DNA of 64,000 bases from Geosiphon pyriformis uo1 (taxonomy: Eukaryota > Fungi > Glomeromycota): contig JAAOMT010000436.1 in the NCBI GenBank assembly GCA_016748015.1, positions 176,703 through 240,702 on the forward strand. The letters are read 5' to 3'. Of the stretch, positions 1 through 64,000 are shown in pieces (positions within the stretch are counted from its first letter, which is position 1; the number at the start of each line of letters is the position of its first letter). The notes below the pieces were generated by a model. That model saw only the letters and a program-made list of their open reading frames with translations, had not been told where the DNA came from and made no database searches. The translations under genes and the position numbers were made by a program.

Positions 1-2635
1 TTGTGTGAAGTTAAGAGACAAGAAAGTGTATGTGGATACAGATTAGACTCTCGTTTTGTTGCCAACACTGGTCGTGCTGAATTTCGGGCTGGTTTGACTT
101 CTTTTCTTGCAGTTGGTGCTTTCGTTGATGATACAATTTAGATTGGTAGCAGCCAGGCTGCCACCCAACATATTCTCAATGTTGCTAGTGATTTCTTTCA
201 AGTCAATGACATCTCAATTAATAATGACAAGACAGTGGCCATTTCCATTAATTGCAAAGTTTCCAATTCTTATTTGTTGATCAGTGGTTTGCTTATTTTG
301 ATAGCCAAAAGGGGAGAGTCTCATCGATATCTGGGTATCTTTCTGTCTATTGAAGGTTTGTCTAAGCCTAGCTTGGCTAAGGCACACTTGGATGTCCAGT
401 TTTTCATCAACATTGTTCTAAGAAAAGCTATCTCTGATAAGCAGTTCTCATATTTGGTCTCAGCAGTTCTTCACCCCATTATTGCCTACAGGACTCAGTT
501 TAGTTTTGTTTCTATTAGTGTGTGTGCAAAATGGGACACTATGATTTGTAAAGTTTTGAAGTCCAAATCTGGCCTGCCATTCGACTTTCCCAATGATGCT
601 GTTTATCATCCTTCTTTGTACAGGTTGAAATCTTTTGAACAGGTCCAGGCAGAAAGCAAGTCAGCTGCTATTGTTTGCTTCACTAATTCTGTGGGTATCT
701 TGGGCTGCTTGTTCGCACATAGGTCTCATGACTTACAAGTTCTCAGCTGGCGCCCTCGCCACTTCCTGCTTTTCCCTTTTCGTATTAGTGTCAGTCCTTT
801 GAATAATTTTTTGGCTGGTGTTGTCTGAATTTTTTTGGGTTGCGACCTTTCTCTGGGTGGTCTCATGACCAAAGCTTTTCGTTTTCAAAAAGAAATTCCA
901 ATGTCTATTGTTCTTGGCAAGCCAGCTTTTTATAAATGTGTCTCTTCACTTCGGCGATATGGAATTGCCTTCGTTGAGCAGTTTCGCAATCGAACTGGTT
1001 CTGCTTTCGAATGGAGGACTTTCAAACGGTGGAAGAGACTGGACCCTCGGGGCCCGGTTCCTGATTGGTTCAATGTTGCTGTTCACTTTTTGTCTGGTTT
1101 CAGGTCTTTTCCCGTTCGCTCCCTTTCACTACTGAATGTTGCCTCGTCTGACATCCTCAAGTCTTGTGAGTTTGATGTTGTCTGCAATCATTTGTTGGAG
1201 GTTGATTCTGATTGCCTTTCTTTGTTTACGGATGGTTCTCTGTGTGGGCTGGGTACTCTTGGTATGAAGGCTGGCGCCACTGCTTTTTTTGGGGACATTG
1301 ATTTGGGTTTAGATGTGGAAGTTTCTGGTTTGGTTTCTTCTACCATGGTGGAGTTACAGGCCATTGCTTTGGCTCTCAAGTGTGTTCCTCCTTCTCGTTC
1401 GGTCAATCTGTTTTCAAACAGCCAGGCTGCATTGGATGCTTGCAAGTCAGAGTTAATGTTGGGTCGTCCAGATTTCAGAAATCGGTGTTGGGTCAAACAC
1501 CGCCATATTTCTAATATCATTTGTCGCAAGAATTTGGATGTTAATTGGATTAAAGTTAGAGGTCACTCAGGGGTCTTGGGCAATGAGCATGCTGACACTT
1601 TGGCTAGGGCTGCTGTGTCTTTTGGTGTGCATCTTCTTTACAGGATTGATGAACATTTTCTCAGGGCTGGTGGTGCTATGGTTTCTGGTAATTCTAGACA
1701 TTTTGTTTGTGGTGTTTTCTGCTCTATTCACCATGCATATTGGGAGGTTGGTTCTGGTTCTCGGGTTTTGGTGAACAGCCTGCATGCTGATGTTGATTGG
1801 TCCAGATCATGTTCAGTGTGACATCCAGACTTTCATTTGGCCGCTGGTTTCACTAGTACTTGTACTGCTAGTTCTCGGACATATTTTATGAAGGCGTTGC
1901 ATTATTGTTTTTCTGTTGCTGTGCATAAGTGACTGTACAGTAAGGGGTACTCCAGTGTGATGTGTTTGTTCTGCGGTAATGTTGAGATTTCAGATCATGT
2001 TTTTTCTTGCCCTTTTGATGCTGGCGATCGTGCTCAGTTAATAAACGCTCATGCATCTGTTTGGAAAACATGCTCGGGTTTGTCTTGCTCAACTTTACGT
2101 GTTTTGCAGTCACTTTCTGATTGTGCTTTCAATGCTGTTGTTAGTACAGCTATAAGTAAGGGCTTTGTTTTCAATGAGTGGTATCGTGAATCTCTTTCTG
2201 TTTTCAAGGACTCTAAAACAGCGGCTCAAAATATTGTGGCTTTTGTTCGCGAATTCTGTCTTGTATTCTGTGATGATATTTGGCTGGTGCATGTAAAACA
2301 CAGAGCTGTTATGGAGAAAGGTGGCTTGATCCCATGTGATGGCTCTATTTCTATCTCGGTTTCTGGTCTTCTTTCGATGCTCTCGTCCGGTGTGGTTAGA
2401 TTGTTGGATATTACTAATGCACTTGGTGTTAGTTTTGGGTTTCGTAAATCTAGTTTATTCTTTTCAGGTGTAGATAATTTGGTCTCGGTGCATATAGGTG
2501 CCTAGTGTTGTCCTGACTAGTCTGAATGACTGGTCATGTGTAGAAAAAGCATGATTCATGCCTAGTTTAGATCACTTGTATAATGTATTGTACTAGGTAG
2601 TGTTTGGATCTCACTTGTTAAAAAAAAAAAAAAAA
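1..2635 (+). mobile_element. 3' part of a non-LTR (LINE) retrotransposon: RT C-terminus, RNase H, CCHC zinc motif, 3' UTR and poly(A); ORF2 disabled
   Basis: One frame runs from 1 to 2505. It has RT motif AFVDD (FVDD at 121-132), thumb-like YLGIFLS, RNase H motifs FTDGS/ELQA/VRGH/GNEHAD and C-x2-C-x7-H-x3-C (CLFCGNVEISDHVFSC). In-frame stops lie at 139-141 (TAG), 826-828, 1819-1821 and 1930-1932 (TGA), with no frameshift. A16 tail at 2620-2635. The 5' end is outside the window. Confidence 0.93.
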
Positions 2636-3830
2636 TAATTACATACTTAAAAAACCAATTTATTAATTTTAAAGATAATACAACCAAAGAAAAAATTTAT
2701 TAATTTAAATTTAAAAATATTTTTTAAAATAATAACTTTTGATTTAAAAGAAAAAAATTTTAATATTGTTTTTTTTAATCTGTTTAATTTTTAAAATTAA
2801 ATAATTTAATAAATAAATAAATTTGTTTTGTTTTTATAATTGATAATAATTAAATAAAATTTTATAAATTAAAGAATAAAATTAAATATTATAATACAAA
2901 TCTAATAAATGTGTTTTTATTGTTATTATTTAAAACAAACAATTAATTATTGTTTATAACTATAAAAACCAAGTATTATAATTGGTATTAGTATTATAAA
3001 ATTAATAAAAAAGCCAAAAAAATTAGTTTTAATATAACAAAAATATTATTGGAAACATCTGTTTTGGTTTTTTTATTATTTAAATAACTAAAACAAAGTT
3101 TGCAAAAAAAATATAAATTTAGTTATTAACTTATAATTAAAAACTTTAAAACTTTTTAAAATAATAATAATTATATTAAAATTATTTTTAATGTATTATT
3201 TTAATGAAACTTATAAAAAAACTCATATTTAAAACCAAAAAAAATGGTTTAAACCAATAAAAAACTGATTTATTACAATATTATTTAAAAACCACTTTAT
3301 AAAATATTATTAAGCAGTTTCTACAGTTATAAATATATTTTTAATAAAGATATTATCAGTAATTTTAGGTATTATAGTGTTTGCAACTTTTTTAATTCTT
3401 TGTTTTAAATATAATCATAAAATAAAAAATAATTAAAAATATAGTTTTATATTAAAAAATTAAATATATATAAAAAGAGTATAATTTATTTTATAATAAT
3501 ACTTAAGTGTTATAAAGCATTAAAAAAAATTTATTTATTTTTTAAAAAAATTCTACTTTTTGAACAAAATATAATTTTTTAATTTTTTTATTATAAATAA
3601 ATTTAAATTAACAATAATTTTTAGTTATTATTAAAAATACATTAATATTTAAAAGTTTATTATTTGAATAAATTTTAAAACTTTAAAATACAATATATTA
3701 ATTTTTTATATACATTATTTATAAATTATGATTATTTTTTTAACAATAATTCCCAAAATTCAAAGAAAATATATATTAATAAATTACATTAAAAATAACA
3801 TTAAAAAAAAATTAAAAATATAAAAAACCG
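2636..3830. repeat. AT-rich island, probable degenerate transposon relic
   Basis: Roughly 85-90% AT by eye with no ORFs. Segment ~2915-3420 shares collinear blocks with ~34320-34750 and ~50570-50880. Confidence 0.65.
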
Positions 3831-4070
3831 CCAGATTTTTCTTTTAATAGTATTTTTCATATCAATTATTATCAAGATGAATATAAAGAAAAAGTTCTTG
3901 GTAAAAACGTGCGAAAAATGACGGTAAGATCGAGTGTTTTTATCAAGCTGAAGTTCTAAAGAATATTTTAAATGATAAAATTAATTTCAGAATAAAATTA
4001 TCTTCCAATCCATGATAAAGCTACAATTTATCTCGCTATTTAGCCTCGTAATAAAACTTGGGTAACCATT

Positions 4071-7000
4071 TTAAGGCTCTGCCTCCACCATCATTTTGAT
4101 TCCCATACTCATTAATTCGGTCGCAAGATATTTAAAAGCGAAAGGTATTTTGACATGAACAACATGCTCAGCTGTGTTGCAAAGGCTACAAACTACATGG
4201 TGCTTCCTTCGTTGTCGTTCACGATCCCGAGGTGCCAATGAAAGCGCAGAGAAAATAGAGCCACACTTTCGACAGACTAGGCACTGATGGGATATTGAAA
4301 AAGGTTGAGAAAGGGAAGGATCAATTTATGCATCGAAATATAATATCAAATCACCTGAGAGTAATCAGAGCAATTCATTAATCGGTCTTGCAAGCAAAAA
4401 CTCATCCCGTGTGCCAGCATAGAATCCCGTTCCATTTCTCCAAAACGTACCCCACCATGCCGAGCACGGCCACCAATTGGTTGCATTGTAAGATTGTGCA
4501 CTGGCCCAGTCGAACGTACTTGCCATTTATCTGATACCATATGACGCAAACGTTGATAAAATACAACACCAATGTAAATATCTGCGTGAAACTCTTCTCC
4601 AGTCACCCCGCTATACAAAGGTTCGTTTCCGTGATAGTTGTAACCCGCACGAAGGAGTTGCTCCCCAAAGTGATCCATTGCAGGGTGTTTCTCATCGAAC
4701 CTGAATGGGGTAGCATCTTGTGCAATTCCATGCAATGCACCAGCTTTTCCTGCTAGACTCTCGACAAACATCCCGATTGTCATACGCGAAGGGAAGGCAT
4801 GTGGATTGATGATAATATCAGGCTGCATCCCACTCTCAGTAAATGGCATGTCATACTGTGGCCATAATTGCGAGAGTACACCTTTTTGTCCATGTCTTGA
4901 AGAAAATTTATCACCGATAACCGAAGGTCTTGGAATTCTTAGCTTAATATGTGCTCTTTGAGCTTCATATTGTCCTAAATCATCACCGAGCAATCTTACT
5001 TGATCAACATATGCCATTTCAGGCCCCTTGTAGAATTTTACATAGGTGGTTCCCTTTGTATCGTCGAAATAAGCATAGAGTGGATCTCCTTCAACCAAAC
5101 GGATTCCAACAAAAGGCATTCCATCTTTGTCCAGTTTTTCTAAAACAGCATCATCTACATCACTGCCTAGCATAAAATGATGCTGTATCGGTTCACCTCT
5201 TCGACGCATTTCATTCAAGTCTATTACTTCAGATTTATAGATGGTACCGTATGCGAAACCACGATGATGGGATTGCCTGTTGACAATCATAGCGTCTTCC
5301 ATATCATAACCTGCATAGTCAAAATAAAATTAAGAGAAATAGCTTTTTTTGCATCATGAGGCCGGACAAAAATTTACCTGTATAGGCAAGAACGGCAACA
5401 ATAGCATTAGTCCCGTTTGGAAATCCATCTAAGCCATATTTATTGTAAATCTCTGGCCTAGCAATGGGGGATTGACCAGATTGTAATCGATAAAGTTTGT
5501 TATCTGTTCGATGTGTTAGAGCTGATCCTGGAGTCCCCATCGTTTGTTTACTCATCTATATTGAGAAAGAGTAAACTACGTTAATATAGAGGGCGAATAA
5601 AAAAAAACATAATTAAGAAGCCAATTCATAGTCCAATACGTGACCTGACATTGATACATGTTTCGAGGACTTTGATTATGATCCGAGAATGGTGTTAAAT
5701 TCGCTAGAATGCTGAGTATATTGGTCGGAGATATTTCCTGATGTGTTGTGATTCCAGGCACAATATCTTCATCCAAACAAGCAATGTTCATATAGACCTG
5801 TTCGAGAGAACAAAATAATATAGACAACGGAAAGGTGAATTTGCCAGATCTTCCATAGCATACCTGTTCAAAAGTGCCGATCAAATCCGTCTTGCCGTTA
5901 GCTAAATATTTGACTGGCCGCATCATACGAGCCATCGAGGTAAACAAATAAAGACCTGGAAATAAGCCACCATTTGATGGGGGCACATAAGCAATTTCAA
6001 GTTGCATTGGAATCTATTATTTAAAAAAAAATCGACGTGTTAGAGGTGAACAAATAACCTAGATATCAGAGCAAAAAAATTTACCCCTTTTTCGCCTAGA
6101 ACCTTCCATAACCTTAAGGTAGTTGCAAGTCTTTGAGCCACCACGGCCGAACACACTCCAATAATTCGCCCATTTAAAAGAACGTGCAAGATTTTTCGTT
6201 CTCGACTATCTCTGCCTGAAAATTCCGGTTCTAATAGACCTAATGGGGCCAGTAAAGACTGGATGGATTCCATGTTAAGATCTGAAGTGATGATCTTACA
6301 ACTACAAGAAAGGTGGTTTAATAACCCGCAAGGAGACCCATCTGGAGTATGGACAGGACATATGAAACCTGATTGAAAAGAATTTTCATAAATAAGCCTG
6401 TGTAAAAATTATGATTGGGAGAAAAAAAATTTAAATATTTTTAAATACCCCAAGCTTCTGGAAGCAGTTTACGGACACTAGTGGTTTTCAGCTCCGCAAA
6501 AAACGAACCACGATGAACGCAACGAAAATGGGAGATATACCGATAAAAATTGAGCTTCTCCGCCACTATAGTATATCCACTTGACTACGGAAAACCGACT
6601 TGAGTAATTATTGAATATGTTTTTCAAAATGGCAAAAATGTTGGAGTCTTACCTGTGATAAGTCTAACCCTGTGTTAGATATTAGGTTGCCTGTAGCTAA
6701 GAAATAGGAAAGTTTTTGTCCGATTGCTTCGCTCCTTACTTTATTAATGGTTTTCTCTACATAAATTTCTGAAGGAAGTACCGATTCGAATTGAATATGA
6801 AATTTTATTTCTTGAATAAGATCCCCAATCGAAAACTAAAACATACTATTAGTAAAGTCTGGCTTTTGCTCTTTATTTGCGCTATTGCGAATATCTGCGG
6901 CAAATGTAGCTTTGATTTGATTAAGATAATCTTGAAGTTTCTCTTTAATGATCATGCCGTATAGGTGGCCACTCAAAAGGATCTCTTGGTTTGCGGGGGA

Positions 7001-8574
7001 GTCGGAATTATCAGCGCAACATTCACCAGCAACCAACGCATAAAGTTTGCGTATCATGAAGCTTTTGGGAATAGATATTGAGTACCAAATATGATATTAA
7101 CGAAGGAATTACCATTGAACTTACATTAGCAGGTGAAACTTTTGAAGATTATGTTGGAGATGCACAAAAATGACTTTTCTCAGGAGGAACGTTCCAACCT
7201 TATCCGAAGAAAGATGGGGTGGTAAACCAAGCGCGACGTGAAATTTTTGACCGAGAAAATCCACAAATTCTTGTTGTTTTGAAATTTTGAGAATCTTGGC
7301 AGAGGAAAGCATGAGTTCTAAACGATCTGTTAAAAAAGTGTTTTTATTTTCTCCTTGTAGAATGTGATCAAAAATTTGTTTGTCAGAAACATCAGCGAGG
7401 GCCTGTTGAAAATTTAAGAGGGAAAATCGTGAAAAAACATTCAGACAGTGAATATTGTACTTAGGTATACCGAAAACATCAAATACCTTTAAGATTAATA
7501 TTACTGGGACCATGTATTCTTGCTTCTTCCATCGAAGTCTCAGCATGCAATTCCCATCCCGCAGATAATGAACAGATATCGTTTGTGTTGATTGATCCGT
7601 TCTTGCACATCTAATAGATGTGGCGTATTGGGTGTAATCAGGACCACGTTTCTGAAACGATGGCCGAATTAAGGCCATGACATGATTTCGGCGGGGTACA
7701 AGTAATAGTCGAATAATCTTTTCGATCCCGTTAATAATGAAGTATCCACCGATTTCTTCTGATTCTTCATGATGACGAATCAGGTCTTTTGAATAGAGGT
7801 TTTGTAGGTTACATCGGTTTGACTATAGGAAAGCGAAAATATATATACGTACATGAGTGTATGCTCACGAGCTCAGAACAAATAATTATGCTTCACAATA
7901 AGCAGGCACGAAAAATTTCCCGGTCAATTCACTTCTTAAGATATTTTACTTTGACCATGATCGGAAGGTAACCCATAAATTTGCTATCGGTCATCTGTGT
8001 TCCGCTATTCACCGTCCAATTCAACTGGATGTGCATTCGTCCCTGATATGTGGTAAGCCGCTCACGACACTTGAAAGCAAAATATTAATTTCAAACAACA
8101 ATCCACTAAATTATGAGGCAAGAATCGTGATGGATAGATCGCGTAATGAAGTACCTCTGAAGGATAAATCTGTTTTGTGGTAGAATATACATTTTTGTCA
8201 GGTAGCATTGGGCGACTAAGAGTGATATCTTCGATCCAAACTTTCACACATAAGAAATTGTCAGGATTTTGATTCTGTTAACTTTCTTGAACAATCGATG
8301 ATTGAGTTAACTAATTACGCCTTAGAATGTTTCCTGATTTCCCATCGATCGAATCAGAAATCACTTGTGGCTCTAAATCCACGAGTGCAGCGTGCAAGAG
8401 GCCTTGTTTTTTAGGTTCCAATAATGAATTAAAAGATTCAATATGCGGGACAACTATAGTTTGTAAGGCTGGGAACCCATATCTGCTAGAGCTAGGATTT
8501 CTAAATAAATTATCACGTTCGTATGCATTAAAGGAAGAAGGCATTTTACAGTTGTGGACTTTGATCTGCTTCAT
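4071..8574 (-). CDS. RPA2: DNA-directed RNA polymerase I second-largest subunit (Rpa135/Rpa2), multi-exon
   Basis: Motifs [82 protein letters not shown]. Pol I-type N-terminus PHIESFN. GT-AG introns. Stop TAA at 4071-4073 (..[11 protein letters not shown]). Start is 8574 or 8544. Confidence 0.95.
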
Positions 8575-9072
8575 GTTTGGGAAAATTCATAAAATTTTTT
8601 GAAAATCATGTGATTTTATGAAATATCACGGGTCTGGTCAAGTTATCTTCCACCCAAATCTTAGTTAGATCAGTTTCGAAGGTGGGAAAATTCGGAAAAA
8701 TTTAAATTACATCTAGCCATCTGATCAATGAAAATCTATAGAAGCATGTGTTAATCTACGCATCGTTTTTTTCATATAAAAATATAAATATATATGGGGC
8801 GCTGGGGTTTATAATTCTTTCGTGACAGCTATTATTAATACTTCGGAGGTATCACGCATTCTTTTTCACTTTTATATCTTATGAAACTCTGAGCAAATCA
8901 TCTTAAAAGGCTTTTTCCTTAGTTTTGTGCGTAATTAATTTGATTTTATAAACATTCAATTAAAGCATACGATCAATCATCAGATCTTCGATTACGCTAA
9001 TAATATATATCTAGGACAGGCTCATTGAAATTTTTTTGGTTTAATAAAAATCATTTTTGATAAATTTCGAGA

Positions 9073-12000
9073 ATGTCTGCAAAAGCAATTAGAGAATATG
9101 ATGGAAAGTTACTCCTGGCCTATTGGTTACTTCGATCTCCTTCACTTTCCAATGCAGAGGTATCCGTCGCCTCCAAATTTCTTCCACCATCTAAAGTAGC
9201 CCATATCACTTTCGACACATCCTTCCTTCATGATTCAAACATTGACAATAAAAATCAAGCCTTTAGAAACCACGTGCAACAGATAATTAGTATTGCCGAG
9301 CAAAGGTATCCTTGGCTGTTAACTGAGAAATTGGTAGTGAAGCCAGATCAGTTAATCAAGCGAAGAGGTAAATCAGGATTATTGTTACTTAATGCCGATT
9401 GGGGCCAAGTGCAAGAATGGATAATTAAGAAGGCTGGTAATGAGACGAGAGTGAGTTTCTCTTTTATCTTACGGTTACTGATTAGTGATTCATTAAAAGC
9501 ATAGCTTCAATTGATTATTATAGGTTGACTCGGTGACTGGAATCCTGAAAACTTTTATTGTGGAACCATTTGTCCCACATCCTGCACATACCGAATATTA
9601 TATCAACATTAACTCCACACGCGATGGAGATTTCATTCTATTCACTCATGAGGGTGGCATTGAAGTTGGTGATGTAGACGCTAAGGCTTTGAAGCTTTTG
9701 ATTCCCGTCGATTCCAATTACCCTAGTTCATCCGAAATCAAAGACACTTTGTTAATCAATGTACCTGAGCAAAAGAAGGATGTCCTGGTCGATTTCATTT
9801 TACGTTTATACGCGGTTTATGTTGATCTCCATTTTACCTATCTCGAGATCAATCCCCTGGTCGTGCTTGATCCAGAATCTGAGGGTGAGCCATTAAAAGT
9901 CTATTACCTGGATTTGGCTGCCAAGATTGATCAAACAGCCGAGTTTGAGGTTGGCTCTAAATGGGCAATCGCTCGTGCTCCACACAATATTGGTATCTCC
10001 GGTCATTTCGAGACTTCGAAAGCCCAAATTGATCAAGGTCCGCCTTTGGAATTTCCTTCGCCTTTTGGTCGTGAATCTACCAAAGAAGAAGCTTACATTC
10101 AGGAATTGGATTCGAAGACGGGTGCATCATTGAAATTGACGATTCTCAACAAAGATGGCAGAATTTGGACCATGGTTGCTGGTGGTGGTGCCTCGGTTGT
10201 GTATAGGTAGATTTTTTGATATTTTTACGCTTTCTAGATTATTGGTGTTTCTTGACATATGCATGAATGATATCTAGTGACGCAATCGCGGCGCTGGGAT
10301 TTGCTCATGAGTTAGCAAATTATGGTGAATACTCGGGTGCTCCGACAGAAACTCAAACCTATGAATACGCCAAAACTATCCTTGATTTAATGACGCGTAG
10401 TCCTAACCCGCATCCGGATGGTAAAGTACTCATCATTGGCGGCGGCATTGCCAATTTCACCAATGTGGCCATAACCTTCAAAGGTGTGATTCGAGCTCTT
10501 CAAGAATATAAGCAACCGTTAATTCAACATAAAACTAAAATTTTCGTTAGACGTGGTGGTCCAAATTATCAAGAAGGGCTAAAAGCTATCCGACAATTGG
10601 GCACCGATTTAGGCGTGGAGATTCAAGTTTTTGGGCCAGAAACACATATCACCGAGATAATTCCTTTGGCTTTGCTCGGTCAAGGATCTGGTCTTCATAA
10701 TAATTCCACTAAAATTTCCCATGGTTCGGGCAATCTCTTTCAAGATCAAATTCTGGGAACCTCAAATTCTGATTCCCAGGCACCAAACCCAACTAACGGG
10801 AAACATGTTGCTGAAGAATCAAACTCGCGTCCTCTGACTCCTGTTGCTGATCCACGTGAACGTATGGCATATTTTGAAGCGTCAGACACTCAGCCTCGTC
10901 CTTGGTATTCTACCTTTACCGATGCAACGCGTGCATTTGTATACGGAATGCAACCCCGTGCCGTCCAAGGGATGCTGGATTTTGATTATATATGTAAACG
11001 ACAGGTTCCATCTGTCGCCGCCATGATATACCCATTTGGCGGAAATCACGTTCAAAAGTTCTATTGGGGAACTAAGGAAACATTGCTTGACGTTTTCAAC
11101 AACTTGAATGATGCTGTGGCCAAGTATCCTGAAGTAGATACGGTGGTGAACTTTGCTTCTTCTCGTTCTGTTTACGAGTCAACATTTGAATTTTTCCAAC
11201 ATTCCAATCAAATAAAAACGATCGCTATCATCGCTGAGGGGGTTCCGGAAAGACGTGCCCGGCAAATTCTACATGAAGCAACAAAACGAAATGTTTTAAT
11301 TATTGGACCAGCAACAGTTGGGGGCATCAAACCTGGCTGCTTCAAAATAGGAAATACTGGTGGTATGATGGATAACATTGTCACATCGAAACTTTACCGT
11401 CCTGGTTCCGTAGCCTATGTATCAAAATCTGGTGGTATGTCCAATGAACTGAACAATATCATTTCAAGGACCACTAATGGTGTTTACGAAGGGGTAGCCA
11501 TCGGTGGTGATCGTTACCCGGGATCAACCTTCATTGATCACTTGTTGCGTTTTGAAAATGATCCTAATTGTAAAATTTTGGTTCTGCTTGGAGAGGTTGG
11601 CGGCGTGGAGGAATATCGGGTCTGTGAAGCCATTCGTAGTGGTCAGATTAAAAAACCATTAATCGCTTGGTGTATCGGTACATGTGCTAAGATGTTTACC
11701 ACCGAAGTACAATTTGGTCATGCAGGTGCTTTGGCACAAAGCGATTTGGAGACTTCAGATGCAAAGAACTCTGCGATTCGAGCAGCTGGAGGAATTGTCC
11801 CGGAAACCTTTGAAAAATTACCTCTCGTCCTATATGAACTTTATACTAAACTTGTTTCAAATGGAACAATCATTCCTCAGTCAGAGCCTGAAATTCCCAA
11901 AATTCCTATCGATTATTCCTGGGCTCAAGAACTTGGTTTGGTTCGTAAACCAGCAAGTTTTGTGTCAACAATTTGTGATGATCGTGGCCAAGAGCTTTTA

Positions 12001-13126
12001 TATGCCGGCATGAGAATATCGGATGTTTTTAAAGAAGAGATTGGAATTGGTGGGGTCCTGAGCTTGCTTTGGTTCAAGCGTCGTTTACCAGATTATGCTT
12101 GCCGTTTCATCGAAATGATTTTAATGTTGACTGCAGATCATGGGCCTGCAGTATCTGGGTAATTATTTTCAAAATCTGACAAATTGTGTTTTGAAAATTA
12201 TTTCACGTAACCTTGATGCTTGACCGATCTTTCTTCTCGATTTTCCACATAGCGCTCATAACACGATTGTGACTGCCCGTGCCGGGAAAGATCTCTTATC
12301 AAGTTTATGCTCGGGCCTTTTAACCATCGTACGTAAAATTTAAATAAAGAAGATGACTAGATTACAAATTATTGATGATATTGGTTTGGTAGGGTGATCG
12401 GTTTGGGGGTGCTCTTGATGGTGCAGCCGAACTATTTACGGACGCCTACGATAAAGGCCTGACTCCGCGGGAGTTTGTAACGTCAATGAGAAGGCAAAAT
12501 AAATTGTGAGGACTTGAATACGAATTCATTCCTTACGAATTTGCAATCAGGAAGGATCTATTAATCCGCTTTATTTCTTTTATAGGATTTTAGGTATTGG
12601 CCATAAAATTAAATCCCGAAATAATCCAGACTTACGAGTTGAACTTATTAAAGATTTTGCCAAAAAGAATTTTCCCTCGAACAAATTACTCGATTACGCG
12701 TTAGCCGTAGAAGATCTTACCACTCAAAAGAAAGATTCACTGATATTAAATTTGGACGGTGCAATTGCAGTCTGTTTTGTTGACTTGTTACGAGAATCCG
12801 GGGCTTTTAGTCCAGAAGAATCCGAAGAATATATTAAGATTGGTGCGTTAAACGGTTTATTTGTATTGGGAAGGAGCATTGGATTCATTGGTAAGCTCAA
12901 GTCAAATCGCTATTTTAGTATTTTACTCATTCAAAAATTAAGGCTATCATTAACAATTCGTTCTATCTCATCCCATTTCCCAGGTCATTACCTTGATCAA
13001 AAGAGACTTAAACAAGGTTTATATCGACATCCGTGGGATGATATTTCATATTTGATGCCAGGACCAGGTGTCGAAACTGGACGTACATTTGTCAGTCAGG
13101 ACAAATTTTCCCAGAAAGAAGGATAA
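9073..13126 (+). CDS. ACL1: ATP-citrate lyase, single-chain (fused A+B), multi-exon
   Basis: [13 protein letters not shown]-terminus, [35 protein letters not shown], phospho-His motif [19 protein letters not shown], citrate-synthase-like C-terminus [15 protein letters not shown] introns join the ORF-track pieces. Confidence 0.96.
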
Positions 13127-14467
13127 TTGAAAGATCAAGATTTGGAATATTATTGAGATATTTCAATTTGATATGGATATATGGCAGCAATATATACCGA
13201 AAACCTCGACTATGTATTTTTATATTTAATTTATTTAATTTGAATCATATTTACGCATATCAAACTGAGCATATTCATAATTGACTGAATAGAAATTTCT
13301 TAAAATTCTAAGTTTTAAGAAATAATAAATGTCATTGATCATATATTTTGATTAGTCTTGAATTAAACTTATCCCTTTTTATCGATTAAAAGAAATTTTT
13401 TATGGGATATTAAATTTAATTAAGTAATTAAAAGAGATTACCAAAATAGTAATATCGGAAATTTCTTTTTTACTGTGACACAATTCCTAAATGGGCAAGC
13501 ATCCTGTTGGTTTGTAAAACAAAAAGTACAATTCAAAAATAAATTGGTAACAATGCACAATGAAGATGCAAGTTTGAATTCAAAACCGTAATAATGATGG
13601 CAGCAAGGCCCTTACATTTCTCAGGAACACATCTTAGCCTTATATAGTTAAGAGACACGTTGGTGTAAAGTTTCCAAAGCCATAAAAAATGGGTTTCAGT
13701 CTGATATTTTTGATGCCCGAATACGGGTATCAAATCAAGATCACATTTTCAAGTAATTTCGTCAAAACATGTTCGTTGGACATGCTCATCTTTCATTGAA
13801 CTGTAAAATTCCTCATTTCTCTTTGCTCATTTGTGGATTGCATACCAAGTGGTCTCGCTTGTAACCCTCGCTTTTTTGCGAAATAACTATCCTAAATAAG
13901 TTTATAATAGGTTTGATTCGATGATTTTAAAATACAAATTTTTCTTAAGATTCCCCATTGTATCATTGTATCATTGTTGCTAAAGATGTACAATTATAAA
14001 TCATCATAAAATTTCTCCTAATATTTTTTTTTCGCGGATTTTATATACTTTCGTTTATCATTCCAATAAGTAAATTTTTGCCTTGCCACGAATATGTTCA
14101 AGCGACACTGTCAAAGAATATAAGAAAAAGACGACTGGTATTGAGTATTAGAAGCAGTTATAGGAACTATTTTTAACCAAACCCTAGCAACAGCGGCAGT
14201 GCTGAGAACCTCTTTTGCCATATTTAGTAGCCGCACATCAAAAACGTATCACCTTCCCTTATTCCTCTTTTGTTTTTTTTGTCCTTTTTTGTTGATATTT
14301 CTTTTCCTCTCTTCCCGAGAACTTTTTTAAACACCATTATAGAATAATAGTGTTTACAAAGGTCTAGCATAGAACTTGCAAGTCTTATTACTAAATTATT
14401 GGCATTAATTATAATCTCTTGCCGAGGTCGAAACTTTGGATTTTCGATTTGTTTGGCAGAAAAGCAT

Positions 14468-16174
14468 ATGGCACCATTGATAATCAATAAACAGAATGTT
14501 CAAAATATTTATATCTCTGAACCCTGTCGTTCCAAAGACACAACTTTCTGTTTATCATCACAAATGCTCCACGCTTCACGTATATCTGACCAATTAATAA
14601 AAAATCAACGCGTAAATCACAAGCATCTTTTACCACAAAAGGTGATTAATCGACGAGCCGAACCGCCTCTCCAAACAACGTTAAATAGTACAACCACCAT
14701 AGATACGACAAATACCCCAATAATAAACTCTCCTACTCAAGTCTCTACACCAATCAATCCGGTGAACCCTATTCCAAAAACCCAATCTACATTATTACCA
14801 ACTTCAACTTCAATTTCTACTAGATCAGCTTCTGTTCCGAGTTCCTCATCCATATCCTCAACGCGTTCTTCTCCAACCACAAAATCATCCTCAACATTAA
14901 TAATCACAACAACAAAAACAACACAACCCTCGGTTCAAGCAACAGATCCGGTTTCTATAACAATCCATGAATTTAAACCTTTCATTGTTCCGTTGATTCT
15001 TCTCATCCTCGGATTTAGTGCATTGGTCTTCTTATGTTTTTGTGTAAGATGGAGTAAATTTTCGCGGAAAAACGGAAGGAAGGGAAATAATTTGGGAGTT
15101 GAAGCAGGAGATGGAACTGACACTTATAATAACGCCAAAATAATTTGTGATGGTGCTGGAAATCACCAATGTAGCAATTGTGGGGTTTTCATTGCTGATC
15201 AAAAGGATGATAGCAATGGGAGTGATGATAATGGCTCTTTTGATAATGCTTCTGATAATGAAAAGAACCAATATGTAGTGAACAATAATAATAACAATAA
15301 AAATACAAACATTAATGAGGGTGGTGGTGGGATGGCTGTACTAAGTCGACCTTTGACACCAATACCAGGCAATGATAATAGTAGTGGAAACATTAGTAAA
15401 CGAGTAAGTTTTAAACTTACTCGGAAATCAAATTCACAACCACATTATTCCAAACCATCATCATCATCGGTATCATCTCAACCCTCTTCACCGACAATCC
15501 CAGAAGAAGATGTATGGGCACGATATTTACAGCAAATAAACCAAACGAACAATTCTACACCTACAGTCTCAGCATTTACTGAGATGATGGAAATTGAACC
15601 TGACCCCATTGTGACAAATTCAATAGGTTCTATAACCCCTACTCAAATTCGTCCCAATACCAACTCACTCGTATCAAAACAAACTCTTCAAATCAATGAT
15701 GATGGGAACAAGTTACAAAACCCAAACTTGCTATCCCCTACCTCCTCGCGACCATCATCTCCTAGTCCATCAAAATCCGACATAGATCAACAATCAATAA
15801 GTGGATTAAAAAGATCAGATACTACCATCAGTGAAGCGACTACACGGCTTTCCTCTGTTACATTGATTGATGACGATGATCGTCTACGAGATGATGATGA
15901 TGAGGATGAGGATGATGATGATGATGATGACGATGATGATGATGATGATGACGAGTATCAGAGTAATCTCAAGTTAGAAGAGAATACCCTTAATATTGAT
16001 CTATCACAGGTGCCACCTTCAACACCGAGATCAGAATCGTCTGCTAGTTTATCTTCATCAACCCCAAGATCTCCATCACCGACCTTCGAGGAGAGAAATG
16101 TATTAAGAGCAATTTCCCCATCACCAGAAAAGAAACCAATTTCGTCAAAAAATTTAGAATCAACTGTGGTTTAA
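14468..16174 (+). CDS. Single-pass membrane protein with Ser/Thr/Pro-rich ectodomain and disordered acidic tail (Mid2/mucin-like sensor candidate)
   Basis: Uninterrupted ORF with first ATG at 14468. S/T-rich stretch, TM FIVPLILLILGFSALVFLCFCV followed by basic RWSKFSRKNGRK, poly-Asp tract at ~15890-15952. No clear signal peptide. Confidence 0.75.
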   Translation: MAPLIINKQNVQNIYISEPCRSKDTTFCLSSQMLHASRISDQLIKNQRVNHKHLLPQKVINRRAEPPLQTTLNSTTTIDTTNTPIINSPTQVSTPINPVNPIPKTQSTLLPTSTSISTRSASVPSSSSISSTRSSPTTKSSSTLIITTTKTTQPSVQATDPVSITIHEFKPFIVPLILLILGFSALVFLCFCVRWSKFSRKNGRKGNNLGVEAGDGTDTYNNAKIICDGAGNHQCSNCGVFIADQKDDSNGSDDNGSFDNASDNEKNQYVVNNNNNNKNTNINEGGGGMAVLSRPLTPIPGNDNSSGNISKRVSFKLTRKSNSQPHYSKPSSSSVSSQPSSPTIPEEDVWARYLQQINQTNNSTPTVSAFTEMMEIEPDPIVTNSIGSITPTQIRPNTNSLVSKQTLQINDDGNKLQNPNLLSPTSSRPSSPSPSKSDIDQQSISGLKRSDTTISEATTRLSSVTLIDDDDRLRDDDDEDEDDDDDDDDDDDDDDEYQSNLKLEENTLNIDLSQVPPSTPRSESSASLSSSTPRSPSPTFEERNVLRAISPSPEKKPISSKNLESTVV

Positions 16175-16893
16175 AATCTGGTGAAAGTGACTAAGATTAA
16201 TAATAGTAATAATGTGAACAATGGGGTACCAGGAGTGAGGGCAAAAGATATGAATAGCGGAGAAGAAAATGTGTATGATAATCGGACATTGGCCTCTCCT
16301 ACGCTGCCTCCAAACATTTACAATGGTGCAGGTCATCAAAGAGACGAAGAGGGGAGCTGAATTGTGAGGGGGCGAAAAAGGGTAGTTAATTTGGAATAAA
16401 GCAGAAAGTATCATGTAGTTTTAAAGATAAAATTTAGATTGCTTTAATTATTTTGTAGCATAATAGACTGACATACTAATATAATTATAGATTGTATTTA
16501 AATTCATTAAAAAAACGTAGATCATTTTCGAAAGAATTATTTTTTGAGCAAAATTGAAATAACCATTTACATAAAATTTGCTTTTTTAAACAAGTAGGTT
16601 AATTCAATCTAAATAATGCTAATCTCTATAATGTTAATAATATTAATAATACAAGAATTTTATAATTATTTAATTTGCAAAAAAAATATTTTGAATATTA
16701 ATTTTAAACAAACATTCAGAAATGCCATTCACTTAACTCAACATAAACAATGGGCTATTTAAAAAATACCACTTGCTATTTTTTGCTTTATCTTTTGAAA
16801 TTATGTATGAAACTTGAAAGATGTATTTCAAAAACAGTCTTTTTTTCATTATCTCAAAAAATGACCCCTGTTTCATCTTCCCAAATTTAGCAA

Positions 16894-17884
16894 TCAGAGC
16901 CCACTAGAATTACCACCATTTTCAATATTAGCCTTCCGTCTTTGCATATATTTAATAAATCTCGTTGGGATTAGTCGACCCCACATCCGCGTCACAATCA
17001 TTTTAAAATATGCTTGACGCCCAAAGATAGTACCAACTCCGTATAATATGATGGAGTATAGCGGAAGAGTTATACTTAGATAAGCAAAGCGGTAGGACCA
17101 TGGGCCTTCAAATAACGTACCTGTATTTGTTGATGAAGGGTAAATCGGTTATTTTCCTATATAACGATACATTTTCTATTGTAGAACGAATTGGTTTCCT
17201 GATTCGCATTATGGACAATGGTCCACACGTTCATAATCTTTCTAAAACGAGCTAATCTGCTGCATACGTGTCTTGATGCAGTATTTACTAATAGCTTGAA
17301 AAAATTCGGGGCCTTTATTCAGATATTCACAAACCTTGTATCCCTAGTACATGAGTCAATATGGGTTTAACGAGACGAACTGTTGTAGACCCTGTGATTC
17401 CAAATACCACAAAAATTATTGTCCACTCTTTCCACCATAACCAACTCCACCGTTTTAGTTCTGATTCATTGGCCATGAGCCGTGGAGGAGTACCGTTCTG
17501 AGAAGTGGAAGAGGAATAGCTACGTGACGTTTCACTGACAGACAAGAGCGGGGCGTTTATAGTGTTTGAATTTGCACCGGGTTTTTTGAATGGCTCAGCT
17601 AACCCTTCTTTTGCGTCAAGTGACATAGTATGGTTGAATTTATTGACGTATATGGTATTGAAAAGTCGACAAAGTCTTGTTTTTGCGGTTGGTGATAAAG
17701 TAAAAAACCGATATTTGAATTGTTTGTGTAGGGTTGCAGTACTAGTGCCAAACATAGAGTGGTTAAGGTTATTGCTCAAGGAAGAGTTTAACCTGCATTG
17801 AACTCTCATGGGTTTTTTCGCAAAAACTTTAGTTGTTTGGGAAATAACAAAGAATGGGGAACGTAATATCGACATAACAGACAT
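16894..17884 (-). CDS. Membrane protein with DUF6787-like C-terminal domain and probable mitochondrial presequence (2 exons)
   Basis: Exon 1 ends ..WWKEWTIIFVVFGITGSTTVRLVKPILTHVLGIQG. Intron 17334-17121 (GT-AG). Exon 2 is TLFEGPWSYRFAYLSITLPLYSIILYGVGTIFGRQAYFKMIVTRMWGR..SSGL* with stop at 16894. N-terminus is R/K/S-rich and acid-free. Domain name is from recalled motif similarity. Confidence 0.7.
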
Positions 17885-18457
17885 TATAGATCTTGAAGAA
17901 TTTTTCGCCGATTTATAAAAATTTGATTCTACTGAGGCGATGATAGGTGTTGATTCATTTTCGGAGCAACATGAATCAGTTATATCTCAGTAGTGCCATA
18001 TTTGAAGAGTGCACATGCCATTCCTTTTTTTAGATTCCATTTTTAAAACCTACCGAGACCACGCCGCATTGTCATGATAGGCCTTAAGAACCGTGCACCT
18101 AAGCAATGGTGTATAAGTTAAAAGAATGGAAGTAGATTCTCTTAATTTGTTTAACTTAAAATCATATTTGGAGATCGGTATCTCACTTGGAGAAACGATT
18201 ATCTTTTCAATCATTGAAACCGAGTTCAAAGGAATAAAGCATATAAAAATTCCGATGAACTCCTGATGATCCATGTATCTACTATGAAGATAAGCAGATT
18301 AAGACCGTGAAGAGGAACTGGAAGTAACTCTCCTAAATGATCACTAATAGAAGGCCAAATGAGTGATGGAAAACGACAATTCCATTGCCAACAAGATCAA
18401 GTAATCGATACTAAATAACCGAAAATGATCCGAATAACAGGCCCGAGATACAACGTA

Positions 18458-19271
18458 TTAAGAATTGAAAGACTGTTGTGATGTGGCCTGTTGCTGCTGT
18501 GGCTGTTTTCGCAAACTCGATAACCTTTTCTTTTCCCCTTCAAGCTAAACGATGATATGAAGAAAATTAATTTTTGCGGTGTCACACAAGGAATTAGTTC
18601 GATTTGGTTTTATCAATAAAAAAACGAGTTCGTGAGAATATTTGTAGAGACCAGGAAGAACTTTGAGCTTCATAATTTGAGATATATTCGAATAAAGCAT
18701 TAGAGATAACCCATATAAACACATTTGTATAACTTACCACTTTCTTAACGCGTGCAAGAGATCCAGAGGAATTGGAATTCGCTTTACAGTTTTCAAGATC
18801 ATATGGCGGATTGATTAAAACCTCATCAAGAACCACAATCGTATTCTTATGCCAACGCACTGGCAGCCTAAAGTTAATAAAATCATCCAAAAGAATCAAA
18901 AATTTTTGAACCTTCAACGATAGAAAAATATTTAGATTGATTAATTTGAAAGTTATATTGTCTTACGTCTTGCTCAGCGCGTCAAAAATCTCCTGGGCTT
19001 CCGAAGTCACTCCTACCCCAATTCTTGCCAGCGAGGCTTGAGTCTCTTTGAGAGCTTGGGTTTCTCTGGCCTGAATCCTGTCCATTTGCACGTAGCTGAC
19101 CGGGGGATTAATTGTAGCGAAGACACTGGTAGTAGGATTATTTACTATCACTTGTCCATTGACTGGTGTTGTGCTAGTATTATTATTGTTATTGTTATTG
19201 TTATTATTATTAATATTATTAATATTATGATTATTATGATTATTATTAGTACTAGTACTAGTACTAGTAGC

Positions 19272-19318
<47 letters not shown>

Positions 19319-19693
19319 AATTGCTACCGATACTACTTGAACTATCCACGGAGGGTTTTCGACTCGGCAAATGAGTCACCTCTTTGAGAAAACTAATTTT
19401 TAAGATACGAAAATCATGTTTTGGAGAGCTGCCAGAGGTACTATACGTGGTGGTAGAAGTACATTGTGCTAGATCAATCAATCGATTATAGAATTAAGGA
19501 AATTGACCATTGTAATAATTGAGTATGCTTAAAAAATCAAGCGATTAAAAGGATATGAAGCACAACGCAGTTTGTCTTAGTGTCATAAGCATAAATTTGT
19601 CCCTCGTACTCTTCATCCGTCAATGTTTTTACCCTAATAGTGAGCCCAAGAGCCCACTCTAAACCCTTTTGCTGTTGTTGCTGTTGCTGTTGC

Positions 19694-19754
<61 letters not shown>

Positions 19755-20013
19755 GCTGTTGCTGACTGTGCTGTTGTTGCTGCTGCTGCTGCTGACTGTG
19801 CTGTTGCTGCTGATGCTGGTGAGTTTGATGGTGTTGTTGTTGTTGTTGAGATTGTAACTCCCCACGATTATCAGTGGAAGAGGAGGCAGAAGAATTATTA
19901 GTATTTGCGTTCACAAGAGTATTATTGTTACTATTGCCTGTTGATCGTTGGTTGGAGTTGTCAGAAGTGGCGTTATTGGAACGATTCGAGGTGTGCGATT
20001 TTGAGCGTTGCAT
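18458..20013 (-). CDS. LSM12: Lsm12-like protein (Lsm domain plus anticodon-binding AD domain) with polyQ/polyT/polyN tracts, 4 exons
   Basis: WALGLTIRVKTLTDEEYEGQIYAYD (Lsm); IGVGVTSEAQEIFDALSKT|LPVRWHKNTIVVLDEVLINPPY..LARVKKV|LEGEKKRL (AD domain). First intron is AT-AC. Stop at 18458. Confidence 0.9.
19466..19556 (-). other. U12-type (minor spliceosome) AT-AC intron, 91 nt
   Basis: 5' site /ATATCCTTTT, branch-like TTTCCTTAAT (19502-19493), 3' end CTAGCAC/. Splicing restores the frame as CVVL-Q-CTST. No in-frame GT donor nearby. Confidence 0.88.
19668..19848 (-). repeat. Coding (CAA/CAG)n microsatellite, polyQ of LSM12
   Basis: Long TTG/CTG runs on the + strand, about 30 consecutive Gln. 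Further (AGT)n and (ATT)n runs at ~19180-19318. Confidence 0.95.
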
Positions 20014-20729
20014 GTGGCTACAGTGTCCAACTCACAAGGATTTTTTTTGTTTTCAAGAAGCGAAAAACGCAGTTTGACAGGCGCTGAAAAGAAGGCTGTA
20101 TTGGGGAACGAGAGATAAAGAAATACAAACAGAACCACACTAAGGCGAAGTGATAAAACAAGTTTCAGGCAGCCAGACAAGTGGATCGGTTTACAAGGAT
20201 TTCCACAGCTCCTTGTAATAAAAGAATTTCAAACAACCAGCCAAGTTCAACCAACTTCCCCTTGCTCCCCGGCTTCGACGAAACAATAATGGTCGTACAG
20301 ATGTGACGTATCAACACGAAGTCTAAGTTTGGTTATTCACGTGGTATGACAAATATCACATATTATCTGATTGGGTTGTCACTAAATAATTTAAATTTTG
20401 TTAGCTTCCCAAAATAAAATCGACTATAAAAAACGGCCAATTTTTCGATTTAAATTTAGACAGAAACTCATGTTTTATTGCAAACTCATCTCTTTTAGGC
20501 TCCAAAAATTGGCATCATTAGCTTTTGTATATAGCAATAATCAAGTTTTTTAGGTAAGCTAATAATAAGAAATCGTTTAAAATTCACTACCTATTATTGT
20601 TCTGACACCCGGAGTTACATTAGATCAATCTGAAATGCAATGATGACTCTTCAGTCTTTGATGATATTACATTTATTCTCGTGATCTAATAACAGCAAAC
20701 GGCAAGAGTCAAAATAAATCGTAGTCAAT

Positions 20730-21325
20730 TATTAGGATCCCAAAACTTCACATTAGCCTGGTATCATCCAACGACCATTAGGAGAAACAGCAACCGGATT
20801 CGTTATAATATGACATCGTCCTGGAGACTACCGGGAAACCAGGGTTTTACCATCGGGGAAAATATAACAGAGTAAACACGGTCCTTATGACCTTCCCAAA
20901 GACGAAAAAGCTTATCAAGTGACCCAGCAGCAACGAACTGACCATCAGACGGAATGCAACCCTGGTGAACAAACATCCTTTAAACTTGATTGTTATTTGA
21001 TATTCAATTTGAAAATCATTTCACCCGAAATAATATAGAGAAATCTAATGAATAAACATCTTGATCCAGATTTATACACTTGTGTAATAAATCACCTATT
21101 GGTGATTGACCAGGTTTATTTGGGGGCGCGGGTAGGAAACCATTATGATACAAAGAGCCTGGAAAGGTTTTTGGGAGTCCATAGATTGATTAGATGGTAG
21201 ATCTTCATTACACGGCTGTTTAGGAGTTGTGTCGAGGAACTACTATTCATATAAGGTGATTGAATGGAACTACTACCACCTTGTGGACCATTTTGTAGTG
21301 GGCCACTTGGACTCATAGAATACAT
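20730..21325 (-). pseudogene. TUP1: Degenerate TUP1-like WD40 corepressor pseudogene
   Basis: Collinear fragments QDVYSLDFS / [44 protein letters not shown] / VAVSPNGRWMI / VKFWDP match Tup1 WD repeats. At least 3 frameshifts, stops and large internal deletions. Confidence 0.8.
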
Positions 21326-23152
21326 TCATCAAATTCTCAAGGTTCTTTGTCTTTTAAAGGATCTCAGTGGTTGGTATACATTAAAACAATTTGACTCAAA
21401 GCCAAAATTTAATAATGTTTCAAATGATAATGTTTGGAAAAAGGTTGTTCACAGTAAGAGTCCTACGTACCGTATTCTATTGAATTTTAAATGAGCAAAA
21501 AAAAAAGTGAAATAAAATGAAGCAAGAAATAGTCAATTAAAACAACACGAACAAACTTTTAATAACATCAATTTATACCTTCCATCCTTGATTGCTAAAT
21601 TTTTAAAGAGTAATTATTGGACACGCAATCAAATCCACGTAATTACGAGTCAATTTTTAGTAGTGATTGTGATTTCACTCAAAGAAGAAAGTTTTTTAAC
21701 CTGTTCAATATCAAAAGCTATTGCTTTGTTGGTGAATTTTGCCACTTTCTATTTTTACATATGTGAACATGTATAGTTTACGAAATATTTCCATTCGAAA
21801 AAAACAAGATTTGATGCCTACCTCCTTAACTGAAATATAAATTTTCACTATTAGGAAAATTAACGGCTCGACAGAGCACGGAAATTCTCTAATTCACAAT
21901 ATGAAGTTTTGAGGTTTATTTTTCAAAAAGCGAACAGAATTGATCTCAAATGGATATCAACTTCTGAATATGCCTAAAGTAAAAAACCTCCAAAGATATG
22001 CTATACTTTTTTCAATCTAGACTTCTGCTTAACGAAGAATTTACCTGATTTTATAAGACAGTAAAAAATGATTTGTGTTTATAAATTTACAAAAAATCTA
22101 TTCTTTTGTAGGATATTTTTAATTTTGGTAAATAGTTATGATTTTTTTGACATTTTGAATTATTTCTTGATTATTTGAACAACAACTTATTTATTCAATT
22201 GTGAAAAATTGCATCAAAAGCATCAAATTCATAAATGAACTTTTTTATTGATATTCAATTTCTTACTCTTTGAACTTTTATATGCAAAAATAATTCCTGA
22301 AATTCATCCATGAAAAATTTTCAAAAATTTTTTCGATGATAAGGAAAAAAGAAATAGCACATTAAATTTTAATCTTTATACAATTTCTCAAAGTGTTGGT
22401 GATAATAATAAAGTTTTGGAAACTTAATTTGGCGAGTCTTAAATTCATGCTGCTTGAAGCATATTGACTAACTGATAATATAACTTAATACAATATATAT
22501 ACCTAAAAATAATATAAATAGCACCCAAAAAACCCATTTCTTTTGTTGTTTATTATTCCATTCAATTGATAGTAAATTGATGTTCACTATATTTTATTAT
22601 TTACTATAGTTTCATTAGGTGGCAGGCACAATAAAACCAGATTGACATGCTGAATATATACTCAACTTGGCGCGTCAAAATTACGCATCCTTTAACCGAA
22701 AGGAGGAAAGCAGTACAGAAGCTTATCTTTTATTAGGTCATTATGTGAATATATTCCCTTTAGTCTAGCTGAAAATAATTGATCAAGTCCAACACAACTA
22801 ATTTAAGACGAAAAGTGATATGCTTAATTCGTTAATTTTTTAGAAGCAAAAATACGAATTCAAAAATTTTATTTGCATTTAAATTGAGATTTGCCCATAA
22901 GAACCAAAATTTAATAAAGGAAAAAATAAATAATAACCGATTTGTTGTTAGGAAGAGGGTAATCTTCGTCCAATCAACAAGACTGCTAACTTTCTTACTT
23001 CTATTGAGTGGGATGAAACTTCCATCCAGCTCATATAATGTATATAACCAGTCAACAGAAACATAGGAAAGATTTCGAAAGGTGAACCCAATCGTTTGCT
23101 CATAATAACCAAAAATTCTATTCTATCATTCATTTTCAACTAGGCTATTTGC

Positions 23153-24370
23153 TTACTTTGAATGATGTTTTTCTGCAGCAACTCCAACTGTAGCAGCAGC
23201 AGCAGTAGCAGTAGCATTTCCTCCATCACCATTAAGAGCCTGCTCAAGACTGCCCTTGGATTGATCCCAATCTTTTGTGTCATCATAGCTGGCACCAAAA
23301 TCTTCCTCGGTAACTTCAGGATGTTCTTGAGCATATCTTGCGAATACCCTTTGCAGGCTTTCTAACATCGGATCACGATATAGCAATACCGAAGATTGCT
23401 CCCTATTTATCCTTTCTATAACTTTTGTCAATCTCAATTGGTTTCGAGGATGAATCAAAAAATTCTCATCATCTGCTAAAAAATGTTGTCGCTGAAGCAA
23501 AAGCTTTTGCTGGGTACGTGAAATAGCTGAAGACGGTGGGAATCGAGGCTTAAGAGGATATTCGAGAGGATCAGAGTTATAAAATGAAGAAAAGTCTTCT
23601 GAATTATCAAAAGTGGATGGATAAAACTCGAAAGATGAATTTGATGACGATTGCCCGTTGAGAATTGGAATTTCTGAAGGATTTGGATAATTATTTAACA
23701 AATGGAACATTGGGGTATGATTGCTGTTATTTTCTGTGACTAATGAAGCATCATGTATAACTTCTCCCGGATTGGGGAAAACAGGATTAGTATTAGGTAA
23801 ATCATTAAGAACAAATTGCAAATGTTGTTTTTGCAGGAGCAAGTTATTTAAGGAGGGTTCAGTGGTATAAATGAGCCTATCCTCTTGTGGTGGTCCTCGG
23901 TCTGTTGTTGCCAAGTTAGATGATTCGGGGCCATTAATTGATTCAGGTAATTCATTAATAATTGAAGGAACAACTTCAGGTATCTTTTCCTCTTCAATCT
24001 GTGCTTGCTTTACTTGAGGAGAATCTGAGGGTGAGCCAGAATTTATTTGGGCAGTACTATTATCTATTGCCCCTTCAACATTTTTTTGTATTTTTCGTAA
24101 CTCTTTTTCAGCAAAGGCTTTCTCCAGTTCATCAGTGGGATAAGGTTTAACATACCGTGACTTTGAATCTCTATGGGCTTCTATCGTTTCTTTCGGTTTT
24201 ATAATGTTATCATTAGGAGCGATGCTTGTTTTCTTGGCTAAAGCTTCTTCTGATTCCTCAGCTTCTTTTGAATCGCTAAGGCTGTTTGATTCAGAATCCG
24301 GTGATTTGCTTATATTGTTTGAGGTGCTTGTATTATTTATTGAGGCTTCTACCTCAGTGCGAGTGTCCTG

Positions 24371-24404
<34 letters not shown>

Positions 24405-24721
24405 CTAGCGCCTTCATCTATCCCTCTGGCTGTAACCGACAAAAATTTATCGGGCTTGTCATTTATCGTGATAGAGTTTTGTGTATTTGGAATTACTGGC
24501 GAGACAGTTTCTGTTATGTCTGATACTGACTCCATAAGTGTATCAATTGTTGCCGGCATTGAGTTTGTGGTTTGTAATTGTTCCACTTCCTCGAGTTCTG
24601 TTGCCACTTTATTCGAAGCAACAGTGGCTGTGTCAAATTGGGCTGTAGGAGGCATAGAGGAGGCTTTTATCGCTTTAGTTTTTACTGCCGCATCGGAATT
24701 ATTAACTTCTTCTGTGGTCAT
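23153..24721 (-). CDS. Disordered acidic protein with C-terminal TCO89 (TORC1 subunit)-like domain
   Basis: Single-exon ORF with first ATG at 24721. Motif SRTQQKLLLQRQ..RLTKVIERINREQSSVLLYRDPMLESLQRV resembles the Tco89 conserved block. Confidence 0.75.
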
Positions 24722-24945
24722 AATATGTCTTCGGTAGAGAGGATGAATTTTCTTTTTTAAATATGAAAAATTAATTATTTTTACAAGTATACACAAGAAT
24801 TGTCACTAAGGATATCCCACCAGATTTTTTTACCACTAGACCGAGCATAACTTGTGATCACATCATAGCAGCGTGACTTTGAAACGTCACGAGCCTCAAC
24901 GGATTTAAATAATTTCTGATGAATCAAAATTCTCAGAGTCAAACG

Positions 24946-27180
24946 ATGTTGAAAGCTTCCTTATCTCAACCACGAAATTACATAAAGATTGCGACTTTTG
25001 CCACCAAAACAAACTCCTCAAATTTAATTCCGACATCAAAGCTAATTGTAAAAATTACTTTCTTTTAATATTAAAAAGTATCGTCAGATCTTAGCACTTG
25101 CATTTTCGTTTTCAAATAAAGAAATCCATTCTCAAGAGCGTACATGTTGGAGATTATGATACCGCGATTAAAATGTCAAATTTACATACAAAATATCAAA
25201 GGTTCTCCCAATCTTTGCATATTCAAAATGAATTTAATCAAGAACATAATACTCGAGCGTTTCCAACTTCATCAAGCCAAAATTGGATCTTACATATTAT
25301 TTGTGGTGACTCGGCAGGATTGAAAGGTGATTGGGAGGAAGCGCTGGTAAATTTTTAATTTTATCTATTAAGCACTTCGAAAAACAAGAAATATCTCAGG
25401 CTTTTCAATATTTTTTATACTCCCTTTGCCCTTTGGGTGTTTTTAATATCCAAATAGAGGCAATTTGATGCAGCCATGATGTTGAGCTCTTCGGTGAATT
25501 CTGGTCCATGTAAAGAGAACTTGTATTTTAGGTGCGTTTACCCTTCATTGAAAAAACATAAATTGACGCGGTTTTCACCCTCTTGTGTAAAGGGTTTTCT
25601 CGAGGCGTTTTGAAATCCTGCTCAAAATTTTTAATCCTATATTGGATTTTTTTTTTGCATTTTATTTCATAAGGATGTGTAATGCATTTTTAGAGATCGG
25701 TAAACGCGTACCTGAAAAAAAGCTATTCTCCGAATATATTTTGCGGTCAAAAGAATTGGCAAGTGAAGGTCTCGGATATTTCAAGACCTCGTGAGACTTT
25801 TTACTTGTTTAGTTATCTTCAAATTCCATGTCATTTCGACTTCTTACTTATTTCTACGATTTCATTAAATAAAGCCAAATATTACATCATCTTGTTGGTT
25901 CTTCCCATCTCTTATTAAAAGATTATACATCAGCCATTGATTACTTTTCAAAAAGCATTTGTTATTTTGGCTTTATCCCAGATTACAAGTATTTTGACAC
26001 GCAATGGTTTCATGTTAAGTCAACAATCGGAATGGGGATCGCGTTACATCAATCAGGTAAAGGTAGTCTCGTTTTGTTTTTCGCTTTTCTTCCGAATATG
26101 CTGCTGATTAGTTAGATCGTAAGGCCTGCTCAATTATGCTTCTTAGATTTAAGTTGCTCAAAACAGGATAGCGGCTCTTGGATGATTTTCGTCTCCTTCT
26201 TTCTTTCCTCTACATAATCTCTCTATACCTAGGCAAGTATCAGGAAGCTGTAGATATCTATGAACAAGGTTTAGAGCTTCTAGAAAAAGCATGCGATAAA
26301 AACATTGATTCTCAAAAGAAAAAGAATTATTTCCTAAGCTCCATGCAGGATGAATTTCTTAAAGTCGATTCAGAGGAGTCTTTGATCCAAAAGTCTTTAG
26401 AATGGAGTTGGTGGTCAAGACCAGGTTACAGAAAAGGTATATAATTTTTCAACCACATTTTTTCTCGTCATCCATTTTCTAACTATTATCATACTCTTTA
26501 AAGAGCTCCATCTTCAGAAACTAGCTGCGATTACAATTTACAACCTCAAACTTCTCCAACACATTTTATCCTTTGAGTCAATCGAGAAGCTGGATTTTTC
26601 TTCATCTCTCCCTCCCTCGCCATCTTCACCACATTGCAAAATTAAAACCTTCCCTACAAGCATTCACCCAATATCAAAATACTCAAAATCCATCCTACTC
26701 CCAACTAATCTCTCTGTACTTCATCATCTTGCTGGCTATAATCATCTTTATTCTTCAAAAAATGAACATCAGGCTGCATACAAACAATTTTTGGATGCTC
26801 AACTTCAAGATTCAAGTATACTGGAGGGGTGGATTGCTAGGCGGGACATTTTAAAGGCTAAAAGGGTTGACGGTTCGATTAATAGTGATAATCATATCAA
26901 TCGGAATATTTGTGACGACAATAATCGCTTTGCGGATGATGCTATTGATAGTGAAGATGATTGGGAATATGACCATTTCAACTGCGAAGAGGGCTTTCTG
27001 GAAAAGGAAATGCATCTTGATGTTACAAACCCTGATCGTTTATTAATGATTGACGAAGTTATAGCAGGATTGATGAGAGAGGAGTGGGGTGGAGGTCAAT
27101 GTGAGCATAAACAGGGTGTAAAAGCTCGAATAGGTAAATCGGTTGTAGAAGAGATGATAGGGTTTGACATAATGATGTGA
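24946..27180 (+). CDS. Multi-exon helical-repeat (TPR-like) protein of unknown function
   Basis: ATG at 24946 with GT-AG introns (e.g. 25048-25094). TPR-like segments such as GIALHQSG|KYQEAVDIYEQGLELLE. Last exon ~26503-27180 is open in one frame. Basic, S/T-rich N-terminus. Confidence 0.65.
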
Positions 27181-27411
27181 AGTTTTCATTATTAGTTTAC
27201 AAATTAGGAAAAATTTTACCATTTTTAAAACCACAAACAAGTGATTAATTAAAGTAATCAAATTAGAAAAATAATATTTTTCCCATTTTTCAAGGTTGTG
27301 TTAGCACAGAGCAAGATAATTTTTATACAAGATAAAAGCAGAATAAGTACAAAGGAATGATCAAATATCCTATAAATTATTAAAATATAAACAAACAAAA
27401 ATGACGAAATT

Positions 27412-29397
27412 CTACATCATAAACATGAGGTTCATATCCATTGGGTGAGAACTAGATTTTTGTAAAATAAGAGGTTTAAATTATAGGCGAAACTTGCCAT
27501 TTAAACACAGGCAGAAACATTTATGAATTCAGATGATAAAACTTACGCGCTTAGCTGTGGTTTCTGGGAATATTTTGAGACAAGCACATCACGTATTCCG
27601 TTAAGCAATTGTTGATATGAAACTTGCCTATTTTTAGTAAGTCTGTGTAATGAGAAGAATATTTTGTTAATTCAAGGTTTATGTGGTGTTATATTTTTAA
27701 AAATAATAACAAAATTTGAAATTCGGATATTTTAATGAATATTCATACGTTGAAATAAACGCAAAGGACATTGCACCGGTATTCTCGCCACCTTCGTGGG
27801 CATCTGCGGAGGTTTGAATATCCTTACACCTTAAAGGCAGACAAATTACTCAATATTTCCAGGGTGATGTAATATATGTTCATGATTTCAAAAAGCGGTA
27901 CTTACCCGCTAAACATAATCACATCAGCAGGACTTGCTTTGGTTTGCTTGTTTTTCTCGCTAATCTTTTTCCCAGAAAATGTTTTCTTGCCGAAACTCAT
28001 TAGGCTTTCCCCTATGTTCTTATAATCCCGTCTCAGGTATGACGTACCCAGACTTAAAAGCATATTTCCACCATCCGCTAATAAATTGGGTTCTTTGAGT
28101 ATACCTTTGGTAGAGTATACATAGGGCAAATCGAGAGCTGTTCCCGAATGACAAGAATCGAAAATCACCGTAAGTCTAGCACCTATAATGATCGTATCAC
28201 AATATCATGGATTAATAAAAAATTTCGGTAAAAATAAAAATTTTACAGTCAGCCTTTGAAAATTATTCTTTTTTGCAATATAATTAGATTTCAAAAAAAT
28301 TAGAGTTCTTCTTAAATTAGGAATACTTTACCGGCTGGAAGAGGTCTCACCAAAATGTCATGCATTGTCTACCCATTTTCAGGAAAGAAATTTTAGGATT
28401 GGTATGCAAAAAAATTTTAATCTACAAACTTTTGATTGTAAAAGAAGTCTTACATCATCAACAATTTGCCCGGCCTTTTCATAGTCGAGAGGACAAATAG
28501 TTTCGTCATAACCATCATCCTCATCCCCATTGTTATCTTTTGCACGGCCACCGTGACCACTATAGTGGAGAAAGAATCTAAGAATACCAATAACCTGTTA
28601 ATAGGATCTCATAAAAGAAAATAATTGAAGCTAACTTAAAATTCTACATACGAATCATTTGGTTGTGCACCAGCCACCAGCCAGCGCATCCCAGCCAGTA
28701 TATTTTCTCGAGTAGGAATCATCTTTCGGTCACGTTGATCGTCTGTCAGAATTACCATATCCTGTTCGCGGAAATTGTAATATGTGATTATGAACTTTTT
28801 TATATTTTTCACATCATTCAGGCAACCTTTCATCCATTAAATTTGATATTAGTTACTTGTGGGGAAAAAAAATTGAAAAAAAAATTGGTTTTGAAATCTA
28901 CCTTTCAATTCACTTTTTGTCCCAGCATAATTAATTCCAATTAATAAGGCGCGTTTTCGCCCAGTACAATTTGACAACTGGAAATTTGCTGCAGGTTGTT
29001 GTGCACGGAGATTATGCTCCAACGTATATCCGGGAGGTACGGCCTGCCCACTAGGAGGTTGCGCGTAAGGAACAGGTTGTGGGCCATGATTATGGGTAGA
29101 ACCGGGTGGTTGTTGATAGGGTGGTTGTTGATAGGGTGCAGAATATTGACCAGGATAGGGGCTTTTGGTTGAGCCCCCAACCGGAAGACCCAAACCTCCT
29201 GGTGGAGGATAGACCCCAGAAGAGGAAGGGTAACCAGTTTGCGGGGGATATCCTCCCATTGGCGCACCATATTGAGGTGGTGCTACAAAACCTCCAGGTG
29301 AAGGTCGTCCTGGTGGTGGAGCAAAACCACCAAAAGAATTTGGTTGAGCACCAGGATAGCCCTTGTTCTGTTTTTTGTATGCTTGTCCTGGATACAT
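27412..29397 (-). CDS. MCA1: Type I metacaspase (peptidase C14), multi-exon
   Basis: P/Q/G/Y-rich prodomain, [24 protein letters not shown], catalytic FLHYSGHGG and [10 protein letters not shown]-terminal [13 protein letters not shown]. Stop at 27412. Confidence 0.96.
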
Positions 29398-30079
29398 ATT
29401 TAAAAAAAATTGATGAAATGGGTGAAAGTCAAGGATCGCTGAGCATAAAAAAGATTATTCACATTTTATGTGGATAAAAAGCCTATTTAATCTATTTTGG
29501 GTTTACTTTATTGATGATTTCCGATTGGCAAATTTTCTATCAAATTCGTTTCACGTTCCACAATTGATTAGAACAAGAAATACATAAATAAAATGGTTAA
29601 AGAAAATATCCTATGTCAAATTTTGTTGAGGAAATTGATGTATATTTTGGGAAGATCCTTCAAAATTCTGTTCCGCAGTGCCTACAGATTTCTTTAGAAC
29701 AATAGGACGATCTTTATATAAAGACATAGCCCAATTGATAATCATCTATCAAATTGAAAAAAGAATGCTTAATTGTTACCCAAATATTTTAATAAATGTT
29801 CACAAAAGCAATGAATCCAAGGATTTTTTCTTCAAGATTATTATTATTAGATGGTAACAGGAAATGACACATGGTACGTGTGACCAGTAACCTTATAAAT
29901 TTTGTTATAGACAAACTCTCTCAAAGTTTGCCACATTGTACAAGGCACACCAGAAAATATCTCCCAATTCATGTGACTCAGAACAATATCGCAAGCTCTA
30001 ATCTGCAATTTAAATTTTTTATTTGTAATTGTTTTAAAATAAATTATGAATATACATTTTTTAATTTTGATTTTTGAAA

Positions 30080-30222
30080 AAAAAAAACATTATTTTAATA
30101 TTATTTTGTTTTACAAAATAAAATAATAATAATAAGTAGCTAATTATACACAATTCATATTTAATATATAATAATTACATTATACAAAAATAATTAGTAG
30201 TTGAACTACACTTTTAATACAA

Positions 30223-30268
<46 letters not shown>

Positions 30269-30572
30269 TAATTAAAAATTTTAACCAAATAAAAAAGCAG
30301 TTAAAAACTGTAAATTATAATAAATAATATAAAACAAGTAAAAAAAAAATATTTTAATTATATAAATATATATTTTTAAATATATTATTTATAATATATG
30401 TATAATTTAATTTTTATTATTATTATTTTTTGTAAAAGTATAGTTTAATTACCAATTATTTTATATAATTAATTATTGTACATTAAATATAAATTATGTA
30501 CAAATTATGTATAATCAGTTACTTAATATTTAAATATAATAAAAATAATATAATAATAAATGTTGTTTTTAA
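30080..30572. mobile_element. MITE/foldback-like element with long degenerate inverted arms
   Basis: The reverse complement of ~30134-30230 (..AAAAGTGTAGTTCAACTACTAATTATTTTTGTATAATGTAATTATTATATATTAAATATGAATTGTGTATAATTAGCTACTTA) aligns with ~30423-30525 (..AAAAGTATAGTTTAATTACCAATTATTTTATATAATTAATTATTGTACATTAAATATAAATTATGTA..TAATCAGTTACTTA). (AAT)n lies inside. No target-site duplication identified. Confidence 0.65.
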
Positions 30573-30600
30573 ATTTTAATTGATAACAATAAAAAATTAA

Positions 30601-30635
<35 letters not shown>

Positions 30636-31600
30636 TAATTATTAACTTAAATTTTAATTTAATTATTAATTTAATTATTGACTTGATTATTAACTTAGTT
30701 TTTAATCTAATTATTAATTTTTTAGTTGTAAAAAAAAAGATTAAATAATAAATAATAAATAATAAAAATTAAGATAAAATCAAATTAATAAAAAAGTAAT
30801 TATTTATTAAATTCTATTGTATTTTATTATTTATTTATTTATTTTTTTCTTTCTTTCTTTCTTTTTTTTATTTTTCTTTTCAAATATTTTTATATTTTTC
30901 TTTTTTAATTTGTATTTTTAAAAAACTGTTTGTTTGTTTGTTTGTTTGTTTGTTTGTTTGTTTGTTTTTATAATTAATTAAATAAAGACATTATTGAAAA
31001 ATACAATAATATTTGTTATTAATTCTAAAAATTATAAAAATAAAACATAGAATAATAGCAACAGTATTATTTTGTTAACAATTATAAATTATTTTTCTAT
31101 CTTTAAATTTTCAAAAAAAAAAAATTTAAGCAACTATAATTTTAAGATTAATTACTTATATTAAATTTTTACAAATTTAATTCACTTTTTTAATTGAATT
31201 TTCTTTTTGATTATTTCTATTATTTTTAATAGTTTTTTTTATCTGCTATTCATTAATTTGTTACTCAGATTCGTAATAATATATAATAAATAAAAAATAT
31301 GTTAACAAAAATTTTTTATGCTTATTAAAAATTACATTAAATAATAATAATAATATAAACAAATTGGCAAAATTTATTATAACAAATGATCACAATTTTC
31401 AAAATTAATACTTAATCCAATATTTTTAAGTTAAAAATCAAGCTTTTGTTATTCAAAAATCCTTTTTTTTGCTTTTTTTTATACTAAAAACATAAATAAA
31501 GAGATCAATTAATAATTTTATTGATAGGCATTATTAAGCATTGGCATCTAATAAAAGATCCAATTTTCAATCATAATAAATACGATCATTATTAATCAAG
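30573..31600. repeat. AT-rich island with simple repeats
   Basis: (TTA)n at ~30605-30635, degenerate ~12-bp units like TTAATTATTAAC at ~30632-30720, (TTTG)~10 at 30927-30965. No coding signal. Confidence 0.7.
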
Positions 31601-31702
31601 TTATTAATTCCCTTCATAATCTAGCTTTTATAAAATTTTCGTACCCATTGAAAAATTCACTGATATCATCATTTTCAATTACACAAAACCCCTTAAAACA
31701 AA

Positions 31703-31954
31703 ATGGCAACCACAAATCAAGACTCATCACCAAAATCAAAATCACTAAAACTTTTTCAACACGAAACACAAGGTGAACACCCATGTTATAAAGAAGCATG
31801 TGCAATTCAAACATGCTTTGGAAAAAATAATTTTCAAGAATCGAAATGTGAAGATGTGATCCAAAAATTAGGTGAATGTTGTGAAAAGTTATTAAAGTCT
31901 GGTGGCGTATCTGTTAGTTGTCCCGCTAAATGGAAGCGTCTTGGTGGTAATTGA
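31703..31954 (+). CDS. CMC4: Cx9C-motif mitochondrial intermembrane-space protein (Cmc4/MTCP1 p8 family)
   Basis: PCYKEACAIQTC..NNFQESKCEDVIQKLGECC..SVSCP is the family Cys pattern. Confidence 0.88.
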   Translation: MATTNQDSSPKSKSLKLFQHETQGEHPCYKEACAIQTCFGKNNFQESKCEDVIQKLGECCEKLLKSGGVSVSCPAKWKRLGGN

Positions 31955-32252
31955 GTTGAAATGCTTTAAATAACGGTTTCTGATAAAGACTCGACCATTA
32001 ATTTCTTTATTAATGAGAGGCAATTCGTTTATGGGAGGATTTTTTGAAAGAAAATAAATAGTTTATATGAAATATATCATGTAATAGCTGATGAAATCTG
32101 AAACTAGGATGATGTTATAGTTGGCAAAAGCGTTTTATAGTTTAGAGCTTGTTGGGAACACACTTTGTCGCGTGTTAAAGATCAGCGTATAACTGAAAAG
32201 AGTCATGTGAATTAAAAAATGGATGAAAATCTAGTTTTTCAGTCTTTGAGAA

Positions 32253-33811
32253 ATGTACTCGCGTAAAACCGCTTTCATCACTCGTTCTTCTCTATCTAGT
32301 CAATGTCTTTCCTACCTTAAAGGCTTTAGTATACCTCAATATCTTCAAAAACGCTGTTTAACCTGCAGCAGTAGAAGTCGAGGAGGCTTCCCAAGTGGTT
32401 TTCTGAAGGTATGTGAGTTGTTTTTCCTGCAAGGATCTTGTGATTTATATAAATTTTAACCTTTTTAATAGACAAAAATTGGAAGAGCCTTTCGAATCAC
32501 CTCCTCTTCAAATTTATTGGTGATAAAAACGATCATTGTTGGTTATTCGCTTTGGTCATTGTATCCGCCACAAAGCTATCTCGCTTACGCTGAAGAAAAC
32601 GCCTCTGAAGATACAATAGGTAAGACAATACTTTATAATAATCTCATTTTATAAAAGTGTCCCTTCCTATTTTCTGACTTTCTAACAACTCAACACTTCA
32701 CTTTCATTTTGAAGAGGACCCCGACTCCAAACTTCATTTTCCAAAATTTATCACGCTCTATGATGAAGTTCAAGCCAGATTAATAGGTCTCGGAGTACGG
32801 ACAGTATCTTTTCTCAGGGTAAAAGTATATGTGGTTGGCTTATATATAAAAGAACAGGATATTGGTACACTTCGTAATTGGACGGTAAATTTTAAAAGAC
32901 TCTTGTGTCTCTGTTTAAAATATCTTTGTCAAGCTTTTTTTTGGTTAGAGGGTTTTTGAAATTTGATTGATCAAAGAATTATTGGGATGGAAGGGTTTTG
33001 ATAAAATAAAATTCTTATCGAGCGATGATGAGAGTATCGCGGATGCGTTGCTGGATCAACCAGTGGAATTTGCTATTCGAATTGGTGGGTTTTTTGATTC
33101 TCAATTTAAAGCTGTTTCCCACTATACGTTTTTTTTCTCTCTTCAGGTTAGACAATTTATTCAATTCCTAATTGATCATCACAGTTCCAGTACGTGATAC
33201 GAATGGTCAACATCTACGTGACGGATTCACTCGGTCACTTACCCAAAGGATCCAAGACAACTCAATTTCCGAGGAACAACAAAAGGTTCCTTTTTTAGAT
33301 TTATTTCGCCCTGTTGATAATATTAAAAATCAATATCTAATTTTTTTAAGGATTATTAGGAAATAATTGAGGCAATAACAAGTTTCAAGGGTATTTTTCC
33401 AAAAAGTTCAATTAAGAAAGGTTCATTTATGCTTTTCACGAAGCAACTTGATGGGAGCTTACGGATTGAGTACAATGTACGTTGCTAATAGTGTCGCAAT
33501 CTCTATATACATGAAAATTTGTTGTTATTATTATATTCAAAAATTGATATGGCGCTTTTTATTTCCGCTGAGAGGGTAAACAATTAGGAGTGATTCATAA
33601 CCATTGGTTATCAAAGAATCTTATATTGGGATATTTGGCTGCCAAGAAACCAATTTCTTACAAGGTATTTCAAAGTATTAGTTCTACTTTTACAGCCTTT
33701 AGATGATTTTAAATTCAACTCATGATTCCTCATCCGGTCAATATGGAAAAGGCAAAACTAAGTATTGCTGAAGGTTTGGAAGAATTATTTTTATCGGATT
33801 TTCTATCATGA
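32253..33811 (+). CDS. Chalcone-isomerase-fold mitochondrial protein (Aim18/Aim46-like), multi-exon
   Basis: Presequence-like N-terminus. DPDSKLHFP, RLIGLGVRTVSFLRVKVYVVGLYI, AIRIVPVRDTNGQHLRDGFTRSL. Stop at 33809-33811. Confidence 0.88.
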
Positions 33812-33989
33812 TTTCTTCAAACACAAAGATGTTGATTTTCTGCAAAAATCGAGTAAGTCGGGATAAGCAGTATTTCACCTTGTGCTTACCAGTATGACTA
33901 CAGAAAAAAGGTAAACTAGTTTAATCATTACTTGTGGTACTATTTTTTTTTTTATAGAATTTTTGTCACCTCGCGCGATTCTCAATATA

Positions 33990-35220
33990 AATAGGAAAAT
34001 TCTAAATATTATTTTAATGTATAAACATTAAAAATAGTTTTGTAAAATCAATATCATTTTAAATTTAAAAATAACCTTTTACAAGTGAAATAAAATGTTG
34101 TTCAAGTATTAATATGTTAATGGTAAAAAAAATCGTAGAAAAACCAAAATTGGATAGCTAAACCAAAGCTACCTTTTTAAAAAAAAGAAAACTATTTAAA
34201 AGATACAAAACATATTAAAAATTTGGTTATTATTATTGTATTTAATAATAGTAACTGGTTTTTGATTACTTTGTTTTTTCTGGTAATTTGAAAAAATGTC
34301 AATGATAAATTGTTACAAGTTTTATTATCTAAAACAAAAAAAATTATTATTTATAATCAAAATAAAACAAAATATTGTGATTAATGCTAATAATACAAAA
34401 TTAATAAAAATACTAAATTTGTTTTAAAAAAACTTTGTTTTCTAATTTTCTAAAAAAATTAGCTTTTTTTGTTTTTTGGTTGTTTAATTATTTAAACAAT
34501 AATAAAAAAATGTTTAAAAAAACAATAACTTTGATTATTAGTTTATAATTAAAAAAAACAAATGTTTATTTTTTTTTTAACAATTAAAAACTGTTTTGTT
34601 TTTATATTATTATTTAATAACAATAAAAAACACTTTTATAAATAATATTTAATTGTTTTTATTATTAAAAAAAGCTTTAATTACAAAAAAATAAATATTG
34701 TTTTTTTATTTTATTTTTTATTTTTTATTTTAATTATAATTACAAAATTTACAAAAAAGAAAAAAAAAGGGTTTTAATATTATTATAAATATTAAAATAA
34801 AAATTATTTAATATTAATTTATAAAATTAAATTTTTTTTTATTTACTTTAATAAAATATAATATAATTATTATTTATTATAATATAGTTATAATAAACTT
34901 TAAATTAATATATAATTTATGTGATTTTATATATATAATTAATTTATATATTAAATTAAATAAATTTATTTAAAATAATTATTTTTTAATATAATTACAA
35001 TTAATTTATTGTTATTAAAAATACCAAAAAAGCAATAACTTTAATATAAAATTTAACACCAATAAAACAATTTTTAAAAATTTTAAAAACTAATTACAGA
35101 TTTTATTATTTAAATATAATACAACTGCAACTTATAAATAATAAAAATAAACACAATATTTAACGACAAAAAGACTAGATCTTTATTAAATAAAAGAAAC
35201 AATGATTTCCCCCATATTAT
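33990..35220. repeat. AT-rich island, degenerate dispersed repeat
   Basis: Roughly 85-90% AT by eye. ~34320-34750 is collinear with ~2915-3420. Confidence 0.65.
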
Positions 35221-35222
35221 TT

Positions 35223-36807
35223 TCAAGACTTTAATACAGCCAAATTATCTCGATGAATTACACATTCGGAATCGGCATAACCCAAAAGTCTGAATATTTC
35301 CGAACTCTGGGATCCTTTAATTCTACTAATCTCGACTGACGAGTAATTCACCAGCCCTTTTCCTAACTCGACAACTTCCAAACCTCCATCATCTTTTTTC
35401 TTTTCAACTACAACTTTAACCGCTTGATCCGCGACAAAGTTTCCTTCTATTTGCGTAATACCGACCGCGAACAGACTACTCGTTTGTCCAACCTTGGTAA
35501 TGGCCCGATAGGCACCCTCATCAATAAAAATGGTACCCGCAGTATGCAGACCATGCAGAATCCACCATTTACGATCCACTAATGGATTATTTTTGGCAAG
35601 GAAACGCGTATGCAATGGGAGAGCGGGATTCAGAGATGTTGTGATACTCGGATTATTGGAAAGATGCGCAATGATCGAGATAATATTTTTAGGATTTGAA
35701 CCACGACTAATTATTGTGGTGACTCCGGCCGCGGTGGCCAAGTCAGCTGCGATTAATTTTGTTGTCATTCCACCTGTACCAAGTGCACTGCCCGGTGATG
35801 AAACTATCACTTTTTACGGTATTAAAATTTAAATATTACGAGAGAGGAAAGTCTTGCCAACAGTGAAAGATGGGGATAGAAATAAAAAGAACCTTTCTGT
35901 TTTAAACCACCAACATCATCAACAATCTCAACAGGTGATGCGTTAGGATTGGTTCGTGGATTATCAGTGTACAAACAATCGACGTCGGTCATTAAGAATA
36001 AATAATCCGCGTTAACCATACCTGCTGTTATGGCCGATAAAGTATCATTGTCTCCAAATCGAATTTCCTAAACGTAAGAACGATGAGAAGAGGTATTTTA
36101 TTGATAAAAAATATGATTCAGAAAATGACTTCAATCAAAAATACCTACGCGAACAGAAATCGTGTCATTCTCGTTAACGATTGGAACCACTCCGATTGCC
36201 AATAACTCGGTGAAGGTGTTAACAGCATTCAAATATTGCGTCCTCTATTTTATCCAAGGCAAAAAATATTAATTTCAAAGAGGTAATGGAAACACGTATA
36301 GAAACTGATTCTCGATTTTTCTCGTTTACATCGGCTATATCATTACGCGTCAAGAGTATTTGAGCAATGGGTTGATTAAGTTGAGTAAATAGATCATCGT
36401 ACATTCGCATTAATCTTCCTTGTCCAACAGCGGCCACTGCCTTAAAGAATAAAAATTATTAATTCGTTCAAAGAATCAAAAATCATGACGAGAATATTAT
36501 CACATTAATCCACTTTTTACCAACTTATTGACCAAGTTAAACAAACAAAAAATCATACCTGAATAGCTGCCAACTTTTTTGGCTTCTTTTCCATGTTCAA
36601 ACGCCGTAGCCCAACTCCAATAGCACCGCTAGTTACTAGAATCACTCTGTGGCCCAAAGTACGTAGTTTCACGATAGTTTCAACCAGCAGGGAAAGGTTC
36701 GACAATAGAGGCAGGTGTGTCTCTTCCTCACATATTGAAGAAGTGCCTAGTTTTATCACGATTGTAAGAATGGAGTTCTTGCCGGTACGAGGATTTTTTG
36801 AAGTCAT
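35223..36807 (-). CDS. PRO1: Glutamate 5-kinase with PUA domain, multi-exon
   Basis: [54 protein letters not shown] and C-terminal PUA ([24 protein letters not shown]). ATG at 36807. Confidence 0.96.
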
Positions 36808-38505
36808 TTTTAGTAAAAAGGTGGACTTGTAACTTTTTTTCAACAACAATTTTGATCTGTTTAAATATTCAGATCAGCATTGTAAAATAATATGTATATA
36901 TTCTGGATCTGACAATTATTATTATTAAAAAAATGGAATGTAAGGAGAAAAGACTTTTTTTAAAAAAATAACTTCAAAATGATGTTAAATTTCTGGAAAG
37001 AGCTCAATTATGAAGTTTTTGAGTTTCAGTTTCTGAAATCATTAATTTTCTTAATTCGAAGATTACATGGAGGCCTTTTTTGAAGAAGAAGAAGAAGAAG
37101 AAGCAGGAAAACTTTACTACTACCCTTATGAGAATATGGACTTATTGACATATGAGACTCAACTGTGGATGCCTTACTTCTTATCTCGAAAGCAATGATA
37201 GATTAATTGAATAAAGCCCTACACAAGTTTCTAAATCTATTTCCATGAAAACCTAATGGACGCAAGAAAAAAAAATCCAACGAAAAATAGTCACAATAAA
37301 CATTAAAAGCCAGGGGATACCAACAGTATTTAAAATGAAAATCACTTTATAACTGAACGCTACGTACTGTGAACTAGCAGAAACCCTTCCCCGATTGTTT
37401 CGCAAGGACTCATGTGATAGATGATCGTCAACCAAGCGCCTCAGGAAGTCAATCTAATGCGAGTCCCCAAACTTATTGCGAAACAGTCAGTTCAAAAATA
37501 TTCATTTTAACCTTTGAAAAGAAAGGATCTTTTAATTAAATTTCAAAGAAGAATCGGATTTAAGGAAAGATTAAATTTGAATTTTTTGAATACTTTAATG
37601 GAAAAACCTATTCAAAAAAATCTAGGACAAGGTATTTAAATTATGACTTAAATATATGATTGGGAAGTTATACAATTTGGGCTCTGGATAAAAAAGAAAT
37701 TTGATTTTTTTTAATTATTTATTTGAATTAACTTTAGTTTAAACCTTAAAGAAATTTAAAGATAAAAAATTATCTTGAACTATAAAAAAATGACTTCCAA
37801 CTCAATATTGGATCTCCTTATTAATCGGAAATTCATAAAAGTTCTCATGGTGAATAAAAAAATCATAAAAAATGGTGCCCACAATTATTAATTATTTGAG
37901 AAGCAAAAAAAAAACCGATCAAAATTTCACATAACTTTTTAGTAAATTCATTTCACTAAGTCATGTCAAATGGTTTTTTATTTTTAAGTTGAATATTTTA
38001 AAATTATTTTAAAAATGAAAATATAGAACTTTTTTTTTAGTCAAAATTTATTTTCAAGGTCGCTTTAAATCCCATTATTAAAAAGATTCATTAATCAATT
38101 TTGAGAAAAAGACGATAAGGATTATAATTTGCGAAAAAGAATAATAACATTAATAATAAATCTCAAAAACGGGTATTGTTAAAAGATAAATTTTGTATTT
38201 GAAAAACTTGAGAACCAAATTTTTTCTCATTAAATAAAAACTTTATTTATTTATTTATTTATTTACTTACTTATAAACAGAAATCTCTTGAAAAAAATAA
38301 AAAAGGTCGAATGGAAAAGAAAAAAATACTGAAAAAAAAATGAAAGCATTACTTCTATTATCTACATAAGTTAAATAAATAATCAAGCTTTTTATTTAAT
38401 ATTAAATATTATTTTATATTTATATTTATTGATTTTTTATTTAAGATTAAATATTATTTTATATTTTTATTTGATAATTACAAATTTATTATAATACATA
38501 CAAAT

Positions 38506-38536
<31 letters not shown>

Positions 38537-38590
38537 TATTTATTAATTATAAATATAAATGATTTATTTAATCATAATTAATATATATAT

Positions 38591-38851
38591 ATATATACAG
38601 TATATATTATTATTAATAAAATCTTTGTCACATGAACTTTTATTTTCTGTATACAGTATATAGAATATCTTTTCATATATATAAAACACTTTTCTATATA
38701 TAGGAAAACCTTTTAAAACTGGTTCATGTGACAAAATAAATTTTCTACAAGATTGAGTTTTTGAATAGATCATGTTTATCGAAAGGTTGTTTATTATTTG
38801 TTATAAATCTAATATAATACTTTTGGTCGGAGATATATATACTGTATATAT
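38591..38851. repeat. Nested inverted repeats upstream of URM1
   Basis: 17-bp IR 38591-38607/38835-38851, 14-bp perfect IR TTTGTCACATGAAC 38624-38637/38722-38735, 9-bp IR 38657-38665/38692-38700. Confidence 0.7.
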
Positions 38852-38988
38852 TATATATATATATTTTTACATGGATTTATTTATGCTGTTCCATTTTGTT
38901 TTTTGTTTTTTTTTAAGGTTCAATTGTCACGACTGATTAAAAATTTTATTTTTCAAAGTTTTCCCTTATATACTTTAATAGTTAGATA

Positions 38989-39654
38989 ATGTCTGAACTT
39001 ACCGTGAAGCTATCATTCAGGTATATTTATCTTTTGATTTTTCAATGCGCTATTTTCTAACTGACCTTTTCCTTCAATTATTTTATTTTGATCTCATGAA
39101 ATTCGGGATCATGAAAATTTTATATGGGGTATGGGGTATACGATTTTAAAATATTTATAATGAACAAGTGGGGGAATGGAATTATTATTTAATAATATAA
39201 AAGAAATCACCGTAAATGTGCCAAAATCGATTAACGGCATATCTCCCCCAACCATGAAAGAATTGGTAAATCTTAATTTTTGATTAAAGGATCATTTAGA
39301 TCCTATTGATTGAAATTTTTTGTTTTTGTTTTTGTTTTCGTATTCTTTTTCTTTTTCTTATTTTCTAATCTTTTGCTTTTTCTTCCAATAAAAAATTCAA
39401 GATTTTATGGGTTCGCGATACTTTGTTAAAAGAACGTGCGGAATTGTTTGTTAGCGGCTCTACAGTGTCAGTAATTTTTATTTTGATATTTTTTTAAATT
39501 AACAAATTTTCTTACTTATCTCTGTTATTCATGAAGACGTCCCGGAATTCTTGTGCTTATCAACGATACCGACTGGGAATTGGAAGGGGAATTAAAGTAT
39601 GAGATTAAAAATGGTGATGATATTGTCTTTATTTCGACCCTGCATGGAGGTTAA
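38989..39654 (+). CDS. URM1: Ubiquitin-related modifier 1, 4 exons (not in ORF track)
   Basis: [11 protein letters not shown]|[18 protein letters not shown]|[22 protein letters not shown]|[38 protein letters not shown]. Confidence 0.96.
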
Positions 39655-40187
39655 GCGATGAGTTGCCAAATAGTGTTGAAGCGAAGAAGGGATTTATGAG
39701 AAATGTTATTCTGATTGGAAAATTGTTATGTTCTATTTCATATAACTCGAAATGTGTATTATCAAAGTGTTCAATTAAAGGAATCTGGACATGATTAAAT
39801 TTCATTTTTCTGAAACGAGATTGACCATTTTCAATCAAACCATATTGTGATATCTTGAAATTTGAGATATCAAAACGAATATTTCAGCCCCTTCGGATGT
39901 CATTGGAATAATGCCCATTCACAGGATCCCAACTGATATACTGTCAATTATTTTTGATTAAAGATCTATAAAAAGAAAATTTCTTAATTCAAAATAAAAG
40001 CTCATCTGTCAAATTCTAATTTAAAAAAATTATATTTTCGGATGATTAGTTCACAAGTTCATCAGATATCTTCAAAGATTTAGTTTTTATAGAATTTTTA
40101 TCATTAAAAATAACTTGGGAGAAACCTTATCCTAAATTTCCTTTTGTACATGCTAGGTGATTTTTTATAGAATCCGAATTTGCTTCT

Positions 40188-43175
40188 CTATAATTCTAAA
40201 GACCGACTTTCATCATACCACCATGTGTTCAGCGTACGATCATCACTACAACTAACAAACAAACTCTGCTTGGCATTCCAAATAGCATTATAAACCATTC
40301 CAGTGTGCCCTCTTAATTTCTGTAGCACTTCTCCCGTGTCTTGGTCCCAGATATATACAATTCCATCCTAAAAGAAAAAATTGGAATAAAAGATTCAACG
40401 CGAGCCAATTGTATTTAAATAATTTAGATAGAAGCTTAATATACCTCTGATCCACCAACAATTAAAGAATTGCTAGCGAAGCCAGCACGGATAAAGTTTT
40501 TAGAGGTATTCTGATGACCCTTTAGCCGCCGAATGGGGCGTACCTGAAATTATTCGTAAAATTAAGTCTGTAGTCACGAGTCAAATAAGAGTATAGTCAT
40601 TCATTGTTTAATTTAATCTACCATTCTCACATCCCACAATCGATTAGAATTGTCTTTTGAGCTGCTCAACAGCAGAGTGCCATTCGAATTCATTTCAACA
40701 GAGGTCACCTCACCCAAATGAGATGAAATAGTACGAATACAAAGTCCTGATACAATATCCCAAAATTTTATGGTGTTATCTTTTGACCTAAAAAGTATAT
40801 AAAGTCCTTATGAAAACTAAAATTGTTAAATTAGAAAGAATCAGATGCCAGCGTTCTTACCCACTAATAATCAGATTCCCTAAGGGATTAAATATTGTCT
40901 TTGAAACGGAAAGTTGATGTCCATTGAACATTTTAACCAATTGCCCAGTATTGACATCGTAAAGCCTTACAATCTTATCATAACCTCCGGCCACAATATG
41001 ATTCTTATTTAAATGGATTTAAACGGTTATAAAATGTGAACATACCCAGCCTAATTATCATAAGAAAGAATCTCGATAAAGCCACTTACATCACCAGGAT
41101 GGAATTTAACCGTGTAAACATCACCTGCGTGACCAGATAATGATGTTACGCATGTATGCTTGCTACTCTTCATATCCCATAACTACATCAGAAAATGTAA
41201 AAAAGGTTTGCCAAAATGATATCGAACCAATAGAAAAAGTAAAAAAATTTAAAACCTTAATCGTTCCATCACCACTAGCACTGGATACATAAGAGCCATT
41301 CTTATTCGAGGAAACATCCCAAATTCGTGACTCATGACCTTCTAGAATACCAATTTCTCGGGCACTTTCAGTATCCCATATTCTGAGAGTATTATCACTG
41401 AATTATAATATAAGGAGGATTAATACATAATTGATATAAAAAATTCCATAAAAAGAATTACCTTGAACCGCTAACTATCTCTCTTCCTTCCTGTCCCACA
41501 AATTCTACGCATTTAACATTTCCCCGATGACCAACTAAGGTAGCCCGTATAGCGTTGGGTATTATGAAGCTAGTATAATCTTGTAACAACCTGTTAATTG
41601 ACGAAATAATATATTTTAAAAAACTTTCTTATCAAATATAAAAAGAATTTGATAATAACTTACGTGTTCACTCTAGGCGCAACACGAGGGTGATATCGTG
41701 AAAATTCGATTTGGTAAGCAACAGCCTGTCTCAGCAAGGTGAGCAATCGATTCGGTGGCACGTAGACGGAACCTTCCCGGTTGAGAAATCATTGAAAATA
41801 TTGCTGCTGTTTCGGTAGACGTATTTGAAAAGTTCAAACGAACAACATTTGAGGTGTTAAAGGCGCGTATATATTGGCCGTACCATCCTTGTCAGCATTT
41901 TCGAAATTTAACAAATTTTGGAATTGTTCCACTAGTTTCTTCCTTTGTCCCGATTTTTTAAAAGAAATTTAGTTTAATAAAATCTAAGCAAAAAAAACCA
42001 AAGTCCTTGATTCGCGATCTACCTTGCAGGGCCAATCCCTTCCCAGTTTTTGAAAGAAGGTGCGTCATGGACAGCTTTAGCCGTCAATAAATAGCACAAA
42101 TCCTTGAATTCATTGGGAGTCATCTGAAGATGCTCAAGAGGTTTCAACCGTTTATTCAGGAAAGTAAATGCCTATGAATGCAAGACATAAGGCCTCTAAA
42201 ATAATTAATGATGGCAGATGATAAAAAAGATCGGTTTGAATTACCTTTTGCATTTCTTGATGTTCAATATACTCAAGGTATTGCTGTTTATAAACCGCAT
42301 ACAGAAAACTCTTTTGATTCTTCACCAAGGGTTTGGCACATAATTTATCCACTTCTGCCCAATCACCCTCTTTAAAATAATAAAGAATAATCGACAAAAA
42401 GAAAAGACCATCCGAACGGGCCAAAAATATATATTTTAATTGTCTTATAGATACCGATGATGCCCTTTTTTAGACGGTTAACTTCCGTAACGCGTTCTTC
42501 GCGTTCATGGCCTTTAAAGTTAGCTTCATCGTATAGTGTAGTCTTTGAGGAGGTATAGCCTTCGTCCGACAAATATTGTATAATCATACGAATTATATCC
42601 TATCAGGAAATAATTAACTGAGAAATCTGATAAGATAGTGTACAGGGACGAAGAGAAATTTTGATCATAAATCAACAAAAAAGAATTAGCCCACCTCGCG
42701 TATATTAGGATCCTCAGGATTAAAGATATCCTCTGTGGGACGTATGCAGCCAAGATGTGCGGCAACATGATGATTGCCGGTGGCTAAATTTACAAAGCTA
42801 ATAATGAAAAAATCAAGATTTCGTATTAATAAATAGTTTATTTTGTTTCTTTCTGCCCACTGTTGATAAAGTCAAACTAACCTTTTTCTTCGGTTTAACC
42901 TTGGATCTTCTAATTGTCCTTCCTGCTCTCTTTGCTTTTCAACTTCCACCAACACTTGGGGGAATTTATGGGTCAGACCCGCCAAAGAAGTTGAAGCTTG
43001 ACTTTCAATCTCGCCATGTTCAGACTTATGCTTTGGGGTTAAATTCGACTTGAAAATGGGATTGAATTAACCAAGAGTGAATAGTGGACTAAACTATAAC
43101 TGAATAAAGTGTAAAAACTAATACCTGACCCGATGCTGAAGCATTCTCGCTTTCTATGTCTGCCGTACTTGACAT
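40188..43175 (-). CDS. LisH/CTLH plus WD40 protein (WDR26/Gid7/SMU1-like architecture), many exons
   Basis: LisH IIRMIIQYLSDEGYTSS, CTLH RLKKGIIEGDWAEVDKL..FLYAVYKQQYLEYIE, VPPNRLLTLLRQAVAYQ and about 7 GH..WD repeats. Ends SCSDDRTLNTWWYDESRSLEL* at 40188. Confidence 0.85.
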
Positions 43176-43510
43176 TTTAATTTCTAGGGTTATGAAGGAA
43201 AGTATGAACTATTAAAACTACGATTTTATTGAATTTTTTTCATCACATGATCAAAAATGAATCAAAAACTACAAAATGAATCAGATGATGTTTCATTCTC
43301 ATATAACACTAGAAATCAACCAATTTAAGCAAGTTTTATGAATGATTACATTTGTTCAAATGTAATCACAGCGGAAATCTTTGGGATTAACCTGAAAAAA
43401 AGTGCCGCTGATTGAAATCCTATACCTTAGACGGAGTTAGACTTTTAATAAAGAAATAAGACAAAAAAAGAAAGAAAGCAGCATAGGACGAAAAGAATAA
43501 ACTAATTCAA

Positions 43511-46140
43511 TTAACAACCCCAGCCACCTTCGTCTTCTGGCTCATTGCCTTCCCAATCAGTCACTTCATCCTCTTGCGACTCTGACTCTTCATCCTCTTG
43601 CCATCCTGACTCTTCGTGCTCATATTCATTTTCATCTTTTCCTTTTGATGAATTTAAATCATGAACTGATGATCGGGAGTTGGCTTGATTATCAAGTTCG
43701 TCATATTTATCGTTCTCGACCACCTCCCCATCAGGCTCTTCATAGTCGTCATCCACTGCTGCTGTTGCTTTCCAAATGAGAGCTGGATCATTCAACCTAT
43801 GCTTAACTTTTTTTTTCATTATTTCAACATGCAATTCTTGATTATCAAGGTTAGGTTTCGATTCTCGTGATATTGAAAGTGTCTCCTCAACAGTCTTGCA
43901 CTGAAATTTTGAAAATGGGAAACAAAAAAGAGTCGACCTTTAATTTTCAAAAGAATTGGTACAGTATGATTTTGCAAAAAGAAAATTACCTCCACCCAAT
44001 ATACTTCTGACTCGGTTTCAGATACTTCAGAATCAGAAACCACAAACTCTCTATTTAGATTTGGGGAATTATCCGACACTACAAATATCTCATCGTCACA
44101 TATTTCAAAGAGTTCTTTTTCACTCGAGGTATCATCAGATATTGAGACAATTTCTTTGTCATCGATCGAATTTTCAAGAATATCACTTTCTGGCTTTTCA
44201 AATATACTGGTAGTAACACTTTCTATAGTACCCGTTTCAGCATCTTTGGAAAATAATCTCTCCTTAGCCTCTGTTTCAGATATGACAATAACTTCCGAGT
44301 CGGAACCAGTAAAAAAACCCGGTGACAATGATTCTGGAGTTTCAGGGGAATATTTTCGCTTATAAGGCAAAATTTTATCGGGAAGTTCGGAACTTTCAGA
44401 ATATTTTCTTTTTACATTAAATTTAGATATGCTAGGGGAATTTTTGGGACTAAATCCGGATGGAATCAAAATGATTGGACTCTCGGAAGGTGATGAATCG
44501 CCTTCTGCAAACTCAGCGAAAGGAATATGCTTTCGCAAAGGTTTTGGGAAGTTGTCGGCGGCCAAGTCTTTAGATTTATCAACCAACGAAATATTGGAAG
44601 GAGGCAAGTTCGAGGTATGATCACTTAAAAACTGCGGCTCAGGAATGGGTTGACTCACATTTAATTGAGAATTTTGTGGATTATATCTATTATTAAACGA
44701 AGTGGTAGAAGCCAGTTCTTTAGTATTGTAAGGGAGATCTTTCTTCCCACATTGTAAGTTTAAGGTAGTTGAAGTAGAAGAACCTAGGCCAGAAGGCTCT
44801 TTATGAAAAATCGTATTATTGGAACCAATGGTATTTAGAGGGGAGGAGGGAACGTTTTTAGGTTTATAGCCTATATTATTTTTATCACAAACGGGTGAAA
44901 TCGAGGTCGTAGGGTTTAAATCATATGGATAATGATTATCTTGATTGCTTTGAAAAGTCGCTTTATTGGACAAGACATCTTTGGAAGGGGGATTGATCGA
45001 GGCCACAGTTTGAGTATAATTTTGACTAGGTGTGCTCGACGTATAATCATAGTCTAGTCGGAACTCTTTTTGATAGAACTGTCCATTCGGATACGATTGA
45101 TAATTTTTATCACTATAGCTCATACTATCAATGGTTGAATTCATTAAAGTCTGGTTTCCAACAGTAACATCTTTGTTGTTGCTGCTGCTGCTATGATTTA
45201 GCGAGTTTGAGGTAAGCTGTCGTTCTATTCCCAAGTTAAAGTTATAATATTGTTTTTCAGAATATGAATTATATATGCCTCTTTGCGAAGGAATATTTAA
45301 AATTGAATCGCGATTTGCAGAATCATTCAATATATTGTTGTTGCCAGTGGGTCTTGAGTTAGAATGAACCGCTGATCCAAAGTCCTGGGAAGAAGATTTT
45401 TCATTCGAATAAGCTTCATATTGATCATTAACACTGGACAAAGCCCCTTGATTGGACCTTATACTGTTCGAACCCTGGCTTACCACAGGATTTAATATGT
45501 TGCTATTATGAACAGGCAGGCTCGAGCTATCATGCTCCAAATAGTACCCTTGGTTAGTAATTTGCGGGTTATAATGACGAAAGGCTAACCCTTGATTAAA
45601 TTCTGCTGTTGCTTGTTTTGTAGTATTCTCAAGTATCAAGTTATTGTTGAGAACGGGCGTATACTGTGGTATTAAATTCTGGCAAAAGAAATTGGTAAAA
45701 CCTTCTTGATTTGCGGGATTTGAAAGCCTTCTGGTAGCATTTGTGTTAATGTCGTTAAAAGGCATGTTCCTTATTGGATATACTATTCCTGGTTGTTGAT
45801 GCAAGGAATTATTTATTGGAAGGGAAGATATGGCAGTTTGGTCACGTCGAAAATTGTTAACTATAGCAAGGGATTGGGGTTGAATCTGTGGTGGAGTCCT
45901 CAGGAACTGTTGCGCAAGCGCGTTTGAGGCTTCCTTAGCTTTCCTAGTCGTTTCTTCAATCTGCAACCATTTGTCAAAGTCTTGGTCTCCATTAAAGGCA
46001 TTAGCTTGTAAAGGCATTGTACCCAGATTAAAAACGTTGTTAAAAGAGGAATTAGAGGCGTAATTGTTAATAATCGTCTTTGGAGCAGCTTCGTTTTGAT
46101 TATTTTGAAGTTTAAATTTTTTGCGGGGTTGAGAACACAT
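43511..46140 (-). CDS. Large N/S/Q-rich low-complexity protein with acidic C-terminus, unknown function (2 exons)
   Basis: A long ORF joins the 43511-43834 frame through GT-AG intron 43989-43901. NLS-like PRKKFK, KRKYS twice, SIM-like VIVISE/IVSISDD/IFVVSD. Confidence 0.75.
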
Positions 46141-46486
46141 TGAAGAAAAAGTGATACAGATTAAAGGACATTACAATCCCGTGAAGATTTCGCGTGGTTA
46201 TTAAAAATTATGGAGGAACAAGACATAACTTTCCCTTCTGTCATTGGACGAAAATACCGCGAATTGTTTCGGGCTCGATCGAACCCCAAAAATGGGAATC
46301 TTACAAAGGGTAAAAAACATAGACGTAGTGACTATTTAAAAGAAAGCTACCAATAAGCAAAGCGGATGTGAAAGCTAAAAAATCCCCGATCATCGATCGA
46401 CATGTAGAATGCTAAAAGAGGATAAATGATAAGAGTGATCCTCTTCGTTGATCTAGTTAAGTCTTTACATCAACAATTTGGTAACA

Positions 46487-47145
46487 ATGTCTGAAACTGA
46501 AGGGTAAGTAAAAAGAAATCTTTACAAGTTTACCTTTATCCTTCTCCCTTGCTCGCTCTGAGTCGATTTTTCTGCACAATCACGTTCATTTGTTGATAAT
46601 TTCACCGACTCCTACCGCTTTTTTGACAAAAATGTAGAGAACAACAAACGTTAGTCCTTAAGACTGGTAAGAAATTATTGACTAAATTTTGTCGTTTAAT
46701 TATTTCAAAGCCCATATAATCATCTCGTTTTTTCCCTTTCAATCCGATAAAAGTCGGCTTTGATGCCCGTTTTCCAAATACCAACCAAACGAAACATTGC
46801 TGGCAAAACTATATCGATTATTACAAATGTATTAATGCGCGTGGTGAAGACTTTCCCCCGTGCAAGCAATTTTTTTCAGCCTTTCACAGTTTGTGCCCGA
46901 ACGATTATGTAAGTAAAGAGTTTGATGAAAGGAAAATCGTGATGGTTTTGGTAATTTACGATCTGAACTTGGATCTTGAGGCCAAGCATGGGAAATTGAC
47001 CTTTTGATGGTAGCAATGGAAGAAAATTCTAAAATTTTGGACATATTTAAAAATATCAATTATTTTTAACGTTTTCTATCAATCATAGATCGAAAAATGG
47101 GATAATCAACGTGAAATGGGTACTTTCCCGGTGAAATTGACCTAA
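46487..47145 (+). CDS. COX12: Cytochrome c oxidase subunit VIb, 4 exons (not in ORF track)
   Basis: MSETEG|EQQTLVLKT|VGFDARFPNTNQTKHCWQNYIDYYKCINARGEDFPPCKQFFSAFHSLCPNDY|IEKWDNQREMGTFPVKLT*. Confidence 0.96.
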
Positions 47146-47439
47146 AAGTTGGGTACCAAGATTATGAGTTTTTTACATGACCTACCCAGAAGTATGGTTA
47201 CCAGAGGAAATGTCGATATAATTGTGATTTTATTGCGCCGACGTATACAAAAATATTTCCAATTTTATCTATCTTAGCTGTTTGCTAAAGGTCTTCATAA
47301 TTTTTAGGTTTTAGATGCCTTAAACGATTGTTAGTTGTCATCAAAAGGATCTGAGAAATCTAAAATTGTGAATGAAATTTTTGGGGTTAATTTAATAAGA
47401 GTTCATTGTAAGCCTTTTATTATGTGAGAATTAATTTCT

Positions 47440-50400
47440 TTGGATTTTTAATCATGAAAGTTAATAGTAATAATTAAATCAATTATTCTATTTAATTGCA
47501 ATTAATTACAAAGAAATATATATATTTGCAATTATTATTAATTATAATGTTTTTCAATTTGGGAAAACATAATTAAAAATGTATTAAACTTTTTTAATTA
47601 TGTGTTTATATGGTTTTTTATTGTTTTAAAACTTTAATTTTTTTGATAAAATATGCAAGTTTTTAAAAATAACAATTTGCTTAAATTAATTTATAAAATT
47701 AAAATACTTAATATTAAATTTTAATTAATAACAATATTATACTTAAGAGCAAATGTTCAAAACACTTACACTTTTTACAACAAATTAAGCCTAATTTAGC
47801 CCAAAAAAGTTTTATACTATTAAAAATTGTCTTTATACAAAAAACCAACTTCAAATTATTATATAACTTAAACTTAATTACAGTACAATAAATTTTATTG
47901 TTAGTTTCAAATAAATAATTGATTATATACATTTTTTTATTAATATTTTTCAATAAAAAACCAAGATTATAAGTAGTTGTTTTTACAAACAAAATAAATA
48001 AAAATGCTTTAAACATTCAAATATTATAATTTTTCATAGCTTTAATCATATGTACTGAATTTTTTCTAATTAAGAATGATTATTTAGATGCCAAAAAATC
48101 AGCTTAATTTAATTTAGAAAATTCGACCACAGCTTTTTGTTATAGTTTAATTAATTACAATTATATTAATACTATTTGACTATATTTAGTTACTGTAATA
48201 ATAATCATATTTTTTGGCATATTTATAAGAATTTTTTTGATGATTACAGCTTAATTCGAGTAAAATTTTTGTTTTTTAAGATTACTATTTATGATAATAT
48301 CATTTTTTTTAGCCAATAATACAGTCTTTTTCATGTTTTTTTTTGAAATAAATATAAATTTAATAATTTCTTTGAATTTCAAGAGAGTAATAGTCTTTTT
48401 AAAACCATTTACTTTTAAAAAAAAATTTTAACAACCTGTATTTTTGTCATTACAGATTTTTTTTTAATTATTAAGAGATTAATATTTAAAGTAAAAAAAT
48501 TTTTAATAAGAATTTTTACTTAAGTTATTACAATTTTGGAATCAATTTATTTTCTGTTTAAAAAAATATTAAAAGAAAATAGAAAAAGTTCACTATTTTT
48601 TTTATGTTAAAACTAAAAAAGCCAAGAAAAAAACTACAATTCAAATTAATATTTATTTTTTTGGCTTTAAAAAAAATCTATTATTAATACCAACTAAAAT
48701 ACTACTGCTATTACTATTATTAAACTTACTATTTATATTCAAATAAATATTACTGCCAAAATTAGATTTAACCAAAAAAATTTTTTTTATTAGATATTGT
48801 TAAAATAAATTCTTTTTTTTTGAAAAAAAAAATTATTAATAAGACTATAAAAAACTCTTTTGAATATCTTTTTTTTAAATATACTATTGCTTAAAACAGT
48901 TATTAAGTTTATTATAAATGATGTTACTAAAGATTTTTAGTTTTTTTTTTTGAATATTGTTAATATTATTTTGCTGTAAATTTATTATTACTAAAAACTA
49001 TTGAATCTTTAATAATTGAATTTATTTTTAAATTATTTCTTATAATTTGAATTACTGTACTTATAAGTAAAATAGCCAATTTTATGCCAATTACTTATAT
49101 AGTTACTTTACAATAAAAGTCAACTTTTTTTCAGAAATTGCTTATCTGGAAGCTTATTAAAAAATATGTAGTTATTTTATTATAAAAGTCAACTTTTTTA
49201 TAGAAATTTATTTGTAAACTATTCTAATATATATAATAAAAAATATAAAAAATATATAAAAAAAAATTTTATTAAAGAAATTATTTTCTGTTCAGATTTA
49301 GATTTACTAATAAATTACTGAAATTAATAGCTAATCAATTTCAAAATATTTATTAAGATTTGGAAATTTCAAATGTAATAATTTAAGAAATTTGTTTTAT
49401 TAATTTTATATATGTAAAAATAATTTTAAATAAGATAATTCTAAGTAAGATAAGATACATTTTTTCGAAAAAAAAAGCTCTTTTTTTATACAATTTATTA
49501 TAATACTAGTTTTTAAACTTGCACTTTCTTTTTTGTTAGTATTTTAATAAATTAATAATATATTTTAATAAACTACAAGTTGTTTTTATAAACTATAAAT
49601 TATTTTAGTAAATTATTAAATTATTTCATAAAATTTTACAATTTTTGGTAAATTCTTAACTATTATAGAATTTAGAGTATTGTATAATCTAATCATTATA
49701 TTTGTGTATTATATAAATTAGATTATTAATTAAATAGTAATATTTGATAATTTAATTAAATAATAAGTAATAATTAAAATAATAATAATAATGTATGTTA
49801 ATTGATAATAAAAATTAGAAAAGTAATTTTATGTTAATTAATTAAAATTCTATTAATAAGAATATATTATTATAATTTTTGTTATTAAATTTTTAATTGG
49901 TTTTTAATTGACTTTTTTAGAATATAAACTGACTAAATTAATTGTATTAGTTAAATTTATTATTAAATTTATTAGTTTTATAATTGTTTTAATTACAAAG
50001 TTGTAAATACTCTTATTTTTTTAAATATTAAAATAAAAAAAGAATTTTTATAATTAAATTATATATTTATTAAAACATAATAATAAAAATTTAATATTGT
50101 TTTTAATAATTAACTTAATATTAATAAAACTATATAGTAATTAAAATACAGTTTTAATATAAATTATTTTAATTATTAAAAAAACATTAAATATTAAAGT
50201 AAAAATTATTTATTTAAAATTTTTTAACAACCAATAATAATTTTTAAATATTATTAAAATTAAGAATATTTTCAAAAAAAAAAGATTTTTATGTTATAAT
50301 TTAATTTTTAAATTTAAATAATATTATAATATAATTAAATAAAATTATATATTGAAATATAATTTGTTTTATTTTTACAATTAGTAATAATATTTTAAAA

Positions 50401-51010
50401 ATAATTGTGTGTTAATAATACAATTATATGTTAATTTGTATTTATTTTAATAAAAATAGTATTTTTATTATTGTTTAAATTAAAAAAAAAACAAAATTAG
50501 TAAAATATTAAAAAAAAAATTCGAAATCTTATTTTTTAAAAAAGAAAAAATTAAAATAAAATTTTAATTTAAAAAAAACTATTTTTTGGAATCTTGTAAT
50601 AATAAAATAAAAAAAATTGGTTTAACTTTTTTAATTATTTAAATAATAGTAAAAAAAATAATCATAGAAAACAATAACTTTATTACTTTTAGTTAAAAAC
50701 AAAAAAAAATGCTTTTAAAACAACCAAGTTTTAGAAATATTTAAGAAATATGTTTTTATAATGTTCTATTTAACTGTTTTTACAACTAAAAAAACTTTGT
50801 AAGTAGTAACATTTTTAAAAACTATAAAAAAAATAATATTTGCTTTTTTATTTTTTGTTTTAATTGTGATTATTCAAATTAGAAGAGAAAAAAGTATATA
50901 TATATATTTATATTATATTTATTTATTTATTTACATTTTTAATTTTTAATATTATCAAAAATATTTTTAACAACAGTAATAAAATTAATCAATCCACAAA
51001 AAATTGCCTA
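47440..51010. repeat. 3.6-kb AT-rich composite transposon graveyard
   Basis: Roughly 85-90% AT by eye. Contains the ORF1 relic, a direct repeat ATAAAAGTCAACTTTTT (~49113 and ~49183) and a copy of the dispersed relic (~50570-50880). Confidence 0.7.
47700..48960 (-). mobile_element. Hypermutated relic of a LINE ORF1 (gag-like, CCHC knuckle)
   Basis: Minus-strand reading retains CKKCKCFEH (C-x2-C-x4-H knuckle remnant) after KLFWAKLGLI, and an N-terminus-like IFKKKIFKRVFYSLINNFFFQKKR near 48882-48810. Residues are almost all F/I/K/N/L/Y, as expected after C>T/G>A saturation. Family assignment is from memory of Glomeromycotina LINE ORF1. Confidence 0.6.
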
Positions 51011-51768
51011 TTTGCTTCAAAATGCGTATGAAAATTGGATAATAAATAACTTCCACTTTTGTTGAAATGTTGGTTCGAGGTTTAACTTATGAAAATTGCC
51101 AAATGCTCTTGGTAAATTGAAAATTATTGGAAAAACAAAATAATTATTAAGGATAGGGATTTTGTTCCAAAGTTTGAACTTTATATCTTTAGCCTCCCAT
51201 TTTTTATGAAATAAACATGTGTCAAATTGCTCTTTTCCTATTGTGTATTTATTTCCTTCGAATATCTTATTAAAATTAAACATTACAAGAGAGCAAATTA
51301 ACCAGATTAGACACATAAATTAATAATACCCGCATCTTGTAAATAGAAACCTATTTAGATCTACTTGATCCTTGTCAGTAAAGATTAGACCCGAATGGAC
51401 AAGATTTTCTTCATTTAAAGTTTAAAACAAAGAACCAAAAAGTCCAAGTTGTTTTCACGGTGTACATTTGAGATTGTAGCACCTGGGCATCTTCTATAGT
51501 TAGAAATTTGATAGAGGTTTTAAATGGAATAATCAATTATTCTTTGTTTCGCGACTGCGGAACTTTTTCTTGAATTTTTACGTGTAATAAACCTGTTTTT
51601 TAATTAATACTTTTATTGATGATATAAAACTTTTTGGATGGGAGAATGTCTTGCCGACTTGAAAATCTTTGTGAACAATGGTTTTTATTATGAAACCTAT
51701 CTAATAATCTCATAATCATTTAAATTGGAATTGAATCAACAGCCATCATCCCATTCATCATCGACATC

Positions 51769-54601
51769 ATGACAAAAACATCAACTTTCATTGAAAGTTC
51801 TTACCATCGTGGAGCCAGCCAATATATTAAAATCATTAATGATTTGAGAAACCTTGGTGCGCAACATGAGGTTGATTTGCCTACTGTCGTGTTTTGTGGA
51901 AATCAGTCCGCTGGAAAGAGTAGTTTACTAGAAGCAATCTCTGGTGTTCAGGTGTTTTGAAAAAGATTCAAATTCTTAGCTGTTTAAATGCTTAAAAATA
52001 GTCGCAATGTCATTTTTTAATTTAAATTGACTTTTATTAAATTTTATTTTATTTTTTTAAAGCTTCCTCGTTCTGACGGGACATGTACACGTTGTGTAAT
52101 GGAAATTCGTTTATCGGCCGACACCTCACCATGGAGGTGTCAAGTGACGCTTCGCCGAGAACACAATGATTTCGACAATAAACCACTTTCAACCACTACA
52201 GTTGTTGGATTCGGCGGGACGATAGATGACCCAGATGATGTTGAATCCATTGCACGTCGAGCGCAAAAAGCTCTTCTCAATCCTAGTCGCGATTCTGCAT
52301 ATTATCTTAATTACGTACCTCCTTCAGATTCGGATAAAGATGTATCCGAAAACGAAATCAAATTTACAAAAAATGTGATTTGTCTTGATATTCAAGGTCC
52401 TGACGTTCCGAATTTAAGTTTGATTGATTTACCTGGGATTATTCGTATGTTTTTGACGTGTTTTTTTGGATTTAGAGAAATTATATTTCTTTGTCATTAC
52501 AGTATGTAGCACCTTAAGAAATTCTCATTTTAAATCTTCGAATCTTTTAGAACATACGGAGAGGACAGAAGATGAAAAGTTTATTGGCTTGATACAAGAT
52601 TTAATACAAAAATACATTCAAAATGAAAAATCTATCATCATTGCAACTATTAGCTGTAAAGATGAAATCGATAATCAAGCTATTGTTACTTTGGCAAAAA
52701 AGGTTGACGAAAAGGGAGTAAGAACTTTGGGTGTTTTGACAAAACCAGATACTATTGAGAGTGGAACACATGGGTGAGAGTTTCTACCAAAGTTTCATCA
52801 GGATCAAAATAAAAAAAGGTGCAGAAATTAGCCTTGACGTATTTACTAATAAAATTTTGTTATTCGTAGAGCGTGGCTAAAAATTATGCGCGGAGAGAAA
52901 CATAAATTGTCATTGGGTTATTATGTTGTCAAAAATCCAAGTCAAGAAGACTTGATGAAACATATTACGTTTCCTAAAGCCAGAAAGGCAGAAAAAGCTG
53001 TATGTATTCTTGAAGCTAAAACTTCCTATAGATGAAAAGTTTGAATTATTCTCTCAGTTTGCTTCGTTACGTCAAAAAATAAATTTGAACTTTTTGGCAA
53101 AATTTAATATCTGTTTTCAAAAATTTAGTTTTTCGAAATGCATGATTCTTGGAAACAATACGAGTTCAAAAACCGAATTGGTGTTGACAATCTACGTGGG
53201 AAGCTGAGTGAACTTCTTATAGAGGGAATTAAAAGAAATTTACCTGCTATTAAGGATGATATTGAAGAAAAATTGATTCAAGTAACTATATTTAGTTTCA
53301 GATTTAACTTATTTATTCGATATTTCTGTCATTCATTAATGAGTAAATTTCCTATATAAAGACTCGAAAAGACCTGGAAAGTATTCCCGAAAAAATCAGT
53401 GACAATCCAAGAATTGAAATATTTCGAATGGCAAAAACATGCGCCTCCAACATTACCGACGAAACCAGAAACGCTAATGAAAAAATTGAATTCTGGCAAA
53501 AAATTGGCCGCGAACTAAGTTATTTCAAATACGATTTATGTTCTACTCGCCCAATTTTTGTTGTAGGGAATTCGGTTCGATTCGATACGTTGGAAGAATT
53601 TGTAAATGTTAGACTTAATACGCAAAGTAAAGATTCTTCTACGTCGGCGGATAGTGATTTAATCAAAAATCTTCTTGAAAAAAACTTGCAAGAAGTGACT
53701 GAAGCAGAGGTTCAACGAAGATTAGATGATTCGAAAGGAAGACTGTTACCTGGTTTCATTCCGTATACAGCAGCGACAACGTTGATTCATGATTTTCAGA
53801 TCAAATGGAAGACACCCTCTGACCAATGTCTTTCAAAGGTTTGCGAAGTACTGACTGAAACGGTAGAGGAAAGATTGACAGAGAGTTTTGGCGCTTTTCC
53901 AAAATTGCTCGAACTCATGCGGTTAGTTGAATGATTCCCTATTTCTACAATCCTGATTTGGAGGTCTATACTATAACGAGATTTTTTCGAATAAAAACTT
54001 ATTTACAAAATATATGAACTTTCTTGGCATTTTCTTCTAAACCTCTCCATATTTTATAAGGGAACATGCTTACATATGGCTTGATAAGTGCAGAATAGAC
54101 ACAATGTCAAAAATGAAGTTTATCTCCAGTATGGAAATTGGGAAGTACCCGTTTACGCTAAACGACTCTGAGATGAGCGAAGAAAAATTGGAATATCTCA
54201 ACGATTTGAAACAAGCCGTGAAAAAGTCGGCGAATTTATCATCGGAAAGAAACAACTCATCAAATTGTTATGATAATTTGGAAGTAATGGCCGCTGTAAT
54301 GTCTTATTTCAAAATATCATTCAAACGGTACGCAGACAATGTTGCCATGACCATAATTCATTCCCTTATCGACCAATTCTCGGACTCTATCGAGGAGAAA
54401 TTACTGGCACCATTTTTCGCTGAGGATAAGAATGATGATGATGATGATGATGATGATGATGTTGATGGTTCATATAAAATTGGGTCGATTAAAGAGTTAG
54501 TCGAGGAGGATAGGTCTATTACTCAATATAGAGAGATTTTGAAGAGTAGAGAAAAGAACTTACACCAACTTCTTACAAAGTTAAATCGGTTTGGTATTTG
54601 A
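51769..54601 (+). CDS. Mx-like dynamin-family large GTPase, 7 exons, ~720 aa
   Basis: G1 GNQSAGKSS, LPRSDGTCTRC, G3 DLPG, G4 LTKPD, stalk motif GRLLPGFIPY, GED-like MAAVMSYFKISFKRYADNV. No PH, TM or targeting peptide seen. Confidence 0.9.
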
Positions 54602-55184
54602 AGCTTGTCTCATATATTTAAAAAACCATTTATAATCATAACACAATTAGAGAATTCTCAGTTTACAACTTCCCGATTCGACGATCACATTCTGGTGTAT
54701 ATCATTCTTACTATAATGCAGCTCAATAAATCTGGGTTCTAAATTTCACCAAAATCTTAGGTTCCGATATATAACAATTGATATGATTAAACATGAAAAC
54801 GAATTTATTTGCTGCATTTGAATCTCTGATCACACTTATAAATAAGCCATAGCTGTTAGAATCCCGATTCCTGTGGTTATTTCTTCAAGGCAATAACGAT
54901 ATTTATCTCGCTACATCCTTCTCTTTGCTTTTTGATCTCGATTCTTAGTCGCACTGCTAATTAGATTTACCTAATAAATTTGGAATAAAAAATAAGATTT
55001 TCTAGTTTCTTTGAGACTCAGTGATTCAGGACTTTATAATAGGTAGATATTTTCAAATGAAAACACTCCTAAAATATCTTAAATAATTGAAAATTCTAAT
55101 TTCTAGGCGATCAAATTTCTGATTATAAGAAATCATATGGCAACAATATTTCCACAAAGATCTTGATTCCAATCCAAAAACTAA

Positions 55185-56422
55185 TTATTGTATTAACCAA
55201 TCTACAATCTCTTCCCAAACTTCAAAGTACAACAAATGTCCTTTCTCTTCAACAAAACATGATTCACAGCCCGGGATATGATCAGCTAAATATCTTCCCA
55301 TCTGTGCAGTTGTACCAATATCCTCCTCTCCTTGCCAAATCTTGCACTTTACACCATCCGAGCTAGATATATGATTTTTATTCTTTGGTTTTCCGATATC
55401 TTCTAACCGGAAACCCCAATCTTTTCCCCATAATGAATACTGGTGACATTCCTCAGTAAATTGACTGCGTGAGTATTGCTCCAGCATACTCTCAATGCAC
55501 ATATGTTCGACTCCAGGCATGTTCTCATAGATCTCTCGATCTGCTGGGGGCCCCTCTAAGACTCCAGCACGCAGCACTGCCACAGGATCACGTACTGCCG
55601 ATCGAGCTTCTAAACGTCCCACTACTGCTAAAAGAAATGGTGAATGTTTGGTGAGCCACCTATTCATCAGAAAAAGCAGTTTTAGGGATAAAAGTAGATT
55701 GTCAATATTTGAAAGAACTTATTACTTTTCGAAATGATTTACCAGGCTAATTTAAATTTCCAAGGCATTCGATCAGTGGCGTGGGGGGTATTATATGGTG
55801 ATATCCCACTGATAATAGCAACTCTCGTTACAAGCGGTTTCAGTAAGGCACCTCCCTCAATGTCTTCACAACTACCCAAAGCATGAGCCAGGGCCAACCC
55901 ATAGGGACCACCAGCAGAATAAGCCATAATGGTAAACTCCCGAATCCCTTTCACTGAGCAAAATTCCTTAACATCATCAGCGAAATCAAGGAAACCTCTT
56001 TTGGCAAATGTGGATAAACCTATGCCTGGCCGTTCTAATACAAAAAAACGAATTCTAATAACATTATTATTATTATTATTATTATTATTGTTATTATTAT
56101 TATGATTTTGTTGGTTTTCTCTAATTTGGGTAAGGACTTTTGGGTGACAGTAGAAACGCGAGCCTGGTAAACCGGGTATGAATAATATGACGCGTTCGCG
56201 CATATCTTTATGTAATGTCTCTTGTTTGGGGACATGTTGAATCGGGTATTCAATGAAACCAAGTAATCTCCCATCTTTTAACTTTATCGTTTCCCCTTCA
56301 GATTTTGGGAAATTGGAGAGAACAAGATCTGGGTATTCTGGCAATTTAGGCTGTTCATTTTCCTTTATATTCCGCTTTTTATCTTTCTTTTGTTGTCTTC
56401 TCGAAGACGAATTATTGCTCAT
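55185..56422 (-). CDS. Alpha/beta-fold hydrolase (2 exons)
   Basis: LKDGRLLGFIEY, PGLPGSR, ERPGIGLS, nucleophile elbow AYSAGG, acid WQGEED, His KGHL. Intron ~55742-55659. Poly-Asn insert. Confidence 0.9.
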
Positions 56423-57524
56423 TGCGTAAACTAAAAGTACAAATTTAATAATTTAACGTAGCTAAAAATGGAAAAATAGATAATTTGTGTATTGAAAAAG
56501 CGTGTAACCAACGGAATATAATAATTAGCAGCGGGTAGTAGATATTCTTTTTCGAAAATAATGGTTCTCTGCTAATGGTAAGCGAAAATTTCATTTGTAA
56601 AAATCTTGCAATGATTTCCCTAATGAATGGGACGAAAGGATTATTATTGAAAAATGGTGTGAAGTGTCGGGAAAGTTGTTGTGCACCTATGCTCGTTTTT
56701 TGTGTTTTGTATCAAAGAATTTGAGCAATTGGTTGCCGCTGATTTCTGATGGCCTCTTTTTTCATGATAACGAAAATAAGGCTTGATATGAGCGAGAAGA
56801 TATTGAATAATAATAGATTACCTATTGAGTCGTTTTTTCTTATCTTTTTTCTTTTTCCCATACCTCTTTTACCTTTTTCACCAAAGAATTACATGGATAT
56901 TTGGATTTAAAATGTTCAAGTCGGCAACAACTTTTTAGTCTTGGGAGGATATTGAAAACGGAATCAAATTTTTAGCTTTCAAGTCCTAAATTTTATCGAT
57001 GGATTACTTTCAAGAACTTTCGACAAAATGAAGGGTGAATGCTCGATTTCAGCAGTCATCAAATTGGGCAAAATATTTTGGCATGCGATTTCTGTATAGC
57101 ATCTTGGGATCAACATCTGACTGTCACAGAATGGCAGACAGGGCTTTATAGTAACAGAAATTAACAAGATGTAAAATAATTTGAACAAAGTGTAGCCGAA
57201 AAAGTCACTTATTAAAAATTAAATTTGTAGCTGGTTGATTTACTATCTTTTTATATTTCAGAAGTCATATAGTACAAGGGGAAAAGATAGTCAGCTCTAT
57301 TAAAATCATTATTACTATGATTATGCGGTCAAGAACCCAAATTTATACGTAGTATTTCACAACTACTTGGCTGTCGTTGCCGCTTTATCTTGTTCCGAGA
57401 CGATTTTTCTAATACAAAATTGAATAAATTGCCTTACCTTTGGAAAACAACTGAGCCTAGTTACCTCCACCTTATTCATAATGCAAAATCATCTTGCTCT
57501 TTTTGTTTTGGTCCCCCAAATGAG

Positions 57525-59201
57525 TTATTCGTTCACATGAAAGAATAACTTTTCACTATCACCACCGGTCGTGAGCAATTTAGCTGACGGATGATAATCT
57601 AGAGAATTAAGCGCGGCTCGGTTTAAGTTGTTTGGAAGTACTCGTGTCCGGTCTTGATTTCCAATAAAGCTTTCTCCAGCTTTCTGGCCTAACTCTAACA
57701 CAGTCGTGGTTCCATCTGTGATAAGATGAATAGCTTAATTGAAGGGCAACATAATTGCAAATAATTTGCAGTGTCTACCTTCGGAGCAGCATATTAAAGT
57801 CTCGGCGCGATTCGGGTGAAACAATATGTCCCAAACTGCTCATAAATAGTTGATCAAGTAAATAAAGGCGCTAATAGTTCCAAAATTATGTTTCATTATG
57901 TCACATGATACCTGAGAGTTTATGAGACTGCAGCTTATCCAGCGGCTTCAGTAAATTTCTGGAGTCCCAAACTGTTACAAAACCATTAGAACTCCCCGTT
58001 GCAACTTGTATCGCCTTGAATAAATCTAAAATCTTAAAAATAAAATTTTCTATTGACTGCTGAGAAGTTCAAAAGCCATACCTGATTTGGATTAACAGCC
58101 ACACAGTTGCATCGATCAAGTGTTCTGAAAATGTATACAATATCAATCAAATAGAATGCTTAAGTTGAAAAGATGTAGAACATGTACCTACCCCTCAGTT
58201 TTTGCAATTGGTGATTGAAGATTTCTTCGATCAAACTTTTTAAGACGTCCGCCACTTGTACCAATAACCTGCAAGTATGGCAGAGCTTTGGTGAGGAAAT
58301 GCAAAACCCCGGATAAAAAATGGCGAATCAAAGTCGGTTGCTAGTTCCGAATTACAATTTCATTTGATGTCGGCCATGCCACCCCATTTATTATACCGGC
58401 ATCTGCTTCTGTTATCAGAGCACATATTATTATCGATCACTAATTAGGATTAAGAAAAGTTCATGGATTCAATTTTTGATAAAAATACTTACGTATGATT
58501 TCAGTCATTCCATCCCCCATTCTCGAAAACACGAGCTTACCATCTTCACCCACACTGGCAATCTCCGGATCATCACTCGTATTTGGCTGGATGGCTAATC
58601 CGGTAGCCGGAATAGATTTGACTGTTGGTAAACTGTGTAATGTTCGACTCGAAATATTTTCGAATTCTATGAGATGTTCCGTCAAGATAGCTGTTCCTAT
58701 ATCGGTATCTTCTTCGATCGGATTTTTAATCTTTTTCCCAGTAACAAAATGTTATGGCATTGATTAGTTAAATGAATGATCCCTAGTCAAAAAAATTTAA
58801 TTATTGACTCAAACCTCTATTAGTCTATAGGCATCTATTGAGCCTTGGGATGAAGCGGTTATGAGAAACTCAGACTCGACAAAACAGATATCTTTAACGT
58901 CTCCTTCTTGCTTCAACTCTCCTAGAATTCTGAAGTCAAACGCATTTACCACTTGATGCAAAGCTGGTGGTTTCTGTTTAGCTCTCCAAAGAGTGATGAC
59001 GTTTTCCTAAGATGAAAATACTTTTTTTTTGGCCACGCATATCATGAAGACCAGTAAAATCTATGCATCAAGAAAGCTAACCTCTTCTTCGTCCCATGTC
59101 CCGCTGGCGAACAAAGGATTAGTATCATCATAGTTTTTTGAAGGGGCGAAACGTACTTTTGATACCTTTCCACCTATTTTTTCAGAGTAGACCGTAGCCA
59201 T
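57525..59201 (-). CDS. NUP43: Nucleoporin Nup43-like WD40 protein, multi-exon
   Basis: KIGGKVSKVRF..FASGTWDEEE-ENVITLW..EGDVKDICF..LITASSQGSI, IASVGEDGKL, CVAVNPNQ..VATGSSNGFVTVWD, SHKLSVWDILFHP..CCSEDG, NSLDY..TGGDSE. These follow the Nup43 motif order. Confidence 0.82.
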
Positions 59202-59804
59202 AAATGCAAAAGGCTTTTAGTCAAGAAAATGATTTTAAAGCTTCTTTACGAGTACTATCTATAAAGAGATTATGAAAGATAATTATGAAAGATAATCAAG
59301 AAAATTTTTATGTTTCCATTTTTTTATTCTTAAAAAATTCATATCTATTAAAAGTTACAAACATCCTTCCAATTACAGAAAGATATTTGTATAATATATA
59401 AAAAATCCTCAATACACCAAGTTCGAAAAAGTATTATTTTTATCTTTAGATTATTCCATCCAAATTATTACTGTAAGGCATGATTTCAAGAGAAAGATTC
59501 TCCACATCCACGATTGATTATTAATTGTGATATTTTCCCTTAGAAAAAAAAAATCCAAAAGTTACATTTATTTATTTGGCAATTGTATTTATATCTACTT
59601 ATAAATTGTTTTTTCGTGACGTGTAATATGAATTAGACAGCAGCTCCTTGGAGTTCGCTTAATATTGGGAGGATCCAAATTCAGGGTGAATCATAAAATT
59701 AAATTTTTAATGTCAATCGCGAGTTAAGCGATTGATAACAAGCACCATTTTAAACTTTTGCTCAGGATTACAACGCGAATACTTGAAAAAATACTACTAC
59801 TTTC

Positions 59805-60888
59805 ATGATGTTGGAAGAAGCCCGAACAACCCCCCTTCGACAGTCTGAGCAAACAGAAACTCAAATGCCACGAAGGCGGAGCCCTAAAAAAACTCCAAGG
59901 AAGCCAAGACGCCCACGACGTTTTTGGTCCGAAGCTGAGACTCGAGATTTATCAAACGCGTGCCTCAAGGTATAGTTAAGAAATTAACCCTGCGAACTTT
60001 TATATAATCTAAATCACTCCATTGTTGTTTCTCGTTTATCTATTTTCATTCTAGCATGGGGTAGGTGCGTGGAAAAAAATGGTCGAGGATCCCGAGTATA
60101 ATTTCTCAAACCGGACTGCTGTTGATCTAAAGGATAAGTTAGTAAAGTCCTCAGCGACTAATTGGAGCCCCTTTTTAAATGAGAAAGGCTTTAAGGGTTT
60201 GAAATATTTAAGGGAATTTATAAAGCGTAAATCAACCATTGACCCCGTTTCCCCTTTGTACTTTGTGTTCATTTATATGAAAATCAGATTCAGAGCAACC
60301 TTTACATCTGATTACAATCGCCTCTATGGTCGTTTCAGCTGCATTTCTGATCAATTCGTCTCTCACGCCAGTTTAGCTTCCGATGAATCGGATGATTCTT
60401 CAACTCAAACTTTTCGTCGCGTTCAGCGCCGTAAAAAGCATTACTTTACCGCCGAGGATGATAAAAAATTGCTTGAAGGTATTGCCAAGGTGAAGATGAA
60501 TATTATCTTTATTGCCCGAAAAATAAATATGATTCGCGTTTCTCAAAGATGATTTTGGCTTATAATTACTCTAACTTTAGTACGGTAGCAATTGGGCCAA
60601 GATTTGTCATGACACAGAAATCGGCTTATCTCATCGGAAAAGTAGTGATTTAAGAGATAGGCATGTCTTCATCATCATTGTGCTTATATTTGCAATGAAA
60701 ATCGTTTGCGTTATGCTTTATTGTGAGAATCATTTTTTCTTCAATGAAATAGAATTCGAAACGCCTATCCAGAAAAGTATGAAGAACTGGGTTTCAGCTT
60801 GGACCTGTGTGTCAACCCTGTTAAGACAAGAGCTAGTCGATCCACCCTCCTTGCACCGATTTTAAAAGAGGAAGAATCTGACAAATAA
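59805..60888 (+). CDS. Double Myb/telobox protein (Tay1/Teb1, TRF-like telomere-repeat-binding factor), 5 exons
   Basis: Myb1 RRFWSEAETRDL..HGVGAWKKM..FSNRTAVDLKDKFR. Myb2 YFTAEDDKKLLEGIAKYGSNWAKI..HRKSSDLRDRIRNAYPEKY. Last intron is GC-AG (60661-60752). Confidence 0.85.
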
Positions 60889-61567
60889 GCATCAAGAGGA
60901 TCTATGAGATTTTTAAAAGCCGACGGTTATCCCCAGTGGTTTGTGATAGCGTGATACTTTTATAATTAACTTTTCCCATAAACACAAGGGTCTTTTACGC
61001 GTCTCTTTTAAGGTAACATCATCTGGATTCTCGAATTTTTAGGAGGGATTTACAAATGTCTTTCAGCGAAAGTATATTCTCGAAAAAGATCACCTTATTA
61101 AAAACTTTCTATTTGCTTGGAGCAAAATGTATAGAAATTGAGAATCCTAAACTTGACTTTTGGAACCAACGATAATCTTTGTTGCTTGCCTTCAGTGTAA
61201 TGTGCAGGGAATAACGCGTCTTTGCTTGCGCCACCTAAACTTATTATGACTAAACCAAAACCTGCACACCGTAATCAATTATCAGATTATAAGCCCATAT
61301 TCCCCTTTTTTTTTGATTCCGACCAATTGTATATTAGCGTCTTAAAGTTTGGAGGATCTCTTAAAGAAAGACATGTAGATTTAGTTACGATCTTTTTTTA
61401 TTGCTTATTATGATATATAAATAACAATTCAATCCAAATTTTAAATTATTTTGTTATAAAATATAAGGTAAAAGAGGCATACTTTCACGCGTCTTATTCT
61501 CGCACGCCACAATACCCACTTTTACCTTTTAATAATTAAAAAGAGGTCTTCACAGTTACTTCTAAAA

Positions 61568-63114
<1,547 letters not shown>

Positions 63115-63283
63115 AGTAATTAAATTTCAAAATGGAAAATCCTTTTAATTTCTGTAAGTTGGTCTAGCGCCGACTTTTATAATTTTATTAAAAACTTTAA
63201 ATTTTTGAATGAAAACTTTTCCCAGGAAATTTTGTATGTCTCAGCAAATTGCAATTTGAGCACCAAAGCCTAATCGCTGGGAA

Positions 63284-64000
63284 CTAATCCTTTGAGGAGA
63301 GAGCGGTGACTCCTGGTAATTCTTTTCCTAGTTATATAAAGGAAGTTAGCACACCCATGGACAAATTCAAGTCTGGTAAATTAAGTTTACCTTCCAGTAA
63401 CTCGAGAGAGGCTCCACCACCCGTAGATACGTGTGAAACTTTATCCTCAGCACCCCACTTAGCTGCTGCTGTTGCTGTATCCCCACCACCAATAATAGTC
63501 GTCGCTCCATTTTGAGTTGCTTGAATCACTGCATCTAGGGCATATTTGGTACCCCCGGCAAATTTTTCAAACTCGAACACCCCGCTCGGACTATATAAAA
63601 TAGATTTTTTCAATGTGAATATGTAGGATACAGCAACAAATAGATATAACATATTGATTACCCACCCGTTCCACAGGATAGTCTTCGATTTTAAAATTGT
63701 TTCCTTGAAAAGTATATTTGATTTCTCACCAGAATCAAGGCCAAACCATCCATCCGGAATACCGGTTCCATCAGTGGCATAGCCCGTCTACGAGTAAAAA
63801 TTAATTAGTTTCCTGAAAATGCATTAAATTCAGAATTGATATTTTATTGCATACGTTGGCATCCTTGTCAAATTTATCTGCGGTGATATAATCAACCGGA
63901 AAAACCAATTCTACGTTCTTGCTCTTAGCCTTGTCCACCAAATGATCAACATTTTCGGCCCCGTCTTTATCAAACAAGGAATTTCCAATCTAAAATGACT
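63284..64000 (-). CDS. PGK1: Phosphoglycerate kinase, 3' part (5' end outside window)
   Basis: [57 protein letters not shown]|[14 protein letters not shown]. Confidence 0.97.

What the first reader, a model, noticed from the sequence alone, without database searches (positions are those of the whole stretch)
19466..19556. U12-type AT-AC minor-spliceosome intron in LSM12
Seen: the Lsm domain is broken by 91 nt that start ATATCCTTTT, contain TTTCCTTAAT about 28 nt from the end and finish CAC. Removal gives in-frame CVVLQCTS, and no GT donor gives the right phase. An AT-AG variant 3 nt upstream is also in frame, so a one-residue isoform is possible. Established: RTATCCTT plus TCCTTAAC-like branch points define U12 introns, and the minor spliceosome is lost in Dikarya but kept in some early-diverging fungi. 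Inference: this genome has a working minor spliceosome, and GT-AG-only annotation would mis-model this gene.
Basis: partly seen in the sequence, partly recalled or inferred. Interest (0 to 1): 0.8.

Follow-up and report, generated by a model that had tools for sequence, protein, structure and literature searches.

The report
Minor-spliceosome AT-AC intron in fungal LSM12
The 91-base interruption of this fungus's LSM12 gene is a genuine intron of the rare "minor" (U12) type, kept at the same spot in twelve early-diverging fungi; it is a correct but ordinary finding, because both this gene and this fungal group were already known to use minor splicing.

Summary
Observation confirmed. On the minus strand, 19556..19466 is a 91-nt phase-1 interruption of an LSM12 gene. 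It starts ATATCCTTTT, carries TTTCCTTAAT with its branch A 28 nt from the end, and ends CAC.

- **RNA-level support:** a 317-nt contig of the only public run holding this locus skips exactly 91 nt here and fits AT-AC, not the 88-nt AT-AG variant. The genome has only the intron-containing copy.
- **Machinery:** the genome encodes U11, U12, U6atac and a sub-threshold U4atac. It also has U11/U12-59K (PDCD7) and SNRNP25-type domains.
- **Conservation:** an AT-AC intron sits at the same codon and phase in 11 other early-diverging fungi. Ten start ATATCCTT; Linnemannia starts ATATCA. The intron is absent in Pneumocystis.
- **Annotation:** public gene models of these orthologues often get it wrong (read-through, wrong junction, split gene).

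Interpretation supported, novelty low. LSM12 has been listed as a U12-intron gene in animals since 2007-2010. Minor splicing in Glomeromycota, with 205 introns and all four snRNAs in Rhizophagus, was published in 2023.

The organism is a Glomeromycotina fungus; assembly size and contig count fit Geosiphon pyriformis. This scan noted five other U12 introns elsewhere in this genome, but not this one.

Not tested: whether the animal LSM12 U12 intron is at the same codon.

The parts
19557..20013 (-). LSM12 exon 1: start codon, a run of about 60 Q-rich residues, and the first half of the LSM12 LSM domain (ends ...TNCVVL plus 1 nt)
   Evidence: Translation. Pfam LSM12_LSM positions 5-36 of 60, 26.9 bits. 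84-92% identical to Glomeromycotina LSM12 over residues 116-152.
19466..19556 (-). U12-type AT-AC intron, 91 nt, phase 1
   Evidence: Sequence. Skipped in the X1 contig. Same position in 11 other fungi.
19547..19556 (-). 5' splice site ATATCCTTTT, matching the U12-type consensus /RTATCCTT
   Evidence: Identical in 10 of the 11 orthologous introns.
19493..19502 (-). Branch-point sequence TTTCCTTAAT (consensus TCCTTRAY). The presumed branch A is at 19494, 28 nt from the intron end.
   Evidence: A TCCTTRAY-like motif is kept in every orthologous intron.
19466..19468 (-). 3' splice site ...CAC. An alternative in-frame AG sits at 19469-19470.
   Evidence: The 91-nt skip fits AC, not the 88-nt AG variant.
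18966..19465 (-). LSM12 exon 2: rest of the LSM domain (KHDFRILKISFLKEV), poly-T/N/S tracts, and the start of the AD domain
   Evidence: Pfam AD PF09793 positions 2-44, 39.1 bits. Alignment to orthologues.
18868..18965 (-). Intron 2, ordinary GT-AG (GTAAGA...TTTAG)
   Evidence: Sequence. Exon 3 reads on in frame and is 72-81% identical to orthologues.
18738..18867 (-). LSM12 exon 3 (LPVRWHKNTIVVLDEVLINPPYDLENCK...)
18545..18737 (-). Intron 3, ordinary GT-AG (GTAAGT...TTTAG)
18458..18544 (-). LSM12 exon 4 with stop codon (LEGEKKRL...)
   Evidence: LEGE[KR][KR]RL is conserved in the orthologues.

Best explanation
The 91 nt at 19556..19466 (minus strand) are a U12-type AT-AC intron in phase 1. 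It splits the Sm-like (LSM) domain of the LSM12 orthologue of a Glomeromycotina fungus.

**Mechanism**
- *Inferred from the established mechanism:* U11 snRNA pairs with the 5' splice site ATATCCTTTT, and U12 snRNA pairs with TTCCTTAAT and bulges the branch adenosine. [quoted passage not shown]
- *Shown here:* the motifs; a spliced-form contig with a 91-nt skip; the four snRNA genes (U4atac below its Rfam cut-off) and two minor-specific protein domains in the same genome; and conservation of the intron and its signals across early-diverging fungi.
- *Not shown:* that removal depends on the minor spliceosome.

The intron is most likely ancestral in fungi. It is probably the counterpart of the LSM12 U12 intron known in animals, but that positional identity was not tested.
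For: 1. **Motifs and frame.** ATATCCTTTT, then TTTCCTTAAT, then CAC. Removal restores CVVLQC[T/P]S, which matches correctly modelled orthologues: P0001, P0004, P0007, P0011, P0012 and P0034 all read NCVVLQ....
2. **Spliced form in a public run.**
   - The X1 contig is 317 nt at depth 249.5. It is 100% identical on 130 nt and 110 nt either side and skips 91 nt.
   - The tool places the cut at 19464->19556 with 2 nt of slack, which includes 19466-19556. No contig of that run covers the intron.
   - The run holds only 0.49 of the words of the surrounding 4 kb. That fits exons only.
   - The genome has a single copy of this stretch, and it contains the intron.
3. **Machinery in the same genome.**
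   - U11 80.9 bits, U6atac 70.9 and U12 55.1 are above their Rfam cut-offs; U4atac scores 43.7 (E 1.8e-4), below its cut-off.
   - The pairing segments are conserved: U11 5'-UAAAAGGG, U12 GAGUAAGGA and U6atac GAAAGGAGAGA.
   - PDCD7/59K scores 35.6 bits and SNRNP25-type Ubiquitin_4 scores 44.3 bits, both above the Pfam cut-offs.
4. **Conservation.**
   - Eleven other species have an AT-AC intron at the same codon and phase. They are Ambispora, Paraglomus, Diversispora, three Rhizophagus/Glomus species, Funneliformis, Linnemannia, Phycomyces, Rhizopus and Basidiobolus.
   - Ten of them start ATATCCTT, and all carry a TCCTTRAY-like box. Intron lengths (70-328 nt) and box-to-3'-end spacing differ widely.
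   - Pneumocystis, from a phylum without minor splicing, has no intron there.
5. **Literature.**
   - LSM12 is a U12-intron gene in human, mouse, zebrafish and Drosophila (PMC1874599, PMC2831892, bioRxiv 10.1101/2022.10.12.511939, PMC12084885).
   - Rhizophagus irregularis has 205 minor introns and all four minor snRNAs (PMC10639083).
Against: - The run's type is uncertain. The tool labels it 'RNA? (probably DNA)', and its longest record is 64.7 kb. The contig is therefore strong but not formal proof of an RNA junction.
- Contigs cannot show retention levels or rare isoforms.
- The branch box lies 28 nt from the 3' splice site. From my own knowledge, that is further than the roughly 10-20 nt typical of animal and plant U12 introns.
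- U4atac is below Rfam's gathering score.
- The U6atac candidate has G where the consensus has the A of the AGC triad.
- The motif pair alone is not statistically rare.
- Duplex energies against the snRNAs do not stand out from shuffles.
Confidence: 0.93

Rival explanations
1. The 91 nt are an AT-AC intron removed by the major (U2-type) spliceosome.
For: Rare U2-type AT-AC introns exist (own knowledge). The branch box is 28 nt from the 3' end, unusually far for a U12 intron. In Linnemannia the orthologous intron starts ATATCAAACT and lacks the CCTT core.
Against: The 5' splice site matches the U12 consensus at all eight positions and is conserved in 10 of 11 orthologues. A TCCTTRAY box is also conserved. 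No polypyrimidine tract precedes the 3' end. The genome keeps the minor snRNAs and two minor-specific protein domains.
Confidence: 0.02
2. The 91 nt are not an intron but a DNA difference. On this view run X1 is DNA from a strain, nucleus or retrocopy that lacks them, and the assembled allele is a disrupted gene.
For: read laying labels X1 'probably DNA' and its longest record is 64.7 kb.
Against: The same interruption with the same signals is present in 11 other species. The assembly holds no intronless copy. At depth about 250 a DNA run of this organism should hold nearly all words of the 4-kb stretch and should cover the intron. X1 holds 0.49 of the words and has zero depth on the intron.
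Confidence: 0.02
3. The main product uses the AT-AG acceptor at 19469 (88 nt removed, adding one proline), or a GT-AG/GC-AG pair nearby, as several public annotations of orthologues assume.
For: Both are in frame. Funneliformis, Diversispora eburnea and one R. irregularis model use such junctions.
Against: The X1 contig skips 91 nt, not 88. The TAG before CAC is absent from most orthologues listed. The GT-AG options delete conserved LSM-domain residues that RNA-informed models keep.
Confidence: 0.02

Closest known systems
U12-type intron of animal LSM12 (human, mouse and zebrafish LSM12; Drosophila Lsm12a/CG15735, intron 1 of 4)
   Same: It is the same gene family and also a minor-type intron. 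In the fly it is likewise the first intron, and fly Lsm12a splicing depends on minor-spliceosome factors (PMC2831892 Table 2; PMC12084885; bioRxiv 10.1101/2022.10.12.511939).
   Different: The animal intron has GT-AG termini (PMC2831892), whereas here and in all 11 other fungi it is AT-AC. Identity of codon position and phase with the animal intron was not tested, because no animal gene sequence was obtained.
Minor introns of Rhizophagus irregularis (205 predicted; Larue & Roy 2023, PMC10639083)
   Same: The subphylum is the same, the 5' splice site and branch-point consensus are the same, phase 1 is favoured, and all four minor snRNAs are present.
   Different: That catalogue depends on annotated introns. 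Two public R. irregularis LSM12 models mis-handle this intron: P0010 reads into it and P0013 skips the LSM domain. This particular intron may therefore be missing from the catalogue; I did not check. The present genome is a different species and is not R. irregularis.
Canonical U12-type AT-AC introns of animals and plants
   Same: It shares /ATATCCTT, TCCTTAAY with a bulged branch A, no polypyrimidine tract, phase 1, and a position in an old RNA-metabolism gene.
   Different: The branch A lies 28 nt from the 3' end, and 19-45 nt in other Glomeromycotina and 62 nt in Linnemannia. The classical window is roughly 10-20 nt (own knowledge). Mucorales and Basidiobolus keep 11-19 nt.

Membership tests
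U12-type (minor-spliceosome) intron | 5' splice site /RTATCCTT | tested here: met
   ATATCCTTTT at 19556-19547 on the minus strand.
U12-type (minor-spliceosome) intron | Branch-point box TCCTTRAY close to the 3' end, with no polypyrimidine tract | tested here: met
   TTTCCTTAAT at 19502-19493. The downstream stretch TCTATAATCGATTGATTGATCTAGCAC is not pyrimidine-rich. Caveat: the 28-nt spacing is longer than classical.
U12-type (minor-spliceosome) intron | AT-AC (or GT-AG) termini actually used in the transcript | tested here: met
   The X1 contig skips 91 nt, and among the three equivalent placements only 19466-19556 has recognised termini. Caveats: this is a Logan contig, not raw reads, and the library type is not on record.
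U12-type (minor-spliceosome) intron | Genome encodes U11, U12, U4atac and U6atac | tested here: met
   U11 80.9, U6atac 70.9 and U12 55.1 bits are above the gathering scores. U4atac at 43.7 bits (E 1.8e-4) is below its gathering score of 53.
U12-type (minor-spliceosome) intron | Genome encodes minor-spliceosome-specific proteins | tested here: met
   PDCD7/59K PF16021 at 35.6 bits and SNRNP25-type PF18036 at 44.3 bits, both over their cut-offs. zf-SCNM1 was not found, but the model has 27 positions and the result is uninformative. The other minor-specific proteins were not searched.
U12-type (minor-spliceosome) intron | Orthologous position holds U12-type introns in other species | tested here: met
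   Eleven other fungi have an AT-AC intron at the same codon and phase, ten of them starting ATATCCTT. For animals the support is from literature only, and the position was not compared.
U12-type (minor-spliceosome) intron | Splicing depends on U12/U6atac | not testable with these tools
   This needs snRNA inactivation or in vitro splicing.
LSM12 (LSM12_LSM plus AD domain protein, Ataxin-2 partner) | N-terminal LSM12-type Sm fold followed by an anticodon-binding (AD) domain | tested here: met
   On exon 1 alone, which holds half the domain, PF21166 scores 26.9 bits against a cut-off of 29.5. On exon 2, PF09793 scores 39.1 bits against a cut-off of 23.4. Each exon is 64-92% identical to proteins named LSM12 or AD-domain protein in Glomeromycotina. 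The joined protein was not searched.

The most novel reading that the evidence does not exclude
The LSM12 minor intron is one ancient intron kept at the same codon from the fungal-animal ancestor. It would be AT-AC in fungi and GT-AG in animals.

Glomeromycotina and Mortierellomycotina splice it with branch boxes 19-62 nt from the 3' site, and Linnemannia with a 5' site that has lost the CCTT core. That would point to relaxed or altered 3'-site and 5'-site rules of the minor spliceosome in these fungi, or to an intron caught in U12-to-U2 conversion.
Probability: 0.25. Interest if true: 0.45.

Novelty: new member of a known kind. Interest (0 to 1): 0.25.

Why it matters
- **Gene models.** The call corrects gene models. 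The same intron is mis-annotated in public models of Rhizophagus irregularis, Funneliformis, Diversispora and Basidiobolus (read-through, wrong junction, or one gene split in two), and the Paraglomus model is truncated before it. Annotation-based counts of minor introns in early-diverging fungi are therefore probably too low.
- **A marker for comparison.** It adds one well-supported, deeply conserved minor intron in a conserved RNA-metabolism gene (LSM12, Ataxin-2 partner). It can serve as a marker when comparing minor-splicing signals across Mucoromycota and Zoopagomycota.
- **Limits.** It does not change what is known about where the minor spliceosome survives.

Tried and rejected
- **Motif statistics alone.** RTATCCTT is not enriched in the window (4 found against 7.2 expected). 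The 5' site plus branch-box pair arises by chance in about a quarter of simulated windows. I did not use this as evidence.
- **Other RTATCCTT sites.** The three other sites (9306+, 24815-, 27818+) have no branch box downstream and are not proposed as introns.
- **Duplex energies.** RNA duplex energies of the intron against this genome's U11, U12 and U6atac ends do not differ from shuffles. The snRNA segments all pair with CCUU-type words, so the test is uninformative.
- **First word search.** A search with the first 44 residues of exon 2 found nothing, because the length filter excludes the roughly 320-aa full protein.
- **zf-SCNM1.** No match, but the model has only 27 positions and also found nothing in the controls.
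- **Supplement of PMC10639083.** It does not mention LSM12.
- **Joined protein.** The spliced (joined) protein was never sent to a search or fold tool. Joining was done only inside a script, to test reading frames.
- **Big profile search.** This left the animal and plant gene structures out of reach.

Full report
**1. What is in the sequence**

The gene lies on the minus strand.
- An ORF starts at ATG 20013 (MQRSKSHT...) and runs through a long glutamine-rich tract.
- It ends with ...KGLEWALGLTIRVKTLTDEEYEGQIYAYDTKTNCVVL plus one base at 19557.
- This tail matches positions 5-36 of Pfam LSM12_LSM.

- They begin ATATCCTTTT.
- They hold TTTCCTTAAT at 19502-19493.
- They end CTAGCAC.

After them the frame resumes in phase 1.
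- It reads Q-CTSTTTYSTSGSSPKHDFRILKISFLKEV..., the second half of the LSM domain.
- Low-complexity tracts follow, then the start of the AD domain (PF09793, 39.1 bits).
- Two ordinary GT-AG introns (18965-18868 and 18737-18545) and two short exons complete the gene. The stop ends at 18458.

I enumerated all GT/GC/AT donors with AG/AC acceptors around the break.
- Only AT-AC 19556/19466 keeps the conserved domain; AT-AG 19556/19469 does too but adds one proline.
- The only in-frame GT-AG pairs start at 19609 and delete conserved residues.
- If the 91 nt are retained, a stop follows after six codons.

**2. Is it more than chance?**

Not by the motifs alone.
- RTATCCTT occurs 4 times in the window against 7.2 expected.
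- A 5'-site motif followed by a branch box appears in about 24% of simulated windows.

The case rests on position, conservation and transcript-like evidence.

**3. Evidence that it is spliced out**

Only one public run holds this locus (X1; 0.49 of the sampled words of 17500-21500). Laid on 19335-19665, it gives a single contig.
- The contig is 317 nt at depth 249.5.
- It is 100% identical on both sides and skips 91 nt.
- The tool puts the cut at 19464->19556 with two bases of slack. The skip can therefore be 19465-19555, 19466-19556 or 19467-19557.
- Only 19466-19556 has recognised termini (AT...AC on the gene strand).
- An 88-nt AT-AG skip is not what the contig shows.
- Nothing in the run covers the intron.

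The tool is unsure of the library type ('RNA? (probably DNA)'). Three points favour RNA.
- A DNA run at this depth should hold nearly all words of the region, not half.
- A DNA run of this organism should cover the intron.
- The assembly contains only one copy of this stretch, and it has the intron. The joined form is therefore not a retrocopy of this genome.

Contigs cannot measure retention or rare isoforms.

**4. Machinery in the same genome (128.3 Mb, 792 contigs)**

Rfam models find single matches for each minor snRNA.

| snRNA | Bits | Gathering score |
|---|---|---|
| U11 | 80.9 | 39 |
| U6atac | 70.9 | 33 |
| U12 | 55.1 | 53 |
| U4atac | 43.7 | 53 (below cut-off; E 1.8e-4) |

The segments that pair with introns are conserved.
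- U11 starts UAAAAGGG. This can pair with UCCUUUU of the 5' site.
- U12 has GAGUAAGGA. This pairs with UCCUUA[A]UUC, bulging one A, with one G-U pair.
- U6atac has GAAAGGAGAGA.

These pairings are read by eye against the established model. A generic duplex-energy test was not discriminating.

Two minor-specific protein domains are present: PDCD7/U11-U12 59K (35.6 bits) and the SNRNP25-type ubiquitin-like domain (44.3 bits).

**5. Relatives**

Word searches with the AD part of exon 2, and then with an alignment of the hits, returned LSM12 proteins of Glomeromycotina, Mortierellomycotina, Mucoromycotina, Zoopagomycota and a few Ascomycota. I fetched twelve genomic loci.

Every early-diverging fungus examined has an intron after the codon aligned with ...NC[V/I/L][V/A]L, in phase 1, with AT-AC termini.

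| Species | Intron length (nt) | Branch A to 3' end (nt) |
|---|---|---|
| Ambispora gerdemannii | 110 | 35 |
| Paraglomus occultum | 150 | 35 |
| Diversispora epigaea | 90 | 19 |
| Rhizophagus irregularis | 90 | 31 |
| Rhizophagus clarus | 89 | 33 |
| Glomus cerebriforme | 106 | 45 |
| Funneliformis geosporum | 103 | 20 |
| Phycomyces blakesleeanus | 89 | 19 |
| Rhizopus microsporus | 70 | 11 |
| Basidiobolus ranarum | 93 | about 12 |
| Linnemannia elongata | 328 | 62 |

- Ten of the eleven begin ATATCCTT. Linnemannia begins ATATCAAACT.
- All carry a TCCTTRAY-like box (exact in eight of the eleven; one mismatch in Diversispora, Rhizopus and Basidiobolus), while intron lengths and box-to-3'-end spacing differ widely.
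- This is the pattern expected of a functional minor intron.
- In Pneumocystis canis (Ascomycota) the coding sequence is continuous across this point. That agrees with loss of the intron in a lineage without minor splicing.

**6. Annotation consequences**

| Model | What it does |
|---|---|
| G. cerebriforme, R. clarus and JGI models | Read CVVLQ..., the AT-AC junction |
| R. irregularis P0010 | Reads into the intron (CVVL-HILFGSLV...) |
| R. irregularis P0013 | Jumps from KTLNDDD to FLKEV |
| Two Funneliformis models and D. eburnea | Use wrong junctions |
| D. epigaea | Locus split into two genes at the intron |
| Paraglomus | Model is truncated |
| Basidiobolus | Translates its in-frame, stop-free 93-nt intron as 31 residues |

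**7. Which organism**

- Protein identities are 64-92%, spread over all Glomeromycotina orders.
- The best exon-2 match is Ambispora, order Archaeosporales.
- It is not R. irregularis.
- The assembly figures (128.3 Mb, 792 contigs) fit those published for Geosiphon pyriformis (129 Mb, 795 scaffolds; PMC9453076, Table 1).
- This is an inference, not a proof.

**8. Comparison with what is known**

- LSM12 was listed among human U12-intron genes in 2007 (PMC1874599).
- The fly orthologue CG15735 has a GT-AG U12 intron (intron 1 of 4) that is conserved as U12 in human (PMC2831892, Table 2).
- It is minor in human, mouse and zebrafish and 'minor-like' in fly (bioRxiv 10.1101/2022.10.12.511939).
- Its retention rises in a fly minor-splicing mutant (PMC12084885).
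- Larue and Roy reported 205 minor introns, the four minor snRNAs and minor-spliceosome proteins in R. irregularis, and none in Ascomycota or Basidiomycota (PMC10639083).

Neither 'a working minor spliceosome in this lineage' nor 'a minor intron in LSM12' is therefore new.

- this species;
- the demonstration that the fungal LSM12 intron is AT-AC and positionally conserved across at least four early-diverging groups;
- the list of mis-modelled public genes.

I could not compare the codon position with animals or plants. No such sequence was among the listed hits, and the large profile search was left unused.

**9. Verdict**

It is a new member of a known kind, and interest is low to moderate.

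This scan's notes list five other candidate U12 introns elsewhere in this genome (ZRSR2, MCMBP, a formin, cyclin L, CAB2). I did not test them. None overlaps this locus.

Noticed in passing
window 19670-19850 (minus strand), and 19180-19320: This species' LSM12 carries a glutamine-rich run of about 60 residues (CAA/CAG repeats with a few H and S) before the LSM domain. It also has long poly-T, poly-N and poly-S tracts between the LSM and AD domains. Orthologues have only ESQQQKG at the first place. LSM12 is a partner of the polyQ protein Ataxin-2, which makes this a curiosity.
   Followed up: partly
L002:1501-1640 (G000:C713:129720-129859): The single U6atac candidate reads GUUGGCAAU where the Rfam consensus has GUUAGCAcU. 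That puts a G at the A of the near-invariant AGC triad. The U12 candidate reads UGCCUCAAA where the consensus has UGCCUuAAA.
   Followed up: no
L004:1501-1632 (G000:C513:8149-8280, minus): The U4atac candidate scores 43.7 bits, below the Rfam gathering score of 53. The 5' stem-loop region and the Sm site AAUUUUUGG are conserved.
   Followed up: no
L011:1424-1751 (Linnemannia elongata LSM12): The orthologous intron is 328 nt. It starts ATATCAAACT without the CCTT core, has a perfect ATCCTTAAC box 62 nt before the 3' end, and ends AC. It may be a minor intron with a degenerate 5' site or one in conversion. I did not check whether Mortierellomycotina keep the minor snRNAs.
   Followed up: partly
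L005-L009, L014, L015 versus L010, L012, L013: The branch-box-to-3'-site distance of this intron is 19-45 nt in Glomeromycotina. It is 11-19 nt in Mucorales and Basidiobolus. This suggests lineage-specific slack in 3'-site choice.
   Followed up: partly
L008:1641-2810 (Diversispora epigaea); L010:1250-1342 (Basidiobolus ranarum); L015 (R. irregularis): Public gene models break at this intron. D. epigaea has two genes in place of one. Basidiobolus translates the 93-nt intron as 31 residues. R. irregularis models either read into the intron or skip the LSM domain.
   Followed up: yes
L005, L006, L007, L008, L015 flanks: Gene order around LSM12 is shared among Glomerales and Diversispora. A Metallophos_2 gene lies upstream on the opposite strand, and in Glomerales a large PPR-repeat gene lies downstream. 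I did not compare this with the window.
   Followed up: no
window 2001-4000, 30001-32000, 34001-40000, 46001-52000: Stretches with G+C of 14-23% alternate with genic stretches of 34-43%.
   Followed up: no
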